Position numbers and translations under genes: made by a program. Of a stretch of 64,000 nt of DNA, positions 1 to 64,000 are shown piece after piece. A model generated the notes under the pieces. That model made no database searches and was not told where the DNA came from. It saw nothing but the letters and a program-made list of their open reading frames with translations. How positions within the stretch are numbered: the first letter of the stretch is position 1; each line of letters starts with the position of its first letter. The stretch comes from Candidatus Woesebacteria bacterium (GTDB lineage: Bacteria; Patescibacteriota; Microgenomatia; UBA8517). The stretch spans positions 724,582 through 788,581 of the forward strand of contig CP058602.1 of the NCBI GenBank assembly GCA_013426185.1, in the 5' to 3' direction.

Positions 1-55
1 CTATAGACTTATTTTTAGATTACCTGATGAGGTAGAAGAGTTTTTTATCAAACCT

Positions 56-577
56 GTGGTTTGGCTTTTGCCAGTTTTCTACTTCTTGAGGAAAGAAGGC
101 AAGGGTTTTTCTTCCTTGGGTTTTACTTTGAAAAATCTTTTTCCAGCTGTTTATTTTTCTTTGGGTCTCGGGTTTATTTTTATCTTCGAGGCTCTTTTAA
201 TAAATTATCTTAAGTATGGCAGTTTTAATTTTGCTGCCAATATTGGCGACAAGCCTTTTTTTACTGCTCTTTTTCTCTCTTTTGCGACCGCCTTTTCCGA
301 AGAAGTCGCTTTTCGCGGTTACCTCTTTAATAGAGTTTGGTCAGCTTTGAAAAATGAAGCCTTGGCTAATATCTCAACCAGCCTTGTTTGGGCGTTGATT
401 CATGTCCCGGTGGTTGTCTTTGTCTGGAAACTTGACTTCTCGGCCTCGATCCTTTACCTTTTCTTAACCACTATTTTTGGAATTGGTTCCGCCTTTGTTT
501 TTGCCAGAACTAAAAACATAGTTTCTTCTATTCTGCTTCATGTTCTTTGGGAATGGCCATTAATTCTTTTTAGGTAA
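56..577 (+). CDS. CPBP (CAAX protease/Abi) family intramembrane metalloprotease; reading frame is open to window position 2 so the gene may start upstream
   Basis: Motifs EEVAFRGYLF (EExxxR), WALIHV (FxxxH) and a terminal HVLWEW; multiple TM segments. Confidence 0.65.
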   Translation: MVWLLPVFYFLRKEGKGFSSLGFTLKNLFPAVYFSLGLGFIFIFEALLINYLKYGSFNFAANIGDKPFFTALFLSFATAFSEEVAFRGYLFNRVWSALKNEALANISTSLVWALIHVPVVVFVWKLDFSASILYLFLTTIFGIGSAFVFARTKNIVSSILLHVLWEWPLILFR

Positions 578-602
578 CTTTTTTTGATGTATAATTGAAA
601 GA

Positions 603-1208
603 GTGTTGAAGAAAATCTTAGTTACCTCTTTGTTTTTGACTTTTGGCTTTTTGGTGCTTGTTGTTTCAATTTTGAGAAGCGCTTCTTTAAGACACTCTTC
701 GAATTTCTCCCCTCCTAGCTCTAGATTAGAAGGTGAGCAAAAGCTTTCTGTAAATTATTATTTTGCTTCAGCAGGGGGTGTTTTGCCTGATCATCCTCTT
801 TGGGTTGTCAAAGTCTTGCGGGATAAATTCTGGCTTTTCTTGACTCCCGGCCCGACTCGCAAATCGGAACTCAACCTCCTTTTCTCTGATAAAAGATTGA
901 TGGCGGCCAAGACTTTGAGTCAGAAAGGTAAATACGATTTAGCTTACAGTGTGATTCTAAAGTCTCATAATTATTTTGTTGAAGCAGCTAATTTGGAAGA
1001 TGAGGCAAGAAAAGGAGGGGATAATACTGATGAATTGCTTTTGCTTTTAACCAAAGCTTCTTTGGCACATAAAGAGATGATACAGTCTTTGCAGGATTCT
1101 TTCCCCGAAGATTTAAGAACAGGATTCCCTTCTATTATTGAATATCTTTCAGGGTTCTATGACAGATCCTCTAGTTATTTAAAGAGCAAAAACATTATTA
1201 TTCAATAG
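603..1208 (+). CDS. hypothetical protein with N-terminal TM helix
   Basis: ORF with hydrophobic N-terminus, no recognisable motif. Confidence 0.35.
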   Translation: MLKKILVTSLFLTFGFLVLVVSILRSASLRHSSNFSPPSSRLEGEQKLSVNYYFASAGGVLPDHPLWVVKVLRDKFWLFLTPGPTRKSELNLLFSDKRLMAAKTLSQKGKYDLAYSVILKSHNYFVEAANLEDEARKGGDNTDELLLLLTKASLAHKEMIQSLQDSFPEDLRTGFPSIIEYLSGFYDRSSSYLKSKNIIIQ

Positions 1209-1478
1209 CTCGTATAATTGAGAAAAATAGATATTATTGATCAATTATTTTTGTTTTTGGCTCTATCCTTTAGTATCGTGGTCTTTCGATTAACGCAGTT
1301 TTTATTCGGTTATTTTTGCAACCTCTTTTTTTGATTATTTTTTTAGCCTCGCTTTAAGCGTAAATTGACTTTTTTTGATGTAGTTTTTGCTAGTTGACAA
1401 CATCATAGGTAGTGATAAATTTACTTTTGTACACTACAAATAGCGTTTTTTGTTTTCAAATGTGAAATTGTTTGTTTT

Positions 1479-1925
1479 ATGAAATGTCCTTTTTGCGGAG
1501 GAAAAAATCTTGAAGTTTTGGAGTCACGATCGGTTGATGAGGATAATTCGATTAGGAGAAGAAGACGTTGTGTTTCCTGTCGAAGGCGTTTCACTACCTA
1601 TGAAAGAGTTAAAGATAAGTTTTTGTGGGTAGTTAAAAAAGATGGTAGACGTGAGCCTTTTATAAGAGAAAAGATAAAGGGTGGAATTTTAAGAGCGATT
1701 GAGAAAAGGCCAGTCTCGCTTGATTTGGTTGAAGACATAGTAAATCAGGTTGAAAGAGAAATCTTAAAAGAGGAAAAAGAGGAGATAAGTTCCAGGTTAA
1801 TAGGGCGCTTAGTTTTAAGGAGATTAAAAAAGGTTGATAAAGTTGCTTGGTTAAGGTTTGCTAGCGTCTACCTTGAATTTGAAGATTTGAGCGATTTTGA
1901 GAGGGCAATTGAAAAGGAGGCTTAA
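1479..1925 (+). CDS. nrdR: transcriptional repressor NrdR (zinc ribbon + ATP-cone)
   Basis: MKCPFCGG...CVSCRRRF zinc ribbon at N-terminus, ATP-cone-like remainder, directly upstream of RNR. Confidence 0.85.
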   Translation: MKCPFCGGKNLEVLESRSVDEDNSIRRRRRCVSCRRRFTTYERVKDKFLWVVKKDGRREPFIREKIKGGILRAIEKRPVSLDLVEDIVNQVEREILKEEKEEISSRLIGRLVLRRLKKVDKVAWLRFASVYLEFEDLSDFERAIEKEA

Positions 1926-1928
1926 CTT

Positions 1929-4469
1929 ATGACTGAGAGAAAAACTAAAAGAAATCTTAATAAGAGGGCTAAAGTTTTGTCAGATGCCAAAATGGAAAAT
2001 GGAAAGATACTTCTTGAGAGTCTTTCCGCTCCTTCTTATGAAGAGATTATGAAGGAGATAGAAGCTAAGATTGGTAAAAGGCCAAAGTTACCTCGGGATT
2101 TGCCTAAGGGGGAATGGGGTGAGCAAGCAATAAAGGTGTTGGAAGAGCGATATCTTGTTAAAAATGAAGAAATGGAGGTTATTGAAACTCCTGAAGAGAT
2201 GCTTTGGAGAGTGGCTTGGGAAATAGCTTCAGCTGAAGCAAGGTGGGGTAAAAATAGAAAAGGAGTTTTGGATCAGGCAGAAGAATTTTATCAACTGATG
2301 GCTTCGAGAAAGTTTTTGCCTAATTCACCTACTTTGATGAATGCAGGTACAGGTAATATGCTTCAGTATTCTGCTTGTTTTGTCTTGCCAGTTGAAGATT
2401 CGATGGAAGGAATTTTTGATGCTCTTAAATATCAGGCTTTAATTCACAAAACCGGTGGTGGTACGGGTTTTTCTTTTAGTCGCCTTAGGCCAAAAGGATT
2501 TGTAGTTAAAACTTCAAAAGGTATTGCTTCAGGACCTGTGTCTTTTATGAGGATTTTTGATGCTGCTACAAATGAGGTCAAACAAGGTGGCAAGAGGCGA
2601 GGCGCTAATATGGGTATTTTGCGAGTTGATCATCCTGATATTAAGGAATTTATTCATTGCAAGGAAGATGGGGGTATTACCAACTTTAACATTTCGGTTG
2701 CAATTACCAATAAATTTATGGAAGCTTTTGAAAAGGGGGAAGACTATGATTTGATCGATCCTAAAAGTGGGGAAAAGGTTGGCAAACTTAATGCCCGCGA
2801 GGTTTTTGATGAGATTGCCGATGCCGCTTGGCGAACAGGCGACCCAGGGTTAATTTTTATAGACAAAATTAACGAAAGTAAGGCCAATCCTGTTCCTCCT
2901 CTTGGCCCAATTGAGTCTACCAACCCATGCGGTGAGCAGCCACTTTATCCTTTTGATGCCTGTAACTTGGGCAGTATCTTTTTGGGCTACTTTGTCAAAG
3001 ACAAAAAAATTGAATGGGATGAACTTGAAAAAGTTGTTAAGATGGCTGTTCGTTTTTTGGATAATGTCATTGAGGTTAATCCTTATCCTTTGGAACAGAT
3101 TAGGAAAATGGTCTTTAATACACGCAGAATTGGCTTGGGAGTTGGTGGTTGGGCCGATATGCTTATTAAACTTGGTATTCCTTACGATTCTGAGGAGGGT
3201 GTGCGTTTGGCAAAGGAGGTAATGAATTTTATAGAAACTAAGGCAGTTGAAGCATCAATTGATCTTGCTTCTGAAAGAGGTCCCTTTCCGCTTTGGTCTT
3301 TAAGTATTTACAAAGATGAAGAACCTAGGCGCAATTCTACTGTTACCACTATTGCTCCAACAGGAACAATTTCAATAATTGCAGGTGCTTCTTCTGGCAT
3401 TGAGCCACTTTTTGCTATTGCTTACCAACATATCGTCAAAGACAAACACCTTGACCGTCGCTTGTCGTTTATTAATCCGTTTTTTGAGGAAATGCTTAAG
3501 GAAAAAGGAATTTGGAGTCAGGAATTGGTTGATAGGGTAATTGAAAAGGGAATGGTAAGAGATATGGAGGAATTACCTGAAGATATTAAAAATGTTTTTG
3601 GCACTGCTCATGAAATAAACCCCGAGTGGCATATAAGGATGCAAGCCGCGTTTCAGGAGTCAACAGAAAATGCAGTTTCAAAGACTATTAATCTGCGGCA
3701 TGAGGCAACAGTTGAGGATGTTAAAAAGGCTTATCTTTTAGCTTGGAATTCAAATTGCCGAGGAATTACTGTATTTAGGGATGGTAGTAAAGATGCTCAA
3801 GTTTTAAATGTGGGTCTTGATAAAAAAGAGGAGGACAAAAAAGAAATTTGGGACGAGAAAGCAGCAATCATTGAAAGGCCGTTTGTAGCAAAAGGTGCTA
3901 CTTATAAATTGGCGACACCTGTAGGTACCGCTTTTGTAACGATTAACGAAGATGAAAATGGTCAGCCGCTTGAAGTTTTTATTAATGTAGGCAAAGCCGG
4001 GAGTGATCTTACAGCAGTAGCCGAAGCCTTGGGAAGAGTTATCTCAACTGCCTTGCGCTCACGGGGAAATACCTCTCCCAAAGACAGAGCTCTTGAAATA
4101 GCTCATCAGCTCTCAGGTATTGGAGGAAGAAGATCTGTTGGTTTTGGCCCATCAAAAATCCGCTCTCTTCCTGATGCGGTTGCTGCTGCTATCTCAATTC
4201 ATTTTGGCTTTAGAGTTAATGGATTTTTAAATCACGATGTTGAGTCTGATAACCATCATGTCAATGGGTTGGCAAATGGTGTCAAGAAGGAACAAGAATT
4301 GGTGCTTGGAAGTCTAGAGAAGAAAGCAGAATTAGAGTTTAAGCAACAGGCTTTGCTCCTTGAGGAAAAGGGGCCATTGGCTGATATTTGTCCTTCCTGT
4401 GGTTCAAATTCTTTTGTATATGAGGAAGGTTGCTCCAAGTGCTATGTTTGTGGCTATTCTGAATGCTGA
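1929..4469 (+). CDS. nrdJ: adenosylcobalamin-dependent (class II) ribonucleotide reductase
   Basis: NPCGEQPL active-site block, TNPCGE, C-terminal CxxC..CxxC zinc ribbon (CPSCGS...CSKCYVCG), 846 aa. Confidence 0.85.
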   Translation: MTERKTKRNLNKRAKVLSDAKMENGKILLESLSAPSYEEIMKEIEAKIGKRPKLPRDLPKGEWGEQAIKVLEERYLVKNEEMEVIETPEEMLWRVAWEIASAEARWGKNRKGVLDQAEEFYQLMASRKFLPNSPTLMNAGTGNMLQYSACFVLPVEDSMEGIFDALKYQALIHKTGGGTGFSFSRLRPKGFVVKTSKGIASGPVSFMRIFDAATNEVKQGGKRRGANMGILRVDHPDIKEFIHCKEDGGITNFNISVAITNKFMEAFEKGEDYDLIDPKSGEKVGKLNAREVFDEIADAAWRTGDPGLIFIDKINESKANPVPPLGPIESTNPCGEQPLYPFDACNLGSIFLGYFVKDKKIEWDELEKVVKMAVRFLDNVIEVNPYPLEQIRKMVFNTRRIGLGVGGWADMLIKLGIPYDSEEGVRLAKEVMNFIETKAVEASIDLASERGPFPLWSLSIYKDEEPRRNSTVTTIAPTGTISIIAGASSGIEPLFAIAYQHIVKDKHLDRRLSFINPFFEEMLKEKGIWSQELVDRVIEKGMVRDMEELPEDIKNVFGTAHEINPEWHIRMQAAFQESTENAVSKTINLRHEATVEDVKKAYLLAWNSNCRGITVFRDGSKDAQVLNVGLDKKEEDKKEIWDEKAAIIERPFVAKGATYKLATPVGTAFVTINEDENGQPLEVFINVGKAGSDLTAVAEALGRVISTALRSRGNTSPKDRALEIAHQLSGIGGRRSVGFGPSKIRSLPDAVAAAISIHFGFRVNGFLNHDVESDNHHVNGLANGVKKEQELVLGSLEKKAELEFKQQALLLEEKGPLADICPSCGSNSFVYEEGCSKCYVCGYSEC

Positions 4470-4536
4470 AGTCGCTTGAGTTTGATAAAATCAACCGAGA
4501 TAAAAGTAGTAATCTTTACTACATCTAATCATAAAG

Positions 4537-4607
4537 CCACGCGCTTTAGCGCGTGGATGTAGAATGGTTTAGATGGAGCCAAGAAAGCCACGGCCTTTAG
4601 GCCGTGG
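4537..4607 (+). terminator. two similar GC-rich hairpins (CCACGCGC-TTTA-GCGCGTGG and CCACGGCC-TTTA-GGCCGTGG) downstream of nrdJ
   Basis: perfect 8-bp stems with 4-nt loops seen directly; second followed by TTTCTTACTT. Confidence 0.4.
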
Positions 4608-4637
4608 ATTTCTTACTTAACTCTATTTCTTTAATCT

Positions 4638-5153
4638 ATGATTTATACCAAAAAAGGGGATGATGGAAAGACTTCTTTAATTGACGGCAAGAGAGTAGCA
4701 AAATCAAATAAAATAATTTGGGCAATAGGGGAAATTGACGAACTTAATTCTTGTTTGGGTGTTATTAGATCTGAATTAAAGGATGAGAGCTTAGATAAGA
4801 AGCTCAAAGAGATTCAGAAAGATCTTTTTTCTATTGGTTCAATTCTTGCAGGAGGCAATATTAAGTTTGACAGGAAGCGAGTGAGAGAATTGGAAAAAGA
4901 GATCGACAATTTTGAGGCGATTTTACCTGTTCAGACAAGATTTCTTTTTCCTAGTGGTGCAAAAGTTGCCTCGATGCTTTTCCTTGCTCGCTCTGTTGCA
5001 AGGAGAGCGGAAAGAAGAGTGACAAATTTAGAAAAAAAGGCTATAAAAGGCGAGATTTTAGTCTATTTAAACCGTCTTTCTGATTATCTTTTTGTTTTGG
5101 CGAGATACGAAAATTTTAGAAAAAGAATTAAAGAAGACTTTTGGAAAATTTAG
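4638..5153 (+). CDS. pduO: ATP:cob(I)alamin adenosyltransferase, PduO/MMAB type
   Basis: MIYTKKGDDGKTSL N-terminus typical of PduO-type adenosyltransferases; next to B12-dependent RNR. Confidence 0.8.
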   Translation: MIYTKKGDDGKTSLIDGKRVAKSNKIIWAIGEIDELNSCLGVIRSELKDESLDKKLKEIQKDLFSIGSILAGGNIKFDRKRVRELEKEIDNFEAILPVQTRFLFPSGAKVASMLFLARSVARRAERRVTNLEKKAIKGEILVYLNRLSDYLFVLARYENFRKRIKEDFWKI

Positions 5154-5203
5154 ACAAGGTTTTTCTTTCACTCTTTCTTTTATTTCTGCTAGAATGAATT
5201 GAT

Positions 5204-5569
5204 ATGACAAGTCTTCCTGAAAAAGAACCAATTTTACCCTCCGAACAAGGGGTGTCTGTTAGACCCGAAACCTTATCTGAGAAAATAGAGAAAGTTGTTC
5301 CGGGAGTTCAAGTTGTGCCCACCCAGTTTAAAAAGCAGGTGACGGATGACCGGGGCAAACCTCTGATTACCACTCCTCAGGCGAAGAAGGTGGTTATTGA
5401 ATTGCCAGAGACAGAGGAGGTCTTAATTCAGGAAAGTAAAGGAAGTGTGGATGATTCCAAAACCTGGCTTGCCAGGTTTTGGTTGAGGATGGTGGAGAAA
5501 GCGAAGTTTTTCGGTTGGCAGATAGTTAGTATGGTTAATCTTGGAGTAGAGAAAAAGAACAATGCCTGA
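5204..5569 (+). CDS. hypothetical protein, overlaps start of downstream ATPase (operon partner)
   Basis: ORF only; 8-nt overlap with 5562 gene. Confidence 0.35.
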   Translation: MTSLPEKEPILPSEQGVSVRPETLSEKIEKVVPGVQVVPTQFKKQVTDDRGKPLITTPQAKKVVIELPETEEVLIQESKGSVDDSKTWLARFWLRMVEKAKFFGWQIVSMVNLGVEKKNNA

Positions 5570-7880
5570 TATCAATTTTATAGTTGGTTTTATTTTTCTT
5601 TTAGGCTTTCTGGCTTTCTTTTTAGCTTTTTTGGGTTTTATTGTTTTTACTTTCTTCAGATGGCGGGGAAGGGAAAAGGATTCTGTTGACTCTATCTTAC
5701 TTCGGGTCCTTGTGCCCAGAACCAATGAAGTCAAAATAGATGCCATGGAGCAGGTTTTTGCTTCTTTATTTTCTATCAAAAAGGGCGGGTGGAAGCAGAA
5801 ATTTTCATTTCAACCATCAATTGGATTTGAAATAGTAGCTCGTGAGGGTTACATCAACTTTTATGTCTTTTGCCCAAGCCGCCTTAAAGATTTAGTCGAA
5901 AAGCAGATCAATGGTGCTTATCCTGATGCAGAAGTTGTGGAGGTTCCTGAATACAATATTTTCACTGACACAGGCAAGGTGGCTTACAAAGCTTTTCAGT
6001 TGAGAGCAGAGAATTACAAACCTATTAAAACTTTTAAAGATTTGCCGGTTGATCCCTTATCTTCAATTACTTCAGTCTTGGCAAAAATGGGTGAGAAAGA
6101 AGCTGCTGTGATTCAGATTTTAATTTCTCCGGCTGATTCCAAGTGGCAAAAGGATGGCTCGCATTTTATTTCAGAAACTAAAAAGAGAGAGTCAGATCCC
6201 GAGAAGGCTAAGTTTAGCGTTTCTGGCAAGACTCTTGAAGCAGTTGAGAATAAAATTGGAAAACCTGGTTTTGAGGTTAGTATTAGAGCTATTGTGGTCT
6301 CTGAATCAAGCGAACTAGCAAAGATGCACCTTGGCAATATCAGCGGCGCTTTTGAACAATTCTCCAGCGAGTTTAATGGTTTTAAGTCTCGCAAGATTTA
6401 TCATAAAGCTTCGTTTATGGAAGATTTTCTGTATCGCTATATGCCGATGTTTAATATCTTGGGTAATCGACCTTCAATTCTAAACTCCGAAGAGTTGGCT
6501 ACTATCTTTCATTTTCCCAATCGCAGTATTACAACGCCCAATATTCAGTGGCTAAACGCTAAAAGAGCTCCTGCACCATCAATTGTTCCTGAGGAAGGCT
6601 TGTTTTTGGGAATGAGTGTCTTTAGGGGTATTAAAAGGAGAGTTTGTGTTTCAGATGATGATAGAAGAAGACATATTTATATTATTGGCGCAACAGGTAC
6701 TGGAAAATCTGAGCTCTTAAAACAGATGATGCTTCAAGATATGAAAGAAGGTAAAGGGATTTGCTTTATTGACCCTCATGATACTGTCCGCCAGCTTTTA
6801 CCTCTTATCCCGCCTGAGCGCGCCGAAGATGTTATCTACTTTAATCCTGCTGATACCGAGCGGCCAATGGGACTTAATCTTCTTGAGGCAAAAACTGAAG
6901 ACGAAAAACATTTTGTAGCAACCTCGGTTATTAACTTGATGTATAAGCTCTTTGATCCTTACAAGACTGGTATTGTTGGCCCACGTTTTGAGCACGGTGT
7001 TAGAAATGCAATGTTAACTGCGATGGCTGAGGAAGGGAATACTTTTATTGAGGTTGTGCGTATTATGACTGATTCTCGTTTTACTCAGGAGCTTTTGCCC
7101 AAGGTGACAGATCCTATGGTCAGGCGTTATTGGACTGATCAGATTGCACAGACTGCAGACTTTCACAAATCTGAAGTTTTGGACTATACAGTCTCCAAAT
7201 TTGGTCGTTTTGTGACAAACAGAATGATGAGAAATATTATTGGCCAGTCAAAATCTTCCTTTTCTTTCCGCAAGGTGATGGATGAAGGCAAGATTCTTTT
7301 GATTGATCTTGCAAAGGGTGAGTTGGGTGAAGAAAATTCCAGCTTCCTGGGGCTTATCTTGGTGCCAAGAATTCTAATGGCGGCAATGAGTAGACAGGAT
7401 ACGCCTGAGGAAAAAAGACGCGATTTTTATCTTTATGTAGATGAGTTTCAGAACTTTGCCACTCCTGATTTTGCTGTTATTTTATCAGAAGCTAGAAAAT
7501 ACAGACTTAACCTTTGTGTTGCTAATCAATTTATAGGCCAGATGGAAGAGGAAGTTAAAAATGCTGTTTTTGGTAATGTGGGAACCAAAATAGCATTTAG
7601 GGTTGGCGTGAGCGATGCTTCTTACCTGGCTCGCGAATTTGCGCCCGTTTTTAGTGAAGAGGACCTTTTGAATATTGAGCGTTTTAATGCTTTTGTGAAG
7701 ACAATTGTTCGCAACGAACCTGTACCTCCATTTTCGATTGATACGACAAAAGATATGAGCGAGATTAAAAAACAAGAAAATCCCAAAGTTGCTCAGATTA
7801 TCAAAGAAATGAGCCGACTAAAGTATGGTCGAGATGTAAGGGAAGTGGAAGCGGAAATTGCTCGTCGGGCTAAACTTTAA
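5562..7880 (+). CDS. VirD4/TraD/TraG-like P-loop NTPase (T4SS coupling-protein-like, DUF87-type) with two N-terminal TM helices
   Basis: N-terminal TM pair, Walker A GATGTGKS, Walker B LYVDEFQNF, conserved CVANQ block; paralog of 52787..54940. Confidence 0.5.
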   Translation: MPDINFIVGFIFLLGFLAFFLAFLGFIVFTFFRWRGREKDSVDSILLRVLVPRTNEVKIDAMEQVFASLFSIKKGGWKQKFSFQPSIGFEIVAREGYINFYVFCPSRLKDLVEKQINGAYPDAEVVEVPEYNIFTDTGKVAYKAFQLRAENYKPIKTFKDLPVDPLSSITSVLAKMGEKEAAVIQILISPADSKWQKDGSHFISETKKRESDPEKAKFSVSGKTLEAVENKIGKPGFEVSIRAIVVSESSELAKMHLGNISGAFEQFSSEFNGFKSRKIYHKASFMEDFLYRYMPMFNILGNRPSILNSEELATIFHFPNRSITTPNIQWLNAKRAPAPSIVPEEGLFLGMSVFRGIKRRVCVSDDDRRRHIYIIGATGTGKSELLKQMMLQDMKEGKGICFIDPHDTVRQLLPLIPPERAEDVIYFNPADTERPMGLNLLEAKTEDEKHFVATSVINLMYKLFDPYKTGIVGPRFEHGVRNAMLTAMAEEGNTFIEVVRIMTDSRFTQELLPKVTDPMVRRYWTDQIAQTADFHKSEVLDYTVSKFGRFVTNRMMRNIIGQSKSSFSFRKVMDEGKILLIDLAKGELGEENSSFLGLILVPRILMAAMSRQDTPEEKRRDFYLYVDEFQNFATPDFAVILSEARKYRLNLCVANQFIGQMEEEVKNAVFGNVGTKIAFRVGVSDASYLAREFAPVFSEEDLLNIERFNAFVKTIVRNEPVPPFSIDTTKDMSEIKKQENPKVAQIIKEMSRLKYGRDVREVEAEIARRAKL

Positions 7881-7940
7881 CTTCTTTTCTGATATAATAT
7901 AACTCTAGCGATTTTTCCTTGATGAAATTTTGAGGTCAAG

Positions 7941-8012
7941 GGTCGGTAACTCAGCGGCAGAGTACCACTCTTATAAAGTGGGAGTCGGTGGTTCGAATCC
8001 ACCCCGACCCAC
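7941..8012 (+). tRNA. tRNA with anticodon UAU (apparent tRNA-Ile(UAU))
   Basis: cloverleaf folded by hand: acceptor GGGTCGG/CCGACCC, D-stem ACTC/GAGT, anticodon stem CCACT/AGTGG, loop CTTATAA, T-arm GGTGG-TTCGAAT-CCACC, discriminator A. Confidence 0.7.
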
Positions 8013-8055
8013 CCTTAGGTAAATAATTCTTAGGAAGCGCTTTTTTTGAGGTTTT

Positions 8056-8922
8056 TTATAACTCTTCTAATTCCTGTTTGTTTCCCGCTTCTTTGATGCC
8101 CGCAAGCTCGAGATAACTTTCAGTGGTTGAGAGCCTTTTGTGCCCTGCAACTTGGGAAAGCAAAACCAAATTTACCCCTGCTTTTAAATTCTCAACTATG
8201 AAAGTGGTGCGCAAGTCGTTAATGGTATAGCTTGGCATTTCTGCTTTTTGAATATACCTATTGATAGTTGATCTGATGTTTCTGACAGCAAGCGGCTTTC
8301 CGTTTTTGCTTACAAAAAAGTAAGGAGAATCACTTTTTGGTCTTTCATTCTTAAGATAATTGTCAAGAGCCTCTTTTGCTCTTTTGTTTAAAGGAATAAC
8401 TCTTTCAGGTTGGCTGGCATAAGCTTCAATTTTTATTTCTTTATCACCTACATTTGCAAGTTTGAGGTTGGCTACCTCTGAAATTCTAAGCCCTGTTTGA
8501 AGAATTAATTCTACGATGGCTGCTGTTCTCAAGTCAGAACGTACAGTGTCTCTTAAAGCACGGTACTCAAGTTTAGAAAGGAATTTAGGCTTGGCAGGTT
8601 CTGTTTTTGGATGAGAAACATCTTGAGCAGGGTTACTTGAGATATGTTTTTGTTCAACAGCAAATTTAAAAAATGTCTTTATTGCGTTTAGTTTCCTTGA
8701 AACGCTTTTGGGTGTGTATTTTTCAGCAAGGAGGGTATCGCGATAGGCCTCAATTAGCTCCTTTCCTATTGATTGGATATAAGGCTTTTGTTTCTTTTCT
8801 GCGAAATCCACAAACTGCTCAAGGTCCGCCCTATAAGCTATAATAGTTGAGGGCGACCTTTTTTTATCTTCCAGACTTTTGATAAAGTTTGGGAGCAGAG
8901 CCTTTAACATTGTTTGTTCCAT
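8056..8922 (-). CDS. tyrosine recombinase (XerC/XerD-like integrase)
   Basis: N-terminal SAM-like domain, C-terminal R...HxxR...Y block (AGHKRLSTTESYLEL); lies 44 nt from a tRNA gene. Confidence 0.75.
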   Translation of the reverse strand: MEQTMLKALLPNFIKSLEDKKRSPSTIIAYRADLEQFVDFAEKKQKPYIQSIGKELIEAYRDTLLAEKYTPKSVSRKLNAIKTFFKFAVEQKHISSNPAQDVSHPKTEPAKPKFLSKLEYRALRDTVRSDLRTAAIVELILQTGLRISEVANLKLANVGDKEIKIEAYASQPERVIPLNKRAKEALDNYLKNERPKSDSPYFFVSKNGKPLAVRNIRSTINRYIQKAEMPSYTINDLRTTFIVENLKAGVNLVLLSQVAGHKRLSTTESYLELAGIKEAGNKQELEEL

Positions 8923-8993
8923 AAGATTTAGCAGGAGCTTAATGACTATATGATAGCACTTTATAAAAAAATATCAACACTTTTTGAATAACT

Positions 8994-9413
8994 ATGGGTA
9001 TTAATTTTAACAGTTTATTTGTTCATAAAGCTGAGAAAAAAAATGTCTCTTGGTTTAATAAGGTCTTGTCTTTAGCCTTCTCTGTTTTAACAATTTTAGT
9101 ATTTAGCGCTTTTTGGAGTAATTTTTCCAAGCTAAGACAAGCTGAGAAGAAGATAGAAGAGAAAAAAAGAAGTCTTGAGGAATTAAGAAGAGAAAATGAA
9201 TCTATCAAAAATAGGCTTAAGGAGATTAGTTCAGAGGCGTATATCGAGAAACAACTAAGGGATAATTTAGCGATGGTAAAAAAGGGCGAGGTTGTGGTGG
9301 TTTTGCCTGATGAGGAGACTATCAAGAGTTTTGTCCCCAAGATAGATATTGGTGGTGACAAGGCAATTAATTTGCCTAATTGGCGCAAGTGGTCTCTTTT
9401 CTTTAATTTCTAG
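8994..9413 (+). CDS. FtsB/DivIC-like septum formation initiator (single TM + coiled coil)
   Basis: TM segment followed by coiled coil KLRQAEKKIEEKKRSLEELRRENESIKNRLKEI and conserved GEVVVVLPDEE-like tail. Confidence 0.55.
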   Translation: MGINFNSLFVHKAEKKNVSWFNKVLSLAFSVLTILVFSAFWSNFSKLRQAEKKIEEKKRSLEELRRENESIKNRLKEISSEAYIEKQLRDNLAMVKKGEVVVVLPDEETIKSFVPKIDIGGDKAINLPNWRKWSLFFNF

Positions 9414-9419
9414 ATTGTG

Positions 9420-9705
9420 TTGCGGGGCTGGGGATCGAACCCAGTCTGGAAGATTATGCCTAAAGTTTTCTCCGATTTCTCGAGAGTGTCGGACTATGTC
9501 TTGCCCGTGAGATAAGAAATCTATCTCAAGGGCTTTGGCGTATAGTCTCTACGGATTTTACATTCATGTAAACCGAACGTAATCTTTCCTCGGCGTTGCC
9601 ATGATCAAATAGATTTTAGGTTTCGCCGATATAGCCAAATTTTTCCCCCATTAAATCGAGGGAAGCCCATTTTGAGCCTTCCGTGCAGCCGTACACTACC
9701 CCGCA
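9420..9705 (-). tRNA. tRNA(CAU) (elongator Met or Ile2/lysidine type) interrupted between U33 and C34 by a group I intron
   Basis: 5' exon TGCGGGGTAGTGTACGGCTGCACGGAAGGCT (9705-9675) and 3' exon CATAATCTTCCAGACTGGGTTCGATCCCCAGCCCCGCA (9458-9421) join to a 69-nt cloverleaf with loop CUCAUAA; acceptor TGCGGGG/CCCCGCA. Confidence 0.75.
9459..9674 (-). ncRNA. group I intron (IC3-like, Azoarcus tRNA-Ile intron-like core) inside tRNA(CAU)
   Basis: 5' exon ends in U, intron ends in G (..ACUUUAGG). An internal guide sequence (GGGCUUCC) pairs with the exon end (GGAAGGCU). Core blocks AUCGGCGAAACCUAA, AUGGCAACGCCGAG and CCGUAGAGACUAUACG resemble the Azoarcus/cyanobacterial tRNA introns as I recall them from memory. 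Confidence 0.7.
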
Positions 9706-9800
9706 TGTTAACTATAAAGAACATGCGCATTATACATGGAATTTGGTAGTTAAGCAACCCCCAATGCGTACCAGTATATATAGTATAATATAACTTAAGG

Positions 9801-10487
9801 ATGGCAAAATTTAAGGAGAGAATAAGGGCAAGAGAGTTAAGGAGGGAAGGTAGAAGCATTAAAGAAATAGCCAGATTGTTAAATGTTTCTCCGGATTCTG
9901 TTAGTCGTTGGTGTAAAGAAGTAAAACTATCAAAAGGTCAAATAAGAGAGTTAGAGAGACGTTGGAAAGATCCAAACTATGGAAAGAGATTAGAGAATTC
10001 TTTAAGACAACAAAAGAAGAGAATATTAAAAACAGAAAAATTGAAGAAGGCGGGTGTAAAAGAGATAGGCAATTTATCTAAAAGAGAACTATTCTTAGTC
10101 GGGGCTTCTTTGTACTGGGCAGAAGGATTCAAAAAAGATAGTCAAGTCGGGTTTGCCAACTCTAGTCCCGAGATGATGAATCTATTTCTCAGATGGCTTT
10201 ATGAGTGCTTTGGTTATAATACTAACGATCTAATGCTAAGGGTAACGGTAAACGTAAGTCATAAATATAGGATCGACGAAATTCAGAATTACTGGTCAGA
10301 AATTACAAAGATTCCTCTGGATAACTTTCAGAAACCCTTTTATCAAAATTTTAAGTGGAAGAAAATTTACGAGAACCCAAATGAATACTACGGTATATTA
10401 AGAATAAAGGTTCGCAAAAGCACTGATTTTTTAAGGAAAATACATGGATATATAGAAGGTTTGAAATTACAATCTCAAATAAGGTAA
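9801..10487 (+). CDS. HTH-domain protein with LAGLIDADG-like C-terminal region (putative free-standing homing endonuclease)
   Basis: N-terminal HTH (RSIKEIARLLNVSPDSVSRW). The block LFLVGASLYWAEGF...FANS resembles the LAGLIDADG of the 16S intron ORF. A decayed paralog at 44870..45559 is also followed by a tRNA. Confidence 0.4.
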   Translation: MAKFKERIRARELRREGRSIKEIARLLNVSPDSVSRWCKEVKLSKGQIRELERRWKDPNYGKRLENSLRQQKKRILKTEKLKKAGVKEIGNLSKRELFLVGASLYWAEGFKKDSQVGFANSSPEMMNLFLRWLYECFGYNTNDLMLRVTVNVSHKYRIDEIQNYWSEITKIPLDNFQKPFYQNFKWKKIYENPNEYYGILRIKVRKSTDFLRKIHGYIEGLKLQSQIR

Positions 10488-10499
10488 AATACAAGGCAA

Positions 10500-10572
10500 G
10501 CCAGGGTAGCTCAGTGGTTAGAGCATCGCATTCATAACGCGGGGGTCGTGGGTTCAAATCCCACCCCTGGCA
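10500..10572 (+). tRNA. tRNA(CAU), elongator-type (Met or Ile2)
   Basis: acceptor GCCAGGG/CCCTGGC, anticodon loop TTCATAA, T-arm GTGGG-TTCAAAT-CCCAC; G1-C72 pair so not initiator. Confidence 0.8.
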
Positions 10573-10599
10573 CTTTCTGTTTTTTCTGCCTTCAATTTA

Positions 10600-10971
10600 T
10601 TGACTGTGGCAAACTCTATTGAAAGATTAATTTGGGATGTCAGGAGAGAGAGGGGTGAGACAAGTGAACAAAAGGTAGCTTTTGCCCTTTCTTTTCTTTT
10701 TGAAGAGGGTCGTATAGACGGTTTTGAAAGAAGCGTGGAGTTAGACAGGCGAGGTGTTGATTTTTTGGTGAAAGACGGCTCCAAAAATTACAAGATTTCT
10801 GTAAAAAGTTCTCAAGGTGGAGTAAAGTGGGAGATGCGAGAACATCCTGAAAGGGTAAGAAAGGGAGATTTAATTTTTGTTGTTCCAGGTGCTGATGAAA
10901 GTGTAGAAGATTTAGCCGCAAGAATTCTTAGAATTATAAATGATTTTGAGGAAAGAATGCACCAGAGATAA
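10600..10971 (+). CDS. hypothetical protein
   Basis: ORF only. Confidence 0.3.
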   Translation: MTVANSIERLIWDVRRERGETSEQKVAFALSFLFEEGRIDGFERSVELDRRGVDFLVKDGSKNYKISVKSSQGGVKWEMREHPERVRKGDLIFVVPGADESVEDLAARILRIINDFEERMHQR

Positions 10972-11011
10972 TCTTCTTTATAAAGCCTTACAAATAGGAT
11001 AAAATCAAGTT

Positions 11012-12013
11012 ATGAAACGTGTTTTTTCAGGTTCAAGACCGACGGGGAAGCTTCATCTTGGTAATTACTTGGGTGGGGTTAAAGGTTATTTGGAGCTTGC
11101 TAGAAACCCACAATTTGAGACTATTTATATGGTGATGGATTTGCATGCTGTTACCACTCCTTTTGATAGAAATAGCTTGGCGCAAAATACAAAAGATGTG
11201 ATTTTGGATTACTTAGCCTCGGGCCTTGATCCTGAAAAATCAATAATTACTGTCCAATCGCTTGTTCCTGAGCACACTTATCTTGCTCACTTGATATCAT
11301 CCACAGTAACAGTGGCCCGTATGCTTCACTTGCCGACTTACAAAGAAAAAATAAAACAGTATCCAAAAGAAGCAACTATGGCTCTTTTGAATTACCCAGT
11401 TCTTATGGCGGCTGATATCTTAGCTTACAAGGCGGATCTAGTTCCAGTGGGAGTTGATCAAGAGCCACATCTTGAGGTAGCCCGTGAGATAGCAAGAAAA
11501 ATGAACGAGAAGTATGGCACTAATTTTCCTGAACCAAAAAGATTTGCAACCAAGGGTGAGTACATTCCTTCTTTGACAGGGGAGGGAAAGATGAGTAAAT
11601 CAGTTGAGGGTAGTTACATTAATTTAACTGATTCACTTGAAGAAATAAGGGCAAAATTGGCTCGAGTTCCAACTGATAGTGGTAGTGGTACCACTGTGCC
11701 TCAAGAAGGCGGAGTATTTACCCTTTTGCTTTTCTCTGGTCTTTTTCTTGGCGATGACGCTCAAAAAGAGCTTGAAGCACAATATACATCATCTGGTATT
11801 AGGTACAAAGAACTAAAAGATAGGCTGGCTAGCGCTATTTTTGAAGAATTAAAGCCGATTCAGGAAAGAAGAAAAGAGATAGAATCAAGAAAAGGCTATC
11901 TTGAAGATGTAATTTTGGATGGAGCAAAGAAGGCAAGAAAAATAGCCTCCCAGATATTGGAGGAGACAAGAGAAAAAATGGGATTTATAAGATTGGTAGA
12001 AAGTAGAACGTAG
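11012..12013 (+). CDS. trpS: tryptophan--tRNA ligase
   Basis: class I HIGH-like TGKLHLGNYLG at N-terminus and KMSKS motif. Confidence 0.9.
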   Translation: MKRVFSGSRPTGKLHLGNYLGGVKGYLELARNPQFETIYMVMDLHAVTTPFDRNSLAQNTKDVILDYLASGLDPEKSIITVQSLVPEHTYLAHLISSTVTVARMLHLPTYKEKIKQYPKEATMALLNYPVLMAADILAYKADLVPVGVDQEPHLEVAREIARKMNEKYGTNFPEPKRFATKGEYIPSLTGEGKMSKSVEGSYINLTDSLEEIRAKLARVPTDSGSGTTVPQEGGVFTLLLFSGLFLGDDAQKELEAQYTSSGIRYKELKDRLASAIFEELKPIQERRKEIESRKGYLEDVILDGAKKARKIASQILEETREKMGFIRLVESRT

Positions 12014-12255
12014 TAAGTATAAAGCAAATAAATAGTTAAAAGTTCAAAGTGCAAAGTTAAAAGTTGGAATTTACTATTCTGTAATTTGAAAAATTGGATA
12101 ATTGTAGAATTGTTTAGAATTTAGGATTTGGACCTTGTAATTTGGAGCTTGGAATTTGTTTGTAATTTGTATATTGGAATTTGTAATTTTATTCTATAAT
12201 CCAAAATCTATAATCTAATCATAAAGTTTTGAATTTTAAGTTTTGAGTTATTTTT
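12014..12255. repeat. mosaic AT-rich modular intergenic repeat region (modules shared with 17419-17782, 55064-55542 etc.)
   Basis: contains gtagaacgtagtaagta..., ttgtaatttggagcttggaatttgtttgtaatttg, tctataatccaaaatctataatcta modules; about 230 nt is the reverse complement of 55100-55330. Confidence 0.8.
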
Positions 12256-12603
12256 ATGTTTATTTCTTTTGACCAATTTTCTCAGGTTGATATAAGAATT
12301 GGAACGGTGGTTAAGGCCGAGGTGCCTGAGTGGAGCCATTGGGTTATGAGACTTGAGGTTGATTTTGGAGAAGAAATTGGCAAAAAGACTTGTTTTTCAG
12401 GCATTATGAAGTTTTTTAAACCGGAAGAGCTTGTTGGTAGACAATTTCCTTTTGTTATTAACCTTGAACCTAAAAGAATAGGACCTGATAAAGAGTTGAG
12501 TGAATGTATGATGATAATGGCGGTTCCTTCAGAAGATGAAGACACTGCTCCTGTTCTTTTTTCTCTTTCAGAAAAAGTTGAAAACGGAACGAGAGTAAGG
12601 TGA
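12256..12603 (+). CDS. tRNA-binding domain protein (CsaA/Trbp111/EMAP-like)
   Basis: QVDIRIGTVVKAEVPE... OB-fold tRNA-binding signature. Confidence 0.65.
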   Translation: MFISFDQFSQVDIRIGTVVKAEVPEWSHWVMRLEVDFGEEIGKKTCFSGIMKFFKPEELVGRQFPFVINLEPKRIGPDKELSECMMIMAVPSEDEDTAPVLFSLSEKVENGTRVR

Positions 12604-13123
12604 TAGCTGGGACTAGGGAGCTAGTCGGAGTTGGTCGAAGTTAGTCCTCGCTTACAGCGAGGCTGGTCAAAGCTGGTCGGAAGACAGTATCTAGTATCTT
12701 GTATTATGTATTATGGGAACAATGCATTTTCCTGCATAATACTTAATTCATAATACTAAATTCAGTGTTCCTAATTTGTTTGTGATTTGAAAAATTGGAA
12801 AATTGTAATTTGTTTAGGATTTAGAATTTGGAATTTGTATATTGTAATTTGTTTGTAATTTGGAACTTGGAATTTGGAATTTTGATTTTTACTCTTTGTT
12901 CTCTGTTCTAACCTGGTAGGTAAAAGGCAAGAGGTAAAAGAATTCGGATTTCAGCTATCAGCTGTCAGCTGTGGGAGTTAGTTGTTATCTTAATTCATAA
13001 ATCCTAAATCATAAATCAAAATTCTGTAATCTAATTTTTGACTTTTGAGTTTTAAGTTTTGAGTTATACTTTTGACTTTTAATTTTTGAGTTAGCTCGTT
13101 TTTAAGTGTATAATTAGCTGCTT
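12604..13123. repeat. mosaic modular intergenic repeat region including a 110-nt inverted-repeat module (12676-12790)
   Basis: modules tcggaagacagtatctagtat..gtattatgtattatg[GGAACAATGCATTTTCCTG]cataatac..., gaattcggatttcagctatcagctgtcagctg, ggtaaaaggcaagaggtaaaag. Confidence 0.8.
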
Positions 13124-14977
13124 ATGGAAAATTCTGAAAAAAATAAGCCTGTTATAAAAAAGAGAGTTGAATTTAAGATAAAAATCAATATCTGGAGGAT
13201 TGCTTTGTTTTTCCTCTTTTTGACCTTTTTCCTGCCTTTTTTAGTTACTGTGTTTGACCTTCGCAGGACGGAGACCAATGTAGATATCTCTCAGGCCTTA
13301 AGTGATATCAAACAGGGTAAGGTAAAAGATGTCTTGGTCCAAAATGAAAGGTTAATCTTAAATTATGAGGATGGCTCTACGAAAACCTCAATCAAAGAGC
13401 CAACCGAAAGCTTTTCCGATCTTCTTTCAAAAGAAAAGATAGAGCCATCAAAGGTGAATTACAAAGTGGTTGATCAGTCTTTGTCAAAAAGCGTGATGGA
13501 AGTTTTGGCTGCTGTTTTACCAGTTGTCCTTTTTGCCGCTGTTTTTCTTTTTATCATCAGAGCTCAAAATAGAGCAGCTGGTGATATTTTTTCTTTTGGT
13601 AGATCAAGAGCTAAGGTTTTTGCTAAAGGCAAGCAAAGTGTTACTTTTGACGATGTTGCAGGGGTTGATGATGCCAAAAAAGAGCTTGAGGAGGTTGTTG
13701 ATTTCTTGAAAAATCCAGGCAAATATCGCCGCATGGGCGCAAGAACGCCAAAAGGGGTGCTCTTGTTTGGTCCTTCAGGGGTGGGTAAGACTCTTTTGGC
13801 TCGTGCTGTTGCAGGTGAGGCTGGGGTGCCATTTTTCTCTATGGCCGGTTCCGAATTTATGGAGATGCTAGTTGGGGTTGGTGCCTCGCGAGTTCGTGAT
13901 CTTTTTTCTCAAGCAAAAGCCGCTGCTCCTTCAATAATTTTCATTGACGAAATTGATGCCATTGGAAGGCAAAGAGGCAGAGGTTTTATCGGGGGGCATG
14001 ATGAGCGTGAACAGACTTTAAATCAGATTTTGGTGGAAATGGATGGCTTTACTCCCAATGACAATGTGGTTGTTATTGCTGCAACCAACAGGGGTGATCT
14101 TCTTGATCCAGCACTTTTAAGACCAGGTCGTTTTGACAGGCGTGTTGTTCTTGATATGCCTGATAAGGAAGGAAGGGAAGCAATTCTTAAAATCCATGCC
14201 CGCGGCAAAAAGTTTGCCAAAAAAATTGATTGGGGCAAGATTGCCGATAGAACAGTGGGTTTCTCAGGAGCTGATCTTGAGAACATGCTTAACGAGGCTG
14301 CAATTTTAGCGGCAAGAGATAATAAGAAAGGAATTGATCTTGACGATATTGAAGAGGCAGCAACCAAGGTTAAACTAGGTCCTGCCAAGAGGAAGCTTCA
14401 AAGCGAGGAGGATAAAAAGATAACCGCGTATCATGAAGCAGGACATGCGATAGTTACACACTTTCTTCCCAAGATGGATCCTGTTGAGAGAATTTCAATT
14501 GTTGCCCGCGGTATGAGCCTTGGGCATACTTTAATTCCGCCTGCTTCAGATAGAACGCATGAGACAAAGTCAAGAATCTTAAACCAGATAACAGCAATGC
14601 TTGGAGGAAGGGCAGCCGAGGAGGTTGTTTTTAATGAAATGACATCAGGCGCAGCAAATGATATTGATAAGGCGACAGCTTTGGCTCGGGCGATGGTTGT
14701 TGAATTTGGGATGAGCGATCTTGGTCCTTTAAATCTTGGCCCACAATATGATGTTGATGAATTTGGCAAGACCCAGTGGTATGAGCCCTCAAACATCTCA
14801 CCGGCTATGCAGGAAAAAGTTGACCTTGAGATAAAGAAAATTATTGACTCTTCTTATCGTCAAGCTGTTGCAATAGTTAAGAAAGAAAGGAAAAAGCTTG
14901 ATGCTGTAGTCACAGCGCTTCTTAAGAAAGAAACGTTGACTCGCGACGAATTTGAAAAAATAGTTAATGGCAGGTGA
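13124..14977 (+). CDS. ftsH: ATP-dependent zinc metalloprotease FtsH
   Basis: N-terminal TM, AAA Walker [17 protein letters not shown] zinc-binding motif. Confidence 0.9.
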
Positions 14978-15884
14978 TAAAGACAAAAAACTTGTTTTGA
15001 TAGATGGCCATGCTATCTTGCATCGTGCTTATCATGCGCTTCCTCCTTTAACCTCAAGAGTGGGCCAGGTTAATGCTGTTTATGGTTTTACCTCAATGCT
15101 CTTGAAAATTATCAGCGAATTAAAGCCAAGTTATATTGCAGTTTGCCTTGATAGGAAAGAAAAAACTTTTAGAAAAGAAATGTTTGAGGCTTATCAGGCA
15201 CAGAGGCCTGAAGTTGATAAGGAATTGATCAGCCAAGTTGAGCTTACTAAAGAAGTAATTTCTGCTTTTGGCATAAAAATTTTCTCAGTAGCCGGATTTG
15301 AGGCTGACGATGTGATCGGGACTTTGGCCAAAAAGGCTGAAGGGAATAGTGAAATAGAAGAAGTGATTATTGTCACGGGTGATAGAGATATTTTGCAGCT
15401 TGTTGGAGGAAAGATAAGGGTTTATCTTTTGGTGAAAGGAATTAGTGAAGCGTCTCTTTTTGGTAAGGATGAGGTTGAGGCAAAGATGGGTGTTTTGCCT
15501 CATTTGATTGTTGACTATAAAGCTTTAGTGGGTGATGCTTCGGATAATTACAGTGGTGTTTCGGGTATTGGTCCTAAGACTGCTGTTAAATTGATTTGTG
15601 AGTTTGGCGGTTTTGAGGAAATCTATAAAAATCTTGACAAACTTCCACCAAAAACAAGAGAAATTTTAATTAAAGGTAAAGAAAGTGGAGAGCTTTCCTT
15701 CCGCTTGGCTAAAATTAGGACTGATGTTCCGCTTGAAGTTAGTTTTGATGATCTTAAAAAATGGCAGGTTGACTCTCAGAAAGTTTTTGATATTTTTGAA
15801 GAATTTGGCTTTAAGAGTTTGGCAAAAAGGGTAAAAGAGTTGGGTAAGACCATGGTGACTGAAAATCAAATGCAGCTATTTTAG
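14967..15884 (+). CDS. stand-alone 5'-3' exonuclease (Pol I N-terminal domain / FEN family)
   Basis: LVLIDGHAILHRAYHALP start and acidic metal-binding blocks typical of 5'-3' exonucleases. Confidence 0.8.
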   Translation: MAGDKDKKLVLIDGHAILHRAYHALPPLTSRVGQVNAVYGFTSMLLKIISELKPSYIAVCLDRKEKTFRKEMFEAYQAQRPEVDKELISQVELTKEVISAFGIKIFSVAGFEADDVIGTLAKKAEGNSEIEEVIIVTGDRDILQLVGGKIRVYLLVKGISEASLFGKDEVEAKMGVLPHLIVDYKALVGDASDNYSGVSGIGPKTAVKLICEFGGFEEIYKNLDKLPPKTREILIKGKESGELSFRLAKIRTDVPLEVSFDDLKKWQVDSQKVFDIFEEFGFKSLAKRVKELGKTMVTENQMQLF

Positions 15885-15909
15885 TATCTAGTATTTAGTA
15901 TTATGAATT

Positions 15910-16284
15910 ATGGGGAAGATACACCTTTTTTCTGATCTTAATGCCTGGAAAGAAGCTTATGAGCTTGTAATTTTAGTTTATAAACTTACTGATAAATTTC
16001 CTGCTAAGGAAAATTATGCTCTGACTGGCCAGATGAGAAGATCTGCGGTGTCTATATCTAGCAATATTGCTGAAGGGTTTAGTAGAAGAGGCAAAAGAGA
16101 GAAGATTTTGTTTTATTCAACTTCTTTAGGTTCGCTTACCGAGCTTCAAAGTCAGGTATTGATAGCCAAGGGAGTTGGTTATCTGAGCGGGGAGGATGTA
16201 ACTGCCATTAATGAGAGATTAACTGTTGTTCATAAGCTGATAAACGGTTTAATTAAAGGTGTTACAAAATTGCATAATACATAA
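15910..16284 (+). CDS. four-helix-bundle protein (23S rRNA intervening-sequence protein / Avd-like family), located outside rRNA
   Basis: family signature ...RSAVSISSNIAEGF...; gene is bracketed by the two arms of the long inverted-repeat module (15889-15912 and 16270-16300). Confidence 0.7.
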   Translation: MGKIHLFSDLNAWKEAYELVILVYKLTDKFPAKENYALTGQMRRSAVSISSNIAEGFSRRGKREKILFYSTSLGSLTELQSQVLIAKGVGYLSGEDVTAINERLTVVHKLINGLIKGVTKLHNT

Positions 16285-16287
16285 TAC

Positions 16288-17418
16288 ATGATTCATAATT
16301 CATTTAAAATTGCTTTAGTTCATGACTATATTAAAGAGTTTGGTGGGGCAGAGAGGGTTTTAAAGGTTTTGACTGAGATTTTTCCTGACGCGCCAATCTT
16401 TACTGCTTTTTGTGTTAAAAATTCAACGGCAGAAAAAGAGTTTCGAGGTAAGGAAATCAAGGAAAGCTTTCTTGCGCCTATTTTAAAGCTAGGCAAGCTT
16501 TATTCTCCTTTGCGTTTTTTGATTCCTACAATTTGGGGCAGTTTTGATCTGTCTTCTTATGATTTGGTGATTACTTCCTGCAGTTGGTATGTCACGCGTG
16601 GGTTTAAAACTGGAAAAAGGACAAAAGTTATAGCTTATTGTCATACTCCTCCGCGCTGGCTTTATGGGTATGAGACATCAGTCGGTTTTACCAAATACTG
16701 GCCGGTCAAAATTTATGCTTCAATTGTAGGGCATTTTATCAGGCTTTATGATTTTAAAACTGCCCAAGAAGTTGATTTTTGGATTGCCAATTCTAAAAAT
16801 GTAGCCTCAAGAATTGAAAAGTTTTATAGAAAAAAATCGGTTGTAGTTTACCCTCCTGTTGAAGTTGAAAAAATTATAGATTACACATCTTCTTTCAAAA
16901 AAAAGGAAAATTATTATTTAATTGCTTCCCGCCTCGTGGGGGCAAAGGGGATAGAGGAGGCAATATCTATTTTTCAAAAGCTTGGCAAAAAACTTAAGAT
17001 AGTGGGTGAGGCTCATGGTTTTTCTGATGTTGAATCAAAAGTAAAAGGCGGTAAGTCTAAAAACATAGAATTTTTAGGTAGAGTTTCAGATGAGGAGCTG
17101 TGGGAGCTATATGCAAGATCGAAGGCTTTTGTTGCTTTAGCGCGTGATGAAGATTTTGGAATGACAGTGGTTGAAGCGCAGGCCGCAGGAACGCCAGTTA
17201 TTGCTTTTAACGGCGGCGGATTTAAAGAGTCAGTTATTGATAATGTGACAGGGGTTTTGATTGATGAAGTGAACGAGGCTTCAGTAAGAGAAGCAATTAA
17301 GAAGATCGAAAGAAAAAATTGGAATAAGGCGATTCTTCAAAAAAATGCGAGAAGATTTTCAAAGGAGAGATTTGTTAAAAAGATCAAGAAAATAGTTGGG
17401 AAGCTAGGCCAAAGCTAA
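16288..17418 (+). CDS. glycosyltransferase family 4
   Basis: C-terminal EDFGMTVVEAQAAGTPVIA GT4 signature. Confidence 0.75.
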   Translation: MIHNSFKIALVHDYIKEFGGAERVLKVLTEIFPDAPIFTAFCVKNSTAEKEFRGKEIKESFLAPILKLGKLYSPLRFLIPTIWGSFDLSSYDLVITSCSWYVTRGFKTGKRTKVIAYCHTPPRWLYGYETSVGFTKYWPVKIYASIVGHFIRLYDFKTAQEVDFWIANSKNVASRIEKFYRKKSVVVYPPVEVEKIIDYTSSFKKKENYYLIASRLVGAKGIEEAISIFQKLGKKLKIVGEAHGFSDVESKVKGGKSKNIEFLGRVSDEELWELYARSKAFVALARDEDFGMTVVEAQAAGTPVIAFNGGGFKESVIDNVTGVLIDEVNEASVREAIKKIERKNWNKAILQKNARRFSKERFVKKIKKIVGKLGQS

Positions 17419-17782
17419 TCGGAAGCCAGTATTTAGTATTTTGTATTATGCAGAGAATACAGGTAGAAAGTAGAATGTAGTAAGTAGAAAGCAAATAAAT
17501 AGTTAAAAGTTCAAAGTGCAAAGTTAAAAGAATTCGGATTTCAGCTGTCAGCCGTCAGCTATCAGATTTGAGCGCTATCTAATTCATAAATCTTAAATCC
17601 TAAATCTAGATTCTATGACTTATTTGTAATTTGGAATTTGCCTGCCCGCAATCGCTAAAGCGATAGCTTTTGCAGGCGGGGAATTTGTAATTTTATTCTA
17701 TAATCCAAAATCTATAATCTAGTGTTTTGTGGTAAATTTCAGGTTAAGGAGGTAAAATAGGGGAAAATAAGCAAAACCTTAG
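17419..17782. repeat. mosaic modular intergenic repeat region (left flank of R-M island)
   Basis: modules gtagaaagtagaatgtagtaagtagaaagcaaataaatagttaaaagttcaaagtgcaaag, gaattcggatttcagctgtcagccgtcagc, ggaatttgcctgcccgcaat..gcaggcgggg (also inside 23S at about 56420-56465). Confidence 0.8.
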
Positions 17783-19633
17783 TTGGCAAAAAAAATGAGC
17801 GACAACAATAACCAAGTTGCTGTAGATAAAACAGAGCTTGTCTGGCCCGGGAAGCGTAGGGAAGTTGAGCGAGTGGAGCTTCCGTTTCAGACGATTGAAA
17901 CTATTAATCTTCCGCGTGGTAGGCGACAAGAATCTATCTTTGAAGCAATCCAAAAACAGCAATCTTTGATTTCTCAACCAGAACAACAAATTCTTAGATC
18001 AGAGGAAGGAGAATGGAAAAATCGACTTATTTGGGGTGACAATCTCTTGGTAATGGGTTCGCTTATTAAAGAATTTGCCGGGAAAATTAATCTCATCTAC
18101 ATTGACCCGCCATTTGCGACCGGCGATGATTTTTCCTTTACCGTAAACATCGGCGACCAAGCGGAAATTACCAAAGAGCCGTCCGCGCTGGAAGTAAAAG
18201 CATATCGCGACACGTGGGGCAAAGGCATGCAATCATACCTTCAAATGATGTATGACCGCCTTGTTTTAATGAAAGAGCTTTTGGCAGATAATGGTTCAAT
18301 TTATGTGCATCTGGATTGGCATGTGGGGCATTATGTAAAAATTTTGATGGATGAAATTTTTGGGAGAGATAATTTTAGGAATGAGATTGTTTGGCGTTAT
18401 GGAAAAATGGCAGCTTCATCTAAAAAGTTTTTGTCGAATCATGATGTAATACTTTTCTATACAAAGAGCTATAATTTCACTTTCAATCAGCAATTTATAG
18501 CGTTGGATAAGCCAATTAAAAGATTGGCTAGGACGGTGCGTGATGGGAAACTCGTAAATGTTAAAGATGAAAAAGGTAATTTAGTATATGTCGAAAAGAG
18601 TGACAGAATAGTTGACGATGTCTGGGATGATATTTCTACGGTTATGCATGCCAGCCCTCAATTTCTTAATTTTCCAACACAAAAACCACAGCTACTACTA
18701 GAGCGAATAATCAAAACTTCAAGTAATGAAGGCGATTTAGTAGCTGATTTTTTCTGCGGCTCCGGTACTACTGGAGTTGTAGCAGAAAAACTTGGCAGGC
18801 GGTGGATTATGTGCGATTTGGGGCGATTTGCCATCCACACTACTCGCAAGCGGCTTTTGGATATGGGAGCAAAGCCGTTTGTGGTGCAAAATCTTGGCAA
18901 ATACGAGCGCCACCGCTGGGTGCAACTTAATGGCAGATACAAAGATTACATCAAGTTTATTTTGGAGCTTTATCATGCTGAACCAGTAGAAGGATTTACA
19001 AATTTACATGGCAAAAAAGGAAGTAGTTTTGTTCGCGTGGGAAGTGTTGATGCGCCGGTAACCCTTTCTGAAATCCGTGAAGCCTTGGAAGAATGTAAAG
19101 AAAATAACATCAGAAAATTAGATGTGCTTGGTTGGGAATGGGAAATGGGTTTACATGATTTGGTAAAAGAGGAAGCAGAAAAATATGGGGTAAAACTTGT
19201 GACCCTGCAAATACCGCGAGAGGTTATGGATATTTCTCCGGCGGAAGCAAAAAAACACGACATTCAATTTTTTGAACTTGCTTATTTAGAAGTTGAGCCA
19301 AAAGTTGAAGGTAGGCACGTAACAATTACACTCAAAGATTTTATCATCCCTAATCCTGAATTATTGCCAGAAGAAATAAAAGGCAAGGTAAAAAGTTGGA
19401 GCGATTTTATTGATTATTGGGCAGTGGACTGGATGTTTAATCAGCATGAGGAAGTGACCGAAGAAGATGATACTTTCCATAATATGAACCAGCACTACCG
19501 CACCCGCAAAGAGCCGAAACTGGAACTTTCAATGGGTTACGAATACAAGAATGCCGGAAAATACAATGTGTTAGTAAAAGTAATAGATATATTTGGAAAT
19601 GACACCACCAAGCTTATACAAATTAAAGTTTAG
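17783..19633 (+). CDS. mod: Type III-like restriction-modification Mod subunit (beta-class N6-adenine DNA methyltransferase)
   Basis: motif IV IYIDPPF precedes motif I FCGSGTTGVVAEKLGRRWIMCD (IV-before-I order). Confidence 0.7.
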   Translation: MAKKMSDNNNQVAVDKTELVWPGKRREVERVELPFQTIETINLPRGRRQESIFEAIQKQQSLISQPEQQILRSEEGEWKNRLIWGDNLLVMGSLIKEFAGKINLIYIDPPFATGDDFSFTVNIGDQAEITKEPSALEVKAYRDTWGKGMQSYLQMMYDRLVLMKELLADNGSIYVHLDWHVGHYVKILMDEIFGRDNFRNEIVWRYGKMAASSKKFLSNHDVILFYTKSYNFTFNQQFIALDKPIKRLARTVRDGKLVNVKDEKGNLVYVEKSDRIVDDVWDDISTVMHASPQFLNFPTQKPQLLLERIIKTSSNEGDLVADFFCGSGTTGVVAEKLGRRWIMCDLGRFAIHTTRKRLLDMGAKPFVVQNLGKYERHRWVQLNGRYKDYIKFILELYHAEPVEGFTNLHGKKGSSFVRVGSVDAPVTLSEIREALEECKENNIRKLDVLGWEWEMGLHDLVKEEAEKYGVKLVTLQIPREVMDISPAEAKKHDIQFFELAYLEVEPKVEGRHVTITLKDFIIPNPELLPEEIKGKVKSWSDFIDYWAVDWMFNQHEEVTEEDDTFHNMNQHYRTRKEPKLELSMGYEYKNAGKYNVLVKVIDIFGNDTTKLIQIKV

Positions 19634-19733
19634 TCAAAGTCATTGCCTGCCCCGTAGTCAGCTTTGCTGTACTACTGGGGATATCTTTGGCAATGACACG
19701 ACGAAATTAATTGAAGTTAAGGTTAAATAATCT

Positions 19734-22508
19734 ATGTCAGACACGACAACAAAACCATATAGAGGTTCGGAGTGGAAGAAGTGGGATTTACAAATCCACA
19801 CTTATCTCGATCCTAACTGGAAGTGGCCTTCTGGATACCCAAATGGGAACGATCGACAGCAAGAGCGTATTGCCAAGTTTGAGAACGACTTTATACGGCA
19901 TTGCATTGAAAATCGAATTGAAGGCGTAGCCATAACCGACCACAATGCTGGCGACGCTATAGATGGCTTATTGGTAAAAAATAGAGAACTTGGAAACAAA
20001 GTCACTATCTTGCCCGGGGTAGAAGTTGCAAGCGACGGAGGTACACACCTACTTATAATTTTTGACCCTTCATCTTTTATTAGAAAAAATCGTTGGAATA
20101 CATGGCGAGAAACAGTAGACCATTTCTTAACCGCAATTTTTACAGACAACCCCCGATTTGAGGAACAGAACGGAAGAAATACTCCACTCAATCCTGCTTC
20201 ATCTATTGACCAAATTATCAAGAAAGCAAAAGAGTATTCTGCGATTGTGATTTTTCCTCATGTTTTTTCGCAAGGAACAGGTTTGTTTAGTTGTGACTCA
20301 CGAACTCGCAAAAGGGTTTTGAAAACCTGCAATATTCTGGATATCGCTTGTGTGCAAAGAGACATACAAAAGAAAACAGATGAAGCGAACCGAAAACTTA
20401 CCGGACAAGGTTTCGATTCTAATGATTTTGCTTTTATAAACACTTCTGACTCCCGCAGAATTGAGGATGTCGGTTCAAAGTTCACTTGGATAAAAGCAGA
20501 TGCTACTTTTGAGGGACTGCGACAAATTATCCACGAACCAAAGACACGTGTCAGTATACAAGAAAATCCTCCTTTGTATTTACACCCGCAAATTATTTCT
20601 GCAAAGTTACTCAATGCAAGTAGTTATCAATCCAAGAAAAGCGATTTTCCACCGATTACGCTAACCAAGGAAATATTTTTTAGTCCAAACTTAACTACAA
20701 TTATTGGCCCGAGAGCGGCTGGAAAAACTGTTTTAGTTGAGCTTATCGGTTATGTAGCGAATAGGTTTTCAACGGATAAAAGAGACAAGAAACTCCCATT
20801 GGTGGAATTTTTAAGTAAAGAGTTTTCTGACATTGAAATAGAGGTAACTTTTCAGAGTGGCGCCGAAGAAGTTACCACACTGAAACGTCCGGTGAAGGAA
20901 TGGAACGACCCTTTTTACACTTCGCCTTTCAAAATTGAGTATTGGGCGCAGGGCGAAATCGAGAGAATAGCAAATAGTTCTAATCAAATATCTGATTATA
21001 TTGAGCAAAATTGGCTTAATTCTGATTTCCTCACCAAAACAAAAAGGGAAATAGAAACTTTGCAGAAAGAGATGAAATCTTTGAGAGGTAACTACTCTAA
21101 CAAACTACAAATAGAGATTGAGAAGAAAAAACTTGAAGCCGAGCGTAAACAAATTGAGGCGTACTTCAACAAATTGAAGGCAGAAGAATACAAGCAGATT
21201 ACTGGAAAGATAAAGGAGAACAGGGTAAAGCGTCAGATGATTGAGGGCTTAGTTCAGGACATTAAGAACCAAGCTGCCCTTCTTAAAAATCTTGCGGTAC
21301 AGGTTAGGTTTTTCAGCACGGTTGATAAAGACAAGGTTTTGGAGCTTTTTAGTGCACGGGATCCGTTGAGAAAAAAGATTGAAGGATTTTATCAACTTAA
21401 GGAAACACAACTGGATGCCATCGTTACTGATTTGGAAACGACAGCGAAAGCAATTGAGGACTCGGATGTTAAAAAATCACTTGATAAAGAAAACACGGAA
21501 CTTATCAAGCAGTTTACTGATTACTGTAAAACTAACGGCATTATGATTAGTAAGGGAGAGGTAGAAAAGCGAAATGATAGGATTAAATTCATTGACCAGC
21601 AAGTATCCAAACTAGAAAGCCAACTCCAAAAATTTGAAGGTGATCAAAAACGACACGGGCAACTTGCTGCTGAATTGAGCACAAAACTAAAACTCTGGGA
21701 AAAAGAAAATAATAAACTCATCAATGGATTCAACAGACAATTTGGGAACACGCAAATTTCCGCCTTTTGGAATAATCCAGCGAGTGAGATTGCTGGCTGG
21801 ATAAAAGCGCAATTTCTAGATTCAAACTCGAATCTGAAAGGATTAATTGAAAAAAACTTTAAGACAAAATCACCGGTGCGAGAAGATTATCTTGCGGATA
21901 TCATAGATGAATTGGTTGATAAGTATGGTGATAAAGCGCGAGAAGAAATTGCTTCTATTCTTAAACAAAACAAAGCGCCAAAACTACAAGATAGTAGTGG
22001 AAAAACGGAAACTATACGCTGGTTTTTTGAAGATGAGAATACAAAGCCTATTCGGGAAGATATTATTATGAGGCTAAATGAGTATGCTGAAACGGGCAAC
22101 AATTATATCAAATACGGAAATAAGGTGCTCGGCAAGGACAGTATGTCTTTTGGTGAACGGTGTGGGACACTTGTTGAACTTATACTGCTGTCCGGCGACC
22201 ATCCATTAATTATTGACCAGCCAGAAGATCACTTGGACGCAAAATTCGTGGCGGAAAGAGTCGTTACTTTAATTCGGGAACAGAAGCCTAATAGACAAAT
22301 TATTATCTGTACGCACAATGCAAATATAGTCGTATTGGGTGATTCGGAATTAGTAACTGCGTTAGCGGTAAGTAGTCGAGACAAAGTAAGTATCGAACAA
22401 GGTTCTCTGGAAAATATCCAGATGAAAAAAACAATTTTTGATGTTTTGGAAGGTGGCGAAAGTGCCTTTAAGAAACGTGAGCAAAAATATGGCGAAGCAA
22501 TCAGCTAA
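19734..22508 (+). CDS. PHP-family phosphoesterase fused to coiled-coil ABC/SMC-like (OLD/AAA15-type) ATPase; Ppl-like defence protein
   Basis: N-terminal His-rich PHP blocks (IHTYLDP, AITDHN, THLLIIFD, FPHVFS), Walker A GPRAAGKT, long coiled coil, C-terminal Walker B/D-loop LIIDQPEDHLD and ICTHNAN. Confidence 0.55.
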   Translation: MSDTTTKPYRGSEWKKWDLQIHTYLDPNWKWPSGYPNGNDRQQERIAKFENDFIRHCIENRIEGVAITDHNAGDAIDGLLVKNRELGNKVTILPGVEVASDGGTHLLIIFDPSSFIRKNRWNTWRETVDHFLTAIFTDNPRFEEQNGRNTPLNPASSIDQIIKKAKEYSAIVIFPHVFSQGTGLFSCDSRTRKRVLKTCNILDIACVQRDIQKKTDEANRKLTGQGFDSNDFAFINTSDSRRIEDVGSKFTWIKADATFEGLRQIIHEPKTRVSIQENPPLYLHPQIISAKLLNASSYQSKKSDFPPITLTKEIFFSPNLTTIIGPRAAGKTVLVELIGYVANRFSTDKRDKKLPLVEFLSKEFSDIEIEVTFQSGAEEVTTLKRPVKEWNDPFYTSPFKIEYWAQGEIERIANSSNQISDYIEQNWLNSDFLTKTKREIETLQKEMKSLRGNYSNKLQIEIEKKKLEAERKQIEAYFNKLKAEEYKQITGKIKENRVKRQMIEGLVQDIKNQAALLKNLAVQVRFFSTVDKDKVLELFSARDPLRKKIEGFYQLKETQLDAIVTDLETTAKAIEDSDVKKSLDKENTELIKQFTDYCKTNGIMISKGEVEKRNDRIKFIDQQVSKLESQLQKFEGDQKRHGQLAAELSTKLKLWEKENNKLINGFNRQFGNTQISAFWNNPASEIAGWIKAQFLDSNSNLKGLIEKNFKTKSPVREDYLADIIDELVDKYGDKAREEIASILKQNKAPKLQDSSGKTETIRWFFEDENTKPIREDIIMRLNEYAETGNNYIKYGNKVLGKDSMSFGERCGTLVELILLSGDHPLIIDQPEDHLDAKFVAERVVTLIREQKPNRQIIICTHNANIVVLGDSELVTALAVSSRDKVSIEQGSLENIQMKKTIFDVLEGGESAFKKREQKYGEAIS

Positions 22509-24981
22509 ACAACAATCGGCATTGCCTCTTGTCCGCGCGTTGCAGCCGGTGGTGGCGGCGTGGCGCGAGGGTGGATACAAAGAAGGCACGAGTGAGACAA
22601 CTCGGCGGCTTTTGGAGTGGTGGTTTTGGGAAGACCACGAATTTGCCGACGGAAAACCTTTTGCTTTTTGGCAAGCGCAAAGAAAAGCGATTGAAAATTT
22701 GATTTATTGCTACGAAGTTTTAGAAACGCGCAGTTTGTATCAGTTAGCGCAACGGCTTGATGCAAGGATCCCAGTTGATCCCAGTTCAGATAAATGGGCA
22801 AAATACGCTTTCAAAATGGCAACAGGTTCAGGCAAAACAATGGTGATGGCAATGGCAATTGTTTGGTCATATTTTAATGCGATAAAAGAAAAGCGAGACG
22901 ATTTTACAAAAAATTTTGTGCTTATTGCGCCAAACTTAATTGTGCTTGATCGTTTAATGGGTGATTCAAAAAATCCAGAATTTTTTGAAGGTGGGATTTT
23001 TAAGAAATTTCCTTTTATTCCACCAGAATGGTCATCAGATTTTCAGCTTGATGTCATCGGGCCTGACGAGGAGCGGGAAAGCACTAAACCTGCGACACTT
23101 TATCTTTTAAACTGGCAAAAATTTGTTGAGCGAGAAAACGGTGAAACAGAAAATCCAGTGCAGGATATTTTGGGCCCAAAACCGCCGAGCGAAATTGCTG
23201 TTTCTTTGGCAAAACTCAAAGACAGATTGTCTCGTCTTTCAAATGTGATGGTAATAAATGATGAAGCGCATCGCGTTTGGAGTGAAGAGCTGGTTTGGTA
23301 CAAAGCGATTGAAAATATGTACAATACTGCAGGTCTTATGTGCCAACTTGATTTTTCGGCAACACCAAAAGACCAACAAGGAAATTTATTTACTCATATT
23401 ATTACTGATTATGATTTGGGAAGTGCAATTGAAGATAATATTGTCAAGCGCCCCAAAATCGCCGAGCTTGAAAACGTGCCAGAAATTGAAAGTAAAAAAG
23501 CATCTGAAAAATATCGTGTTCAAATTGATGCAGGTATTAAGCAGTGGAAAATAATGAGAAAAGCGCTTGCTCCAACAGGCAAAAAGCCGGTAATATTTTT
23601 TGTTACAGAAGATAATAAAGCCGCTGATGAAGTTGCTGAATATCTGCAGACGTTTCCTGAATTTAGCGGAGACAAAACTTTAACTATTCATTCCAGTAGA
23701 GCAAAAGATCAGATTGCTGAAAAAGATTTAGCAAAAGCCCGAAAAGCGGCTCGTGAGATTGACTTGCCAAATAATCCTCATAATGCAATTGTTTCAGTTT
23801 TGATGCTTCGTGAGGGTTGGGATGTAAAAAATGTAGTTGTGGTTGTGCCTTTGCGGTCTTTTAGCGCTAAAGCAAAAATTTTTCCAGAGCAGACACTTGG
23901 TAGAGGTTTGCGCAAAATGTGGCCGGAGCAAAAAGATTTAATAGAGGAATTAATTGTTATAGAGCATCCCGAGTTCCATAATTTAATTGAGCAGGCTCTT
24001 GCTGAACAAGGAGTAAAAATTGAATTTACAAAAATTGATGAAGCATATACACCACCAATTATCATTCAAGTTGAAAAGGGTAAGGAAAAGTTTGATATAG
24101 AAGTGCCAATGCTTTCCGGCGGACTGACACATTCTGTAAAAGGAATTGAGAAATTACAAGCAAGTGCTTTAGAAAAGGGTTTATTTGATTACGACTCTTT
24201 GCAGGCGCGAGATGTTGTGATGCGTAAGGTGGATATGCTCACAAAGAAAGAGGAGGGAAAAGAAATATTAGAATTTCCCTATGCTGATAATCCCCAGATT
24301 TATATTGCAAGTATTGCTAATGCAGTTTTGCGGTTTGCGCGAATACCAGGACATTTTGATAAAATTGCCCCAATTGTTAAGGAATACATTGAAAAATATC
24401 TTTTTGAGAGAGAAGTTAATGTTGAAAGTCTTGAGACATTAAAAAAACTTAATCATCCAAAAGTACGCAGCGCAATAGTTTCTGTTCTTGTCGATGCCAT
24501 AAACAATTTGACAGTAGTCTCAGAAGAGATGAAGCTTGAAAATCGAAGGTCGTGTGCATCAGAAATTAAACCTTTTCCGTGGACAAAAGTTGCTGTAGTA
24601 GCGCAAAAGTGCATATTGAATTTTGTACCAGTTGATAATGATTTTGAAGCGAAGTTTGTGAGATTTCTTGATGGAGCAAATGATGTTGATGCTTTTATTA
24701 AGAACGAAACACGAACAATCAATCTTAAGATTCCGTATATTGCCAAGGACGGATTTTTGCGTCGCTACATTCCCGATTTTATCGTTAAAACGAAAAATGC
24801 AACAGCAATTGTAGAAACAAAGGGACGTGAGGACGTTGACGTGGCGGCGAAGGATTTGCAAGGTAAAAGATGGTGTGAGGAGCTTGGCAAGCGAACTGGA
24901 ACAAGATGGATGTTCTTGCGCATTGACCAAAAGGAATTTGAAAAAGCGAGGTATAACAAGTTTGCAGAATTGATAATCTGA
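22489..24981 (+). CDS. res: Type III-like restriction enzyme Res subunit (SF2 helicase + PD-(D/E)xK nuclease)
   Basis: Helicase motif I (TGSGKT), DEAH box (VINDEAHR) and motif III (SATP), plus a C-terminal nuclease block (IPDF...VETKG). The start was chosen at ATG 22489 (MAKQSAKQQ), overlapping the upstream stop by 20 nt; the longer ORF from 22438 was not used. Confidence 0.7.
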   Translation: MAKQSAKQQSALPLVRALQPVVAAWREGGYKEGTSETTRRLLEWWFWEDHEFADGKPFAFWQAQRKAIENLIYCYEVLETRSLYQLAQRLDARIPVDPSSDKWAKYAFKMATGSGKTMVMAMAIVWSYFNAIKEKRDDFTKNFVLIAPNLIVLDRLMGDSKNPEFFEGGIFKKFPFIPPEWSSDFQLDVIGPDEERESTKPATLYLLNWQKFVERENGETENPVQDILGPKPPSEIAVSLAKLKDRLSRLSNVMVINDEAHRVWSEELVWYKAIENMYNTAGLMCQLDFSATPKDQQGNLFTHIITDYDLGSAIEDNIVKRPKIAELENVPEIESKKASEKYRVQIDAGIKQWKIMRKALAPTGKKPVIFFVTEDNKAADEVAEYLQTFPEFSGDKTLTIHSSRAKDQIAEKDLAKARKAAREIDLPNNPHNAIVSVLMLREGWDVKNVVVVVPLRSFSAKAKIFPEQTLGRGLRKMWPEQKDLIEELIVIEHPEFHNLIEQALAEQGVKIEFTKIDEAYTPPIIIQVEKGKEKFDIEVPMLSGGLTHSVKGIEKLQASALEKGLFDYDSLQARDVVMRKVDMLTKKEEGKEILEFPYADNPQIYIASIANAVLRFARIPGHFDKIAPIVKEYIEKYLFEREVNVESLETLKKLNHPKVRSAIVSVLVDAINNLTVVSEEMKLENRRSCASEIKPFPWTKVAVVAQKCILNFVPVDNDFEAKFVRFLDGANDVDAFIKNETRTINLKIPYIAKDGFLRRYIPDFIVKTKNATAIVETKGREDVDVAAKDLQGKRWCEELGKRTGTRWMFLRIDQKEFEKARYNKFAELII

Positions 24982-25252
24982 CTTTACCCACCGCCGACTT
25001 TTCCGCCTTGCGCCAATCCATACTAGCGCAAGCATTTAATCAAAGTAAAGAATTCTGATGTTTCATTCGTTGTAATTTATAGTTTTATTCGTTAAAGTTT
25101 TTTCTAAAGTTCTATTGAACGATTAACTTTTGTTATGTTTTGTCATTAATCGGGTGATTGTAGTTTGTCTATTGTTTGGAATTTGTAATTTCATTCGATA
25201 ATCTATAATCCAAATTCTATAATCAGAGTTTTGGGTTTGGTATAATACTCTT
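24982..25252. repeat. modular repeat region (right flank of R-M island), ends in TGGTATAAT extended -10 7 nt before mutM ATG
   Basis: modules ttggaatttgtaatttcattcgataatctataatccaaattctataatc; TGgTATAAT at 25238-25246. Confidence 0.6.
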
Positions 25253-26119
25253 ATGCCGGAACTTCCTGAGGTAGAAGCGGTTCGAGTCAAGCTTTCAGAT
25301 TTTCTTTCAGGCCATAGGATTGAAAGCGTTGAAATTCGAAATAGTAAAACTTTTATTGGTGACTTTAAGGAAGTAATTGGGGCAAAATTTTTGAGCTTCC
25401 GTCGTTTTGGCAAGGTTTTGGTTCTTGATCTTGATAATAATTATTCTCTTTTAGTTCATCTTAAGCTAACAGGACAACTTATTTATCGTGGCCCAAAACT
25501 TCCTAATCCGCCACCTCTTTCTAAAAAGGTAATAGGGGGTATCCCTGGCCCTCACACTCTTGTTATTTTCAACCTTGATAGAAACGGCAAACTTTACTAC
25601 AACGATATTAGAAAGTTTGGCTGGATTAAACTTGAGGAAACAGATAAAGTGGGGGAGGAAAAATTTATAAAAGCCCTTGGACTTGAGCCACCTGTCTTTG
25701 AAAATCAAAGTGGCGAAGTTTTGTCTTTGGCTTCTTTTGCTCAAATTTTGTCAAAGACAACGCGACCTATAAAAATTGTTCTTATGGATCAAAATAAAAT
25801 TGCAGGAGTTGGCAACATTTATGCCAACGATGCTTTATGGCTTGCGGGAATTGACCCCAGGAGGCCTTCTAACTCTCTTAGCTCAAAAGAAGTAGAAAAG
25901 TTGTTCAAAAGTATGATAGAAGCCCTTAAAGAAGGTATAAAAAGAGGTGGTTCAAGTGAGAACACTTTTGTGACGCCAGAGGGTGTTGAAGGGGAGTATC
26001 AGGATTTTACCCTTGTTTACGGTCGAGATAAAGAGAAATGCAAAAGGTGTGGTGCGGAAATTAAAAAGATTCAACTTTCAGGTCGTGGAACATATTTTTG
26101 CCCTCATTGTCAGAAATAA
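25253..26119 (+). CDS. mutM: formamidopyrimidine-DNA glycosylase
   Basis: MPELPEVE N-terminus, C-terminal zinc finger CKRCG...CPHCQK. Confidence 0.9.
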   Translation: MPELPEVEAVRVKLSDFLSGHRIESVEIRNSKTFIGDFKEVIGAKFLSFRRFGKVLVLDLDNNYSLLVHLKLTGQLIYRGPKLPNPPPLSKKVIGGIPGPHTLVIFNLDRNGKLYYNDIRKFGWIKLEETDKVGEEKFIKALGLEPPVFENQSGEVLSLASFAQILSKTTRPIKIVLMDQNKIAGVGNIYANDALWLAGIDPRRPSNSLSSKEVEKLFKSMIEALKEGIKRGGSSENTFVTPEGVEGEYQDFTLVYGRDKEKCKRCGAEIKKIQLSGRGTYFCPHCQK

Positions 26120-26122
26120 ATT

Positions 26123-27091
26123 ATGGATATTTTAAAAGAGAAAATCATTTTAGTTTTCCGCAAGTCAAAAACATTATTTAGAAAAAGGCGAAAGTGGTTT
26201 TTGGCAATTTTTGTTTTTTTAGCCTTAGGGTGGTTGAGCGGTTTTGGAGTAGGCTGGTGGTGGTCTCATGGTCGTCTTTCTAAATTTCCTGAGACGAGTT
26301 CCGACACTCGTCTTTTGATTTTGTCTCCTCATCCTGATGATGAGATCTTAATAGCTGGTGGTTTAATTCAAAGAATCATTAGAAATGGCGGTAATGTAAA
26401 AGTTGTTTATTTAACTACAGGGGATTCAAGTGTTTTTAGTTTAATTAAGAGTGACAAGAGTCTAAGGCTTACTCCTGGTCAGTTTGTAGATTTGGCCAAT
26501 CGTCGTCATGATGAAGCCTTGTCCACAACTAAGGTTTTAGGTCTTAATGAGAGTGATTTGTTTTTCTTAGGGTTTCCAGATCAGGGTTTAAGAGAGGTTT
26601 TAGCAAGAGAAAAAGGAGACCCGCGTGGCCCTGTTGTTTCAAGAGCAACCAAGCTTGATCATGTTGCTTACAGCTGGGCTTACAAGGATGGACAGGAGTA
26701 TTATGTAGACAATCTTGAAGCTGATTTGATTGAGATTTGCAACTCCTTTAAACCGAATTTAGTAATTACCACCCATCCTATGGACACCCATCCTGATCAC
26801 AAAGCTGCTTCTGAGATAGCTGAGATGTTAAAAAACAGACTTAGTTTCAAATTTGATTTATATTTAGCACTGGTTCATTATCGGGATTATCCTCCGCATG
26901 GATTTATCTATCCGCCCAAAAAGCTTTTTAATGATCGCTGGCTTAGCTTTGAGTTAACGGAGGTTGAGATGAAAAATAAAATGGAGTCTTTGGACAAGTA
27001 TTCCTCTCAAGTTGGTGGTTATGACAAGATTTGGTATCTACGTTTTGTAGCGCCAAACGAGATCTTTGAGAGGTATGAATCTCTCTTTTAA
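26123..27091 (+). CDS. PIG-L/LmbE family N-acetylglucosaminyl deacetylase
   Basis: SPHPDDE metal-binding motif. Confidence 0.7.
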   Translation: MDILKEKIILVFRKSKTLFRKRRKWFLAIFVFLALGWLSGFGVGWWWSHGRLSKFPETSSDTRLLILSPHPDDEILIAGGLIQRIIRNGGNVKVVYLTTGDSSVFSLIKSDKSLRLTPGQFVDLANRRHDEALSTTKVLGLNESDLFFLGFPDQGLREVLAREKGDPRGPVVSRATKLDHVAYSWAYKDGQEYYVDNLEADLIEICNSFKPNLVITTHPMDTHPDHKAASEIAEMLKNRLSFKFDLYLALVHYRDYPPHGFIYPPKKLFNDRWLSFELTEVEMKNKMESLDKYSSQVGGYDKIWYLRFVAPNEIFERYESLF

Positions 27092-27149
27092 AAAAGATGA
27101 AATGAGTGTTTACACTATGTGATGCATTGATTACTAGCTTTTTGACAAA

Positions 27150-28286
27150 ATGATTGAGAAATTATATTTAGACCAATTCAGAAATTTTAGGAAAAAAAGG
27201 ATTGATTTCTCTCCCTTAATTAATGTTATTGTTGGGCCTAATGCTTCGGGAAAAACTAATATTCTTGAATCTCTCTTTCTGCTTTCAACAGGCAAAAGCT
27301 TTAAAGCTCGTCTTGAAGAGGAGATGGTCAATTATTCCTCCGAAATGGCAAGGGTTATTGGAGTTTTGGGGGTAGAGGCCCACGATAAAAAACTTTTGGA
27401 AAGTGAGTCTTCAGGTGAAGAATCTGAAAAGACTAGGCTTGAAGTTATCTTGACTCGAGGCGAATTAAATATCGAGAGTTCTTTCCCTCAGAAAGTGCCA
27501 AGGAAGAAACTTTTGGTTAATCAAATCTCAAGGCGCCTTATTGATTTTGCCGGGATACTTAAAGTTGTTCTTTTTGCACCTCAGGATTTAGATCTTGTGA
27601 CGCAGTCGCCAAACTTAAGGCGCAGATTTTTGGACACTGTTTTGTCGCAGGTTGATAGGGAGTATAGAAGGTCAATTCTTTCTTATGAGAAAGGGTTAAG
27701 GCAAAGAAATAGGTTGCTTTTGAAGATTCGCGAAGAGGGGTTGTCACGAAGCCAGCTTTTGTTTTGGGACAAGCTTTTGATCAAAAATGGAGACTATATC
27801 AGTCGGGCGCGGGAAGAATTTATTAGTTTTGTAAATACCATTCAATTTGAAGAGCCTCTGTCTGATTTTGAGATAGAGTATGACAAAAGCGCAATAAGCG
27901 AGGCAAGGCTTGAACAATATGCTGAAGAGGAAGTAATGGCGGCGACTACCTTGGTGGGACCGCATAGAGACGACTTTATTTTTAAAAGCAAATCAAAAGG
28001 TGGACGCGATATTGCTCTTTTTGGTAGCCGAGGTGAACAGAGAATGGCGGTTTTATGGCTTAAGATTGCTGAATATTCTTTTATTGAAACAAAGACAAAA
28101 GATAAACCTGTTTTTTTGCTTGATGATATTTTTTCTGAGCTTGACCACAAGAACAGACTTATTGTTTTTGATTTTTTGAAAGGAGACAACAGCTTTTCGT
28201 TGGTTAAGGTTGGTCAGTCTATAATTACAACTGCGGACGAGCATTACCTGGAAGAACTAGAAAAAGTAGAAAAAATTAGACTCTAG
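27150..28286 (+). CDS. recF: DNA replication and repair protein RecF
   Basis: Walker A GPNASGKTN, C-terminal LLDDIFSELD Walker B/D-loop. Confidence 0.85.
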   Translation: MIEKLYLDQFRNFRKKRIDFSPLINVIVGPNASGKTNILESLFLLSTGKSFKARLEEEMVNYSSEMARVIGVLGVEAHDKKLLESESSGEESEKTRLEVILTRGELNIESSFPQKVPRKKLLVNQISRRLIDFAGILKVVLFAPQDLDLVTQSPNLRRRFLDTVLSQVDREYRRSILSYEKGLRQRNRLLLKIREEGLSRSQLLFWDKLLIKNGDYISRAREEFISFVNTIQFEEPLSDFEIEYDKSAISEARLEQYAEEEVMAATTLVGPHRDDFIFKSKSKGGRDIALFGSRGEQRMAVLWLKIAEYSFIETKTKDKPVFLLDDIFSELDHKNRLIVFDFLKGDNSFSLVKVGQSIITTADEHYLEELEKVEKIRL

Positions 28287-28305
28287 GTAATATAATATAC
28301 TTATT

Positions 28306-28593
28306 GTGACAGAAAGAAGAGGAGAAAGAACCAGCTTTGATCCTTCGAAAGAATACTACAGTCCGTACAGACCACCCGGTAAACCACCTGTTGGTTTTAA
28401 GTGGGAATGTACGTGGAGACATCCTGATAAGAGTTATCCTGAGAGGTGGAAGCTAGTTCCTGTAGTGGATTCTGAGCAATCTTCCCGTCCAAATAACCCC
28501 TATGGTGTAGATCCTGAAAAAATGGCGAAAGATTGGGGCAGAGCAACTTCTAGAAAAGGCAGACCCCCGATAGGTGGTGCTCAGGACGATTAA
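28306..28593 (+). CDS. hypothetical protein
   Basis: ORF only. Confidence 0.3.
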   Translation: MTERRGERTSFDPSKEYYSPYRPPGKPPVGFKWECTWRHPDKSYPERWKLVPVVDSEQSSRPNNPYGVDPEKMAKDWGRATSRKGRPPIGGAQDD

Positions 28594-28904
28594 TTTTTTG
28601 TCTCTTTTTCTGCTAACTTACTCAGATTGTAGGTTACAATAACAGCCAGAAAAGTTATTGTTATTGCGTAAATTATTAAAGATATTAGTCCTGATTCTTT
28701 ACCAAAGAGCGGCCTGATGTAATTATTTACAGTTTCTTTGATTACCTCGTTCCAGGCGAGGGCGGCAACAAGACCAAAACCTGAAGTTGCTAAATCCAGA
28801 GTCTTTTTAACAAATTGCCTTCTGACAGCATATGCTTCTTGGATAGCTTTTTTAATTGCTTCCTGTTTTTTAACCTCTTTTTCGTATATTTTGTCTTTTG
28901 CCAT
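28590..28904 (-). CDS. hypothetical small membrane protein
   Basis: ORF with two hydrophobic segments. Confidence 0.35.
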   Translation of the reverse strand: MAKDKIYEKEVKKQEAIKKAIQEAYAVRRQFVKKTLDLATSGFGLVAALAWNEVIKETVNNYIRPLFGKESGLISLIIYAITITFLAVIVTYNLSKLAEKETKN

Positions 28905-28963
28905 AGTTTTATTTTAGCAAAATTATTACCGCATTTCTTGCAGAAAAAATGTTATAATCAAAC

Positions 28964-30029
28964 TATGTACCAGCCTAAATACACAATTACCAATAAGATT
29001 CTTACTAACATTGGCAAGATTGAAGCGGCAAAAGAGGTAATTGAGAATGCTCCTTTAGTTCCTTCTTTTGAGAAGCAGTTTCAGTCAGATGCTTTTGTAA
29101 GAACTGTTCACCATGGCACCCATATTGAAGGCAATGATCTTTCACTTCTTCAGACAAGAAAGGTTTTGGAGGGGGAGGCAATAGTTGCCAAACACAGAGA
29201 TATTCAAGAGGTAATAAATTACAGAAATGTGGTTGAACTTTTGGAGGAACTTGCTTTCAAAAAGGGTGGGTATGAAATTGAGATGATAACTGAAATTCAT
29301 CGTCTGACTACTGACAAATTGGTGAGTGATGAGGAAAAAGGAGTTTTCCGCAAAGTGCAGGTGGTTGTTAAAAATGAAGAGACGGGAGAAGCAATTCTTA
29401 AGCCCCCTGCTTTTGTAGAGGTGCCGCACTTAATTGGGAAGTTGATGGAGTTTTTGAATAGTGATCTTGCTAAAGAGATTCATCCTGTTCTTTTGGCTGG
29501 CATTACTCATTATTTTTTGGTTGCTGTTCACCCTTTTGTTGAGGGAAATGGGAGGACTGCCCGCGCCTTTTCTACCCTGGTTTTAATTAAAAGCGGCTAT
29601 GATATTAAGCGTTTCTTTTCTCTTGAAGAACATTTTGACAGTGATCCTCTAGCATATTACCAAGCCCTAGCTGAAGTTGATAAACAAGCAGTTGATGTAA
29701 GAGAGCGAGATCTAACATCTTGGCTTGAATATTTTACAGGAGTTGTTGCAATTGAGCTTGAGAAAGTAAAAGAAAAGGTTCGTCGTATTTCGCTTGATAC
29801 AAGGTTTAAGCTCAAAGTAGGAACACAAGTAGCTTTGACGGAGCGCCAGATGAGGTTGATTGAGTATATTTCGGATCGTGGAGGTGCTGGAATGAAGGAA
29901 TTAAGGAATGTTTTGAAGATGGTTTCAGAGGATACAATCTTGAGAGACTTAAGAGTTTTGCTTGAGAAGGGTATAATCAAAAAGGAAGGATCGACTAAAG
30001 CATCAAGATATGTAATTGCTGGAAAATAA
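28964..30029 (+). CDS. Fic family protein (AMPylator-type fold)
   Basis: Fic motif HPFVEGNGRTARA; start chosen at MYQPKY (28964), not the upstream-extended ORF. Confidence 0.8.
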
Positions 30030-30033
30030 TTAA

Positions 30034-30234
30034 ATGTCAGCACAGGATCCACAGTTTTTATATATGATTTTGGTTTTACCAACTCTTTTTGGCTTGACTT
30101 TGGTGGGTGAGGGAATAAACAAGGTTATGAATAGTGAGAGGGGTAGTTATTTAAGCCTTATCTTTGGGATTTTATTTATAGGGGTTGTGATTTTTGCTTA
30201 CTTTTTCTTCTCTTCAATGCTCTCAAAAACTTGA
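30034..30234 (+). CDS. small two-TM membrane protein
   Basis: ORF, hydrophobic. Confidence 0.3.
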   Translation: MSAQDPQFLYMILVLPTLFGLTLVGEGINKVMNSERGSYLSLIFGILFIGVVIFAYFFFSSMLSKT

Positions 30235-30504
30235 TAAATAGGCGAAGTTGGTCGGAAGGTTGTATTTATATCTTGTATTATGCAGGGAATACAAGTAGAA
30301 AGCAGAACGTAGTAAGTAGAAAGCAAAATTAATAAATAGTTAAAAGTTGTGTATTATCCTTTCTACTTTATACTTACTACTTTCTACTAATTTTAAGTTT
30401 TGACTTTTAAGTTTTAAGTTAGGTTGTACTTTGGATTTTGGGATTTGGAATTTTATTCTATAATCTATTTTCCCCTTATCTCTTTTCCCCAGATTTAGTA
30501 TAAT
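30235..30504. repeat. mosaic modular intergenic repeat region containing an inverted pair of the GTAGAAAG module
   Basis: caagtagaaagcagaacgtagtaagtagaaagc ... cctttctactttatacttactactttctac (reverse complement), tttggattttgggatttggaattttattctataatc. Confidence 0.8.
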
Positions 30505-32223
30505 TTGTTGATGAGATTTTCTGAGTTTTCTTTATATCTTGAAAAACTTGAGAAGACTTCTTCAAGGATAGAGATAACAAAAATACTGGCCGATTTAATT
30601 AAGAAGGCCGAATCTTCTGAGATTGATAAGATTTGCTATCTTGTCTTAGGCTCCTTGCGTCCAAAATACGAAGGCTTGGTTTTTAATCTAGCAGAGAAGA
30701 TGGTGATAGAAGCAATTGCCATTGCCTATGATACTCAAAAAGAGGATGTCGTATCTTTATTTAAGGAAAAAGGAGATTTGGGAGATGTAGCTTTATTTCT
30801 TTCAGGGAAGAAAGGAATAAAAGGCGATTTATCTGTTGAAAAAGCTTATAATCTTTTAGTTGAAATTGCTCGTGACGAAGGGGAAGGAAGCCAAGAAAGA
30901 AAAATCAATAAATTATCTGAAATTCTGTTATCTTTGGGGGGCGATTCTGCTAAGTTTGTTATCAGAATAGTTTTGGGAAAATTAAGGCTTGGTTTTTCTG
31001 ATAAAACTATTCTTGACGCTTTGTCTTGGTTTGAGGCAAATGACAAATCTTTAAAGCCACTTCTTGAGAAAGCTTATTCTGTTTTACCCGATGTTGGACT
31101 TCTTTCACTTCAGGTTAAAAAACTTGGTGTTAAAGGAGCTTCAGAATCTATTTCTCCTCAAGTTGGAGTTCCTGTTTTACCAATGCTTGCTCAAAGGCTT
31201 AAAGATCCTCGTGAGATGATTCAAAAAATGAAAAAAGTTGGGGTTGAGCCTAAAATTGATGGTTTACGGATTCAAATTCATCTTCTAAAAGGTAAGAATG
31301 GTTTTGTCAAAGCCTATACTCGCAATTTGAATGAGGTTTCCTGGATGTTTCCCGAGCTTAATAAAATTGGGGATTCTATCAAATCTCAAGCAGTTATTTT
31401 AGATAGTGAGGCAGTTGGGGTAGATGAAAAAAGGAAAAAACTGGCAGACTTTCAGACTACAATGACAAGAAGAAGAAAGCATGAGATAGAAACCTACAGT
31501 TCATCTGTCCCTATTAAGTTTTTTGTTTTTGATATCTTGCTTGATGGTAATGAAAACTTGATGAATCTTGCTTTTGACAGAAGAAAAGAAAGACTCAAGA
31601 AAGTGGTTTTTGATAGCGAAGTAGTAAAAGTTGTTGATTATCAGGAAACCGACAGCGCTGATGAGATAGCAAGGTTGTTTAAAGAGAATATCAAGAAAGG
31701 TTTTGAGGGGATAATGCTTAAAAAAATAGACAGTCATTATGTTCCAGGTAGAACCGGTTGGCGATGGGTGAAAATGAAAGAAGGGGAGGAAAGCGAGGGT
31801 AAGTTGGCAGATACTGTAGATGGGGTGATTATGGGTTATTATCTTGGCAAGGGCAAAAGGACCAAGTTTGGTGTTGGTGGCTTTTTGGTGGGGATTGTTG
31901 ACAAGGACAAAATCAAGTCTTTAACAAAATTAGGGACAGGTTTAACTGACGATGAGTTTTATTTGCTCAAAGAAAAATTGAAAGGCCTTGAAGTTAAAGA
32001 GAAGCCGAAAGAATATGAAGAAGTTGATAAAACTTTGGTTCCTGATTTCTGGGTTAGACCTTCCTTGGTGGTTGAAATTGCAGCTGATGAGGTAACCAAA
32101 AGTCCGATTCATTCTTCAGGCTACGCATTGAGATTTCCTCGTTTGGTAAGACTAAGAGAAGATAAAGACGCTTTTTCTGCAACAAGTCTTTCTGAGATTA
32201 GAAATCTTTTATCTTTGAGGTGA
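30505..32223 (+). CDS. ATP-dependent DNA ligase
   Basis: adenylation motif EPKIDGLRIQIH (KxDG), OB-fold C-terminus. Confidence 0.85.
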   Translation: MLMRFSEFSLYLEKLEKTSSRIEITKILADLIKKAESSEIDKICYLVLGSLRPKYEGLVFNLAEKMVIEAIAIAYDTQKEDVVSLFKEKGDLGDVALFLSGKKGIKGDLSVEKAYNLLVEIARDEGEGSQERKINKLSEILLSLGGDSAKFVIRIVLGKLRLGFSDKTILDALSWFEANDKSLKPLLEKAYSVLPDVGLLSLQVKKLGVKGASESISPQVGVPVLPMLAQRLKDPREMIQKMKKVGVEPKIDGLRIQIHLLKGKNGFVKAYTRNLNEVSWMFPELNKIGDSIKSQAVILDSEAVGVDEKRKKLADFQTTMTRRRKHEIETYSSSVPIKFFVFDILLDGNENLMNLAFDRRKERLKKVVFDSEVVKVVDYQETDSADEIARLFKENIKKGFEGIMLKKIDSHYVPGRTGWRWVKMKEGEESEGKLADTVDGVIMGYYLGKGKRTKFGVGGFLVGIVDKDKIKSLTKLGTGLTDDEFYLLKEKLKGLEVKEKPKEYEEVDKTLVPDFWVRPSLVVEIAADEVTKSPIHSSGYALRFPRLVRLREDKDAFSATSLSEIRNLLSLR

Positions 32224-32244
32224 TCTATTCATGCGTCTTTTTAC

Positions 32245-34671
32245 ATGTTTAACAAAGAAAAGCTGAAAGGCCTAAGTAGTAGCGAAGCTGAAAGGCTTTT
32301 GATTGAGAATGGTCCCAATGTTTTGCCTGAGAGAAAACCGCCTTCTGATTTATCCATCTTTATCTCGCAAATTAAAAGTCCGCTTGTTTACGTCTTAATT
32401 TTTGCCGGTTTGATGACTTATTTTACTGGTCATACCTCAGACACCTTGATTATTTTGGCTGCTATCCTAATAAATTCTTTGCTTGGCTTCTTTCAGGAAA
32501 GAAAAGCTAGTAAAACCATACATGCCTTGAAAAAAATGGTTGCTTATAAATCAGAGGTTGTAAGGGATGGCAGGAGAATTACTATTGATTCTTCCCAAAT
32601 TGTGATTGGTGATATTGTTTATCTTTTTGCCGGGGTTCGGGTTCCTGCTGATGGTGAATTAGTCGAAACCCAAAAGTTGTTTGTAGACGAGTCTTTGGTG
32701 ACAGGGGAAAGTTATCCTGTTGGTAAGAAAGTTGGTAACAAGGTGTTTATGGGGACTAATGTTTATTCAGGAAATGGAATTATGAAAGTAACTGCTACGG
32801 GAGCCTTAAGTCAGATGGGGGATATAGCCTCCAGTTCTCAACAGATTTTTGAAGAGACTCCTTTAAGGCAGCAACTAGTTGCCTTTTCTAAAAAACTGGT
32901 ACTTCTGATTACTCTTTTGGTCGGGATAGTTTTTTTGGTAAGTATTTTGAGGGGTTTTGATTTCCTTGAAGCCTTTATGGTTTCTATAGCCTTGGCTGTT
33001 TCAGCTGTCCCTGAAGGGTTGCTTATTTGTCTGACTGTGATTTTAGCTATTGGTATGTGGAGAATGGCAAAAAGGAAGGGGTTGGTTCGAAGACTTGTTT
33101 CAGCCGAGACTTTGGGGGGAGTAACAGTTGTTTGTCTTGATAAAACAGGAACTTTGACAGAGGGCCAATTGGAAGTCGTTGATTTTCTTGGTAATAAAAG
33201 AGAGATTGCTTACCAGATGATTGTAGCAAACGATTTAGATGACCCCATGTTGGTTTCAGCCTACAATTGGGCTTCTCGTGAACTGGAAGGTGTTAAAAAT
33301 TTAGCAAAAAGGGTTGATACCCTGCCGTTTTCAACAGATTCAAGATTTTTTGCATGTTTAGTGGAGGATAAGAACAAAAGAAGGACTATCTATGTTAATG
33401 GGGCTCCTGAAATCTTGATTGAGGGGACTAGCCTTGAAAAGAATGAAAAGGAGAAAGTCAAAAAGAAGATTTCAGATTTAATTTTGAAAGGTGGTTTTAG
33501 AGCCTTGGGTCTAGCTAAAAAGAAGGTTTCTGGTTCTAAGGTTACTATCAAAAACAATGATGTTAGATCAAACCTAGAATGGGTTGGAACCCTTTTCTTT
33601 TCTGATCCTGTACGTTTGGGTGTAGCCGAATCTTTAGCCAAAATGGAAAAAGCGAATGTTAAATTGTTATTTATTACTGGCGATTATCCCCAAACGGCTA
33701 TTTCTGTTCTTAATTCTTTGGGTATTAATTTAAGGGAAGATGAAATTATAATTGGTGATGATTTGGTGAAGATGTCTGATAATGTCTTGAAATCAAGAAT
33801 AAAGAGTATAAAACTTTTTGCAAGAACAACACCTTCTTTAAAACTTAGAATAGTTAATGCCCTGAAAGCAAACGGAGAGGTTGTAGCAATGATTGGTGAT
33901 GGTGTTAATGATGCCCCTGCTTTGAATAGAGCCGATATAGGTGTTGTTGTTGGTTCTGCTACAGATGTTGCCAAAGAAATCGCGGATTTGATTCTTCTTG
34001 ATTCAAAATTTGAAACGATTGTTGCGGCAATTGAGGAGGGGAGGAATATTTTTAATAACTTAAGGAGGGTAATAGTATATCTTATGAGTACTGCTTTTAA
34101 CGAAATAATTGCTGTTTTTGGTGCTTTCTTTTTAAATTTTCCTTTGCCTGTAACTGCTGCCCAGATACTGTGGATTAACCTTGTTTCTGATGGTTTTCCC
34201 AATTTATCTCTGACGGTTGAGCCGAAAGGTAAAGATTTAATGAAAGCACACCCCAAAGAGTTTTCGGGAGACTTATTTGCAAACTGGATGAAAGTTTTGG
34301 TTCTATTGGTTGGTTTTGTGTCGGGGGTAATAGCCCTCTTTCTTTTTGGCATGGCTTTAAATAGCGGTATGGATTTGACTACAGCCCGTTCGATTGCCTT
34401 TGTTAGCTTGGGTAGCAATTCTTTGATTTATGTCTTTTCTGTGAGAAAGCTTAAGGACAAGTTTCGATTTAACGATTTTTTATCTAACAAATGGCTTGTA
34501 ATTGCTGTTTTTGTTGGTTTTTTTCTTCAGGTTTTACCTTTCTTATCACCTTCTCTAAGGGATTTCTTTAAAGTTTCCTTCTTTCCCGTTTTTTACTGGT
34601 TTTTCATTTTGGCAGGCTCTCTTTTTATGTTTTTGATGATTGAATTTTTTAAAATTTTTTTGCGCCGCTAG
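32245..34671 (+). CDS. P-type (P2, Ca2+/Mg2+-type) cation-transporting ATPase
   Basis: DKTGTLT phosphorylation motif, GDGVNDAPAL, 8-10 TM segments. Confidence 0.85.
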   Translation: MFNKEKLKGLSSSEAERLLIENGPNVLPERKPPSDLSIFISQIKSPLVYVLIFAGLMTYFTGHTSDTLIILAAILINSLLGFFQERKASKTIHALKKMVAYKSEVVRDGRRITIDSSQIVIGDIVYLFAGVRVPADGELVETQKLFVDESLVTGESYPVGKKVGNKVFMGTNVYSGNGIMKVTATGALSQMGDIASSSQQIFEETPLRQQLVAFSKKLVLLITLLVGIVFLVSILRGFDFLEAFMVSIALAVSAVPEGLLICLTVILAIGMWRMAKRKGLVRRLVSAETLGGVTVVCLDKTGTLTEGQLEVVDFLGNKREIAYQMIVANDLDDPMLVSAYNWASRELEGVKNLAKRVDTLPFSTDSRFFACLVEDKNKRRTIYVNGAPEILIEGTSLEKNEKEKVKKKISDLILKGGFRALGLAKKKVSGSKVTIKNNDVRSNLEWVGTLFFSDPVRLGVAESLAKMEKANVKLLFITGDYPQTAISVLNSLGINLREDEIIIGDDLVKMSDNVLKSRIKSIKLFARTTPSLKLRIVNALKANGEVVAMIGDGVNDAPALNRADIGVVVGSATDVAKEIADLILLDSKFETIVAAIEEGRNIFNNLRRVIVYLMSTAFNEIIAVFGAFFLNFPLPVTAAQILWINLVSDGFPNLSLTVEPKGKDLMKAHPKEFSGDLFANWMKVLVLLVGFVSGVIALFLFGMALNSGMDLTTARSIAFVSLGSNSLIYVFSVRKLKDKFRFNDFLSNKWLVIAVFVGFFLQVLPFLSPSLRDFFKVSFFPVFYWFFILAGSLFMFLMIEFFKIFLRR

Positions 34672-34707
34672 GTTTTTATTTTCCTTTTTTTGTTATATTA
34701 TTAATTT

Positions 34708-35682
34708 ATGCTTTTAGTCTTTTGGTTTTTAATTCTTGTAGTTTTTTCTATTCTTCTTATTAGGGCTGCTGATTTTGCGGTCTATTCTTTAAAGAAAATT
34801 AGCCTGAAGTTGAAGGTTAGTGTTTTTGTAGCTTCAGCAATTATAGTGGCTTTGGGAACAGGCCTCCCTGAAATAGTAGTTGCTATTACATCTGCACTTG
34901 AGGGAAGGCCTTCTCTTTCCTTGGGTAATGTCTTGGGTGCTAATATTGTCAATATTTCATTAGTTGTGGGTCTTTCAGCTTTTATTTTAGGAGGTGTTAA
35001 CTTAAGAGTCCTTAATTTTAAACGGGAAGTTAGGTTTGTTTGGATTGCTGCTTTATTGCTGTTGCTTTTGATGTCTGATGGCGTGGTCTCAAGGGTTGAT
35101 GGTTTAATTTTGATTTTTACTTATGCGGTTTACATAACCTTGTTTTTGAGTCAGGGGGAAAGCAAAGAAGAACATATTTCTTTTGGTAGACATTTTTTCA
35201 AACCCCATTTTGAAGTTGTTAATCATATGGATTTTAAGTTGGCTGAGGAATTGGTAAAGCTTTTTGTTTCGTTTGGTGTTCTGCTCTTCTCAGCCGAGAT
35301 GATTGTCAAATCGGCTGTTAATTTAACATCATTTCTTAATTTTTCTGTTTTTGATGTCGGACTTATCTTTATTGCTGTCGGCATGACTTTGCCTGAACTT
35401 GCTTTTTCCATACGGTCTATTAAAGATCATCAACCATCTATGTTTCTTGGAACCATCTTTGGATCTCTTGTTGCAAATTGGACTTTAATAGTTGGAATTG
35501 CTGCTTCAATTTTTCCTATTTTTGTTGAGTCTTTCTTTAGTTATTTTAGCCCTTTGTTGTATTTTGCAATTATTTTCATTGTTTTTCGTTATTTTCTTAA
35601 GAGCAAGAATCGTATTGAGCGTTGGGAAGCGGCAGTTTTACTTTCTTTCTATATTATCTTCTTAATTATTGAATTTGCTTAG
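34708..35682 (+). CDS. CaCA family sodium/calcium exchanger (YrbG-like)
   Basis: two alpha-repeat motifs GTGLPE and GMTLPE. Confidence 0.7.
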   Translation: MLLVFWFLILVVFSILLIRAADFAVYSLKKISLKLKVSVFVASAIIVALGTGLPEIVVAITSALEGRPSLSLGNVLGANIVNISLVVGLSAFILGGVNLRVLNFKREVRFVWIAALLLLLLMSDGVVSRVDGLILIFTYAVYITLFLSQGESKEEHISFGRHFFKPHFEVVNHMDFKLAEELVKLFVSFGVLLFSAEMIVKSAVNLTSFLNFSVFDVGLIFIAVGMTLPELAFSIRSIKDHQPSMFLGTIFGSLVANWTLIVGIAASIFPIFVESFFSYFSPLLYFAIIFIVFRYFLKSKNRIERWEAAVLLSFYIIFLIIEFA

Positions 35683-35732
35683 GAATTTGTGTTGACTAAA
35701 CTTTCTTTTTCTGGGAAGATTAGAGAAAGGGG

Positions 35733-36104
35733 GTGAGTATTTTGGCAGAAGCAAAAGAAAAAACAGGCACGGGGCTTAAAAAAGAAACTTCAGCAGCTCT
35801 TTCTTATGTTTTGGGTTTTATAACGGGAATTATCTTTTTGATTATTGAGAAAGATCCTTTCGTCCGCTTTCATGCAATGCAGTCGATTGTTGTTTCTTTG
35901 GCCTTTTTTGTCCTTTCTTGGATTTTAGGAATAATCAGCGTGCTTTTAGGGTTGACTGTATTCTTGGCTTGGGTAGGGCCGCTTTTGAGCGGAGTTTTGA
36001 TGATTGGCGGCTTTGTTCTCTGGCTACTTTTGATTTACAAAGCTTATCAAGGGGAAAAATGGCAAGTGCCTTATATTGGCAAATTTGTTGAGAGAATGGT
36101 CTAG
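35733..36104 (+). CDS. small membrane protein (DUF4870-like)
   Basis: ORF, 3 TM; weak family guess. Confidence 0.35.
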   Translation: MSILAEAKEKTGTGLKKETSAALSYVLGFITGIIFLIIEKDPFVRFHAMQSIVVSLAFFVLSWILGIISVLLGLTVFLAWVGPLLSGVLMIGGFVLWLLLIYKAYQGEKWQVPYIGKFVERMV

Positions 36105-36742
36105 TGATGAAAGAGGCCAAGCGGATGGTTGAAGAAATAAGGAGTTATTATGGTCTTGACTCTCCTTTAGTCTTTAAAGCGATGCTTAAAGTTCCCCGTG
36201 AGGAATTTGTTTTGCCTTCTTATCGCCATCTTGCCTACAGTGACTCAGCCTTGCCTATTGGGCATGGACAAACAATCTCGCAACCTTATACCGTAGCTTT
36301 TATGACTCATCTTGCCTTGGGTGGAAGATCTAAATCTCGCAATAAGGTTCTTGAAGTGGGAACAGGTAGCGGTTATCAAGCGGCGATTCTTTCCAAGCTT
36401 TTCAAAGAAGTTTATTCAATTGAAATTATAGGCGCTTTGGCAAAAGAGGCAAAAAAAAGAATAAAGAAACTTGGCTATAAAAATATTTTTATTAAAAAAG
36501 GCAATGGTAAATTTGGTTGGGAAGAGGCTGCTCCTTTTGATGCAATTTTGATAACAGCAGGCCTTGAAAATAAGATCCCCCAGCCTTTAAAAGATCAATT
36601 AAAAGTAGGGGGAAGGTTAGTCGTTCCTCTTGGAAAAGGAGAGGGTAAGAAGATGGTGAGACTCACTAAACTTAGGTCAGGTGAGTTTAGAAAAGAAAAG
36701 TTTGGTATTTTCTACTTTGTCCCCTTTATAAGAGAGGATTAG
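36104..36742 (+). CDS. pcm: protein-L-isoaspartate O-methyltransferase
   Basis: SAM motif VLEVGTGSGYQAAIL and Pcm-type flanks. Confidence 0.8.
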   Translation: MMKEAKRMVEEIRSYYGLDSPLVFKAMLKVPREEFVLPSYRHLAYSDSALPIGHGQTISQPYTVAFMTHLALGGRSKSRNKVLEVGTGSGYQAAILSKLFKEVYSIEIIGALAKEAKKRIKKLGYKNIFIKKGNGKFGWEEAAPFDAILITAGLENKIPQPLKDQLKVGGRLVVPLGKGEGKKMVRLTKLRSGEFRKEKFGIFYFVPFIRED

Positions 36743-36774
36743 AAGTTAAAGTTAGCTTGCGGTAAAATAGAGCT

Positions 36775-37281
36775 ATGAAGCTTATTGTTGGCTTAGGAAA
36801 TCCTGAGGAGAAATATAAAAACAACCGCCATAATGCTGGTTTTATTTTAGTTGATCATATTGCTTCTTTTTTAGGAGGGTCTTTTGAAAAAAACAAGCAG
36901 GTTGAAAGCTTGGTTCTAAAGTCAGGTGAGATTATTCTTGCCAAGCCTTTGACTTTTATGAATGATTCAGGAAGAGCAGTATTAAAGCTTGTAAATTTTT
37001 ACCGGGTGCATCTTGATTCTCTTTTTGTGGCCTATGATGATTTAGATATTAAGCTTGGAGAATATAAAGTTATCTTCGGCAAACCTCCAAAGACTCATAA
37101 TGGCATCTTATCTGTTATTAATAGGCTCAAAACTGGTGATTTTTGGCATATTAGGATTGGAGTTGAAAACAGAAGTGTTGAAAGAACTAGCGGTGAGAAG
37201 TATGTTTTGCAGGATTTCTCGGGTGATGAGAAGTTGGTTTTTGAGAATGTTGTGAAAGATATATCAAAAGATTTGGTTTAA
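36775..37281 (+). CDS. pth: peptidyl-tRNA hydrolase
   Basis: MKLIVGLGNPEEKYKNNRHNAGF N-terminus. Confidence 0.85.
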   Translation: MKLIVGLGNPEEKYKNNRHNAGFILVDHIASFLGGSFEKNKQVESLVLKSGEIILAKPLTFMNDSGRAVLKLVNFYRVHLDSLFVAYDDLDIKLGEYKVIFGKPPKTHNGILSVINRLKTGDFWHIRIGVENRSVERTSGEKYVLQDFSGDEKLVFENVVKDISKDLV

Positions 37282-37283
37282 TT

Positions 37284-37601
37284 ATGGTAAGACGAAATAA
37301 TGCTCCTCTTCAAAAGAGTTTCTTGAAAATTGGAGATATTCTTAAGGATTTCAAGCCTGATGAAGATAAATATATTTCTTATGAGTTTCAGAAATATGGT
37401 TATGATTTAGCAAGTGAGCTTGGGGATTTGAAAAATAAGTCTTTATACATCAAGCTTGCAAAAGAAGTGCCAAGAGGCTTGCTTGAGGAGGCGCGCAATT
37501 TTGTCAAAGATGCTTATAATGTCAAATCCAAGCCCAAGTTGTTTATGTGGAAGCTGAGCGAGCTTAAAAAGCGAGCGAAGCTTACACACAAGAGGAGTTG
37601 A
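37284..37601 (+). CDS. hypothetical protein whose 3' end runs into the first unit of a tandem repeat
   Basis: ORF only; C-terminus MWKLSELKKRAKLTHKRS is re-encoded by later repeat units. Confidence 0.3.
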   Translation: MVRRNNAPLQKSFLKIGDILKDFKPDEDKYISYEFQKYGYDLASELGDLKNKSLYIKLAKEVPRGLLEEARNFVKDAYNVKSKPKLFMWKLSELKKRAKLTHKRS

Positions 37602-37837
37602 GCGAAGCGAAAATCTCTTATGTGGAAGCTTTCTCGCCTGAGGGGCGAGAAAGCTGAAACACAAGAGGAGCGCAAGCTTTAGCTGAGAACTCTTATGTGG
37701 AAGCTTTCGCAGCTGAAAGCTGCGAAAGCAGACACGCAAGAGCCGCGCAGGCCCTAGGCCGAGAATCTTATGTGGAAGACAAGCGAGCTTAAAAAGCGAG
37801 CGAAGCTTACACACAAGAGGAGTTGAGCAAAGCTTAG
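37543..37837 (+). repeat. tandem array of four 75-nt units (TTATGTGGAAG - 12-bp hairpin - ACACAAGAGGAG - variable tail)
   Basis: Unit starts at 37543, 37618, 37693 and 37768, an exact 75-nt period. The hairpin cores differ between units but stay complementary (CTTTCTCGCC/GGCGAGAAAG versus CTTTCGCAGC/GCTGCGAAAG). Confidence 0.8.
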
Positions 37838-38218
37838 ATGCTACCCCTTAAAGGTAAGACCTTTAAATGGTATAGATATATGAATTCAAGAAGAGGTGTT
37901 TTTGCAGACATATATTCTTTGGTGGGTAATGTCCCAAAGGGTAGGGTAATAACTTACGGCCTTGTTGCTGATTTCTTGGAACAAAGTAAAGGACTTAAAG
38001 TTTCACCAAGGCTTGTGGGTTTTGCTTTGCACAAGAATAAAGATAATAAAAAAATCCCTTGTCATAGGGTGGTCTTTAAGGACGGTAGTTTGTCTTCAAA
38101 ATTTGCTTTTGGGGGAATTGAGGCTCAAAGACGGAAGTTGAAAGAAGAAGGAATTGCTTTCACTAGTGGTGGTCGGGTTAATCTTAAAAAATGCTTATGG
38201 AAAGACTTGAAATTCTAG
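37838..38218 (+). CDS. MGMT-family (O6-alkylguanine-DNA alkyltransferase C-terminal domain) protein; start may be the internal ATG at 37883
   Basis: active-site IPCHRVV and preceding TYG helix-turn-helix block. Confidence 0.7.
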   Translation: MLPLKGKTFKWYRYMNSRRGVFADIYSLVGNVPKGRVITYGLVADFLEQSKGLKVSPRLVGFALHKNKDNKKIPCHRVVFKDGSLSSKFAFGGIEAQRRKLKEEGIAFTSGGRVNLKKCLWKDLKF

Positions 38219-38475
38219 TCTCAGGCAGGGTTCAAGGTGTATTTTTTAGAGCCTTCACCGCCAAAAAGGCAAGAGAACTGAATCTTGTTGGTTGGGTGGC
38301 AAATCTTCCCGATGGAAGAGTAAAAATAGTTGCACAAGGGGAAAAAGATTCTCTTCAAGAGCTGCTTGAGTCGGTAAAATTAGGGCCACCTTTGGCAAAA
38401 GTTTCTCAAGTTGAATTTAAATGGAGCCGTAGATTTGAACCTTTTGATAATTTTTTTGTCCGTTACGATCTTTAA
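38191..38475 (+). CDS. acyP: acylphosphatase
   Basis: VSGRVQGVFFR and WV.N..DGRV signature. Confidence 0.8.
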   Translation: MLMERLEILVSGRVQGVFFRAFTAKKARELNLVGWVANLPDGRVKIVAQGEKDSLQELLESVKLGPPLAKVSQVEFKWSRRFEPFDNFFVRYDL

Positions 38476-38589
38476 GGTTAGGTTTGAGATTTACTGAGGC
38501 TATTCTTGGAGATAAAAAGGCCTCATAAAATTCTATCATAGCTTGAAGAAACTTCACTTTATCCTCCAAATTATGTATTATGAATTGAA

Positions 38590-39129
38590 GTGGTAAAACG
38601 TGAGATTCTAACACATTATCTTTTCTTTCTAGCATTTTTTATTTTCCTTGCGATTAGAAGGAATCTTTTTTCTTTTTCATCTTTTCCTTTCTGGTTGGGT
38701 GGCTTTATTGGCACTTTTTTAGTTGATTTGGATCATTTTCTTTACGCTTTTCTCCTTAATCCTCAAGATCTTGCTTCTCAAAGGGCAATTTATTACCTTA
38801 AGAAGAGGGAATATATAAGAGCCTTTCTAGTCCTTTGGGACGCAAAAGAAAATAGAACTCACCAAGTCTTTCATTCTTTTTCCTTTCAAATTATTTTTTT
38901 AATTTTGGCCTTTTGGGTTGTATCTTCATCAAGCAGTCTTTTTGCGATCGGCTTGGTTTTAGCTTTTTCTTTACATCTTTTTATTGATCAGTTCTCTGAT
39001 TTTCTTGTCTTGGGTAATCTTGATTTGTGGAAGAATGGATTTTTTAATTTGAGAATTGAGGAAAGAGGTCAACTTTTTTATTTTATTTTGAGTCTTTTAA
39101 TTTTTATCGCCTTTAGTTTTGTTTTTTGA
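38590..39129 (+). CDS. hypothetical polytopic membrane protein
   Basis: ORF, hydrophobic. Confidence 0.3.
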   Translation: MVKREILTHYLFFLAFFIFLAIRRNLFSFSSFPFWLGGFIGTFLVDLDHFLYAFLLNPQDLASQRAIYYLKKREYIRAFLVLWDAKENRTHQVFHSFSFQIIFLILAFWVVSSSSSLFAIGLVLAFSLHLFIDQFSDFLVLGNLDLWKNGFFNLRIEERGQLFYFILSLLIFIAFSFVF

Positions 39130-39168
39130 GGGTTGACTTATCTTTATAACTTGGTTTATATTCTTGGT

Positions 39169-39489
39169 ATGGCTTTGACAGATATTAATCATCAAGATTT
39201 TACAGAGAAAGTTTTAAAGTCAAAAACTCCTGTTTTGGTTGATTTTTGGGCTTCCTGGTGTGGTCCTTGTAGAATGGCAGAGCCTGTGCTTGAAGAGCTT
39301 TCGGATGATTATCAAGGCAAGGTTAGTTTTTTCAAAGTTAATGTGGATGAAAATCCTGATCTTGCTTCAAGTTATGGAGTGATGTCTATCCCCACAACAA
39401 TTCTTTTTCAGGATGGTAAAGAAGTTTCAAGACAAGTTGGTTTTGCAGGAAAAGAAGGCTTTGAAAATCTACTTAAAAAATTTGCTTAG
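39169..39489 (+). CDS. trxA: thioredoxin
   Basis: WCGPC active site; start set at [11 protein letters not shown] (longer ORF from 39133 possible). Confidence 0.85.
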
Positions 39490-39495
39490 AGAAAG

Positions 39496-39915
39496 GTGGT
39501 GATAATTATGGATCCAAATAACCCGACAAACGATCAACAGCAAATAGGTCAGATGTCATCTGATAATTCACAAGTATCAGCTGACAATTCCCAAATGCCA
39601 TCTGATAATTATCAAGCGCCGATGTCAAGCCAAGAACCAGATCAGGCAACGTCGGTTGCAGGTGTTGTAGCCGAGCCGCCAACTGCGCCCGTTACTCCTC
39701 AAGAGGAGGTTGCAGGAGGTGTTGCCCAAGTTTCTGAGGCTGAGCCGGGGCAACAAATGATGAGCGAGTCAGTCCAGGTGAGTCAAGAAGTTCCTGAACA
39801 AGTTAATCCTGTTGACGCGTCACAGTATCCTAATCCAACTGTCACAACAGCAGGAACAGCGCCTCTTGGTGGCGAGCCTAGTGAGGGAGACAATAATCCT
39901 CCTCAAGCTGCCTAA
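39496..39915 (+). CDS. low-complexity Q/P/S/E-rich acidic protein
   Basis: ORF only, compositionally biased. Confidence 0.3.
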   Translation: MVIIMDPNNPTNDQQQIGQMSSDNSQVSADNSQMPSDNYQAPMSSQEPDQATSVAGVVAEPPTAPVTPQEEVAGGVAQVSEAEPGQQMMSESVQVSQEVPEQVNPVDASQYPNPTVTTAGTAPLGGEPSEGDNNPPQAA

Positions 39916-39926
39916 ACGCATTTTTT

Positions 39927-40868
39927 ATGGAAGCTCAGGAAAATTTGTGGGACATTGTGATTATTGGTTCAGGTCCTGCTGGGTTGACAGCGGCAATTTA
40001 TACTTCTCGTGGGGCTGCTTCCACCTTGGTCTTGGCTGGTTCAACTTGGGGAGGGCAGTTGATGTTAACCACCGAAGTTGAGAATTTCCCCGGCTTTCCT
40101 GAAGGGGTTATGGGGCCTGATTTAATGCTTAAGATGAGGCAGCAAGCTGAGCGTTTTGGGTCGGTAGTTAAGGAAGAAGATGCAAGAGAAGTTGTTACTT
40201 CTGAAAATGGTTTTTTAGTCAAAACAGATAATTCTTCATATAAAGCAAGATCTTTAATTGTGGCCTCAGGCGCTGCAACTAAGTGGCTTGATGCTCCTGG
40301 AGTAAAAGAGTTGATTGGAAGAGGAGTTTCCTCTTGTGCGCCTTGTGATGCTTATTTTTTCAAGGATAAAAAAGTAGCGGTTGTTGGTGGGGGAGATTCT
40401 GCAATGGAGGAAGCTTTGGTTTTGTCAAAATTTGCAAATGAAGTGATTATAGTTCATCGCCGTGATGAGTTCCGCGCTTCAAAAATAATGCAGGACAAGG
40501 TTTTTGCTAACCCTAAAATTAAAGTTCTTTGGAATACAGAAGTAAAGGAAGCTAAAGGAAAAGAAAAATTGGAGGCCTTGGTTTTGATTAACAATAAAAC
40601 TCAAGAAGTAAAAGAAGAGTCTTTTGATGGTCTTTTTGTTGCAATTGGACATGTTCCTCAAAGTGAAGTTTTTAAAGGATTGCTTGAACTTGATGAAAAA
40701 GGTTATGTTAAGGTTTTTGACAAGACCAAAACTAATGTTACAGGAATTTTTGTAGCAGGAGATGTGCATGATTTCAGGTACAGGCAGGCAGTGACCGCAG
40801 CCGGCTTTGGTTGTATGGCAGCGCTTGATGCCCTTTCCTACATTGAGAATTTGAAATCTACTAGTTGA
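39927..40868 (+). CDS. trxB: thioredoxin-disulfide reductase
   Basis: FAD motif GSGPAGLTAAIY, redox CAPCDA, NADPH motif GGGDSAMEEA. Confidence 0.85.
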   Translation: MEAQENLWDIVIIGSGPAGLTAAIYTSRGAASTLVLAGSTWGGQLMLTTEVENFPGFPEGVMGPDLMLKMRQQAERFGSVVKEEDAREVVTSENGFLVKTDNSSYKARSLIVASGAATKWLDAPGVKELIGRGVSSCAPCDAYFFKDKKVAVVGGGDSAMEEALVLSKFANEVIIVHRRDEFRASKIMQDKVFANPKIKVLWNTEVKEAKGKEKLEALVLINNKTQEVKEESFDGLFVAIGHVPQSEVFKGLLELDEKGYVKVFDKTKTNVTGIFVAGDVHDFRYRQAVTAAGFGCMAALDALSYIENLKSTS

Positions 40869-40898
40869 CAGACTTCTTGTAATTGATAGAATAACTCT

Positions 40899-41708
40899 AT
40901 GGCAGAAGAGAAAGAAAGAAGTTTTTTTGAAAAAGCTTCTCCTTTATTTATTCTTCTTTCTATTATACTTGCTTTTTTTGTGGGCACTTTGTGGCAGAGA
41001 GTAAGAACTCTTGAAAAAGGAAATGCTGAAAGAGTCCAACAAGGAGCAACAGCTGCTCCTTCACAAGCTGAGAATGCAAAAGTGAGTATGGATACTATCC
41101 GCGGCCTTTTTGATAAAGATGTGATAAAGTTTGGGAGTAAAGATAGTAAGCTTATTTTTGTTGAAGTCTCAGATACTAGTTGTCCGTTTTGTGGTATAGC
41201 TTCGGGCAAGAATCCAGAACTTAACAATTCTAATCCCCGCTTTAAGCTTGTTAAAGATGGTGGCACATATAAGGCCCCAGTTGAGGAAATGAAAAAGCTT
41301 CTTGACGAAGGCAAGGCCTCTTTTGTCTATATTTACTTTCCCGGTCATGGGGCAGGGGAAATGGGAGCAAAAGCTCTTTACTGTGCTTATGAGATGGATA
41401 AGTTCTGGCAGGTTCATGATCTGTTGATGTCTTCTGCTGGTTATAATCTCTTGAACGATAAAGTGCAAAATGACAAAACAAAATCAGGCGAGCTTTCCCA
41501 GTTTTTAAAGTCGGTGATTGACGCTGCTAAGATGAAGTCGTGCTTGGATAGTGGCAAATATGATTCAAGGCTCGCTTCTGATATGAGTTTGGCCAGCTCT
41601 CTTGGAGTCCAGGGAACTCCCGGCTTTTTTGTTAATGATACTCGTTTTGATGGAGCCTACAGTTTTTCTGACATGGAACCTGTGGTCAAGGCCGCTTTGG
41701 GGGAGTAA
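40899..41708 (+). CDS. membrane-anchored DsbA-like thiol-disulfide oxidoreductase
   Basis: N-terminal TM, CPFC active site, C-terminal GTPGFFVND. Confidence 0.65.
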   Translation: MAEEKERSFFEKASPLFILLSIILAFFVGTLWQRVRTLEKGNAERVQQGATAAPSQAENAKVSMDTIRGLFDKDVIKFGSKDSKLIFVEVSDTSCPFCGIASGKNPELNNSNPRFKLVKDGGTYKAPVEEMKKLLDEGKASFVYIYFPGHGAGEMGAKALYCAYEMDKFWQVHDLLMSSAGYNLLNDKVQNDKTKSGELSQFLKSVIDAAKMKSCLDSGKYDSRLASDMSLASSLGVQGTPGFFVNDTRFDGAYSFSDMEPVVKAALGE

Positions 41709-42231
41709 TTAAACTTTCAATAATTTTATAAGCAATAACTGCTGCTGAACCCCAGACATTGAATGATTTGTTTATTCCAAGCATAGGCAGTTCAACTATA
41801 ATATCTGCTTCTTTGATTACTTCTTTTTTGACTCCATAAGTTTCATTGCCAACTACAATGGCGCAAGGAAAAGATGGATTTAGTTTTGAATAGGAAATTG
41901 AATCGGGATGTTGTTCAACTACTATTATTTGCACGCCATCTTTTTTCAGTTCTTTTATCGCTTCAAGTGCTGTTTCTCTTTTTTCCCAAGGCACCCAATT
42001 TTCTGTTCCGACCGCCGCTTTGTGGATTCGCGAGGATGGGGGAAAATCCATATTGCCGCAGAGGTAGACTTTTTTAACAGCAACAGCATCAGCAAGCCTA
42101 AAAAGGGAACCGATGTTGTAGGTATCGTTTATCTCATCAAGAACAAGGTAAACTGGCGCTCTTTTGATTTTATTAAGAAGAGAGAGATTTGCCTCTTTTT
42201 TTCTTAATTCTTTAGCGTTTAATTTTTCCAT
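41686..42231 (-). CDS. SpoU/TrmH family RNA 2'-O-methyltransferase
   Basis: SPOUT blocks LVLDEINDTYNIGSLFRLADA and IVVGNETYGV. Confidence 0.75.
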   Translation of the reverse strand: MEKLNAKELRKKEANLSLLNKIKRAPVYLVLDEINDTYNIGSLFRLADAVAVKKVYLCGNMDFPPSSRIHKAAVGTENWVPWEKRETALEAIKELKKDGVQIIVVEQHPDSISYSKLNPSFPCAIVVGNETYGVKKEVIKEADIIVELPMLGINKSFNVWGSAAVIAYKIIESLITPPKRP

Positions 42232-42280
42232 AGCCTTATTCTAGCATTTGTGAGCTTTAAATGGTAAAATGAGAGGCCTT

Positions 42281-42353
42281 GGCGCTATCGTCTAGAGGCC
42301 TAGGACAGCGGGCTTTCATCCCGCAAACCCGGGTTCGAATCCCGGTAGCGTCA
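42281..42353 (+). tRNA. tRNA-Glu(UUC)
   Basis: acceptor GGCGCTA/TAGCGTC, anticodon loop CTTTCAT, T-arm CCGGG-TTCGAAT-CCCGG. Confidence 0.85.
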
Positions 42354-42677
42354 CACATTAACTTAAAACTTAAAAGTCAAAAGTATAACTCAAAACTTAA
42401 AACTCAAAAGTCAAAAATTAGATTATAGATTTTGGATTAGAGATTAGAGAATAAAATTCCAAATCCCAAGCTCCAAATTACAAACAAATCACAGAATCTA
42501 GATTTAGGATTTAAGATTTATGAATTAAGATAGCAATCAACTCCGACAGCCGACGGCTGATAGCTGAAATCCGAATTCTTTTACCTTTTACCTCTTGCCT
42601 TTTACCTATTCTTGATACTTGATTCGTGATACTTGTATGTCTCGTTTGTGCTATCATAATATTGAGTTTTACAAAAC
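42354..42677. repeat. mosaic modular intergenic repeat region (reverse-complement modules)
   Basis: reverse complements of ttgagttttaagttttgag, tctataatct, ttggaatttg, gaattcggatttcagctatcagccgtcggctgtcgg, ggtaaaaggcaagaggtaaaag, and the cgtgatac/caagtatcaag module. Confidence 0.8.
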
Positions 42678-44519
42678 GTGATTAAAAAAGCTCTTACTAT
42701 TATCTTCTTCGCTTTTTTGTTTTTACTCTCTCCTTCTTTGGTTTTGGCTAAAGATTATTCTATTTCCAAAGTTGATATTGAGGTTAATTTGCAAAAAGAT
42801 GGCTCGGCTTTAGTAAAAGAGTCAAGAACTTACAAGTTTGATGGTTCTTTTTCTTGGGCTGATGAGTGGATTAACCTTAAGCCCAAGTGTTCAGGTTGCA
42901 AGAACTATAAAATATCTGATTTTTCTCTTGAAGATGAGAAAGGTCTTTATGTTAAAAATTCCTCTGGTATGCCTCAAAGTTTTTATCTTGAAGAGCAGGA
43001 AGATAAATTTTATGTTAAATGGTTTTATTCGGCTGTTAACGAAAGTAAGACTTTCATTTTGAAGTACAAGATCCAAAATGCTATTACCAATCATAAAGAT
43101 ATTGCTGAATTTTATTGGCAGCTGGTTGGTAAGGATTGGTCTAAGGCTTCAAATGAGGTCAACGCCAAAGTTTTTCTTCCACAAGATGCACCGAGTGATA
43201 AGATCTGGGCCTTTGGGCATGGTCCGTTAAATGGCAAGATGAATATTGTTTCTTCTCGGGAGGTAGATTTTTATACTTCAAATCTTGCTCCCAATACTTT
43301 TTTTGAGGTTAGGGTTCTTTTTCCAAAGCTTGAAAATGCTCCTTTTGCTCAAAATTCAGACCAAACGCTTGATTTGATATTGAAGGAAGAAAAAGGTTTT
43401 GCTGACCAGGGCAAATTAAAATTTTTGGCAGGGCTTTTGTTTTCGCTTTTGATTTTAGCTATTTTTATTTGGAGAGGGGTTTATTGGTTTTCGACTTGGT
43501 ATAAGTATGGCAGGGATCCAAAATTGCCGGAAGTTAATTTGTCAGGCAAACTTCATGAGCCACCAAGTGATTTGCACCCGATTTATGTTCAGGCGCTTTT
43601 AAATAAAGGGAAATTAGATGGCAAAGCGATAACGGCAACGATTATAGAGCTTGTGAGAAGGAAAGTTTTGGTATTTAAGAAAGAGAAGCTTAAGAACTTC
43701 TTTGGCGGTTATAAAGATGAATATAGCCTTATCTTATTAGACAGGAATGGGGAAATGAATAAATATGAGAAAAGTTTAGTTGATCTTCTTTTTGAAACTC
43801 AAGATACTATTAGCTTTTATGATATTAAGAGCTTGGGTAGAAAGAAACCTACTTCAGTATCTTATTTTTGGCGGGATTTGAAAAAAGCTGGTGATGATTT
43901 GGTTTCATTGGGATTTCTTGACAGTACAGCTTCAAAAATGCGTAACAAGCTTGCTATCGAATTAGTTGTGTTTTTTATTGTTGGTGTCTTTTCTATTAGT
44001 TTTTTGACTCCCTTTTTGGTAGCGTTTTTTCAGTCTGGTGTTATTTTTCTTTTTCTTTCTTTACCTATTCTTTTCTCTATTTTTATTTTGATGTTTATCT
44101 TAGTTTTTGTGATGGATAAAAGAACAGAAAAAGGCAATCAGGAAATGGCTGGTTGGCTTGCTTTTAAGAAGTTTTTGAAAGATTATTCAGTGACCAAAAA
44201 TTATCCTATTGATTCGGTGATTTTATGGGAAAAGTACCTGGTTTATGGCACTGTTTTGGGAATTTCAGTTAAGGCTTTATCCGAGCTTCCTATTAAATAT
44301 TCTGAGGAATTTGAAAGATCGCCTGTTTATGTGGGCTTTGTAGGAAGTGGTGGAGGAGGAAATATTTCTAATTTTTCTTCAAGCTTTTCTGCTCTTAGTG
44401 AAGGATTAAGTTCTCTTTCCTCTTCTGTTGCAAGTGGCGCTCATGGTGTAGGCTCTTCCGGCGGTTTTTCCGGCGGTGGAGGAGGAGGCGGAGGTGGTGG
44501 GGGAGGAAGTGCGGGATAG
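42678..44519 (+). CDS. DUF2207-like secreted/membrane protein with C-terminal poly-Gly tail
   Basis: signal peptide, large N-terminal domain, multiple TM in middle, C-terminal SSGGFSGGGGGGGGGGGGSAG. Confidence 0.5.
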   Translation: MIKKALTIIFFAFLFLLSPSLVLAKDYSISKVDIEVNLQKDGSALVKESRTYKFDGSFSWADEWINLKPKCSGCKNYKISDFSLEDEKGLYVKNSSGMPQSFYLEEQEDKFYVKWFYSAVNESKTFILKYKIQNAITNHKDIAEFYWQLVGKDWSKASNEVNAKVFLPQDAPSDKIWAFGHGPLNGKMNIVSSREVDFYTSNLAPNTFFEVRVLFPKLENAPFAQNSDQTLDLILKEEKGFADQGKLKFLAGLLFSLLILAIFIWRGVYWFSTWYKYGRDPKLPEVNLSGKLHEPPSDLHPIYVQALLNKGKLDGKAITATIIELVRRKVLVFKKEKLKNFFGGYKDEYSLILLDRNGEMNKYEKSLVDLLFETQDTISFYDIKSLGRKKPTSVSYFWRDLKKAGDDLVSLGFLDSTASKMRNKLAIELVVFFIVGVFSISFLTPFLVAFFQSGVIFLFLSLPILFSIFILMFILVFVMDKRTEKGNQEMAGWLAFKKFLKDYSVTKNYPIDSVILWEKYLVYGTVLGISVKALSELPIKYSEEFERSPVYVGFVGSGGGGNISNFSSSFSALSEGLSSLSSSVASGAHGVGSSGGFSGGGGGGGGGGGGSAG

Positions 44520-44693
44520 ATCGGTATCACGTATCACGAATCAAGTATCAAGAATAGGTAAAAGAGTAAAAGTTGAAAGCTAAAAGAGATCCAAGTAGAA
44601 AGTAGAACGTAGTAAGTAGAAAGCAAAATTCTATAATCTATAATCCAAAATCTATAATCTAATTTTTGACTTTTGAGTTTTAAATTAAATCTG
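44520..44693. repeat. modular intergenic repeat region
   Basis: tcacgtatcacgaatcaagtatcaagaataggtaaaagagtaaaag, caagtagaaagtagaacgtagtaagtagaaagcaaa, tctataatctataatccaaaatctataatc, tttgacttttgagttttaaa. Confidence 0.8.
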
Positions 44694-44765
44694 TGAGCCC
44701 GGGAGGACTCGAACCTCCAACGCCCAGCTTAAAAGGCTGGCGCTCTGCCATTGAGCTACGGGCCC
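44694..44765 (-). tRNA. tRNA-Lys(UUU)
   Basis: acceptor GGGCCCG/CGGGCTC, anticodon loop CTTTTAA, T-arm GGAGG-TTCGAGT-CCTCC. Confidence 0.85.
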
Positions 44766-44869
44766 AAGTAAATTTTAGACAAAAAATATTTTATCACTCA
44801 GGTTTTAAAAAGGCTAGTCTTGATATTAGAACCTAGTTGCTGGGTACTAGGTACTGGGTGTGTAGTTTG

Positions 44870-45559
44870 TTATGAAGAAAAGTCTAAAACGAATTGCTAT
44901 ACAGCTAAGGCGGTAAGGTTATTCTTATTCTGAAATAATTAAGAAGGTTCCTGTGGCCAAATCCACTCTTTCTCTGTGGTTGAGATCTGTTAATCTAACC
45001 AATTCTCAAAAACAAAAGCTTACATTAAAGAAACTAAAATCGGCTAAAAGAGGAGCAGAGAAAAGGAGACTTTAGAGAATTATGAAGACTCGAGAAATTA
45101 TAGAAAAATCCATTTTGGATATTAAGAATATTAGTAAAGAGGAACTTTTCTTAATAGGTGTTGTGCTTTATTGGTGAGGGTTCTAAGGAGAAGAATTATT
45201 CTTCTGGTGTAAGTGTTATTTTTAGCAATTCTGATCCTTTGATGTGTAGGTTGTTTCTAAGATGGCTGAAAGAGATCGTGGGTATCGAAGAGAAGAGGAT
45301 TTCGTTTGAGATTTATATTCATGATAATTTTAAGGATAAGGTTTCTGCCATCTCAGAATATTGGGCAAGGGAAACTGGATTTTCTATTAGCAAATTTGGT
45401 AAAATCTATTTCAAGAAAAGTAAGACCTTGACTTTAAGGAAAAATATAGCAGAAGGTTATCACGGATTACTTAGAATTAGGGTTAGAAGATCTACGGATC
45501 TGAACAGGAAGATAAAAGGTTGGTTTTACGGGATTTGTATTCGTTGCGGGGTGGTGTAA
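44870..45559 (+). pseudogene. decayed paralog of the 9801..10487 HTH/LAGLIDADG-like gene (stop + frameshift), ends at the tRNA-Gln 5' end
   Basis: Translation gives MKKSLKRIAIQLRR*, then ...SEIIKKVPVAKSTLSLW..., then a frameshift into ...LFLRWLKEIVG...GLLRIRVRRSTDLNRKIKGWFYGI. This parallels ...LFLRWLYECFG...GILRIKVRKSTDFLRKIHGYIEGL in the intact copy. Confidence 0.6.
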
Positions 45560-45615
45560 TGGTAGCACGCCGGGTTTTGGCCCCGGAAATTGGGGTTCGA
45601 ATCCCTGCCCCGCAG
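45545..45615 (+). tRNA. tRNA-Gln(UUG)
   Basis: acceptor TGCGGGG/CCCCGCA, anticodon stem CCGGG/CCCGG, loop TTTTGGC, T-arm TGGGG-TTCGAAT-CCCTG. Confidence 0.75.
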
Positions 45616-45833
45616 CACTTCGGCAAGCTCCTTCGGCCCAGCAGGTTTTGGAAGAGTGGCTCAAAAATAATCAAAATGCAAAAAGAGAGGTAGAAGGAAG
45701 ATTAGTTTACAAATAACTACCAAAGTGCCACTTCGGTACACATAAGAAATATAGCTATTCCTAATTTTCTAGATATTTTTCTCTTGACAATTCCCACTTA
45801 AGGTGTAGAATATTGATATATTTAAATGTTTCT

Positions 45834-46115
45834 ATGATCAAACTAGCAGAAATTTTTAAAGCTCTTTCTGATAAAACCCGGCTTGATATTTTGAGAAAGA
45901 TTGCAGGGAAAAAGGAAATGTCTTGTAAAGACTTGTCTAAAAATTTTTCTCTTTCTCAACCAACACTTTCACATCATTTTAATAAGCTTATTGATTGCGG
46001 AGTTTTGTTGGCAAGAAAATCAAGGTCAGCTCACTATTACAGTCTAAATAGGAAACTTTTTGAAAGAATGGGTATTGATGTGAATAAACTTCTTAAAACT
46101 GGAGAAAGGGGGTGA
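45834..46115 (+). CDS. ArsR/SmtB family transcriptional regulator
   Basis: HTH block LAEIFKALSDKTRLDILRKI...; start set at MIKLAEIF because a TTGACA-16-TAGAAT promoter (45784-45811) ends 2 nt before the upstream ATG 45813. Confidence 0.75.
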   Translation: MIKLAEIFKALSDKTRLDILRKIAGKKEMSCKDLSKNFSLSQPTLSHHFNKLIDCGVLLARKSRSAHYYSLNRKLFERMGIDVNKLLKTGERG

Positions 46116-46741
46116 TTTTAGTGCAATTAAACGAAAAATTTGGAGAATTGGCAAGCGACGAGAGAATAAAAAAGACGGCTTCTGCTTTAAAGGAAAATGG
46201 CTTTGAAGTTGAAGTTGTTGAGAATAAAGAAGAGGTAAAAAGAAAGGTCTTGGAGATGATTCCCGAAGGTTCTGAGGTTTTTACAATGTCATCCCAGACT
46301 TTAGAGCAGGTCAGCCTTTCTGATGCGATCAATAATTCAGGTAAGTACAACTCGGTAAGAAATAAGCTTTTTACTATGGATAGAAATACCCAAGCTAGGG
46401 AAATGGCAAGGCTTGGTGCTGCTCCTGATTGGGTGGTCTCTTCGGTTCATGCGGTAACAGAGGATGGTCATTTAATTATTGCTTCAAATACAGGAAGTCA
46501 GCTTTCGGCTGAGGCTTATGCAGGAGGAAAGGTTATCTTTGTAGTTGGGGTGCAGAAGATAGTTAAAGATAATCAGGAAGGGATAAAACGAATTTATGAA
46601 TATTGTTTGCCTCTTGAGGATGAAAGAGCAAGAAAAGCGTATGGAATGGGAAGCAATGTCAGCAAAATCCTGATTATCAATAAAGAAATCTTTCCAGAAA
46701 GAATAACCGTCTTTTTGGTAAAAGAAAAGCTTGGTTTTTAG
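46112..46741 (+). CDS. LUD-domain protein (LutC/YkgG-like)
   Basis: LUD-like region GAAPDWVVSSVHAVTEDGHLIIASNTG; moderate. Confidence 0.5.
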   Translation: MILVQLNEKFGELASDERIKKTASALKENGFEVEVVENKEEVKRKVLEMIPEGSEVFTMSSQTLEQVSLSDAINNSGKYNSVRNKLFTMDRNTQAREMARLGAAPDWVVSSVHAVTEDGHLIIASNTGSQLSAEAYAGGKVIFVVGVQKIVKDNQEGIKRIYEYCLPLEDERARKAYGMGSNVSKILIINKEIFPERITVFLVKEKLGF

Positions 46742-46782
46742 TTTTTGTTGTGGTTGGTTTCTATTTTTGTTAGACTTCCATT

Positions 46783-47514
46783 ATGCAAGAAGATTTGACA
46801 AGGAAAGAAAGGAGAAGGTTGTTTGAAGAAAAGAAAAAGGGAGAGGCTAGAAAGTCTCTTCTTTTTTCAAAGCTAAGAAAGGCTGCTTCTTGGGGATTGA
46901 TCCTTATTTTGGCTATTTTTTTAGGCGCTAGGTTTTGGAGGTGGCTTAGGACGCCTCCTCCTGATATCTCAAAACTAGTCTCCGAGGTAAAAGCTGAGGA
47001 TTGGGTTAAGGGTGGTAAAGAAGGGAAAATTATTTTGGTTGAATATAGTGATTTTCAATGTCCTTCTTGCGCTAGTTATCAGCCTATAATTGAGGCTCTT
47101 CTTAACGATTTTCCCAATGATTTAAGGTTTGTTTATAGACATTTTCCTCTTGTTGCAATTCACAAAAACGCACTTTCAGCAGCAATGGCCGTTGAGGCTG
47201 CAGGCCTGCAAGGCAAATTTTGGGAGATGCACGATCTCCTTTTTGAGAAGCAAGCCGAATGGAGTCAGAAGTCAGATCCCAAAGATTTCTTTGTGGGCTA
47301 TGCCAAAGAACTTGGTCTTGATGAGAAAGAATTTATTTCTGATTTTGAATCAAAGAGTTTGGATGAGAAATTAAAAAGCAGCCTCAAGGAGGCTGATAGC
47401 CTAGGTCTTTCTTACACCCCCACCTTCTTTCTTGATGGCAGAGAAATTAAACCCCGCAGTTATGAGGAGTTTAAGAAATTGATAGAGGAGGAATTAAAAA
47501 GTAAATCACAATGA
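46783..47514 (+). CDS. DsbA/BdbD-like thiol-disulfide oxidoreductase
   Basis: TM anchor, CPSC active site, GLQGKFWEMHD, TPTFFLDG. Confidence 0.7.
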   Translation: MQEDLTRKERRRLFEEKKKGEARKSLLFSKLRKAASWGLILILAIFLGARFWRWLRTPPPDISKLVSEVKAEDWVKGGKEGKIILVEYSDFQCPSCASYQPIIEALLNDFPNDLRFVYRHFPLVAIHKNALSAAMAVEAAGLQGKFWEMHDLLFEKQAEWSQKSDPKDFFVGYAKELGLDEKEFISDFESKSLDEKLKSSLKEADSLGLSYTPTFFLDGREIKPRSYEEFKKLIEEELKSKSQ

Positions 47515-48062
47515 CACCTGAAGTTGTAATTAAATTTCTTGCACTTTTGACTTTGTTTTCCAACCTCTTTATTGCCTTTTTGATTCTTTTTTTAGTAGTC
47601 TTTTCTTTTTTAAAGGTAAGATATGGGCAAGCTTTATTGTCTTTCTTGAGAGAAAGGTATCTTTTGTTTTCACTTCTTGTTTCGTTGGTAGCAACTGCTG
47701 GGAGCCTATTTTTGTCTGAAATTGCTCATTTTGAGCCTTGCAAGCTTTGTTGGTTCCAGAGAATTTTTATGTATCCACTACCTTTAATTTTGGGAATTTC
47801 AATTTATAAAAGGATAAGAGAGGTCACAAGTTTTGTTCTTCCTTTTTCTTTGATAGGTTCTATTATTGCTCTTTATCATTATTATGTTCAAACCAATCCG
47901 CAAGCTCTGGCCCCATGTTCGATAGTTGGCTTTTCTGTTTCCTGCAGCGAGCGGTTTTTTACTTATTTTGGTTATATAACAATTCCCTGGATGAGCTTTT
48001 CAGCATTTTTTCTGATTTTTGTTTTTATGATTTTGGGAGGTCGGGGTTTGAAAAAACGGTGA
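47511..48062 (+). CDS. disulfide bond formation protein B (BdbC/DsbB family)
   Basis: EPCKLCWFQRIFMYP first periplasmic CxxC loop, second Cys pair CSIVGFSVSC, 4 TM; overlaps upstream DsbA-like gene by 4 nt. Confidence 0.75.
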   Translation: MTPEVVIKFLALLTLFSNLFIAFLILFLVVFSFLKVRYGQALLSFLRERYLLFSLLVSLVATAGSLFLSEIAHFEPCKLCWFQRIFMYPLPLILGISIYKRIREVTSFVLPFSLIGSIIALYHYYVQTNPQALAPCSIVGFSVSCSERFFTYFGYITIPWMSFSAFFLIFVFMILGGRGLKKR

Positions 48063-48121
48063 GTAAATACCAAAGTGTCGCTTCGATACACACCGGGGTG
48101 TGGTGAGGGTAGTTTTTCTTC

Positions 48122-48808
48122 TTGCAATTTATCTTTAAAAAAGGTACAAATAAAGTCTGTATGGAATTTTTGACAAGTATTGTTGAATTTATACTGCACA
48201 TTGACACCCATTTGGGGGAGATTATTGCAAACTATGGTGTTTTAACTCATCTTATTTTATTTTTAATTATTTTTGCTGAAACTGGTTTTGTTTTTACTCC
48301 TTTTCTTCCCGGTGATTCGATTCTTTTTGCCGCAGGGGCCTTTGCTGCTTTAGGATCTTTGCATTTAACCTGGATTCTTTTACTTCTTTTTGTTGCCGCA
48401 GTTTTAGGAGACACTGCTAATTATTGGATTGGCCATTTTTTCGGTCAGAAGATAGTTGATAATCCCAAAATCCCTTTCATAAATCAAAAACATATAGACC
48501 AGACGCAAGAGTTTTATAAAAAGCATGGTGGAAAGACCATTTTTTTGGCTCGTTTTGTTCCCATTGTGCGCACCTTTGCTCCTTTTGTTGCAGGGGTGGG
48601 CAAGATGCATTACGGAAAATTTATAGGCTACAATATTTTTGGCGGTTTTACTTGGGTTTTTGGTTTTACTTTGGCGGGGTATTTTTTTGGCAATATCCCA
48701 CAGGTTAAAGAACACTTTTCTCTGGTTGTTCTCGTGATTATCTTAATCTCTGTTATGCCTATTGTTTTTGAGTTTGCCAAAGCGAAACTTAAAGGCAAAA
48801 AAAATTGA
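48122..48808 (+). CDS. DedA/VTT-domain membrane protein
   Basis: DedA signature FVPIVRTFAPFVAGV and GDSILFAAGA. Confidence 0.8.
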   Translation: MQFIFKKGTNKVCMEFLTSIVEFILHIDTHLGEIIANYGVLTHLILFLIIFAETGFVFTPFLPGDSILFAAGAFAALGSLHLTWILLLLFVAAVLGDTANYWIGHFFGQKIVDNPKIPFINQKHIDQTQEFYKKHGGKTIFLARFVPIVRTFAPFVAGVGKMHYGKFIGYNIFGGFTWVFGFTLAGYFFGNIPQVKEHFSLVVLVIILISVMPIVFEFAKAKLKGKKN

Positions 48809-48945
48809 CTCTATACAATTTGGAATTATTAGTCTATAATGTTTTTGTCTTGAGGAAGAATTACTTCTTGGCGGCTCTCCTTTTGTAAGGCAGATTCCTC
48901 CAAAAGTATTCTCACTGAAAGATATTGTCAAGGGGGTGAGAAATT

Positions 48946-49209
48946 TTGGAAGATAAAAAGAAGCTGTATGTAGGCAATTTGCCTTACTCTGCTAATTCTG
49001 ATGAGTTAAGAAAAGTCTTTAGCGAGTTTGGTGAAGTAGTTGACGCTGTTGTGATTTCGGATAAATATTCCGGGAGATCCAAGGGTTTTGGTTTTGTAAC
49101 CTTTGCAACAGAGGAGGCTGCCAAGAGTGCAGTTGAAAAAATGAATGGTAAGGATATGGGAGGAAGGAATTTGGTTGTTAATGTAGCCCGACCTCCAAAG
49201 GAAAGATAA
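48946..49209 (+). CDS. RRM-type RNA-binding protein
   Basis: RNP2 LYVGNL and RNP1 KGFGFVTF. Confidence 0.8.
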   Translation: MEDKKKLYVGNLPYSANSDELRKVFSEFGEVVDAVVISDKYSGRSKGFGFVTFATEEAAKSAVEKMNGKDMGGRNLVVNVARPPKER

Positions 49210-49217
49210 GTTTGCTA

Positions 49218-49246
49218 TTGACTTAGCATCTTGATGTGGTAGAATA
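49218..49246 (+). promoter_or_regulatory. sigma-70-like promoter TTGACT-16/17-TGgTAGAAT upstream of 16S leader
   Basis: hexamers read directly; transcript would run into terminator at 49333-49356. Confidence 0.35.
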
Positions 49247-49332
49247 TTTTTTGCCACAAGGTTTGTGGTCTTGAAAATGAGAAGTTTTTTATGACCAGAC
49301 GAATCCCTTTGGGGAAATAGAAAACCCACCGT

Positions 49333-49356
49333 CTGGTGGGTTTTTTAGTTTGGTTG
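49333..49356 (+). terminator. rho-independent terminator (CCCACC-GTCT-GGTGGG + T6)
   Basis: perfect 6-bp GC stem followed by TTTTTT. Confidence 0.7.
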
Positions 49357-49557
49357 CACTTTGAAAATTAAAGATTTCAACGTTCAAATTATGACTGGGA
49401 GACCTGCAAAGCAGGCACAAGCTTTTGCTTGTGAGGAAGACGAGTATACTGCAAGTCAAAGCAAGTATACCTCCGTCACTTTTTGAGGGTTTGATCCTGG
49501 CCCAGGGTGAACGCTAGCGGCGTGCCTTAAGCATGCAAGTGGGACGGTCCGCAGGAC

Positions 49558-50008
49558 CGAACAGTTAACTGTTAACAATTAACAAATTAACCAATTAAGA
49601 ATAAAATAAGCTGTGGAAACTTTTAGGTTTTTGAATTTTAAAGTTTACGAAGATAGTAAATCTTTTTACAAGAAATGTATTTTGTTGACTAGAAGCTTTA
49701 AGAGGGATTACTGGGAGCTTAAAGACCAACTTTTGAGAGCTGCTCTTTCAGTTTGTCTTAATATAGCCGAAGGTTCAGCAAAATATTCAGATAAAGATTT
49801 TAAACGATTTTTAGAGAATTCTTTGGGATCAATTAATGAGTGTTTAGCTTGTTTAGATATTGCTTTGGAAAATAGAATAATTTCTAAGATTGAATTCACT
49901 AGACTTCAGAAAGAAGCAGAGTCAATTGCAAAGCAACTAGGAGGTTTGATAAAGAAACTCCGCAATTCTTCTTAGTTGTTAATTTTGTTAAATTGTTAAT
50001 TTGTTAAA
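49558..50008 (+). other. 16S helix-6 intervening sequence carrying an ORF, closed by a long AT-rich stem
   Basis: rRNA stem TCCGCAGGACCG / GGTTCTGTCCTGCGGA flanks the insertion; extended complementary arms gaacagttaactgttaacaattaacaaattaacc / ggttaatttgttaattgttaac... Confidence 0.7.
49613..49975 (+). CDS. four-helix-bundle protein (rRNA intervening-sequence protein / Avd-like) encoded inside the 16S intervening sequence
   Basis: family signature ...LRAALSVCLNIAEGSAKYS...; paralog of 15910..16284. Confidence 0.7.
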   Translation: METFRFLNFKVYEDSKSFYKKCILLTRSFKRDYWELKDQLLRAALSVCLNIAEGSAKYSDKDFKRFLENSLGSINECLACLDIALENRIISKIEFTRLQKEAESIAKQLGGLIKKLRNSS

Positions 50009-50869
50009 GGTTCTGTCCTGCGGATAGTCGCGAACGGCTGAGTAACATGTAAGAACCTACCCAGAGGTGGGGAATACCCCCGCGAAAGCGGGGCTAATAC
50101 CGCATACGCTGCGTAGCAGCGAACTTTCAACACGCTCACACTGTGAGCTTCCAACAAACAAAAGACAACTTAATATTAGAGTTGTAAGTTGATTGTTGTT
50201 AGTTGAAGGTTGGCTGCTACGCAGCAAAGGGCGTAACTGCCCGCCTGTGGAGGGGCTTGCACACCATCAGCTAGTTGGTAGGGTAATGGCCTACCAAGGC
50301 TACGACGGTTAGGGGAGATGAGAGTCTGTTCCCCCAGAATGGGACTGAGACACGGCCCATACACCTACGGGTGGCAGCAACTGGGAATCGTGCGCAATGG
50401 GCGAAAGCCTGACGCCGCGACGCCGCGTGTGGGATGAAGGCCTTAGGGTTGTAAACCACTTTTGCCAAGTACCATACGGCACTTGGCGAATAAGCACCCG
50501 CTAACTACGTGCCAGCAGCTGCGGTAATACGTAGGGTGCGAGCGTTACCCGGATTTATTGGGCGTAAAGAGTACGTAGGCGTTCTGGTAAGTCACATTTT
50601 AAAGACTGAGGCTCAACCTCAGGAGTGGATGTGATACTGCCAGAATCGAAGAACTTAGGGGCTACTGGAACTTATCATGTAGGGGTGAAATCCGTTGATA
50701 TGATAAGGAACGCCAAGGGTGAAGACAGGTAGCTGGGAGTTTCTTGACGCTGAGGTACGAAAGCTAGGGGAGCGAAAGGGATTAGAGACCCCTGTAGTCC
50801 TAGCCGTAAACTTATGCTCGCTAGCCCTGTGCCATATGGCGCGGGGTGTAAGCTAACGCGTTAAGCGAG

Positions 50870-50919
<50 letters not shown>

Positions 50920-51395
50920 ACCTGCACAACCAGTGGAGCATGTGGTTTAATTCGAGACGAACCGAAGAACCTTACCCGGGTTTGACATTCTACCGTTTTA
51001 GTTTTCCAGAAATGGAGAGCGATCCTTAAGAAATTAAGGAAGGTAGAACAGGTGTTGCATGGCTGTCGTCAGCTCGTGCCGTAGGGTGTTCCCTTCAGTG
51101 GGGTAACGAGCGCAACCCCTGTCCTGTGTTAAATGTTCACAGGAGACTACCCTCCATTCGGAGGGGGGAAGTGGGGACGACGTCAAGTCAGCATGGCCCT
51201 TATGTCCGGGGCGACACACATGCTACAATGGAGCCTAACAATGGGTTGCCAAGCGGTAACGCGGAGCTAATCCCATCAAACGGCTTCTCAGTGGGGATTG
51301 AGGGCTGAAACCCGCCCTCATGAACGCGGAATTGGTAGTAATCGGAGATCAGCCAAGCTCCGGTGAATACGTTCTCAGGTCTTGTACACACCGCC

Positions 51396-52266
51396 AAAAG
51401 ATGCGCGCGTGGCAGTCATATATTCTAGTAAGTTAAAATCTTACCTTTCCTTGATGGTTTACCTTATCATCTTGGAATGTAGCCAAAAAAAAGTGGCAGT
51501 CCTATTGCAAAGTGAGAGCTTTGCTTTTACGGGTAACCGGTAGGACGGAGGGCCTGAGGCAAATGGCAGGGACAACACAAAAATGCTTGGCGACTTCTGC
51601 TGGGCGGTCAGAAGGAAGTCGATTTAAAAGCAGTTGTTCATGCCGGGAACAGAATATATGATGACCCATGGAGATCCTAGAAGGAACGAAGTAATTGCCT
51701 TTTAGGAAGTCAGCATTTCCATAGTAGATAATTGACAGTATACGGAAAATATTCGTATACTTGAATTATCGAAGGGAAATACGTAATGCTTCCAGCTTCA
51801 TATGTTGTTGGACTGACATAAGGCGAGGGATGTTTCCTAGTATCTATTCGAGCTGATAACAGAATCGATTTACGATTTTTTATTGCTCAAGCTGAAGGAA
51901 ATAAACCTCTGCTTTTGATGGTTCAGCAGTTTTTCAAAGTAGGGACTGTTTATCAAAAGAGTGCTAGACGCACTGGTCGTCTTCCCGCTTGGGTATTTGA
52001 AGTCACAAAAAGGGATGATATTTACAATGTCATAATACCTTTTTTCAAACGACATAAACTTTTAGGCTACAAAGCGAAAAGTTTTGATGCTTTTTGCCAA
52101 ATAGCCGAGATGGTTAAGGGAAGGCAGGATGTGCGCAAGCTCTCTAAAGAAGAACTCTCTTTTATTAGGAAGTTGAAGCTGGGGATGAATAAACATTACG
52201 GCTCGCTAAGTGCGGGAAAGCCGCTCGCTTAGTGGGAACGCACGATAACTTCGATGAAGTGCAATC
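51396..52266 (+). other. 871-nt intron-like insertion in 16S at the position equivalent to E. coli about 1400 (between CACACCGCC and CGTCA), containing a degenerate LAGLIDADG ORF
   Basis: flanking exon sequence reconstitutes the universal CCGCCCGTCA decoding-centre sequence; boundaries ambiguous by 1 nt; no canonical group I (U/G) or group II (GUGYG/AY) ends. Confidence 0.55.
51786..52232 (+). pseudogene. LAGLIDADG homing endonuclease remnant with in-frame TAA replacing the acidic codon of the motif (YVVGLT*GEGCF)
   Basis: translation from ATG 51786 read directly; downstream frame continues into ORF 51915..52232. Confidence 0.6.
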
Positions 52267-52541
52267 CGTCAAGTCAGCAAAGTTGGGGGCACCCGAACTC
52301 TCCTTGTTGGAGGGGAAGGTGAAACCAGCGATGAGGATTAAGTCGTAACAAGGTATCCGTCCTGGAAGGGGCGGATGGATCACCTCCTTTCTAAGGAGTG
52401 TAATCTACACCCCAGTTTTAATGTCGCCGTTTATCTGCTTCTTTTGGTTAATAAAAGAGGAAAAAACGGGGCACCTCTCCCAGTCATAATTTGGATGTTG
52501 AAGTTTCCTTTTTTCTCTTTAGGGCTGCTTTTGAAATAAAA

Positions 52542-52591
52542 AAGCCATCCTGGTATTTTATTTTTTTGAAAAATAAAAAGGATGGCTTTGG
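52542..52591 (-). terminator. long hairpin (AAGCCATCC ... GGATGGCTT) with T-run on the minus strand, downstream of the minus-strand ATPase operon
   Basis: 9-bp stem, AT-rich 29-nt loop, TTTTTATTT on minus strand. Confidence 0.45.
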
Positions 52592-52597
52592 TAAAAC

Positions 52598-52783
52598 TTA
52601 ATCCCCAAGAAGAGAAAATATCTTCTTGAAGATTAAAATAGTGGTTGGCCAAAAAGCTATTAAAAGAGCCAACCATGCAACTATAGGAAACAAGACGAGT
52701 AAAACAATTATCTCCATTTTTTCCTCCTTCTTGAATTTAAAAGTGCCTTTTTGAGTTCTAGACAGCTTTTTGTCTAGTCTCAA
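52598..52783 (-). CDS. small membrane protein, downstream operon partner of the VirD4-like ATPase
   Basis: 61-aa ORF with one TM, 3 nt from upstream gene. Confidence 0.3.
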   Translation of the reverse strand: MRLDKKLSRTQKGTFKFKKEEKMEIIVLLVLFPIVAWLALLIAFWPTTILIFKKIFSLLGD

Positions 52784-52786
52784 TGT

Positions 52787-54940
52787 TTAAGAGTAACTTT
52801 TGTCTGCCCACCTTTGTCGGGAGACTTCTATTACTTTTTGCTTGTTTTGATTTTTGGAAAGAGGAAGTGGAAGTGTGTGTGCCAAAAATGGGCGTGATGA
52901 ATGTCCGTCTATCATTAATTTGATAGCAATCTGATAATTTGCAAGATTAACAAGGTCATTTTCGCTAAAAACTTCGGCAAATTCTTTACTTAAGGCTGCA
53001 GCATCTTCTGCACCTGCTGAAAAGGTGATAATAGTTCCAGCATTGCCCAAAATTGCTTTTCTTACATTTTCAGGAATTTGGGCCATATATTGGTTGGCAA
53101 GAGTAAGCGAAAGATTATATTTCCTTATTTCAGAAAGTATTTTGATAAATGAATCTGTGGCAAAGTTTTGGAACTCATCAACAAAAACATAATAAGGAGT
53201 TCTTTGTTCTTGAGGAATATCAACTCTTCTCATTGCCGCAAGCTGAATTTGGGTAATAAGCATTGCTCCAAGAAGGTTTGCATTGTCTTCACCTAGCCTT
53301 CCTTGAGAAAGATTGGCAAGAAGAATTTTGCCTTCGTTGATGATTTTATCTAAAGAAATAGTGCTTTTTGGCCTGCCAATAATTCTTCTAATCATAGGGG
53401 AGGTTACAAACTGTCCAACTTTGTTTTGGATTGGAGCAATAGCCTCTTTTTGCAGGCGATCTGGCATTTTTTCGTATTCTTCTTTCCAAAAGTGGATTAG
53501 TGCTTGGTCGGTTGTTTTCTGCAAGACTTGATTGCGAAAGTTATTGTTAACCAAAATTTTAAGAACATCCTCAAGAGTTGAATTGGGGTAGGTGGCAAGA
53601 GTCATAAAAGAATTTCTCAAGATATATTCCATTCTTGCTGACCACACATTAGCCCAGACTTTGGTAAAGATGCTCATCAATCCCGAGACGACAAGCTCTG
53701 CTTCTTCCTGATTTTTAACCTCAAGAGGGTTGAGAGTAATGGGGAAGTCGCGGTCTGCCGGGTTAAAATAGACAACATCATTTATTCTATGGCTTGGGAT
53801 GTAATCCAAAAGGATCTCACAAGTATCGCCATGTGGATCGATGTAGGCAACACCGCGGTCTTTTTTAAAATCATCAATAATCATATTTGCCATCATTGTT
53901 GATTTACCTGTACCGGTCTTACCAACTGCCCACATATGGCGAACTCTGTCTTTATTTTTGATACCAAAAATGACTTCTTGGTTTCTGAATAAAGTCTTGG
54001 CAAAAAAATTAATTTCTTTTTTGGCTTCTTCATCAGAAGTTGCGATAGGTAAATTATCAGGCGGCTCGTAAAGCACTGAAACACCCCAGCTAATGCCAGT
54101 CGTTTTTATTTTCTCGCTTGGCAAATGCCAAAGCGTTGCCAGTTCTTTGATGTTTAATATTTGATTGTCACGAACAGAACGGTTAATTAGATTTTTTAGA
54201 TTATTTTGTTTTAGAGAAAATATACTTTTTTTCTTTGTTTTGAAAGCATTGCCATCGGCTCTATTGAAAACCCCAAAGGCGCTAATTAATTCTTTTACGG
54301 TTTTTGTTTGGTTTGAAGCGATTCTTATAGAAGTCCTGAAACCTGTGTAAGAAATTTTTTCATTTATTACATTTTTGTCCGATCTTGGAGAGTATGTTCC
54401 GTCCTCGTTTTTTGTCCCTTTTTCTGCAAAAGAGGCGCCTTTTTGTTGCCAAGATGAATCAGTCGCTTCAAGAGCAATTTGAATTAGCGCAAATTCATCA
54501 GGGTCATTTTTAGATAATACTGAAAGGACTGAAGATAAAGGATCTATCTCATTAAAGGATTCAAAAGTAGCAATTGGATAATAACTTCCTTTTTTAAGAA
54601 TAAGAGATGCTATTTGAAGATCTGAAATATTTAACTTGAAAAATTCAGGTTGGCTTAAAATATCTGGTGTTCTTTCTATAATAACAAGCGGATAATTTGA
54701 CTGAAGTTGTGTTTCAATAAAGGGAGCAATGTCCTTGTCACAGGTGATTTGAAACTTTATTTGCTGATTGACAAGCGCTATTTCAAGAGCGAGCGGCTGG
54801 GGAATGGTTCCTGTTAATTTTTCCCAAAAAGAGACAGCGTTAATCTGCGTTAGAGCAGAAAGAAAAGTCTGCGCCGCTTCAGGTGTAACCTCGGTACTCC
54901 TGGGTATTTTTAGGTTTAAAGTTACAAGTTCCAAAGGCAT
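52787..54940 (-). CDS. VirD4/TraD/TraG-like P-loop NTPase, paralog of 5562..7880, inserted between 16S and 23S
   Basis: Walker A GKTGTGKS, YIDPHGD...VYFNPAD, Walker B YVFVDEFQNFAT, TLANQ; no N-terminal TM. Confidence 0.5.
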   Translation of the reverse strand: MPLELVTLNLKIPRSTEVTPEAAQTFLSALTQINAVSFWEKLTGTIPQPLALEIALVNQQIKFQITCDKDIAPFIETQLQSNYPLVIIERTPDILSQPEFFKLNISDLQIASLILKKGSYYPIATFESFNEIDPLSSVLSVLSKNDPDEFALIQIALEATDSSWQQKGASFAEKGTKNEDGTYSPRSDKNVINEKISYTGFRTSIRIASNQTKTVKELISAFGVFNRADGNAFKTKKKSIFSLKQNNLKNLINRSVRDNQILNIKELATLWHLPSEKIKTTGISWGVSVLYEPPDNLPIATSDEEAKKEINFFAKTLFRNQEVIFGIKNKDRVRHMWAVGKTGTGKSTMMANMIIDDFKKDRGVAYIDPHGDTCEILLDYIPSHRINDVVYFNPADRDFPITLNPLEVKNQEEAELVVSGLMSIFTKVWANVWSARMEYILRNSFMTLATYPNSTLEDVLKILVNNNFRNQVLQKTTDQALIHFWKEEYEKMPDRLQKEAIAPIQNKVGQFVTSPMIRRIIGRPKSTISLDKIINEGKILLANLSQGRLGEDNANLLGAMLITQIQLAAMRRVDIPQEQRTPYYVFVDEFQNFATDSFIKILSEIRKYNLSLTLANQYMAQIPENVRKAILGNAGTIITFSAGAEDAAALSKEFAEVFSENDLVNLANYQIAIKLMIDGHSSRPFLAHTLPLPLSKNQNKQKVIEVSRQRWADKSYS

Positions 54941-54991
54941 ACTATTTATTATACCTTAATTTTGGGGTAAGAGTAGGGAGTTTATTTTTGG

Positions 54992-55063
54992 TGGGTGCGC
55001 ATGGAATCGAACCATGTACCTCTTCTTTATCAGAGAAGCGTTCTACCAGTGAACTACGCACCC
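54992..55063 (-). tRNA. tRNA-Ile(GAU), antisense to the rRNA genes
   Basis: acceptor GGGTGCG/CGCACCC, anticodon loop CTGATAA, T-arm CATGG-TTCGATT-CCATG. Confidence 0.85.
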
Positions 55064-55542
55064 TTGGTGACATTTATTTTATGATAAAAAGGCTTGTTAA
55101 GCAAATGGAAGGATAACTTAAAACTTAAAAGTCAAAAGTCAAAAATTAGATTACAGAATACAGATTAGAGAATAAAGAATAAAATTACAAATTCCAAGCT
55201 CCAAATTACAATATACAAACAATATACAAATTCTAAATTCTAATTTCTAAATTCTAAACAATTCTACAATTATCCAATTTTTCAAATCATAAATTAACTC
55301 AAAACTTAAAAATCAAAATTCAAAAGTTGGGATTAGAACAAAGAGAGTAGAAAGTAGGATGTAGTAAGTAGAAAGCAAAAATACAAAATTAAAGACCACA
55401 CCCCTCCTTTCTACTTTCTGCTTACTACTTTCTACTAACTCCCGAATGACTTTGACTAACCTCGCCGTAGGCGAGGACTAACTCTGACTAACTCCGCCAT
55501 AGGCGGAGACCAACTTTGACTAACTTTAACTAAAACCCGCTC
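55064..55542. repeat. mosaic modular repeat region (largest in window) in the 16S-23S gap
   Basis: about 230 nt reverse-complementary to 12040-12250; inverted pair of the GTAGAAAG module (55338-55440); gactaacctcgccgtaggcgaggactaac / gactaactccgccataggcggagacc hairpin pair. Confidence 0.85.
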
Positions 55543-55571
55543 TTGACTAATCTTATGCTTCTTTATATAAT
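55543..55571 (+). promoter_or_regulatory. consensus sigma-70 promoter TTGACT-17-TATAAT driving tRNA-Ala/23S/5S
   Basis: TTGACT 55543-55548, 17-nt spacer, TATAAT 55566-55571. Confidence 0.6.
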
Positions 55572-55698
55572 GACACTTGCCTTTTTGGGCCGGTATTATT
55601 TGTATTTGTTAATGGAAAAAACAGAAAGCTTAACTATAAAATTTCGAAGCCTTTTTGCAGGTTTGTAATTTTTAGAGGTTTTTTCCTTTGAACGTATT

Positions 55699-55726
55699 AC
55701 CGGCTCAAGAAGCCGGTTTTTTTGTT
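55699..55726 (+). terminator. terminator-like hairpin CCGGCT-caagaa-AGCCGG + T7 inside the rRNA leader, followed by GTTGCACTTTGAA motif
   Basis: seen directly; the same motif GGTTGCACTTTGAA follows the terminator before 16S (49350-49364). Confidence 0.4.
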
Positions 55727-55748
55727 GCACTTTGAATATCTTTTGGTT

Positions 55749-55823
55749 TGGGCCTGTAGCTCAGTTGGCTAGAGCGCTACATTTGCAATGTAGAGGTCAG
55801 CGGTTCGAAGCCGCTCAGGTCCA
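55749..55823 (+). tRNA. tRNA-Ala(UGC)
   Basis: acceptor GGGCCTG/CAGGTCC with G3-U70 identity pair, anticodon loop TTTGCAA; one C-C mismatch in T-stem. Confidence 0.8.
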
Positions 55824-55920
55824 CAGGCTCTTTGAAAAGTGAAGAGAATTTTGTCCTATCGCTTTCGTCAAATTAATTTTGGCGGGTAAAGCGAAAGAGA
55901 AAATGGGAAGGCCGTAAAAA

Positions 55921-60055
<4,135 letters not shown>

Positions 60056-60155
60056 TTTTTCCTTTCCTATTTTTCTCTTTCGCTTTGCCAATGGCAAAAT
60101 TCTTTTCACTTTCTCAAGCTTTAGCTTGAGAGTTTAAATTTTAGGTTTGGGCCTT

Positions 60156-60279
60156 TCGGTCTTTAAGAGCTAGGCGGAACCACCTGATCCCATTCCGAAT
60201 TCAGAAGTGAAACGCCTAAGCGCCGACGATAGTTGTCCGGCAACGGACCGCGAAAATAGGCCAAGGCCGAAAGACCCAA
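60156..60279 (+). rRNA. rrf: 5S rRNA
   Basis: CCACCTGATCCCATTCCGAATTCAGAAGTGAAACG core and closing helix GGTCTTT/AAAGACC; ends approximate. Confidence 0.65.
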
Positions 60280-60328
60280 GCCTAAAAAACAAAAAAAGGA
60301 GGAAGCTAAAATAAGCTTTAAAATAAAA

Positions 60329-61432
60329 GTGCCAGAAAAGAAAGAAAAAACAAAATCTTCAAAAGAATTGACGATGGCAGATCTTTTGGCTTCAAAGAAG
60401 GTCTTTTTTGGCTTGAAAGTGGGCCAGAAGGTTAAGGGCAAGGTTGTTGAAAAAAGTCCCAAAGCCCTGCTTCTTGATATTGGCGGCAAATCTTTGGGAA
60501 TGGTGACGGGTAAAGCTTTAAGTGAAGCAAAGGATTTTGCTCGCCAGCTTGAAGTTGGGGATGAGGTTGAAGGTTCGGTTCTGATTCCCGAAACTCCTGA
60601 TGGCTATACCATAATTTCTTTAAGAGATTCAGCAAAAACTTTTGTTTGGAATAAAATTGAGAAAATTTATCGCGAGGCAAAAGAGCTTTCTTTGGAAGTC
60701 AAAAATTCAGGCCAATCAGGGGTGACTGTTGAGATTTTGGGCTTAACTGGCTTTGTGCCAATGTCTCATTTGACAAAAGAAACTCTTAAAGATGTAAATA
60801 ATCTTTCCGGCAAAATGCTTCGCCTGAAGATCATTGATTTTGATAAATCTTCAAATCGCTTGATTTTGTCAGAAAAAGCAGTGGTTGAGGCAAAGGAGAT
60901 TGAAGATCAAAAGGAAGCTTTGGCATCTCTTAAAGAAGGCGAAGTTTATGAAGGCGAAGTGACAACAGTTACTGATTTTGGCGCTTTTGTTAAGTTGCCT
61001 GCAAAACTTAAGGGTAAGAAGGTTGAAGTTGAAGGCTTGGTTCATGTTTCTGAAGTAGCTTGGGGTAAATCTATGAAACCATCTGAAGTATTAAAAGAAG
61101 GGGACAAGGTGAAAGTTAAAGTCTTGGAGATTAAAGATGGCAGAATGGCCCTTTCTATTAAGCAAGCAGAGGGTGATCCTTGGGAGAAGGTTGAAAAGAA
61201 ATATAAGCCTGAGATGAAGCTTGAAGGGGAAGTGGTTAAGATATCTGATTTTGGCGCTTTTATTGCTCTTGAGCCTGGAATTGAAGGACTTTTGCATATT
61301 ACCAAGATTCCTCCAACAACAAGACTAAAAGTAGGCGATAAGATTGATGTCTATATTGATGAAATAGACACCAAAGAAAGAAGAATTAGCCTGGGTTTGG
61401 TTCTAACCACAAAGCCTGTAGGATACAAGTAA
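60329..61432 (+). CDS. rpsA: 30S ribosomal protein S1 (four S1 domains); true start may be MADLL at 60374
   Basis: repeated S1-domain blocks GFVPMSHL, GLVHVSEVAW, GLLHITKI with downstream basic stretches. Confidence 0.75.
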   Translation: MPEKKEKTKSSKELTMADLLASKKVFFGLKVGQKVKGKVVEKSPKALLLDIGGKSLGMVTGKALSEAKDFARQLEVGDEVEGSVLIPETPDGYTIISLRDSAKTFVWNKIEKIYREAKELSLEVKNSGQSGVTVEILGLTGFVPMSHLTKETLKDVNNLSGKMLRLKIIDFDKSSNRLILSEKAVVEAKEIEDQKEALASLKEGEVYEGEVTTVTDFGAFVKLPAKLKGKKVEVEGLVHVSEVAWGKSMKPSEVLKEGDKVKVKVLEIKDGRMALSIKQAEGDPWEKVEKKYKPEMKLEGEVVKISDFGAFIALEPGIEGLLHITKIPPTTRLKVGDKIDVYIDEIDTKERRISLGLVLTTKPVGYK

Positions 61433-61900
61433 TAGATAAAAGGCAAGAGGTAAAAGGTAAAAGAAACCCAAGTAGAAAGTAGTAAGTAGTAAGTAGAAAG
61501 CAAAAGATTGTATCTAGTATTTTGTATTATGTATTATGGGAACAATGCATTTTTCTGCATAATACATAATTCATAATACTAAGTTCAGAATTTTTCCCTT
61601 TGTTCTTTTTTCTAACCTAGTAGGTAAAAGGCGAGAGACTTCAGCTATCGGACATCGGCTATCGGATATCAGGCATCAGATGTTAGCTGTCGGATGTCGG
61701 AATTTGGTCGGAGCCATTATCAAGTATCACGAAGCAAGAATCAAGTATTAAGAATAGTTAAAAGAATTCGGGTCTCAGCTATCAGCTGTCAGCTGTCGAC
61801 TTTTGAAATTTGTAATCGTGGTTGTTGGTTTTCGGATCTTTAGATTGGTAATTATTGAATTATAATTTCTAAATTTCCAATTTTTAATCCTATATTTTAT
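61433..61900. repeat. mosaic modular intergenic repeat region including a full copy of the 110-nt inverted-repeat module (61505-61590)
   Basis: ggcaagaggtaaaaggtaaaag, caagtagaaagtagtaagtagtaagtagaaagcaaaag, tatctagtattttgtattatgtattatgGGAACAATGCATTTTTCTGcataatacataattcataatac, cttcagctatcggacatcggctatcggatatcaggcatcag, gaattcgggtctcagctatcagctgtcagctg. Confidence 0.85.
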
Positions 61901-62052
61901 TTAGATCTATAAACTAGTTAAACAACTTTTGAATATTATTAACCGTTATTTTTGAATTCTGAATTTTAAAACTACAGACTTTCGTCCAGTTTATTGCAAA
62001 GTTAACACGCATAATAGCGGACTTGATTTTTCCTATAGTATGTGTTATTATT

Positions 62053-63096
62053 AATTATATGAGCAATACTCCTGAAGTAAGAATTAGCAGAAGGGATTTT
62101 TTAAAATTGATGGGTGTTGGGGCGTGTGCGACGGTTCTTTCTGCTTGCAGTCTTAATCCTAATGAATTACCTATTTCCAGTAGTAACGAGACTTCTGGAA
62201 ATAGCAAGGATTTGCCTCAACCAGAACCAAGTTCTACTCAACAAGTAGATTTGGAAATAACACCAGAGGAAGCTAAGTCATCTATTATACAAGAAGAGAG
62301 CCAAATTGAACCTCTTGGATTAAAATGGTCAAGTGAACCTTTACATTTGGACGGGGAAGGTGATGTTCCCATTCAGTCTTGGTCTTTTAATAGCAGTGAA
62401 ATAAGTAATTTAGTTGCTAACGGAAGAGAAGTGATTGTTCCAGTCTTGCCTCTTACTCCTCAGATTGTAGATACAATGCGAGCATCTGCTCCTTTAATGC
62501 AAACTGCAGTTGAAAGTGGCGCTGTGAATAGTTGGGTATGGCTTTTTCATTGGACTAAACATGCTCAGCAAGCAGGTCTTTCCAGTTACGAGCTGACTAA
62601 ATATTCTCAGTTCTTATCAGAGATAGTTAGAGGCGCTTTAGATGGACAAGACATGATAATCAAAGTTGTGGGTTCTGAAAAATATCCAGATGGGTATATT
62701 TTTATTCGTGAGTTATCAAATGGAAGTAGATTTATGGTCAAACTTTCACCAGATGGTTCACCGATCACTGCTTTTAATACAGCTTTAAAAGATGGTAAGA
62801 TTAGCCCGCAAGAAGCTGCTAGATATTTTTCGAAGTTAAGATTGGTGGGAGAGGAGGTTAAGCCAAATGAAGTTCCTGCCAAAATAAAAGAGCTCTGGCG
62901 GGAAGGACCTCCTCCTATTTGGCGTTTTTGGTGGTGGGCATTGTCTTATCAGGCTAGTGCCCTTGGAAAGACTTTGGTGGAATATTTGAATGGCTTGCCT
63001 AGAGGAATTACTATTCTTGTAGTGCCTGTCTATATGTTTAGTTGTGATAATCCAGCTAATCAAATGTTGCCGGATTGTAACCAGAGGCAACAGTAG
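62053..63096 (+). CDS. Tat-signal lipoprotein, hypothetical
   Basis: SRRDFLKLMGVGACATVLSACS twin-arginine signal followed by a lipobox-like LSAC; start set at MSNTPEV. Confidence 0.45.
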   Translation, partial: NYMSNTPEVRISRRDFLKLMGVGACATVLSACSLNPNELPISSSNETSGNSKDLPQPEPSSTQQVDLEITPEEAKSSIIQEESQIEPLGLKWSSEPLHLDGEGDVPIQSWSFNSSEISNLVANGREVIVPVLPLTPQIVDTMRASAPLMQTAVESGAVNSWVWLFHWTKHAQQAGLSSYELTKYSQFLSEIVRGALDGQDMIIKVVGSEKYPDGYIFIRELSNGSRFMVKLSPDGSPITAFNTALKDGKISPQEAARYFSKLRLVGEEVKPNEVPAKIKELWREGPPPIWRFWWWALSYQASALGKTLVEYLNGLPRGITILVVPVYMFSCDNPANQMLPDCNQRQQ

Positions 63097-63108
63097 ATTT
63101 TTAAAGAT

Positions 63109-63465
63109 ATGATGTCAGAAATAGATTTTGGTACAAGTAAAGATGGCTCTGATTTAGATTCTATTTTGGGTGAGTTTAAGGCTGATGTTGCTTCTAAAGA
63201 ACAACTAGAACCAGGTCAGACAGAGGCTTTAGTTTATGACTTGTTAGGCAAGTTTCTTGGTTGCCAAGAAGGTCGACCAATTTCTATTTTTTCTGAAGAA
63301 GAAAGGAGAGAAGCAGTTAAAAAAGTTTCTGCCGTTGTTGGACAAATCTTAGAAATATACCCGCAGCATAGAAAAAGTTTTGAAGAGTACAATGAAACAC
63401 AGAAAAGATCGGGAAGGCCTGACCTCGTGCTTAAGATATCTAGTGGTAAAGGTAAAGATCGGTAA
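63109..63465 (+). CDS. hypothetical protein
   Basis: ORF only. Confidence 0.3.
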   Translation: MMSEIDFGTSKDGSDLDSILGEFKADVASKEQLEPGQTEALVYDLLGKFLGCQEGRPISIFSEEERREAVKKVSAVVGQILEIYPQHRKSFEEYNETQKRSGRPDLVLKISSGKGKDR

Positions 63466-63720
63466 CATTTTAGTCTACAATTTTAGCTTCGTTGGTTAGT
63501 TATCAGATATCAGGTTTCAGTCCAAGTCAGTTGAAGCTAGCCGGAAGACAGTATCTAGTATTTTGCATTATGTATTATGGGAACAATGCATTTTTCTGCA
63601 TAATACATAATACATAATACTAAATTCAATGTTCCTAATCTGTGTTTGCATTTTGTTTATTGGTGCCGACCTTGCCACCCTACCTTTAAAGGGTTGGTGT
63701 TTATTCTCTAATCTCTAATT
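63466..63720. repeat. modular intergenic repeat region with third full copy of the 110-nt inverted-repeat module (63540-63660)
   Basis: ccggaagacagtatctagtattttgcattatgtattatgGGAACAATGCATTTTTCTGcataatacataatacataatactaaattcaatgttcctaatctgtg, nearly identical to 12676-12790. Confidence 0.85.
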
Positions 63721-64000
63721 CTTTTTTTGAATCTGATCTCTTAGGTTGATATAATATTCCTGCTGCCTTATATTGCTGTCTTGGAAAGGCTTGAACGCAG
63801 AACTTCTGAAATTTTGGACGCTACTGTTTTTTGCTGCGGCGAAGCTTCTGATGATTGGAAGTTTGCTGGCAATGATTCTTTGGTTTACTTGTGGTGGGAG
63901 AAGGTTGTAAAAGTCTATAAGTTGGGTCCCTGGCCACACATGTCCCTTTCTGAACGTTTACACCAGGTTTCTTTATATCAGAGAATTACTAATCTTGCCT

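Follow-up and report, generated by a model that had tools for sequence, protein, structure and literature searches.

A compact group I intron in a probable initiator tRNA(CAU) gene of Candidatus Woesebacteria

In the genome of a Candidatus Woesebacteria bacterium (Microgenomatia), a tRNA(CAU) gene is split by a group I intron, which raises the questions of where exactly the gene is interrupted, whether the interrupting RNA is likely to splice, and which tRNA depends on it. The gene lies on the minus strand at positions 9420..9705 of the window, the whole 64,000-nucleotide stretch of GCA_013426185.1 that was analysed. The comparisons described below indicate that this is very probably a functional tRNA(CAU) gene, interrupted at U33/C34 by a small group I ribozyme that has no ORF. 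The finding is not new, as the same gene in the same genome was published in 2026 and its insertion site is classical. The tRNA Met(CAT) of GCA_013426185.1 is reported with a group I intron at 33/34 by Nakagawa et al. (mSystems 2026; PMC13011429, Table 1/S3; preprint 10.1101/2025.07.03.662931), and window positions 9420..9705(-) are identical to the published sequence in 286/286 nt. The strand, the boundaries and the intron length of 216 nt are all the same in the two descriptions; the published one differs in labelling the tRNA Met, not initiator, and in giving no structure model.

With the locus, its boundaries and its class all in the literature, there is little value in it as a discovery. 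Our additions are modest: the host tRNA is probably the initiator, about 20% of 114 listed relatives carry the intron, a P1-P10 model is backed by covariation, L9 covaries with P5, and the published subgroup labels are unstable for this lineage. They could help studies of minimal group I ribozymes or of translation in CPR bacteria. The gene also has a practical side: default tRNA finders overlook it, or miscall it as Leu(CAA) 36/37 (PMC13011429, Table 1), so that such genomes can seem to be without a methionine or initiator tRNA.

The split gene and its relatives

The 5' exon (31 nt, 9705..9675, minus strand, UGCGGGGUAGUGUACGGCUGCACGGAAGGCU) holds the 5' strand of the acceptor stem, the D arm and the 5' half of the anticodon stem, and its last base is U33. 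The 216-nt intron (9674..9459, minus strand) starts right after U33 and has the 3' end ..CUUUAGG, its terminal G (omega-G) being position 9459. The anticodon CAU, the 3' half of the anticodon stem, a 4-nt variable loop, the T arm and the 3' strand of the acceptor stem are all contributed by the 3' exon (38 nt, 9458..9421, minus strand, CAUAAUCUUCC...CCCCGCA). The discriminator A is position 9420 (minus strand), and CCA is not encoded. When the exons are joined they give the 69-nt cloverleaf with the anticodon loop CUCAUAA that a preceding sequence-only reading of this DNA had described, and ARAGORN calls the joined sequence a tRNA(CAU); run at default settings on the genomic sequence, the program does not report the split gene. 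The spliced tRNA is unusually compact, with a D loop of 6 nt and a variable loop of 4 nt.

The Rfam model RF00028 (Intron_gpI) matches positions 9469..9726 of the minus strand with 60.0 bits, against a gathering score of 50. The match covers model positions 1-253 and is full-length, and its E value of about 1e-12 over the 64-kb window is far beyond chance. Two ORFs overlap the intron (9349..9510 on the plus strand and 9605..9859 on the minus strand); both span exon/intron borders and look spurious, and we rejected them as intron-encoded genes.

The tRNA gene is convergent with a DivIC-family gene (8994..9413, plus strand), from which it is separated by a gap of 6-7 nt, and it is flanked on the other side by a gene for an HTH protein (9801..10487, plus strand). 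Further genes in the window encode a tyrosine recombinase (8056..8922, minus strand) and a class I aminoacyl-tRNA synthetase (11012..12013, Pfam tRNA-synt_1b). A promoter and terminator scan at the split tRNA gene gave nothing above chance (one weak promoter-like site, with 1.9 expected), and no group I introns were found in the 23S insertions that were checked.

Relatives of the gene were sought with a 22-nt piece of the 5' exon in a set of genomes that represents each species once, and at least 120 loci were returned. The 22 nt of tRNA positions 2-23 are identical in at least 120 species genomes, and most matches come from named Woesebacteria, Shapirobacteria or the Patescibacteria group, some of the taxon labels being wrong. 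Among the matches listed, 91 are intron-less, 23 or 24 carry an intron at the exact U33/C34 site, and 6 are cut by a contig end; the intron is present in about 20% of the 114 listed related species. The 91 listed intron-less orthologues read ..GGCUCAUAAUC.. without interruption, with the junction GGCUCAUAA, and several of them have exons identical to those of the window over the region compared. The listed introns range from 184 to 266 nt in length, and all of those at 33/34 are too short to code for a homing endonuclease.

Every listed intron is preceded by U and ends in G. The U that closes the 5' exon and the G that closes the intron had both been pointed out in the window, and they prove to be invariant in 24/24 listed homologous introns. 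Ten of the listed introns begin with AG or UA, not CA, so that in these only a 33/34 junction restores CAU, which removes the ambiguity that a CA repeat creates in the window. Taken together, the rule of U at -1 and a terminal G, the intron-less alleles, and the P1 and P10 pairings described below place the junction at 33/34. Contigs from several independent samples carry this locus with an identical or almost identical sequence, identical copies occurring in GCA_020725745.1, SRR29635775 and SRR28264341. One strain variant changes a U•G pair of P9 to U-A, and another changes the penultimate G of the intron and retains the terminal G; as these variants improve the pairing or spare the terminal G, we count them as a possible sign of selection.

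Structure and proposed splicing of the intron

Helices P1-P10 were drawn by hand on the window sequence, and the model was tested on a MAFFT alignment of the 24 listed introns with 10-nt exon flanks. In this alignment 82% of the cells are paired; sliding the 3' partners by 1-3 columns lowers the figure to 35-48%. Both bases have changed in 35 pairs, and 0/500 shuffles attain the covariation score that was observed. RNAfold, which was blind to the model, recovers P2, P3, P4, P5, P5a, P6, P8 and P9, with a minimum free energy at z = -4.8 relative to shuffled sequences. The sequence-only reading had placed a group I intron of 216 nt directly behind U33 of a tRNA(CAU) gene, and had named an Infernal scan with RF00028 and manual folding as ways of checking this. 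Both agree with it: the covariance model scores above its gathering score, and the hand-drawn P1-P10 is supported by the 24-intron alignment. The same claim is further upheld by the intron-less orthologues, of which there are at least 91, and by the independent thermodynamic fold.

The internal guide sequence (9663..9670, minus strand) consists of AUG followed by GGCUU. The GGCUU part pairs with AGGCU at the end of the exon (9679..9675) to form P1, and AUG pairs with CAU at the start of the 3' exon (9458..9456) to form P10. The partner of U33 is the second G of GGG, P1 being AGGCU/GGCUU. In P1, the U33•G pair and the C32-G pair are found in 24/24 listed introns and the next two pairs in 22-24/24, and the pairs of P10 hold in 19-23/24. 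A guide near the 5' end of the intron that pairs with the exon end had thus been recognised correctly from the sequence, but in a register (GGGCUUCC:GGAAGGCU) that was off by one. We rejected this register, which has a G×G mismatch in 24/24 introns; moving the guide by one position yields four conserved pairs and P10.

The helices that follow form a compact core. The P2 hairpin CCCUC-GAUUUAAU-GGGGG (9645..9662, minus strand) is recovered by RNAfold, and the P2 columns of the relatives show compensatory changes. The 5' strand of P3, UUUGGC (9634..9639, minus strand), pairs with GCCAAA (9539..9534), with 95.8% of cells paired and 3/6 pairs changed on both sides. The P4-P5 domain (9590..9629, minus strand) contains P4 (UCGGCG/CGCCGA, 99% paired), J4/5 (AAA), J5/4 (CAA) and P5/P5a (CCUAAAAUC..GAUCAUGG), a variant of the 11-nt GAAA-tetraloop receptor. 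In the P6/P6a hairpin GG-AAAG-AUUACGUUC..GAAUGUAAAAU-CC (9553..9589, minus strand) the GG/CC pairs are present in 24/24 introns, and the sequence further out in the hairpin varies and aligns poorly. The 5' strand of P7, G-A(bulge)-GACUA (9543..9549, minus strand), pairs with UAGUCC (9496..9491) and makes a pseudoknot with P3. We take the P7 G-C pair beside the bulged A to be the guanosine-binding site. The P8 hairpin GCCC-UU-GAGAUAG..UUAUCUC-AC-GGGC (9503..9533, minus strand) is recovered by RNAfold and its closing pairs covary in relatives, and the P9 hairpin CUCU(C)GA-GAAA-UCGGAG (9470..9486, minus strand), which is capped by a GNRA tetraloop, is 93% paired with 4/6 pairs changed on both sides.

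The nature of the support differs among the helices. Compensatory changes occur in all three of P3 (96%), P4 (99%) and P9 (93%). All 6 pairs of P7 are invariant in 24/24 listed introns, which is conservation and hence gives no covariation signal, and much of the rest of the core is likewise invariant and speaks through conservation rather than covariation. Towards their distal ends P5a, P6 and P8 differ in length between introns and are poorly aligned by MAFFT, and their 49-68% of paired cells are weak statistics.

Tertiary contacts left a trace in the alignment as well. Of the 24 listed introns, 8 have a GAAA and 15 a GUAA loop in L9, and one has an insertion in P9. In 8/8 introns with a GAAA L9, P5 departs from a plain helix, mostly towards a CCUAA..(U/C)AUGG-like motif, and in 15/15 introns with a GUAA L9, P5 is a plain helix. 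The motif has its canonical form CCUAAG/UAUGG in the copy with the P9 insertion (L017) and reads CCUAAA/CAUGG in the window copy. Such a pattern is classical tetraloop/receptor covariation, and it agrees with the clamp between L9 and P5 in the Azoarcus intron. The covariation of the two sequence motifs suggests that the GNRA loop of L9 docks into a receptor in P5. Most listed relatives have a GUAA-type loop in L2, and the window copy instead has GAUUUAAU, with no GNRA; a clamp between L2 and P8 is therefore doubtful, and one peripheral clamp may be missing.

The catalytic activity of the window intron is inferred from its group I family and from a closely related intron, that of tRNA-Asp 35/36 in GCA_001029755.1, which self-splices in vitro (PMC13011429); the splicing assays of that study covered only Asn and Asp 35/36 introns. 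In the mechanism that we propose, the precursor would be transcribed from the minus strand, and the intron would fold into a core of two domains, P4-P6 and P3-P7-P8, the latter with the P3/P7 pseudoknot, the fold being clamped by the contact of the L9 GAAA tetraloop with the P5 receptor. P1 would then present U33•G, and an exogenous guanosine, bound at the P7 G-C pair beside the bulged A, would attack after U33. After this first step the guide AUG would pair with CAU in P10 and align the 3' exon, and the terminal G (9459) would replace the guanosine in the same site. The freed 3'-OH of U33 would attack after the terminal G to yield the ligated ...GGCU-CAUAAUC..., in which the loop CUCAUAA is restored.

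Identity of the host tRNA and alternative readings

The intron-bearing tRNA(CAU) is probably the only initiator tRNA of the organism, as judged from the tRNA complement and from the identity elements of the two candidates. If so, translation initiation would depend on the splicing of its intron. A second tRNA(CAU), at 10500..10573, is intron-less, with a strong G1-C72 pair and a D arm of the usual elongator kind, and a tRNA-Ile(UAU) at 7940..8013 covers AUA. For the complete genome GCA_013426185.1, both tRNAscan-SE and ARAGORN give Ile = 2 and Met = 1, and the intron-less relative GCA_013374855.1 has Met = 2 (PMC13011429, Table S2). The genome appears to have exactly two CAU tRNAs, with AUA left to the UAU tRNA, and of these two one must serve as the initiator.

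The acceptor stem of the intron-bearing tRNA is UGCGGGG/CCCCGCA, with U1-A72, G2-C71, C3-G70, G4-C69 and A73; it thus combines a weak 1:72 pair with the G2-C71, C3-G70 and A73 looked for in an initiator. A C1×A72 mismatch occurs in 16/114 listed relatives, and A73 is present in all. Among the entries of PMC13011429 Table S5 that were compared, Nitrospirota tRNAs typed fMet have the same acceptor stem as the intron-bearing tRNA, and one Desulfobacterota tRNA typed fMet shares its 5' strand. The elements looked for elsewhere in the molecule are of a different kind: in place of three G-C pairs at 29-31/39-41 the tRNA has A29-U41, G30-C40 and G31•U39, and in place of A11:U24 it has U11:A24. In the listed relatives, one or two of the three anticodon-stem pairs are G-C.

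These last elements are the main argument for reversing the two roles, with the intron in an elongator tRNA-Met and the intron-less tRNA(CAU) at 10500..10573 as the initiator. The host tRNA is without the three anticodon-stem G-C pairs and without A11:U24, and it is given as 'Met (CAT)' on the basis of a best BLAST hit to an intron-less homologue that tRNAscan-SE types as Met (PMC13011429). We nevertheless regard this assignment as unlikely, if worth keeping in mind. The 10500 tRNA has the G1-C72 pair and standard D arm of an elongator, and the intron-bearing family has U1-A72, or C1×A72 in 16/114 listed members, in addition to G2-C71, C3-G70, A73 and an acceptor stem identical to that of the compared tRNAs typed fMet in other phyla. 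A G1-C72 pair together with an elongator D arm is incompatible with formylation and P-site use in bacterial initiators. The same two-gene complement bears on whether the split gene is dead. That the intron has decayed and lost its activity, which would make the gene a pseudogene, is highly improbable: splicing of the window copy does rest on inference, and its L2 is without the GNRA loop seen in relatives, but the complete genome appears to contain no more than two tRNA(CAU) genes (PMC13011429, Table S2), so that the loss of one would remove either initiation or methionine elongation. Moreover, no core helix is broken, P7 is flawless, the window copy retains U(-1)•G and the terminal G, and the sequence is conserved across samples with variants that preserve the pairing. 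To a junction elsewhere in the anticodon loop, at 36/37 of a tRNA-Leu(CAA) or at 34/35 or 35/36, we give almost no credence. The intron and the 3' exon both start with CA, which allows three junctions with one mature sequence, and Leu(CAA) 36/37 is what ARAGORN -i calls (PMC13011429, Table 1). Yet U at -1 and G at the intron end coincide only at 33/34, P1 and P10 fit this junction alone, the listed relatives with introns starting AG or UA are unambiguous, and the intron-less orthologues carry CUCAUAA.

If the preferred reading of a functional initiator gene with a genuine intron is accepted, one may still ask whether the intron is a neutral passenger. Splicing in vivo could need a protein cofactor or chaperone, or could be tuned by the supply of guanosine/GTP and Mg2+, which would make the intron a control point for initiation. 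A regulatory role has been speculated upon (PMC13011429), the tRNA interrupted by the intron is probably the sole initiator, and the L2-P8 clamp appears to be missing in the window copy. Against this, the cofactor is purely hypothetical, compact relatives self-splice in vitro without protein (PMC13011429), and 91/114 listed related species are without the intron, which argues against an essential regulatory role; we consider a control point improbable. Very doubtful, too, is a broader proposal in which the only initiator gene of a genome far smaller than 1 Mb is interrupted and initiation is coupled to guanosine supply, while a compact IC3-like family has moved between Met 33/34 and Asp 35/36 within Microgenomatia without a homing endonuclease. 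Were it true, each round of translation initiation would hang on a guanosine- and Mg2+-dependent ribozyme reaction, and an organism that scavenges nucleotides could couple its initiation capacity to the supply of guanosine nucleotides. It would also conflict with the published placement of Patescibacteria tRNA introns outside IC.

Subgroup and comparison with known introns

The insertion site and this class of intron have been known since the 1990s. The sequence-only reading had called tRNA group I introns rare in bacteria, was not aware of them as typical of CPR-like lineages, and had noted that the insertion point differs from that of Azoarcus; the novelty that this implied does not hold. 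[quoted passage not shown] Insertion between U33 and C34 of a tRNA with the anticodon CAU, as in the window, is the site of 'fMet.2Ug', one of the four classical types of bacterial tRNA intron described by Williams (bioRxiv 10.1101/2020.01.27.920355), and all four types are filed as IC3 in the group I intron database cited there.

The architecture of the window intron is compact: P2 is present, P2.1, P5abc and P7.1/P7.2 are absent, and there is a single P9. The spacers are 3 nt from P7 to P3' (J7/3), 0 nt from P3' to P8 and 6 nt from P8 to P7' (J8/7). In the predicted fold, this is the architecture of the tRNA introns usually called IC3, that is, Azoarcus/IC3-like. The blocks AUCGGCGAAACCUAA, CAUGGCAACGCCGAG and CCGUAGAGACUAUACG, which had been picked out from the sequence as resembling an Azoarcus-type core, correspond to P4/J4-5/P5, P5'/J5-4/P4' and J6-7/P7/J7-3, respectively. 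Their presence in the core is borne out and 'Azoarcus-type' is apt for the architecture, but no Patescibacteria tRNA intron is assigned to IC in PMC13011429, where the typing is that of the best-scoring subgroup model and where closely similar Arg(TCT) introns are labelled both IC3 and IB3 in one table.

A profile of the family was scored against the subgroup-labelled tRNA introns of PMC13011429 Table S5 that were compared. Within this set, an Elusimicrobiota Phe 31/32 intron labelled IA3 and a Bacteroidota Arg 34/35 intron labelled IC3 each reach 64 bits, the self-splicing Microgenomatia Asp 35/36 intron 57 bits, and a Bacillota Arg 34/35 intron labelled IB3 50 bits. The IA1-labelled introns in the set are at most weak matches (11-18 bits), one of which spans only P7' to P9. 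The nearest labelled neighbours compared thus carry IA3, IC3 and IB3 at similar profile scores, so that the subgroup label is unstable for the Microgenomatia lineage, and under the published scheme the window intron could well be formally labelled IA3.

Among the labelled introns compared, the best local alignment (115/148 identities) is with the Microgenomatia tRNA-Asp(GUC) 35/36 intron of GCA_001029755.1. This intron has the same order of helices and comes from the same bacterial class as the window intron, and it differs in its host tRNA, its site (35/36) and its guide sequence. The classical fMet 33/34 introns (cyanobacteria; Bacteroidota, Nitrospirota, Desulfobacterota and Omnitrophota) share with the window the site, the loop CUCAUAA and a guide of the AUGGG type with GGCU/CAU, and, in the entries compared, the acceptor stem of the host tRNA. 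Those compared are longer (245-305 nt), some with PD-(D/E)XK endonuclease genes; a further difference is that the window tRNA is without the three G-C pairs. In the set compared, which holds no cyanobacterial fMet intron, the fMet introns of other phyla score 21-48 bits against the family profile, and the Arg 34/35, Phe 31/32 and Asp 35/36 introns 57-64 bits; the lower scores of the former make a separate origin at the same 33/34 site possible.

The two best-known relatives in other tRNAs are more distant. The cyanobacterial and plastid tRNA-Leu(UAA) 34/35 intron (Anabaena/Nostoc; IC3) is self-splicing, lies in the anticodon loop and has the same overall core as the window intron; its tRNA and site are different, and its sequence similarity is distant (20-27 bits). 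The Azoarcus intron is inserted at 36/37 of tRNA-Ile2, not at 33/34, and its GAAA L2 docks into P8; the L2 of the window copy is, in contrast, GAUUUAAU. We presume the likeness between the two to lie in their small size, the absence of P5abc, the single P9, and a GAAA L9 that docks into a P5 receptor of the CCUAAG/UAUGG type, and we take their P4/J4-5 and J6-7/P7 sequence blocks to be similar as well.

Compact form and distribution of the intron-bearing tRNA

The intron-bearing tRNA(CAU) (window 9421..9705, minus strand) is unusually compact, at about 70 nt. Its D loop comprises six nucleotides (ACGGCU) and its variable loop four, and the CCA end is not encoded in the gene. We found the same 5' half sequence in genomes of at least 114 Microgenomatia species (loci L001-L120, matched with 22 nt of the 5' exon, one genome per species). 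Among the matches listed, the 1:72 pair is U1-A72 in 98 and C1×A72 in 16. Of the contigs with this Microgenomatia-type tRNA, many (L002, L004, L006, and others among the matches listed) are filed under other taxa, as MAGs of 'uncultured Gammaproteobacteria', 'Pseudomonadales' or 'Actinomycetota'. Incorrect taxon labels or mis-binning of the contigs is the probable cause.

Isoleucine tRNAs and their gene neighborhoods

Isoleucine tRNAs with a UAU anticodon are uncommon among bacteria, and one is encoded in the window (7940..8013, plus strand). Given this gene and the apparent presence of only two tRNA(CAU) genes in the complete genome, AUA reading without lysidine, that is, without a tRNA-Ile2, is suggested. 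A tRNA-Met (anticodon CAU) is encoded at 10500..10573 (plus strand); its anticodon stem is mismatched at the base (A31×C39).

The tRNA-Ile(UAU) gene adjoins a TrwB/TraG-like coupling-protein ATPase gene (5562..7880, plus strand), and a paralogue of this ATPase (52787..54940, minus strand) is likewise adjoined by a tRNA-Ile gene, with anticodon GAU (54989..55063, minus strand). Both ATPases match the Pfam families TrwB_AAD_bind, TraG-D_C, and DUF87.

On its other side, tRNA-Ile(UAU) neighbors a tyrosine recombinase gene (8056..8922, minus strand), with a gap of 43 nt (8013..8056) between the 3' ends of the two genes. Contigs from other samples that have the flanking genes in common (L122, L123, and L125) differ in the content adjoining the recombinase. 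One type consists of two small ORFs of 83 and 163 aa, the latter with faint TPR matches only, and the alternative is an N6/N4 methyltransferase with an HNH protein. By this comparison of contigs, the gap is a strain-variable hot spot.

The rRNA genes (49967..60272) are not in a compact operon. The 16S (49967..51469) and 23S (55916..60062) genes are 4.4 kb apart, and the ATPase paralogue and tRNA-Ile(GAU) lie between them on the opposite strand. The 23S gene is 4147 nt long, compared with 2925 positions in the model. Its insertions include those near 56080, 56296, and 56790; a group I intron search of the insertions gave no match.

Peripheral insertions and subgroup labels of the homologous introns

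Some homologous introns carry extra peripheral sequence: about 45 nt within P2 in L029 (6678..6963), about 45 nt within L9, replacing the GNRA L9, in L017 (159..427), and about 25 nt within P5 in L010 (82..334). In none of the three is the extra sequence protein-coding.

For the 24 homologous 33/34 introns aligned with MAFFT, the nearest labelled neighbours among the entries drawn from Table S5 of PMC13011429 carry the labels IA3, IC3, and IB3 and score similarly against the family profile. In the same entries, Arg(TCT) 34/35 introns that closely resemble one another are labelled IC3 or IB3 depending on the genome. Judged from these sequence profiles and entries, the published subgroup labels are unstable for the 33/34 Microgenomatia intron lineage.

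Follow-up and report, generated by a model that had tools for sequence, protein, structure and literature searches.

The long intergenic spacers of this Woesebacteria DNA carry arrays of tandem heptanucleotides. The reading we favour, with a probability of roughly 60%, is that hairpin elements of the IVS type, together with their decayed remnants, build up in the spacers. On this reading, the spacer arrays are a Woesebacteria (CPR) counterpart of the cyanobacterial STRR, and a substantial part of them are arms, or leftover arms, of IVS-type hairpins. An earlier note on the window (the whole 64,000-nt stretch analysed) had described the spacers as mosaics of shuffled AT-rich modules; the heptamer periodicity, the link to IVP genes and the copies in rRNA are additions to that observation. 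Among the long simple repeats of many bacteria, tandem heptanucleotides are the most frequent; to our knowledge those of the STRR type, whose origin has been open since 1990, have no accepted origin or function. [quoted passage not shown] The link between arrays and PF05635 gives a testable handle on both the origin of the repeats and the role of the protein.

Heptamer arrays in the intergenic spacers

The recurrent modules are real, each of them having 3-8 copies in the window. A recount of the window, tolerating up to 2-4 mismatches, gave six copies of GTAGAAAGTAGAAC..., eight of TTGTAATTTGGA..., five of TCTATAATCC..., four of GAATTCGGATTTCAGCTG..., three of GGTAAAAGGCAAG... and eight of TGAGTTTTAAGTTTTGAG, and shuffled sequences gave none. 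The spacer modules are short imperfect tandem arrays (3-6 units) of a heptanucleotide, with a period of 7 for nearly all of them (Tandem Repeats Finder). Lag-7 identity was 0.52 within the repeat regions vs. 0.27 elsewhere, and the lag-7 threshold was passed by 1095 windows compared to 10 in shuffles. Generic AT-rich low complexity, the alternative named at the outset, was ruled out. The ORF map placed all of the repeat regions in non-coding spacers; 33 periodic segments were detected, and at least 11 spacers of the window carry arrays. The regions listed at first add up to 3.4 kb rather than the 3.8 kb claimed.

Coordinates refer to the plus strand unless stated otherwise. The spacer between trpS and the tRNA-binding-domain gene (11995-12255) consists of GTAGAAA (11995-12024), TAAAAGT (12029-12066), ATTTGGA/TTTGTAA (12075-12195), TCTATAA (12193-12218) and AAGTTTT (12224-12249) arrays. 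The overlap of a module with trpS was borne out: the GTAGAAA array, starting at 11995, encodes the final six trpS codons and the stop (ORF end at 12013), and TrpS has 333 aa, its closest homologues mostly about 328 aa. This spacer is identical in strain L001 and 59 nt shorter in L115. Upstream of ftsH (12604-13123), decamer arrays surround a CCTCGC hairpin (12646-12662) and are followed by AGTATCT, an ORF-less GTATTAT/ATAATAC hairpin (12686-12764), ATTTGGA arrays (12787-12891), TTTGTTC and then GTAAAAG (12918-12940), TCAGCTG (12943-12975), ATCATAA (12988-13025) and TTTTGAC/AAGTTTT (13032-13093); strain indels in this spacer measure 7, 7, 11, 27 and 46 nt. The CCTCGC...GCGAGG hairpins, presented as a family with a variable 6-nt loop, shrank to two copies (12646-12662 and 55460-55476) with a loop of 5 nt.

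The spacer after the glycosyltransferase gene (17419-17782) carries AGTATTT, GTAGAAA (17460-17491) and TAAAAGT (17496-17530) arrays, then TCAGCTG, TAAATCT and ATTTGGA, followed by a GC-clamp hairpin of 40 nt (17641-17680, nested) and a GGAATTTGTAATTTT-TCTATAA block (17680-17722). It forms the left boundary of a variable island, and the right-boundary spacer (24982-25252) holds an ATTTGGA/TCTATAA block (25164-25225) that repeats 17680-17721 in direct orientation. An ORF-less GTAGAAA/TTTCTAC hairpin (30293-30388, fold z -4.7) followed by TTTTAAG, TTTGGAA and TCTATAA occupies the spacer 30235-30504. The spacer 42354-42677 is a complete cassette in reverse orientation, its minus-strand order being CAAGTAT, GTAAAAG, TCAGCTG, TAAATCT, ATTTGGA, TCTATAA and AAGTTTT, while 44520-44693 is a short one with CACGTAT/CAAGTAT, GTAAAAG-like, GTAGAAA (44591-44623), TCTATAA and TTTTGAC arrays. 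Between tRNA-Ile (minus strand) and tRNA-Ala/23S (55064-55542, assigned to neither strand; whole-spacer fold z -4.6) lie a reverse-orientation cassette (55108-55330), an ORF-less GTAGAAA/TTTCTAC hairpin (55342-55436, z -6.4) and decamer arrays with the second CCTCGC hairpin (55449-55533). The spacer 61433-61900 has GTAAAAG, GTAGAAA (61468-61505), an ORF-less GTATTAT/ATAATAC hairpin (61509-61587, z -3.8) and 3' arrays of TATCGGA, CAAGAAT and TCAGCTG; 63466-63720 has another such hairpin (63550-63628, z -4.3) with flanking arrays (similarity family D3, 90%).

Long similar blocks of 60-142 nt (75-97% identity, direct and inverted) are common to these spacers. Two copies of about 230 nt had been called near-identical, which overstated their likeness (85% identity over 164 aligned nt with gaps, 78% over 142 nt without). 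The arrays are concatenated in largely conserved order: CAAGTAT, GTAAAAG, GTAGAAA, TAAAAGT, (hairpin), TCAGCTG, ATCATAA, ATTTGGA, TCTATAA and AAGTTTT recur in this sequence, with omissions and in both orientations. Imperfect unit variants follow the same order at different loci (similarity family D2), which argues for block copying and not local generation. Multi-module blocks may have been copied or recombined among spacers, which would account for the conserved module order.

The cassettes have a polarity relative to the flanking genes, GTAGAAA lying near the upstream stop codon and AAGTTTT/TTTTGAC adjoining the downstream start codon. Such polarity would suit regulatory cassettes (promoter, UP-element or terminator modules, or binding arrays for S1/Csp/CsrA-like regulators), and so would the one good sigma-70-like site, TTGAGT-17-TATAAT, at the 3' edge of the ftsH spacer (13086-13114, consensus scan). 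In Beggiatoaceae, TAACTGA repeats lie just upstream of start codons and binding of a post-transcriptional regulator has been proposed for them (PMC4679880). We nevertheless consider a regulatory origin improbable. Promoter-like sites (13 vs. 13.9 expected) and terminator-like sites (5 vs. 4.9) were no commoner than in shuffles in the consensus scan of 11.9-17.9 kb, contrary to the suggestion of promoter/terminator cassettes, and none fell within the arrays of that interval except the promoter-like site at 13086-13114, which sits at the invariant 3' edge of its spacer with the arrays upstream of it. Moreover, the complete reverse-orientation cassette 42354-42677 lies between two plus-strand genes, spacers differ by hundreds of bases between strains where the flanking genes are 91-98% identical, and the same arrays are found in rRNA helices, where a promoter or translation role would be senseless.

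Most arrays are solo and lie outside local hairpins. In 634 kb of contigs from the same species and close relatives, 896 arrays were found, 875 outside and 21 inside ORFs (at least 120 aa). An inverted partner was present within the same spacer for 163 of the 896; label permutation gave a higher mean (239), which a few abundant families inflate because the loci had been chosen with the GTAGAAA module. Whole-spacer folds showed a modest gain over shuffles (z -0.1 to -4.6, three spacers near 0). The idea that every module is a local hairpin was rejected on these modest z values and on the lack of enrichment of in-spacer inverted partners. A role of the 7-nt arrays as three-frame stop codons was likewise dropped, because chance alone puts stop triplets into AT-rich heptamers and both strands of ATTTGGA are free of them. 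No known RNA family was detected in the spacers at Rfam gathering thresholds. The nearest complete genome, Woesebacteria Ch104a (TrpS 73% identical), had no lag-7 excess (4.4 per mille), and the trait is therefore patchy, not order-wide.

Hairpin elements with IVP genes

The window contains two ORF-bearing copies, five ORF-less hairpins, many solo arms and rRNA helix-tip expansions. The first ORF-bearing element (15885-16302) sits between two protein genes and comprises an AGTATCT/GTATTAT left arm (15885-15909), an IVP gene (15910-16284) and a CATAATA right arm (16271-16302) that supplies the start codon of the downstream glycosyltransferase. Its ORF matched PF05635 (E 2.5e-33) and PDB 2GSC (E 9.5e-24), and the second IVP ORF (49613-49975) matched PF05635 (E 1.2e-26); both PF05635 matches were above the Pfam cut-off. 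We know of no catalytic function of IVP.

Three common array types are inverted hairpin arms (GTATTAT/ATAATAC, GTAGAAA/TTTCTAC and GTAAAAG/CTTTTAC), and hairpins of these three types enclose a PF05635 gene in this genome or in relatives. Every IVP homologue seen in the CPR loci was bracketed by arrays, inverted wherever both arms were compared, and the flanking heptamer differed by IVP paralogue (GTAGAAA and GTAAAAG modules among them). Computed duplexes of cognate arms reached -24 to -56 kcal/mol (z -2 to -9.6), and cross-pairing was restricted to arms of the same heptamer group. In the ORF-less copies (fold z about -3 to -6) the opening codons of the element are retained and join cleanly to its end. 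The GTATTAT hairpins at 12686-12764, 61509-61587 and 63550-63628 resemble clean internal-deletion derivatives of 15885-16302, of which they keep ...ATTATGGGAAC...TTTTTCTG joined to CATAATAC... By contrast, no ORF-bearing element was seen with arms of ATTTGGA, TCTATAA, AAGTTTT, TCAGCTG or TAAAAGT, so that deriving these frequent modules from IVP elements is an extrapolation.

Arrays of the same kind lie inside the 16S and 23S rRNA genes. The intervening sequence at the tip of 16S helix 6 (49560-50008; a 458-nt insertion) has AACAATT (49560-49602) and TTGTTAA (49976-50008) arms, with an arm duplex of -56 kcal/mol, around the second IVP gene. Another 16S expansion of 95 nt (50120-50215) has a CA-rich 5' arm and a TG-rich 3' arm (GTTGTAA/GTTGATT), both of them heptamer arrays. 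The 23S rRNA gene measures 4147 nt and is expanded at helix tips by heptamer-array hairpins (56078-58700, fold z -5.5 to -8.0), located at about 56078-56176, 56296-56496 (with a nested 39-nt GC-clamp hairpin at 56423-56461), 56786-56890 (helix 25), 57574-57671 (helix 45), 57935-58110, 58390-58480 and 58617-58690.

Arrays on both flanks were strongly associated with IVP genes. In the CPR loci they flanked 14 of 18 IVP genes vs. 25 of 1207 other genes (p = 2e-19), and in the species-representative Microgenomates loci 4/4 vs. 4/828. Outside CPR, in Cyanobacteria, Bacteroidota, Gemmatimonadota and Alphaproteobacteria, 10 of 14 IVP loci had arrays compared to 3 of 72 others (p = 7e-8). The association was seen in CPR, in plasmids of Cyanobacteria (including Nostocales), Riemerella and Gemmatirosa, and in a 23S IVS of Azospirillum; in one cyanobacterial case, Pseudanabaena, the flanking arrays are direct, not inverted. 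A literature search for a connection between PF05635 and heptamers, or for such repeats in CPR, returned a remark on Coxiella only, and no STRR-PF05635 link was found in the literature searched.

In the mechanism that we propose, an intact element would comprise a left heptamer array, a small PF05635 four-helix-bundle gene and a complementary heptamer array, lodged in sense orientation in the very short spaces that separate co-transcribed genes, or situated at rRNA helix tips. In the host transcript the arms would pair as long stems of double-stranded RNA, and RNase III may cut these stems by analogy with the Coxiella and Salmonella IVSs, releasing the element and separating the flanking RNAs. 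Periodic arms might make the stems tolerant of slippage, since pairing could resume in a different register. Internal deletion would remove the ORF and leave ORF-less hairpins, loss of one arm would leave solo arrays, and replication slippage would alter array length in 7-nt steps. The 36-40-nt GC-clamp hairpins would insert, nested, in the elements. No recombinase or reverse-transcriptase partner of the IVP elements was found, nor any RNase III signature motif among the ORFs of the available sequence, which covers part of the genome only.

As a tentative and wider proposal, which we hold with less than even confidence, PF05635 genes with inverted 7-nt (sometimes 8-nt) flanking arrays might be widespread, unrecognised hairpin-embedded selfish elements that colonise rRNA helix tips and tight operon gaps, including those of CRISPR-Cas, in CPR, Cyanobacteria, Bacteroidota and Proteobacteria; the remnants that have lost the ORF or one arm would then be a major source of STRR-like heptanucleotide repeats.

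Strain variation and the origin of the arrays

Close strains differ by 7-nt steps, module-sized indels, nested 36-40-nt GC-clamp hairpins and replacement of whole IVP elements. Within alignments of 96-98% identity, strain indels measured 7, 7, 7, 7, 11, 24, 27, 27 and 46 nt, and four close comparisons showed indels of exactly one heptamer. Unit number thus changes between strains as in the contingency repeats of phase variation. Those repeats occupy the reading frame or promoter spacer of a gene that can be switched, whereas the arrays here lie upstream of the invariant promoter-like site of ftsH and are flanked by housekeeping genes.

The 7-nt indels are also what autonomous microsatellites would produce, that is, arrays generated by slippage in situ and spread by gene conversion, with IVP genes merely inserting or tolerated in repeat-rich spacers. 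The majority of arrays being solo and the isolated arrays of unrelated heptamers in other Microgenomates lineages point the same way, as does the report of heptamers as the commonest class of 5-11-nt repeats, for which polymerase slippage was proposed (Mrazek 2007, as summarised in PMC4679880). We judge this explanation unlikely, although it is the strongest of the competitors. At the site between the exo (5'-3' exonuclease) and GT (glycosyltransferase) genes, about 30 lineages have a spacer of 0-45 nt without arrays, while eleven loci have a spacer of 406-486 nt made up of IVP and arms, and one close strain has a different IVP paralogue with different arms; arrays occur at this site only where an IVP gene is present. 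The two arms complement each other and change along with the IVP paralogue, and the common order of unit variants across loci again indicates block copying.

The suggestion that the repeats serve as recombination substrates held in one case. Direct modules (E-F) border a methylase/helicase island of 7.65 kb (17531-25175); in a close relative the island is missing and the spacer has a single cassette. Repeated cassettes could offer the homology for gain and loss of genomic islands.

The nested GC-clamp hairpins (CCTGCCCGC...GCAGGCGGG, 36-40 nt) number 50 copies, with conserved termini and at least three alternative internal mini-hairpins, and the 39-nt variant occurs in at least five flanking contexts. 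Dispersed copies with presence/absence polymorphism could bring to mind classical MITEs, non-autonomous DNA transposons moved in trans by a transposase encoded elsewhere, and the window encodes a tyrosine recombinase (8056-8922) as well as an HTH protein (9801-10487) whose N-terminal matches are transposase-like. This possibility seems very remote to us. The insertion junctions examined, including those of the 39-nt hairpin in five contexts, showed no target-site duplication, whole cassettes have no defined ends or common terminal inverted repeats, and the variation is mainly gain and loss of internal modules. The MITE-like character proposed earlier survives in spirit for some modules, the ORF-less hairpins being internal-deletion derivatives of a longer coding element; target-site duplication and a transposase are lacking, the parent encoding a four-helix-bundle protein.

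The repeats have consequences for CPR genomics. Fast-evolving repeat makes up about 5% of a "streamlined" 0.8-Mb genome; it will break short-read assemblies, gives strain-level length variation and marks island boundaries. It also reshapes the ends of genes, with the C-terminus of TrpS and the start codon of the glycosyltransferase both falling in arrays, and inflates the rRNA genes.

Relation to known repeat systems

IVSs of rRNA with a PF05635 ORF are known in Leptospira, Coxiella burnetii, Brucella and Xanthomonas, with 23S helices 25 and 45 as the classic sites. The Woesebacteria elements resemble them in the inverted flanks that make a long stem with the PF05635 ORF in the loop and in the use of rRNA helix tips, including 23S helices 25 and 45. 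The Azospirillum helix-45 IVS also has heptamer arms in the sequence examined. The 16S helix-6 copy and the ORF-less expansions at 23S helices 25 and 45 conform to the helix-tip location of IVSs; the intergenic copies do not. The Woesebacteria copies lie mostly outside rRNA, between protein genes, and many lack the ORF or one arm; their arms consist of several heptamer units each, different element types are strung together as cassettes, 16S helix 6 harbours one of the ORF-bearing copies, and excision by RNase III is putative here. In the Coxiella IVS, which is excised by RNase III, the S23p ORF is closely preceded by 2-3 tandem GACAGAT units, their number varying with the strain (PMC4990558); these heptamers beside the ORF are a further likeness. 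IVP ORFs have been reported within 16S and 23S insertions of CPR (PMC11270868).

The TAACTGA direct repeats of Beggiatoaceae, Cyanobacteria and Bacteroidetes (MacGregor 2015, PMC4679880) are likewise intergenic arrays of 2-6 heptamer units, often near start codons and with a patchy phylogenetic distribution. However, a single heptamer dominates there, compared to more than 12 families here, and neither inverted pairing nor an associated ORF is described for them. E. coli BIMEs/REP and pneumococcal BOX elements are comparable as intergenic mosaics of few module types in either orientation, with module number varying among copies and some modules able to form hairpins. Unlike these, the Woesebacteria modules are internally periodic at 7 nt, some have a protein-coding parent, and no REP-type palindromic unit or RAYT transposase was seen.

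In 2008 Elhai et al. reportedly described small dispersed repeats (SDR) nested in the heptamer repeats of Nostocales. The 36-40-nt GC-clamp hairpins resemble SDR as tiny dispersed inserts in heptamer arrays without target duplication, but sequence and host are different, and the GC-clamp family has its conserved termini and alternative internal mini-hairpins.

The canonical STRR units of heterocystous cyanobacteria are CCCCAGT, TTGGTCA and CAACAGT, and STRR arrays extend RNase P RNA helices in these organisms. The units of this Woesebacteria DNA differ from the canonical ones, being GTAGAAA, TAAAAGT, ATTTGGA, TCTATAA and others; the host belongs to CPR, and its heptamers are AT-rich, with many families per genome and a conserved order of concatenation. 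The two systems agree in being short tandem arrays of 7-nt units dispersed in non-coding DNA, in extending the helices of structural RNAs (rRNA in Woesebacteria), and in flanking four-helix-bundle genes, as seen in the cyanobacterial plasmids examined.

Heptamer arrays in intergenic spacers

The regions in which the earlier note described a family of modular AT-rich repeats are spacers between ORFs in our ORF map, and blocks of 60-142 nt (75-97% identity, both orientations) are common to them. Each of the modules named there recurred (3-8 copies vs. 0 in shuffled sequences). Some of its figures changed: the total length, put at about 3.8 kb, adds up to 3.4 kb; the pair of ~230-nt copies called near-identical shows 85% identity across 164 aligned nt; and the CCTCGC hairpin occurs twice, with a loop of 5 nt. 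Tandem Repeats Finder gave a period of 7 (or 14, 21) in essentially every module. Base identity at a 7-nt offset was 0.52 within the regions vs. 0.27 outside, with echoes at lags 14 and 21, and other lags were unremarkable. A sliding lag-7 scan flagged 1095 scan windows, compared to about 10 in shuffled sequence, and these merged into 33 segments. Each module thus consists of 3-6 imperfectly repeated units of a single heptamer. Among these heptamers are GTAGAAA, TAAAAGT, ATTTGGA/TTTGTAA, TCTATAA, AAGTTTT/TTTTGAC, AGTATCT, GTATTAT and its complement CATAATA, TCAGCTG, ATCATAA, GTAAAAG and CAAGTAT.

The arrays are strung into cassettes whose order is mostly kept, with omissions: CAAGTAT, GTAAAAG, GTAGAAA, TAAAAGT, a hairpin, and then TCAGCTG, ATCATAA, ATTTGGA, TCTATAA and AAGTTTT. 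Two spacers (42354-42677 and 55108-55330) carry reversed cassettes. Different loci have series of unit variants in common, such as GTAGAAA-GTAGAAC-GTAGTAA-GTAGAAA-GCAAA, and the blocks have therefore been copied between loci rather than generated independently. The last six codons of trpS (11995-12013) lie within a heptamer array. A separate set of GC-richer tandem and direct repeats of 75-81 nt (37528-37833; period 75, 2.2 copies in Tandem Repeats Finder; pairs 73-86% identical) holds small hairpins, e.g. GAAGCTTTCTCGCC...GGCGAGAAAGC, and is unrelated to the heptamer system.

The window is from a Candidatus Woesebacteria genome (Microgenomates, CPR), and its TrpS has its nearest matches among Woesebacteria and Microgenomates proteins. 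MAG GCA_020725745.1 and several ENA and JGI metagenomes contain the same species, and contigs overlapping the window were mostly 91-98% identical to it over the longest alignments. Across contigs, spacer lengths were 520 nt vs. 292, 534 and 535; 364 vs. 254; 475 vs. 702 and 2184; 324 vs. 304, 364 and 483; and 686 vs. 662 and 912. In alignments of at least 96% identity, indels measured 7, 7, 7, 7, 11, 24, 27, 27 and 46 nt. The spacer upstream of ftsH differed among four strains by single heptamers (ATTTAGA, GGTAAAA), an 11-nt unit, a 27-nt unit and an insertion aligned as a 46-nt gap, which consists of a 39-nt GC-rich element and one GGTAAAA unit; these strains did not differ in the coding flanks or in the ~50 nt that precede the ftsH start codon. 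The spacers thus evolve fast, in 7-nt and module-sized steps.

The 39-nt insert (CCTGCCCGCAATGCTTTCAGCATAGCTGATGCAGGCGGG) has a copy in the window inside a 23S rRNA expansion (56423-56461), and at 17641-17680 lies a sister element whose core differs. The insert belongs to a family of GC-clamped hairpins of 36-40 nt, CCTGCCCGC-N18-22-GCAGGCGGG. Related contigs contain 50 copies with 12 variants of the core, and the three main variants each form an internal mini-hairpin of their own. Wherever copies were examined, they were nested within AT-rich heptamer arrays (five or more distinct contexts), and target duplications were not seen at them. Loci with these hairpins include L086, L091, L107, L128, L139 and L163, and six further family matches came from other Microgenomates loci.

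The earlier suggestion that the repeats are recombination substrates gained support in one instance. A 7.65-kb island (17531-25175) encoding an N6/N4 DNA methylase, a UvrD-type helicase and a ResIII/SNF2 protein is edged by direct copies of a GGAATTTGTAATTT-TCTATAA block (17680-17721 and 25178-25224). It is missing from the related locus L091, which has one continuous cassette at that place.

A 28-nt pattern of the GTAGAAA module matched 81 stretches in JGI metagenomes, at least 12 of them on one 283-kb contig. Lag-7 periodicity in those 570 kb covered 80 per mille of bases vs. 3-12 per mille at lags 5, 6, 8, 9 and 10, and only 21 of 896 arrays (634 kb) lay inside ORFs. Of eighty species-representative Microgenomates loci retrieved by way of TrpS, most had no lag-7 excess, and the nearest complete genome (4.4 per mille) was one of these. 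The excess was clear in L012 (44 per mille), L029 (32), L046 (Chisholmbacteria, 28) and L050 (24), whose heptamers are unrelated to those of the window.

IVP genes and their array arms

The ORF at 15910-16284 encodes a 23S rRNA intervening-sequence protein (IVP; PF05635, S23p, a four-helix bundle; Pfam E 2.5e-33), with a match to PDB 2GSC (E 9.5e-24) and a weak one to bAvd. It is tightly placed between a 5'-3' exonuclease gene and a glycosyltransferase gene and has AGTATCT/GTATTAT arrays as its left arm and CATAATA arrays as its right arm. The right arm also forms the 5' end of the glycosyltransferase gene, with its start codon and initial codons (16288-16302); here, as at the trpS 3' end, array sequence has reshaped the end of a gene. 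Three ORF-less GTATTAT hairpins (12686-12764, 61509-61587 and 63550-63628; folding z -3.0 to -4.3) have the start of the element (ATTATGGGAAC...TTTTTCTG) fused directly to its end (CATAATACATAA...), a junction that indicates clean internal deletion of the ORF.

In a tblastn search with this protein, periodic arrays flanked every homologue in all fetched loci. The heptamer differed between lineages, the hairpin arms varying together with the IVP paralogue, and the arms were inverted wherever both were compared. Arms were of the GTATTAT type in the window strains and L020, ATGCTAT/CATAAAG in L029, GTAGAAT/TTCTACT (the first module of the earlier note) in L091, L054 and L026, and GTAAAAG/CTTTTAC (its fifth module) in L094, L127 and L087. 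The ORF-less GTAGAAA/TTTCTAC hairpins of the window (30293-30388, z -4.7; 55342-55436, z -6.4) match the GTAGAAT/TTCTACT type. Cognate arms paired at -24 to -56 kcal/mol, and cross-pairing occurred only inside the same heptamer group.

Jackhmmer over 3616 ORFs from all loci found 18 IVP ORFs. Lag-7 arrays were present on both flanks in 14 of these 18, compared to 25 of 1207 other genes (p = 2e-19), and in the species-representative loci in 4/4 IVP genes vs. 4/828 other genes. The spacer between the exonuclease and glycosyltransferase genes was array-free and 0-45 nt long in about 30 Microgenomates lineages, while in eleven loci it measured 406-486 nt and contained an IVP gene with its arms. 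In L091, the flanks of this site are 91-94% identical to the window in nucleotide sequence; the site holds a different IVP paralogue (48% amino-acid identity) with GTAAAAG+GTAGAAA-type arms, and whole elements have therefore been exchanged.

Insertions in the rRNA genes

Rfam identified 16S, 23S and 5S rRNA, seven tRNAs and one group I intron in the window, which has a GC content of 39% and carries nearly all of its genes on the plus strand. GC skew was positive in every 1-kb bin (1-64000); an unusual strand asymmetry is known from other Microgenomates (PMC7143001). The intron (Rfam 9469-9726; region 9425-9770, minus strand) apparently splits a tRNA gene, with the 5' half (GCGGGGTAGTGTACGGCTGCACGGAAGGCTCAAAA) and the 3' half (...GGGTTCGATCCCCAGCCCCGCA) as its flanks; ARAGORN made no call for this split gene at 9425-9770. 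A tRNA-Ile with the anticodon UAU, an uncommon bacterial way of reading AUA, was found at 7940-8013.

The 16S gene (49487-51469) begins near 49487, some 480 nt ahead of where Rfam first calls it. Its helix 6 tip has a 458-nt insertion that contains another IVP gene (49613-49975, E 1.2e-26) and whose AACAATT and TTGTTAA arms form a predicted stem of ~60 bp (-56 kcal/mol); a further expansion of 95 nt is found at model position ~188. The 23S gene (55916-60062) measures 4147 nt vs. the 2925-nt model, with expansions at model positions ~165, ~283, 583 (helix 25), ~1067, 1218 (helix 45) and ~1494. Two more insertions were located at about 58390-58480 and 58617-58690. Helices 25 and 45 are the classical sites of 23S intervening sequences (IVS). 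Most of the expansions and both of these insertions are hairpins, with CA-rich heptamers in the 5' arm and UG-rich heptamers in the 3' arm. The five hairpins that were folded gave z of -5.5 to -8.0, and some share the intergenic ATTTGGA/TTTGTGA modules. IVP ORFs in CPR rRNA insertions have been reported earlier (PMC11270868).

The rRNA operon is split, with 4.4 kb between 16S and 23S (51470-55915); a TraG/VirD4-like coupling-protein gene (52787-54940) and tRNA-Ile(GAU) lie in this gap on the opposite strand. The 16S gene is bracketed by a 45-nt inverted repeat (49363-49407/52471-52515, 78% complementary), which may be a precursor-processing stem.

IVP loci in other phyla and known systems

A tblastn search of 72,556 plasmids with the IVP protein matched 48 records. 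Most came from Nostocales, where the short tandemly repeated repetitive (STRR) heptanucleotides of cyanobacteria are best known (Nostoc 21, Calothrix 4, plus Aulosira, Trichormus and others). Fourteen loci were fetched for taxonomic spread, picked before their flanks were inspected. Upstream and downstream flanks were (TCAGGAG)n and TTCTGAC/TCCTGAC in Nostoc C052, N. punctiforme and Aulosira, GGGAAGA and TCCCTTT in Geminocystis, GGGTGTA and CTACACC in Calothrix, and AAGGTTC and GAACCTT in Riemerella (Bacteroidota). In Azospirillum, a 23S helix-45 IVS had CAGAGGA/CGGATGA arms. Picosynechococcus, Leptolyngbya and Gemmatirosa had octamer arrays, and Pseudanabaena had direct arrays (GCTAAAA x13 and GCCAAAA x10). 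At a threshold of 0.75, both flanks carried arrays in 10 of the 14 IVP loci vs. 3 of 72 other ORFs from the same loci (p = 7e-8), and at least one flank did in all 14. In most annotated cases, the genes on either side of the IVP gene were co-oriented and lay tens of bases away from it (17 to about 215 nt), and three annotated non-CPR IVP genes sit within CRISPR-Cas operons. Cyanobacterial plasmids with the four-helix-bundle gene in such an operon were L169 (Picosynechococcus), L175 (Pseudanabaena) and L177 (Anabaena sp. 90), with the gene in the cas10/cmr2-cmr3 or the cas6-cas4 gap.

Most arrays are solo: only 163 of 896 (4 of 43 in the window) had an inverted partner within their own spacer, and whole-spacer folding gained only modestly over shuffles. 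For several abundant modules (ATTTGGA, TCTATAA, AAGTTTT, TCAGCTG and TAAAAGT), no copy on the flank of an ORF was seen. In our interpretation, IVS-type elements and their remains would accrete in spacers, with stems forming double-stranded RNA processed by RNase III and with solo arrays as truncated elements. The 7-nt preference might reflect a replicase slippage bias (Mrazek 2007, as cited in PMC4679880) or a benefit of register-tolerant stems; we offer both as suggestions.

Our literature search found no paper generalising the pairing of heptamers and S23p; the link between heptamers and IVP genes, undescribed so far, may be a general one. The Coxiella IVS carries 2-3 tandem GACAGAT units, strain-variable in number, ahead of its S23p ORF and is excised by RNase III (PMC4990558). 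The intergenic repeat family of the window is confirmed, and in kind it combines IVS elements with STRR-type repeats.

Follow-up and report, generated by a model that had tools for sequence, protein, structure and literature searches.

The interval 15883-16302 of the window (the whole 64,000-nt stretch of Candidatus Woesebacteria DNA that was analysed) is read here, with a probability of about 60%, as a resident cassette of the kind found in rRNA intervening sequences (IVSs), carrying a four-helix-bundle (4HB) gene, and the short hairpins that resemble its ends are read as deletion derivatives that have spread within mosaics of heptamer repeats. The 4HB gene (15910..16284, + strand) is intact, encodes 124 amino acids and matches PF05635 (23S_rRNA_IVP) with E=2.5e-33 against the Pfam profile; the closest solved structure to its product is 2GSC (E=9.5e-24), and its Pfam bAvd score of 27.3 lies under that family's cut-off of 40. 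The cassette is located outside rRNA, in an ordinary operon, between a 5'-3' exonuclease gene (14967..15884, +) upstream and a GT4 glycosyltransferase gene (16288..17418, +) downstream. Its left arm (15883..15915, +) is made of the tandem heptamers TAGTATC TAGTATT TAGTATT ATGAATT ATGGGG, the first of which is overlapped by the exonuclease stop codon TAG (15882-15884), and its right arm (TTGCATAATACATAATACATGATTCATAATTCA; 16268..16302, +) codes for the C-terminus ...KLHNT* of the 4HB protein and holds the GT4 ATG (16288), encoding that protein's first residues MIHNS. The first-pass annotation had placed the 4HB start codon inside the left arm and the last codons inside the right arm, and both lie there, within inverted arms of tandem (GTATTWW)n and (WWAATAC)n, so that translated codons of three genes are overlapped by the arms. 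The true start (15910) is, however, the second ATG of 'tattATGaattATGggg' and not the one that had been marked (15904), whose frame stops after 10 codons.

The same two arms that bracket the gene are found in the short hairpins, a claim of the earlier annotation that alignment of the copies bears out. On the left the 52 nt of 15883-15934 align with the short modules (nhmmer E=1.3e-5; repeat family D6, 78-80% identity) and on the right 16271-16302 aligns over 32 nt (repeat family D13, 81-88% identity), with the exact 15-mer TGCATAATACATAAT common to the focal right arm and two of the modules. A left-arm 22-mer, allowing <=3 mismatches, gave nine matches against 0.00 expected and a right-arm 15-mer, allowing <=2 mismatches, gave 14 against 0.17. 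By motif counts and nhmmer alike the likeness of the arms stands above the level that chance would produce in this repeat-rich DNA. A chance similarity of AT-rich, low-complexity heptamer repeats could be suspected, as the arms are simple heptamers and comparable arrays are found in unrelated genomes with no 4HB gene; a right-arm scan of the genome collection gave 39 matches, of which only that in L052 lay where a 4HB gene ends. It is effectively refuted by the motif counts, which far exceed the shuffled expectation, and by the 52-nt alignment, which runs through the loop, while the matches on the two sides coincide exactly with the focal PF05635 gene's start and stop, and the codon-register remnant described below argues for descent. 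Two partial copies of the left arm, absent from the earlier list, were also detected at 17419..17452 (+), directly after the GT4 gene, and at 30252..30286 (+), both joined to the same GTAGAAA heptamer module. The first of these lies at the edge of a strain-variable region.

Three ORF-less miniatures are present in the window (12686..12764, 61509..61587 and 63550..63628, all +), the second lying 3' of an S1-domain protein gene. Each has a core of 79 nt and all three fold as long hairpins of 79-100 nt (z = -3.9 to -4.4), which in the first and third copies extend to 12679-12775 and 63543-63639, and two of the three reach outward to GGAAGAC...GTGTTCC. A near-identical module at three loci had been described; there are indeed three copies, but the one given as starting at 61505 is without the outer cggaagaca/tgttcctaat part. 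The 19-nt loop had been regarded as empty. It is in fact homologous to the beginning of the ORF, with codons 1-8 of a 4HB gene fused to that gene's last codons: the miniature reads ATG GGA ACA ATG CAT --- TTT TCT G and the focal ORF reads ATG GGG AAG ATA CAC CTT TTT TCT G, the differences being mostly in third positions with one codon missing. The remnant mini-ORF of the first copy is ATGGGAACAATGCATTTTCCTGCATAA, and the 4HB ORF of a relative starts ATGGGAACAATT. Because the loop joins 4HB codons 1-8 to that gene's last codons, the miniatures are, on the evidence of their sequence, internal-deletion derivatives of a 4HB cassette, and because the junction is identical in all copies, at no fewer than 18 sites, a single deletion followed by spread is indicated. 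The deletion would have occurred in a sister cassette, joining codon 8 to the fourth-last codon, and the parent would be a putative full-length 4HB gene beginning ATGGGAACAATGCAT. The earlier suggestion of gene loss into miniature derivatives is well matched by this codon-for-codon 5' remnant joined to the 3' end at a single junction, whereas the remnant fits neither the idea of a loop that is empty unless it holds the gene nor the alternative that the gene was inserted into hairpins.

The same remnant bears on another reading, in which the arms form a cis-regulatory hairpin that acts locally on the 4HB and GT4 messages, controlling their translation or their stability, and the short hairpins are independent functional RNAs such as stabilisers, processing sites or terminators. 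That is quite improbable, since a gene remnant in codon register is not needed by a selected RNA element, although the 4HB and GT4 start codons and the 4HB stop do lie inside the arms, the miniatures fold well (z about -4) and all but one of them are placed for possible sense transcription as 5' or 3' UTR. An A-to-G polymorphism after which a base pair survives only as a + strand G-U wobble would also fit a functional RNA. The copies nevertheless decay, that in L039 having suffered a 23-nt deletion, and Rfam gave no family match to the elements, a permissive threshold adding only spurious sub-threshold matches. In a terminator scan covering the focal arms and, of the three modules, only that at 12686-12764, no terminators were found at either and the counts equalled those of shuffles; no terminator-like T-run follows the hairpins, promoter and terminator patterns were not enriched over shuffles, and all stems are AU-rich, where an intrinsic terminator has a GC-rich stem followed by a T-run. 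The miniature copies are nearly identical, and too alike to show covariation.

Dispersal of the short modules, which had been proposed earlier, became clear from a search of other genomes. The junction TTTYCTG|CATAATA, which was itself the search pattern, was present with differing flanks in 28 metagenome stretches and, with the window and L001 copies added, miniatures were located at >=18 genomic sites in related Woesebacteria. The scan of the genome collection gave no match to the junction. The right-arm pattern was abandoned as a tracer of the element, being too unspecific; most of its matches lay in heptamer arrays with no relation to it, above all (CATAATK)n of Bacteroidales. Miniatures are flanked by other repeat modules that assort freely, and the ends of the element are not sharp.

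Dispersal of this kind might be attributed to a DNA transposon, with the arms as TIRs or ssDNA hairpins for a transposase encoded elsewhere (e.g. of IS200/IS605 or RAYT type), the 4HB gene as cargo and the miniatures as MITE-like elements. Hairpin-shaped and nearly identical miniatures at so many sites would be in keeping with this, as would the occurrence of the same cassette at two alternative junctions in relatives and the strain in which a miniature stands in place of the window's HTH-protein gene. The explanation is nonetheless unlikely: no repeated flank that could be a target-site duplication was found among the 28 distinct miniature copies, the blurred ends and freely assorting flanks are not those of a transposon, and strain comparisons revealed no clean empty sites or clean insertions, only block replacements within repeat mosaics, changes in heptamer copy number (3 vs 2 ATTATGT units) and internal decay, in one copy. 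The number of heptamers in the arms also differs between orthologs, and no transposase adjoins any cassette examined, focal or related. A scan of the ORFs, within 64 kb of a contig of about 819 kb, brought no RAYT gene to light. A transposon that makes target-site duplications was rejected as the main explanation, none having been found and the strain changes not being clean insertions, and, with neither a target-site duplication nor a clean empty site nor a transposase found, mobility like that of a transposon is unproven. Under the cassette reading the miniature would have multiplied to many intergenic sites as one module of the mosaics that also fill 23S IVSs, and we infer that recombination or gene conversion among heptamer arrays is a better candidate for its spread than cut-and-paste transposition.

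The miniatures resemble MITEs in being short, non-coding, inverted-repeat derivatives, by internal deletion, of a gene-bearing element and in having many near-identical copies. They differ from MITEs in the absence of a target-site duplication, in a parent that encodes only a PF05635 protein and no known transposase, and in sitting in mosaics of independently assorting modules. They also resemble the REP/BIME elements of enterobacteria, which are likewise intergenic imperfect palindromes, assembled with other short motifs into mosaics and found between co-directional genes, and for which an action on mRNA has been proposed, but their sequence and organisation (tandem heptamers) are different and one module here is derived from a protein-coding cassette.

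The focal cassette itself has a longer history at its site. The exonuclease/GT4 junction holds the cassette in L001-L008, L015 and L052, and it is syntenic in relatives with 67-74% protein identity. Relatives at 62-64% identity have it, with the same arms, elsewhere in that gene block, at the tRNA-synt_1b/tRNA_bind junction (L011, L080 and L082). Synonymous sites are saturated among the syntenic 4HB orthologs, for which pN is 0.16-0.20 vs pS 0.62-0.88, and the gene is by this measure under purifying selection. The ancestral ATG of the GT4 gene has been lost and its start codon is now in the right arm. Since it is syntenic at 67-74% identity, with synonymous sites saturated, and supplies the GT4 start codon, these comparisons indicate that the cassette is old and fixed and not a recent insertion. 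The arms are retained with the 4HB gene across CPR phyla, even to the extent of encoding the conserved C-terminus KLHNT, and no arm remnants were found at the 'empty' junctions in relatives. Column-wise alignment of orthologous arms was ruled out as a means of detecting covariation, as heptamer arms pair in several registers.

Inverted heptamer arms are a general design of PF05635 genes in CPR, cyanobacteria, Bacteroidota and the classical 23S IVSs, although the arms of each family use different heptamers. Scored for inverted repeats in their flanks and compared with 210 control genes, 13 of 14 distinct 4HB genes of the CPR loci examined ranked within the top 1-7% (p=4.6e-8), and 13/15 plasmid-borne 4HB genes lay above the 95th percentile of a control set of 82 ORFs (p=1e-6). 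The alignment-type score was a better test of arms than duplex energy, for which the control mean was -24 kcal/mol and the focal family was unexceptional; as a group the 4HB genes were still lower (p=7e-4). Inverted heptamer arms also occur at cyanobacterial and Riemerella plasmid 4HB genes, and the Azospirillum 23S helix-45 IVS has heptamer arms. In two cyanobacterial cassettes, those of Pseudanabaena and Nostoc 7120, the arrays are direct and not inverted, and because of these the stem is perhaps not the essential feature of the cassette.

A doubtful alternative, though one with several observations in its favour, is that the heptamer arrays came first, growing by polymerase slippage and being shuffled by recombination, with the 4HB gene only a resident of such arrays or one that lands in them by preference, the miniatures passengers of mosaic duplication or gene conversion and the stem without a dedicated function. 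The window contains 43 period-7 arrays (1.6% of bases) and all its intergenic regions are mosaics of heptamer modules; heptamer number varies between strains (the ATTATGT units above), modules are exchanged as blocks, and in two cassettes the arrays are direct instead of inverted. Among the long simple repeats of many bacteria, moreover, those with heptanucleotide units are the commonest (Mrazek 2007, as relayed by PMC4679880). Against this, period-7 arrays were otherwise rare in four plasmid stretches checked (0.05-0.7% of bases), and in three of four plasmids with few of them (2-5 per 20-40 kb) arrays stood on both sides of the 4HB gene. That arrays flank 4HB genes where such arrays are rare, that the arms are inverted in 13/15 and 13/14 cases and that they have stayed with the gene across CPR phyla while encoding KLHNT suggest that gene and arms are a unit and not a coincidence.

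The rRNA genes of the window contain further members of this architecture. A 16S rRNA helix-6 IVS (49560..50010, +) has arms of (TTAACAA)n/(TTGTTAA)n that form a 39-bp stem around a PF05635 paralog (49613..49975; E=1.2e-26), and the earlier statement that this gene is enclosed by a long stem holds, with the same architecture as in the focal cassette. Three ORF-less insertions were located in the 23S rRNA gene, all on the + strand: a heptamer hairpin of the CAACAAT family (D5) at 56077..56184, near model position 165; mosaic modules including a 38-nt GC hairpin at 56295..56497; and a heptamer hairpin at 56787..56892, near model position 583 in the helix-25 region, a classical IVS site. The heptamer hairpins of the 23S IVSs have z = -6 to -8, and the 38-nt module of 56295..56497 is shared with intergenic mosaics of relatives. 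The tie that had been drawn between rRNA IVSs and a dispersed repeat is strengthened by both observations.

The focal stem is much weaker. A long inverted repeat had been claimed for the focal copy, and the arms are inverted and can pair, but their complementarity is modest: 23 imperfect, AU-rich pairs with -15.8 kcal/mol, a value reached by 20/500 shuffles. The fold of the whole 446-nt region has z = -1.85. The minimum-free-energy fold does pair the focal arms, as complementary termini of an IVS should, with those 23 imperfect pairs vs 39 in the 16S copy; insertion into an rRNA gene, the other mark of an IVS, is seen at 49560-50010 and not at the exonuclease/GT4 junction. RNase III cuts such stem structures in rRNA IVSs. 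In the IVS of Coxiella, GACAGAT heptamers lie upstream of S23p and RNase III cuts at the first repeat (PMC4990558). The cassette, co-directional with the exonuclease and GT4 genes, is most likely promoterless and transcribed with both; in the transcript the arms would pair, closing the ORF in an AU-rich stem that RNase III might process as it does in rRNA IVSs. With a processable stem the cassette could be cut out of, or tolerated in, any transcript, be it at the tip of an rRNA helix or at a boundary between the genes of an operon. No RNase III gene or signature motif was found in the DNA examined, which comprised the window and related loci, i.e. partial genomes. Several observations weigh against the cassette reading: ribosomes would often melt the stem, its arms overlapping codons of three genes; the focal stem is weak by comparison with shuffles; and there are the direct arrays of two cyanobacterial cassettes and the absence of a target-site duplication or clean empty site.

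ORF-bearing rRNA IVSs, such as those of Leptospira, Coxiella burnetii (helix-45 with S23p) and CPR 16S/23S, have the PF05635 family in common with the focal cassette, and in both the ORF is enclosed by a stem of terminal inverted repeats. The Coxiella IVS also has tandem heptamers of variable copy number just 5' of the start codon (PMC4990558), and the 16S helix-6 element of the window is a straightforward member of the ORF-bearing IVSs (PMC11270868). The focal cassette differs from them in lying between protein genes and overlapping their stop and start codons, in a stem much weaker than the rRNA stem of the window (23 bp vs 39 bp) and in having an ORF-less miniature family dispersed in intergenic DNA. 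Avd, of diversity-generating retroelements, is a basic pentamer that binds nucleic acid and reverse transcriptase. It is a four-helix-bundle homologue of the focal protein (PMC10053308), but the focal gene differs in its sub-threshold bAvd score and in its surroundings, a profile scan of the neighbouring ORFs having found no adjoining reverse transcriptase or template/variable repeats, and there was no reverse transcriptase in the neighbourhoods of the related cassettes examined.

Intergenic tandem heptamers comparable to those described here are known as the STRRs of cyanobacteria, the inverted GGGAATC pairs of Xanthomonas and the TAACTGA repeats of Beggiatoaceae, and heptanucleotide repeats sometimes form convergent inverted pairs, of which there are 70-75 for GGGAATC in Xanthomonas (PMC4692102). 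The lineages with STRRs and heptanucleotide repeats are also rich in PF05635 genes. Here the arrays bracket a PF05635 gene, unlike those repeats as described in PMC4692102 and PMC4679880, neither of which, on a text search, refers to S23p, to a 'helix bundle' or to intervening sequences. A tentative and speculative extension would make PF05635 proteins and tandem-heptamer arrays the two components of a single system, widespread and either selfish or semi-domesticated, in which the protein binds the repeats and promotes their processing, copying or spread. The gene would then always travel between inverted arrays, its pentameric basic product might bind the repeats as RNA or DNA, an Avd-like protein might act together with a reverse transcriptase, and ORF-less hairpins would be non-autonomous derivatives, among them the short rRNA IVSs, the CPR mosaics and possibly the cyanobacterial STRRs and Xanthomonas pairs. 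If true, this would give a single explanation for the origins of rRNA IVSs and of long heptanucleotide repeats, and a link is suggested to the unexplained abundance of the latter in cyanobacteria, Bacteroidota, Xanthomonas and CPR.

IVSs with S23p/PF05635 genes have been known since the early 1990s, and the mobility of IVSs and the role of the protein are a standing question (PMC4990558). The locus bears on this 30-year-old question of the nature of rRNA intervening sequences in that the same cassette lives outside rRNA, within ordinary operons, that its inverted heptamer arms have been retained across phyla, and that it can shed its gene, the remaining hairpin miniature then multiplying. The locus also offers defined material for experiments: stems to be tried with RNase III, repeats for tests of protein binding and a cassette/miniature pair to be followed by population genetics. 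PF05635 is listed as a CRISPR-associated family (PMC10910872) and PF05635 genes were found inside cas operons; the design of the cassette may explain their presence there and possibly the listing itself.

A four-helix-bundle (4HB) protein of 124 aa is encoded at 15910..16284 (+ strand) and matches PF05635, the '23S rRNA intervening-sequence' family, with E=2.5e-33; in the Pfam search the score of the bAvd model for this ORF fell under its cut-off. Its closest solved structure is 2GSC, a pentameric protein of Xanthomonas (E=9.5e-24), and a database record from a Candidatus Woesebacteria MAG holds an identical protein. The true start is the second ATG, at 15910; the ATG at 15904 hits a stop after 10 codons. 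The sequence immediately 5' of and into the ORF reads TAGTATC TAGTATT TAGTATT ATGAATT ATGGGG and its 3' end reads ...AAA TTG CAT AAT ACA TAA, followed by TACATGATTCATAATTCA, from which it is apparent that both arms are tandem heptamers, (GTATTWW)n on the left (15883-15915) and the complement, (WWAATAC)n, on the right (16268-16302), in a window of 38.9% G+C. The left arm's first TAG serves as stop codon of the 5'-3' exonuclease gene that lies upstream (14967..15884), and the downstream GT4 glycosyltransferase gene starts inside the right arm (ATG at 16288). Pairing between the focal arms is modest, with 23 imperfect pairs and -15.8 kcal/mol, a value equalled by 20 of 500 shuffles, and a stem that is weak and overlaps translated codons may be vestigial or only regulatory at this site.

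The first-pass annotation had proposed that these arms are shared with three short ORF-less hairpins, here delimited at 12686-12764, 61509-61587 and 63550-63628, and a check against the chance background bore this out. The left-arm 22-mer occurs 9 times with up to 3 mismatches (0.00 expected), the right-arm 15-mer 14 times with up to 2 mismatches (0.17 expected), and a profile derived from the three short hairpins matches 15883-15934 with E=1.3e-5; the modest complementarity at the focal site is the weak point. A repeat finder grouped the left arms at 12686, 15883, 17421, 61509 and 63550 (family D6) and the right arms at 12733, 16271, 61556 and 63597 (family D13, 81-88% identity). All three short modules form long imperfect hairpins (z = -3.9 to -4.4), and partial copies with the left arm only were found at 17419-17452 and 30252-30286.

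The 19-nt loop of the short modules had been called empty, which proved incorrect, the loop being a remnant of the two ends of a 4HB gene with the codon register kept. In that register the module reads ATG GGA ACA ATG CAT, then TTT TCT G/CA TAA TAC, and the focal ORF begins ATG GGG AAG ATA CAC CTT TTT TCT G... and ends ...TTG/CAT AAT ACA TAA. One entire codon is absent from the module, three codons differ at third positions, and ACA differs from AAG at positions 2 and 3. The encoded peptide, M-G-T-M-H-F-S, fits the family N-terminus MG(T/K/E)I(K/H)xFSDL, and the 4HB gene of a relative (L052) starts ATGGGAACAATT. Codon 8 is joined to the fourth-last codon in the modules, and this match of codon register makes them derivatives, by internal deletion, of a sister cassette rather than of the resident focal copy. 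Both directions, loss of the gene into miniatures and insertion of the gene into hairpins, had been left open; the register speaks for the first, and the second was rejected, as the loop of a pre-existing hairpin would already have had to spell out the initial eight codons of a conserved protein. A further hairpin at 7150-7270 (- strand) of comparison locus L067, with GTATTAW/CATAATAC arms and the loop ATGGGTAAAACAAAAACTAATAAG...CATAATACATAA (MGKTKTNKF...IIHNT*), may be an independent 4HB deletion remnant of different length.

The miniatures arose by a single deletion and then dispersed. A search with the deletion junction ATGGGAACAATGCATTTTNCTGCATAATA as the pattern found nothing in the species-representative genome collection, whereas JGI metagenome contigs gave 28 stretches containing it. 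Reciprocal flank searches placed these, plus the window copies and those of the very close JGI strain L001, at 18 or more genomic sites. The core, from GTATCTAGTAT to ACTAARTTCA, is nearly invariant whereas the flanks vary, being mostly other repeat modules combined in every way (...GGTCGGAAGAYW or GTAGAAAGCAAAAGATT on the left, GTGTTCCTAATYTG... or GAATTTTTCCCTTTGTTCT... on the right), with unique sequence beside the miniature in some cases (L013, L021). Of the suggested mobile element, dispersal is borne out but a transposon-type mechanism has no such backing: no target-site duplication was visible at the copies compared and no strain comparison contained a clean insertion. Strains differed instead by block replacement (window 9709-10482 against a 469-nt module-bearing mosaic in L001, and L038 against window 55174-55413), by heptamer copy number (three or two ATTATGT units) and by decay, as in a 23-nt deletion in L039. 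This mosaic behaviour makes recombination between heptamer arrays, or gene conversion, a likelier route of spread than cut-and-paste transposition. In all contexts examined but one, module orientation fits sense transcription from the neighbouring gene.

Although the focal copy is ancient and fixed, the cassette as such has moved. The order exonuclease, 4HB, GT4 is kept in the relatives L006, L007 and L008 (4HB 67-74% identical) and in L052. Synonymous sites among 4HB orthologs are saturated (pS 0.62-0.88) with low pN (0.16-0.20), which indicates purifying selection, and despite this saturation the flanking arms are still recognisably conserved. GT4 begins MIHNS(F/H/L/K)... from the arm-embedded ATG in the window, L006, L008 and L052, and MKVALVHDY or MRIALVHDY where that ATG is unused (L011, L007); the ancestral GT4 ATG is now TTT in the window. 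In L011, L080 and L082 (62-64% identity) a cassette with the same arm family lies between tRNA-synt_1b and tRNA_bind, a junction within the same conserved gene block as exonuclease/GT4, and in L011, where both exonuclease and GT4 are visible, the interval between them is without a cassette. Given these alternative locations the whole unit, arms and gene, has occupied at least two junctions. More distant members (L087 and the Saccharibacteria contig L084) retain GTATTWW/WWAATAC arms in still other contexts. In most of the 120 closest homologs it is the right arm that codes for the conserved C-terminus, K(L/I)HNT.

The rRNA genes of the window carry related insertions. Helix 6 of the 16S (true 5' end near 49476) holds an insertion of ~450 nt in which (TTAACAA)n/(TTGTTAA)n arms of 39 pairs enclose a PF05635 paralog of 31% identity, in agreement with the earlier description of a stem-enclosed gene there. 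The 23S gene (55916-60062) is 4147 nt long, compared with 2925 positions in the model, and its first three insertions (56077-56184, 56295-56497 and 56787-56892) are ORF-less hairpins of CAACAAT-type heptamers and mosaic modules (z = -6.2 to -8.3). The second contains a 38-nt GC-rich hairpin, CTGCCCGCAATGCTTTCAGCATAGCTGATGCAGGCGGG (56424-56461), which recurs in the intergenic mosaics of the relatives L027, L032 and L040 and has no Rfam family at gathering threshold. Intervening sequences (IVSs) and mosaics thus draw on one module pool, and the proposed tie between rRNA IVSs and dispersed hairpins was upheld. The 38-nt hairpin is also listed at L022, with a variant in L008 (6730-6770). CAACAAT heptamers are also present in further 23S insertions around 57950-58650; the ORFs 58136..58600 (+) and 57607..57987 (-) of this region had no Pfam match. 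The 4.4-kb 16S-23S spacer (51470-55915) contains a LAGLIDADG fragment (51915..52232), two tRNA genes and, on the opposite strand, a gene for a 717-aa TrwB/TraG-like ATPase (52787..54940).

In general, PF05635 genes have inverted heptamer arms, an association that extends across phyla. Of 14 distinct 4HB genes in the CPR loci compared, 13 had a flank inverted-repeat score that ranks among the top 1-7% for 210 control genes (Mann-Whitney p=4.6e-8). The heptamers vary by family and include GTATTAT, TTAACAA (16S IVS), AGTTCCA, AGTCCTA and TAGTTAT, and the units GATATTAAG and AAGTATCAA are a little over seven bases. A tblastn search of plasmids returned 40 records, chiefly Nostocales; 13 of 15 plasmid 4HB genes were over the 95th percentile of 82 control ORFs (p=1e-6), although several of the 15 are orthologs and the independent cases fewer. 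Plasmid arms include (CAGGAGT)n/(GACTCCT)n, (GGGAACA)n, (GGGTGTA)n and (GGGAAAA)n, and a Riemerella arm is (AAGGTTC)n. Four plasmid stretches were checked for period-7 arrays, which are rare there (0.05-0.7% of bases) yet stood on both sides of the 4HB gene in three of four regions; two cassettes carry direct, not inverted, arrays. An Azospirillum match is a classical 23S helix-45 IVS, also with heptamer arms, and in Coxiella three tandem GACAGAT heptamers, strain-variable in number, precede the S23p start, with RNase III cleavage at the first repeat (PMC4990558). On cyanobacterial plasmids the 4HB gene is typically co-directional inside operons, for example between cas10 and cmr3 or cas6 and cas4. 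Cassettes within cas operons were seen in L092 (Picosynechococcus), L094 (Pseudanabaena) and L106 (Anabaena sp. 90), and such insertions may account for the CRISPR-associated listing of the family (PMC10910872). Long (CATAATK)n tandem arrays occur in contigs of Bacteroidales and Avigastranaerophilus (L046, L057, L061, L070, L077) with no 4HB gene within the stretch fetched (about 4-8 kb), so the same heptamer family also exists free in gut bacteria.

The cassette would be transcribed by read-through from its neighbours, because it is co-directional, tightly packed and, in a promoter scan, without a convincing promoter. Its arms would then pair in RNA and be processed by RNase III as IVS stems are, making the insertion tolerable in any transcript; such processing of IVSs is established in Salmonella, Leptospira and Coxiella (PMC4990558). 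PF05635 ORFs within CPR 16S and 23S insertions have already been recorded (PMC11270868), and it is an old hypothesis that IVSs are mobile and that the ORF serves mobility (Ralph and McClelland 1993, as cited in PMC4990558). Heptanucleotide repeats have been described in Xanthomonas/Nostoc and in Beggiatoaceae, and text searches of the two papers turned up no S23p, 'helix bundle' or intervening sequences. The open searchable literature, subscription-only papers lying outside it, gave no account of non-rRNA cassettes with IVS-type arms, of cassette miniatures or of a general link between heptamer arms and PF05635.

All intergenic regions of the window are mosaics of reusable modules, each of degenerate tandem heptamers such as GTAGAAA, CAGCTRT/CGGAYAT, TTTGACT/TTTAAGT, CTATAAT, GGAATTT and TTGGTCG (e.g. 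11960-12255, 12604-13123, 17419-17780, 30245-30500, 44560-44690, 55100-55900 and 61433-62020). There are 43 period-7 arrays (1.6% of bases), and many modules have reverse-complement partners with which they form long hairpins. The window and L001, strains 98-99.9% identical, part directly after GT4 at a partial left-arm copy: 17419-24981 of the window encodes a DNA methylase, an SMC/AAA_21-like protein and a ResIII helicase, and 11510-20375 of L001 a Cas12a (Cpf1) locus with Cas1 and Cas2. The region looks like a variable defence island bordered by repeat mosaic. Between the DivIC gene and that of a 228-aa protein with a transposase-like HTH (9709-10487) there is a group I intron match of 60 bits (9469-9726, - strand), for which neither an rRNA nor a tRNA host gene is evident; the 469-nt mosaic that replaces 9709-10482 in L001 includes a miniature hairpin. 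Between small genes at 37528-37833 there are about four tandem 75-nt units (CTCTTATGTGGAAGC...stem...ACACAAGAG), every one with its own GC-rich hairpin.

Follow-up and report, generated by a model that had tools for sequence, protein, structure and literature searches.

Comparison of gene neighbourhoods showed that a clade of TrlF-family ATPases, in which a PHP domain is joined to a Rad50/SMC-like head, is recurrently tied to restriction-modification (R-M) systems that vary in type and in gene order. Members linked to R-M were shown to be marked by a degenerate PHP metal site, with all ATPase motifs intact. The case described here lies in a 64-kb stretch of DNA (the window), where the ATPase gene sits between a mod and a res gene; the same comparison showed that these three predicted genes behave as a cassette inherited as one unit. 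The location of this gene and its homologues (X) beside varied R-M types in distant bacteria suggests that restriction has an accessory component not described before.

The three genes and their products

Three co-oriented open reading frames were found at 17783-19633, 19734-22508 and 22438/22489-24981 of the forward strand, packed as tightly as the initial annotation had reported. The ATG of the middle gene lies 100 nt after the mod stop, the middle-gene stop overlaps the res ATG at 22489 by 20 nt, and all of the motifs quoted for the three proteins were located in their translations. The features are listed below; short motifs were placed by motif scan.

17783-19633, + strand: mod, 616 aa, beta-class N6-adenine DNA methyltransferase of the Type III kind
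18095-18115, + strand: Mod DPPF motif (IYIDPPF, aa 105-111)
18752-18775, + strand: Mod FxGxG motif (FCGSGTTG, aa 324-331)
19634-19733, + strand: spacer between mod and the middle gene, 100 nt, with a hairpin and the remnant of a former mod 3′ end
about 19639-19706, + strand: spacer hairpin (-37.1 kcal/mol, z -4.5)
about 19678-19730, + strand: mod 3′-end relic, reading GDIFGNDTTKLIEVKVK*, then TCT, then the ATG of the middle gene
19734-22508, + strand: middle gene (X), 924 aa, TrlF-family and Ppl-related, PHP plus Rad50/SMC-like ABC ATPase
19761-20588, + strand: PHP domain, about aa 10-285 (limits from AF2 secondary structure, ligands from alignment)
20589-22505, + strand: ABC ATPase head interrupted by a ~370-aa coiled coil (motifs and AF2 model)
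20706-20729, + strand: Walker A (GPRAAGKT)
20946-20963, + strand: Q-loop
about aa 416-785 of the middle protein, + strand: coiled coil (helices 416-782 in the AF2 model)
22143-22166, + strand: signature motif (SFGERCG)
22206-22238, + strand: Walker B (IIDQPED, within LIIDQPEDHLD)
22305-22325, + strand: H-loop (THN, within ICTHNAN)
22489-24981, + strand: res, 830 aa from ATG 22489, SF2 helicase-like ATPase plus C-terminal PD-(D/E)xK
22489-22508, + strand: overlap of middle-gene stop and res start, 20 nt
22819-22839, + strand: Res motif I (ATGSGKT)
23257-23271, + strand: Res DEAH box (NDEAH)
24769-24825, + strand: Res PD...ExK (IPDF...VETKG)

The true mod start is probably the ATG at 17795, and the res frame is open from a TTG at 22438. 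An X/res overlap of 20 nt also occurs in the homologous operons L084 and L086, and one of 32 nt in L091; the arrangement is consistent with coupled expression. Translated in frame +1, the spacer gives the C-terminal sequence that Mod has in L084 and L086, where the mod stop lies 2-4 nt upstream of the next ATG. Judged by this match, the spacer is therefore secondary, made up of the relic and the hairpin, which occurs once in the window.

Mod matched PF01555 in the domain search (7e-47) and PADLOC MTase_III over its full length (PDLC03633, 3e-126), and its best sequence matches in the PDB were the Type III Mods 6k0w and EcoP15I Mod (4zcf). Res matched ResIII (PF04851, 6e-16) and PADLOC REase_III (1.7e-22), its C-terminus weakly matching TnsA-like and RE_endonuc. 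These matches support the earlier assignment of the pair as Type III-like. In the NCBIfam search Res fell below every curated Type III or BPTD_3080 equivalog cut-off (282 bits against NF046055, BPTD_3080 restriction endonuclease, where the cut-off is 800), and a PDB sequence search with Res returned no match.

The middle protein matched NCBIfam TrlF_fam_ATP (NF045780) over its full length at 444 bits (cut-off 350), as well as AAA_21/SMC_N and PADLOC Ppl (3e-35). That it is Ppl itself was considered and rejected, as it scored 175 bits (1.6e-51) against Ppl_antiphage, for which the cut-off is 1000; it is instead a Ppl-related TrlF-family ATPase. Thus the domain layout and homology behind the earlier comparison with Ppl stand, and membership falls to the TrlF family. 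An AF2 model (pLDDT 86.5, pTM 0.72) searched with Foldseek retrieved the heads of MukB, JetC, SMC, Rad50 and AriA together with the PHP domain of RNase AM; fold matches of the PHP domain were 9etk, 7ug9 and 3o0f, and a profile search against the PDB gave Rad50 at 5e-10. Domain search, model, Foldseek and PDB profile therefore agree on a PHP domain followed by a coiled-coil ABC/SMC-like ATPase, as had been proposed. Across an alignment of 23 homologues the ATPase motifs were invariant or nearly so.

The segment had also been described as a GC-richer island between repeat arrays, consistent with horizontal acquisition. Its GC content of 0.392, compared with 0.377 for the remaining window, falls inside the spread of the other 7.2-kb segments (mean 0.378, sd 0.008, maximum 0.394), and the genes next to it span 0.363-0.420. 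The flanking repeats are real, consisting of heptamers in runs of 2.7-4.9 copies, but they are not specific, since repeats of this kind occupy most of the window's intergenic regions. Neither argument for horizontal acquisition holds. Mobility of the cassette is visible from its unrelated contexts in other genomes.

Recurrence of the cassette and the PHP metal site

The Mod-X-Res order was found in L084/85, L086, L001 and L091, where X is 83, 63, 59 and 36% identical to the window protein, respectively; X-Mod-Res was found in L013, and Mod-Res-X in L094, L177, L054 and the Sphingobium plasmid pMI3. Identities of Mod, X and Res to the window proteins were 71, 83 and 83% in L084, 65, 63 and 57% in L086, 49, 36 and 42% in L091, and 40, 33 and 34% in L013. 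The arrangement thus recurs, its genes co-diverge and it survives permutation of their order, supporting the view that the middle protein belongs functionally with R-M; the linkage is not the chance insertion that the initial annotation had named as the alternative.

Specificity of the association for Type III systems was considered and rejected, because X has close relatives beside Type II and IIG/MmeI-like systems, and its more distant relatives adjoin Type I components. The R-M genes lying immediately upstream of X include C-Tsp45I-MTase; MTase-CfrBI, HaeII and MmeI-like systems; an EcoRI-type MTase with an HNH enzyme; and an SNF2/PLD helicase with an Eco57I-type MTase. The comparison further showed X to be an accessory module and not a core subunit, an optional add-on, since two-gene Mod-Res relatives lacking X occur on Acetobacter, Paenarthrobacter and Arthrobacter plasmids and solo TrlF genes on E. 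coli and Pseudomonas plasmids.

On the Sphingobium plasmid PGAP already names a 'TrlF family AAA-like ATPase' next to Mod/Res, so the genes themselves are catalogued. The R-M association is undescribed: as the initial annotation had stated of this architecture, our literature search found no paper tying such a PHP-ATPase to R-M operons. For the Sphingobium homologue PGAP also gives the GO term 'double-strand break repair', a purely inferred annotation.

In alignment columns the PHP ligands of the middle protein are Q20-I-H22, D69-H70, E97, H105, H176 and D239-S-R241 (its PHP motifs being QIHTY, ITDHN, THLLIIFD and FPHVF), and two canonical ligands are replaced, with Q20 for His in HxH and R241 for His in DxH. 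R-M-linked relatives carry QxH or QxQ in place of HxH and DxR in place of DxH, giving three replaced ligands in those with QxQ, whereas solo and viral TrlF copies have a canonical metal site. Copies with the signature Q[HQ]..D.[R/C] were R-M-adjacent in 12 of 13 independent loci, compared with 10 of 79 for canonical HH..D.H copies, the latter being a lower bound because R-M genes near canonical copies were sought by seed-based phmmer, which under-detects Type I. Fisher's exact test gave ~2e-8 for signature against adjacency, across loci that are not phylogenetically independent. The Sphingobium copy bears the same signature (QVH, TSDSRR), and the Q..R relative L176 has no R-M gene in its vicinity. 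Degeneracy of the site in the R-M-linked clade is a new observation, and the substitution of two canonical ligands weakens the earlier idea of a PHP nuclease effector.

Candidate roles of X in restriction

We propose, with a probability of about 0.45, that X is an ATP-driven DNA-end-binding partner that acts once Res has cut. Mod would methylate host sites and Res would cleave unmethylated invading DNA; X, whose synthesis would be coupled to that of Res by reading frames that overlap or abut, would dimerise on ATP in a Rad50/SbcC-like manner and engage DNA ends or cleavage intermediates arising from restriction. These ends would be trimmed by a remodelled, probably binuclear PHP centre, or clamped, and their repair, religation and replication would be prevented. 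If this is correct, restriction would be made irreversible. As mechanistic precedent, Ppl is reported to be an ssDNA 3′-5′ exonuclease that needs endonuclease-made 3′-OH ends and is NTP-inhibited (PMC12904381), and the nearest folds are the heads of Rad50, JetC, Lamassu and AriA. The modified PHP domain would rely on a partner nuclease to make the initial cut, which would account for this clade lying almost always beside a restriction enzyme, in contrast to solo Ppl/TrlF genes.

Several observations count against the end-binding proposal. The PHP domain may be catalytically dead (two ligands replaced, three in QxQ relatives), which would rule out trimming; the range of partners from Type II to Type III speaks against a specific X-Res protein contact; the Q..R relative L176 stands away from R-M genes; and co-divergence and operon structure would also be expected from a cassette of independent genes travelling together.

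The foremost alternative, although unlikely, is that X is a guard or back-up, after the manner of PrrC with EcoprrI or of PARIS AriA with Ocr, its ABC ATPase monitoring the R-M enzyme or sensing phage anti-restriction proteins such as DNA mimics and unleashing a toxic activity that aborts infection when restriction is blocked. PrrC, an ABC-NTPase-plus-nuclease in a Type Ic R-M locus, is switched on by R-M inhibition (PMC12707154, PMC3458546); AriA, the Ocr sensor, ranks among the nearest matches to the ATPase part in both sequence and fold; and DNA-mimic sensing is independent of R-M type and would fit the mixed partners. However, the sole candidate effector, the PHP domain, is degenerate exactly in the R-M-linked copies, the operon holds no separate toxin gene, and relatives with a canonical PHP site are mostly solo, whereas the opposite would be expected if R-M linkage served to silence an active toxin. 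Next in rank, and also doubtful, is an independent Ppl-like defence gene sharing the operon for co-regulation and co-transfer as part of a small defence island, without mechanistic interplay. Ppl acts as a single gene (PMC11482910, PMC12904381), solo TrlF-family genes are common on plasmids (1101 records matched in a plasmid search) and on viral contigs, and the R-M family functions elsewhere as a two-gene unit. Yet the association outlasts three gene orders and several R-M types, linkage holds down to ~33% identity with all three genes diverging in parallel, reading frames overlap or abut, and a specific PHP-site signature tracks R-M linkage.

The Rad50/SMC-like head and coiled coil could also serve self-protection, with X lowering the cost of a resident restriction enzyme by tethering ends to aid repair of occasional self-inflicted double-strand breaks, or by restraining Res (restriction alleviation). 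Such a role would suit any R-M type, and the GO term on the Sphingobium homologue lends it some weight, as does the host's label as a member of the Candidate Phyla Radiation (Woesebacteria), whose genomes are reduced. We nevertheless judge it improbable: relatives with a known phenotype are anti-phage (Ppl) or growth-restricting (Photorhabdus TRL locus, PMC7554251), neither a zinc hook nor an Mre11-type partner was found in the sequence, and, like defence genes, the family is carried by plasmids, ICEs and prophages. Least probable of all is a DNA-bridging or loop-handling cofactor, an SMC-like ATPase joining distant sites or enzymes and stimulating Res directly as a true third subunit. Type III cleavage needs two-site communication, as in EcoP15I-type enzymes, and both the ~370-aa coiled coil and the coupling of X expression to Res would suit this; but members of the clade also accompany simple Type II enzymes (Tsp45I, CfrBI, HaeII, HNH) needing no site communication, and related Mod-Res pairs exist without X.

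Comparison with known systems

The operon resembles EcoP15I-type Type III systems in its beta-class Mod, in a Res with SF2 helicase motifs and a C-terminal PD-(D/E)xK block, and in having mod before res on one strand; it differs in having three genes instead of two and in a Res that lies below curated cut-offs and lacks a PDB match. With Ppl the middle protein shares domain architecture and detectable homology, and Ppl reportedly acts on 3′-OH ends made by an endonuclease (PMC12904381), the part that our proposal gives to Res. Unlike Ppl, it fails the equivalog cut-off, is not stand-alone and has lost two canonical PHP ligands.

TrlF of the Photorhabdus trlR-trlF-trlG locus has the same PHP, ABC ATPase and coiled coil, the window protein passes its family cut-off, and the PHP site is degenerate in the Photorhabdus-type clade too (QN..D.A). 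The usual partner in the wider family is TrlG (Schlafen/AlbA_2 plus HATPase_c_4), directly downstream in 28 of 41 loci, whereas neither TrlG nor TrlR was found in the window, where the partners are Mod and Res. No trlF mutations were recovered in a temperature screen (PMC7554251).

PrrC and RloC likewise fuse an ABC ATPase to an effector domain, with PrrC embedded in Type Ic R-M loci and RloC having a Rad50-like, DNA-dependent ATPase and a Rad50-like coiled coil (PMC3458546, PMC2610378, PMC12707154). Their effector is a C-terminal HEPN anticodon nuclease, compared with the N-terminal PHP domain here, the middle protein has no zinc hook, and domain and HMM searches gave no sequence relationship beyond the ABC fold. 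The nearest folds for head plus coiled coil are those of SbcCD/Mre11-Rad50, Wadjet JetC, Lamassu LmuB and PARIS AriA. The window operon differs from this group in being without a kleisin or accessory subunits and in that its nuclease-type domain is part of the ATPase chain itself and is PHP instead of Mre11, Toprim or Cap4; the likeness lies in an ATP-gated sensor of DNA or DNA ends coupled to a nuclease.

The mod–X–res operon and its products

Three open reading frames in a single orientation fill positions 17783–24981, and their arrangement shows an operon in which a gene for a TrlF-family protein, here called X, stands between mod and res.

Features of the operon
17783–19633 (+), mod, 616 aa
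19634–19733, spacer between mod and X, 100 nt
19734–22508 (+), X, 924 aa, overlapping the res ATG by 20 nt
19782–19805 and 20442–20459, PHP signature motifs of X, QIH and TSDSRR
22489 (ATG)–24981 (+), res, 830 aa

In Mod, DPPF (aa 108–111) precedes FCGSGTTG (aa 324–331), which is the beta-class motif order. The protein matched PF01555 at 7e-47 and, along its whole length, the PADLOC MTase_III model (3e-126), and its best PDB relatives were Type III Mods (6k0w Mod and EcoP15I Mod). Alignment with homologues suggests that its true start is the ATG at 17795. Res contains helicase motifs I (ATGSGKT), II (DEAH) and III (SAT) together with a C-terminal PD-(D/E)xK block, IPDF...VETKG, at aa 761–779. 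It matched PF04851 at 6e-16, with weak RE_endonuc and TnsA-like matches at the C-terminus and a partial match only to PADLOC REase_III (1.7e-22); it fell below every curated NCBIfam equivalog cut-off (NF046055 BPTD_3080, 282 versus 800 bits; NF012027 PRK15483, 20 versus 564), and a phmmer search against PDB sequences gave nothing useful. Misassignment of a Type I or Type IIG system was rejected, because Mod is of the beta class (PF01555), a helicase and a nuclease domain are both present in Res, and HsdS and HsdM are absent.

X scored 444.3 bits against NF045780 (TrlF family AAA-like ATPase; cut-off 350), with residues 10–920 aligned to profile positions 1–944. With 23 homologues as input, AlphaFold2 produced a confident model (pLDDT 86.5, pTM 0.72) with the following layout.

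Domains of X in the AlphaFold2 model
~aa 10–285, PHP barrel
ABC head N-lobe, including Walker A GPRAAGKT
aa 416–785, helical coiled coil, ~370 residues
ABC head C-lobe, with signature SFGERCG, Walker B IIDQPED and H-loop THN

While phmmer of X against the PDB found nothing useful, a profile search recovered Rad50 heads (5e-10) as well as SMC proteins, PARIS AriA and PHP phosphoesterases. Foldseek matched the model to MukB, JetC, SMC, Rad50, Lamassu, AriA and the PHP domain of RNase AM; a Ppl structure was not found among these matches. The initial annotation, every quoted motif of which is present in the three proteins, had described the middle protein as a PHP domain joined to a coiled-coil ABC ATPase with the architecture of Ppl. 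The architecture stands on Pfam and NCBIfam matches, the model layout, the PDB profile search and Foldseek, but the Ppl label does not: X reached 175 bits against NF042955 (Ppl_antiphage), where the cut-off is 1000, and matched the PADLOC Ppl model at 3e-35. X is thus a TrlF-family, Ppl-related protein rather than Ppl. We hold the identity of all three proteins with high confidence.

The spacer and surroundings of the operon

The 100-nt gap between mod and X is secondary. Its frame +1 (19678–19730) encodes GDIFGNDTTKLIEVKVK and a stop, followed by TCT and ATG, and both peptide and junction correspond to the Mod C-terminus and junction of two related operons (L084 and L086), in which the Mod stop lies 2–4 nt before the next start. 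The present Mod terminates at a diverged upstream copy of this C-terminal peptide, and a unique hairpin (-37 kcal/mol, z -4.5) precedes the relic. The gap contains a remnant of an older mod 3' end, and the ancestral operon was tightly abutted; this suggests that recombination or an insertion once took place at the mod 3' end and left the spacer as its footprint.

Horizontal acquisition had been proposed on the grounds of a GC-richer island flanked by repeat arrays. The GC content of the operon is 0.392 versus 0.377 for the rest of the window (+1.5 points), while other 7.2-kb windows have a standard deviation of 0.008 and reach 0.394, and neighbouring genes span 0.363–0.420. GC and codon bias were accordingly rejected as evidence for an island, the difference being inside the spread of the window. 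Short heptamer tandem repeats are indeed present at the flanks, but they occupy most intergenic regions of the window, the spacers being densely filled with differing 7-nt tandem repeats of 3–9 copies each, and as a feature common to these regions they were rejected as insertion scars.

Example heptamer-repeat regions
11996–12249
12686–13093
17428–17721
30293–30453
42360–42635
55115–55436
61429–61797

A 42-nt direct repeat of 83% identity brackets the operon (17680–17721 and 25178–25219); since it is built of heptamer-type material, it points only weakly to an insertion scar and may be due to chance. Housekeeping genes surround the operon: on one side lie ftsH and the genes for a 5'-3' exonuclease and a GT4 glycosyltransferase, on the other fpg, recF and a PIG-L deacetylase gene. 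Better evidence of mobility comes from the differing neighbourhoods of the cassette in other genomes and from relatives found on plasmids and ICE-like elements. A promoter and terminator scan was uninformative, as it returned fewer sites than shuffled sequences did.

Several further features were observed in the window. The distance from 16S to 23S rRNA is 4.4 kb, with tRNAs and other sequence between, and the 23S match covers 4147 nt versus a 2925-nt model, which implies insertions of ~1.2 kb in the 23S gene.

Other features of the window
9469–9726 (-), group I catalytic intron (Rfam RF00028, 60 bits versus a gathering score of 50)
15910–16284 (+), 23S rRNA-intervening-sequence protein gene (PF05635, bAvd-like), just upstream of the glycosyltransferase gene preceding the operon
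28815–30029 (+), Fic/DOC-domain protein whose C-terminal region is a DeoR-type HTH; encoded beyond fpg, PIG-L and recF, 4 kb downstream of the operon
37615–37778, 75-nt unit repeated in tandem, 2.2 copies with 78% matches
49967–51469, 55916–60062 and 60155–60272, rRNA genes

Recurrence of X beside restriction genes and its PHP metal site

A single-protein scan of metagenome_contigs with X returned 3 loci only. The Mod-X-Res order was found again at four levels of identity, with abutting or overlapping frames in unrelated genomic surroundings, and across four loci the three proteins diverge from the window proteins in parallel.

Loci with mod, res and an X homologue (identity to the window proteins where given)
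L084/L085: Mod-X-Res; X 83%; in L084, Mod 71%, Res 83%
L086: Mod-X-Res; Mod 65%, X 63%, Res 57%
L001: Mod-X-Res; X 59%
L091: Mod-X-Res; Mod 49%, X 36%, Res 42%
L013 (Nitrospiraceae genome): X-Mod-Res; Mod 40%, X 33%, Res 34%
L094 (Saccharimonadales contig): Mod-Res-X
L177: Mod-Res-X
L054 (Berkelbacteria contig): Mod-Res-X
Sphingobium plasmid pMI3: Mod-Res-X; third gene named 'TrlF family AAA-like ATPase' by PGAP
L067 7428–16808 and L044 4957–18373 (two gammaproteobacterial MAGs): Mod-TrlF-TrlG-Res

Recurrent linkage of X homologues to mod and res, which had been set as a check on the initial annotation, was borne out at these four levels and in several gene orders, showing that the association of X with restriction-modification (R-M) genes is recurrent and independent of gene order. 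In L067 and L044 the entire TrlF-TrlG pair is set inside a Type III-like operon. Mod of the operon with 83% identity (5872–7998 in both L084 and L085) is 708 aa long, its C-terminus extended by a GIY-YIG nuclease domain (Pfam).

Other close relatives of X lie directly downstream of a C-protein with a Tsp45I REase and MTase, an MTase with CfrBI, a HaeII system, MmeI-like Type IIG enzymes, an EcoRI-type MTase with a GmrSD_N/HNH enzyme, and an SNF2/PLD helicase with an Eco57I-type MTase. The association is thus with restriction in general and not with Type III alone. Among 80 more distant loci sampled from species-representative genomes, TrlG (Schlafen/AlbA_2 plus HATPase_c_4) was the commonest downstream neighbour (28 of the 41 neighbours scanned), and the upstream side was rich in R-M domains (N6_Mtase, Eco57I, ResIII, Methylase_S, MmeI_Mtase, HSDR_N, N6_N4_Mtase).

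The partnership is optional on both sides. Plain two-gene Mod-Res relatives without X occur on Acetobacter, Paenarthrobacter and Arthrobacter plasmids, and lone TrlF-family genes are found on many enterobacterial and Pseudomonas plasmids and on viral contigs, which shows X to be an accessory component. The closest plasmid Mod-Res pair (Aminobacter) has an AAA ATPase upstream, which was considered as a counterpart of X and rejected, being unrelated to it. Two relatives with canonical PHP sites and 37–38% identity (L089 7095–10775, L090 7112–10775) lie immediately behind a gene for a PDDEXK_1/Cas4-like nuclease; the integrative element that contains them also carries TraG-like genes and serine recombinase genes, and there is no methylase in the vicinity.

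PHP domains were aligned and read at the columns of window residues 20, 22, 69, 70, 97, 239 and 241. Solo and viral copies show HHD(H/Y)EDH, the canonical HxH...DxH ligand set, whereas the window protein and its R-M-linked relatives show Q(H/Q)DHED(R/C) (QxH/QxQ...DxR); the Sphingobium plasmid copy has the motifs QVH and TSDSRR. TrlG-linked copies show QNDHED(A/K/E/V), that is, QxN...Dx(A/K/E/V). In X itself, Q20 and R241 substitute two canonical histidine ligands and D69, H70, E97 and D239 are retained, which shows a degenerate PHP site, while the ATPase motifs are intact, being invariant or nearly so across the aligned homologues. An R-M gene lay within 3 kb (<=3 kb) at 12 of 13 independent loci of the Q..R type, the sole exception being L176, and at 10 of 79 of the canonical type (Fisher ~2e-8, for loci that are not phylogenetically independent), the latter count being a lower bound because seed-based phmmer labelling misses many Type I systems. 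We infer that copies dependent on a partner (Res or TrlG) have remodelled or partly lost the PHP metal centre, whereas Ppl-like copies that stand alone retain it; in partner-dependent copies, the joint loss of two ligands is a sequence marker that splits solo from R-M-coupled forms.

Proposed action of X and comparison with known systems

Restriction-modification is the most widespread bacterial defence, and to our knowledge its reinforcement or back-up is known in a few cases only, such as PrrC and PARIS. Linkage to R-M genes recurs across phyla, and a real functional coupling of X with restriction is probable. The Type II, IIG and III partners have in common that they break unmethylated DNA, and on this basis the best-supported model makes X an ATP-gated DNA-end binder or processor that would act after cleavage by Res, a reading to which we assign a probability of roughly 0.45. 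Its nearest folds by Foldseek are DNA- and DNA-end-sensing ABC ATPases. X might render restriction irreversible, either by trimming ends with its remodelled PHP centre or by clamping them, although the specific end-processing step is proposed only tentatively. E. coli Ppl is described as an ssDNA 3'-5' exonuclease that is inhibited by NTPs and needs the 3'-OH ends made by phage homing endonucleases (review, PMC12904381). More speculatively, the Q..R subclade could be a dedicated second-stage restriction component, a Rad50-like ATP-gated end sensor whose remodelled PHP centre would be licensed only by breaks from the linked endonuclease, of whichever type.

Other roles for X can be weighed against the same observations. 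A guard of restriction in the manner of PrrC or PARIS would accord with the AriA matches in both the PDB profile search and Foldseek, and we consider it unlikely. That X is an independent Ppl-like gene merely sharing the operon agrees with the many lone TrlF-family genes, and is likewise unlikely given a linkage that persists across gene orders and restriction types. A factor for self-repair or alleviation, for which the Rad50-like head could serve, is improbable, and a third subunit bridging sites, conceivable for a coiled-coil protein beside a Type III-like pair, is very improbable when Mod-Res pairs without X exist and relatives of X accompany Type II enzymes.

A portable, conserved ATPase that joins restriction systems of Types II, IIG and III would act generally as a 'booster' or 'guard' of restriction. 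This would assign a function to the large, uncharacterised TrlF family, which is abundant on clinical enterobacterial plasmids, and would also account for the choice of DNA targets by Ppl-like proteins. The second-stage reading, if true, would make 'two-stage' R-M systems a class not recognised before, extending from CPR bacteria to proteobacterial plasmids. The genes themselves are already catalogued (NCBIfam family, PGAP annotation). A search of mostly open literature, in which absence is not proof as subscription journals lay largely outside it, found no paper describing a PHP-ATPase in R-M operons or the PHP-site signature, and none relevant to co-occurrence of Ppl.

Type III R-M systems hemimethylate asymmetric sites, and their ATP-dependent cleavage needs two inversely oriented sites. 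The operon resembles them in a beta-class N6-adenine methyltransferase similar to known Type III Mods and in a Res combining SF2 motifs with a C-terminal PD-(D/E)xK block. It differs in that a two-gene mod-res unit is expected and a 924-aa gene lies between, and in that Res reaches no curated Type III endonuclease model. PrrC and RloC are earlier examples of accessory ABC proteins embedded in R-M operons (PMC12707154, PMC3458546, PMC2610378); X resembles them in logic only, the C-terminal HEPN anticodon-nuclease domain being absent from it in Pfam, NCBIfam and PADLOC scans. With Rad50/SbcC it shares an ABC head and an antiparallel coiled coil (PDB profile, Foldseek; model helices 416–782), but its sequence has no CxxC zinc hook and the operon no calcineurin-like (Mre11/SbcD) nuclease gene. 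Like Ppl, X joins a PHP domain and an NTPase in one chain; Ppl is a stand-alone single gene, whereas X is embedded in an operon with a 20-nt overlap with res that is kept in homologues. The TrlF family, whose NF045780 equivalog cut-off X exceeds over its full length, is named for the Photorhabdus temperature-restriction locus trlR-trlF-trlG, the study of which annotated trlF as a histidinol phosphatase and recovered no mutations in it (PMC7554251). A phmmer search found no TrlG homologue anywhere in the 64-kb window: in Photorhabdus the operon includes TrlG (AlbA_2/Schlafen plus HATPase_c_4) and TrlR, whereas X is partnered with Mod and Res.
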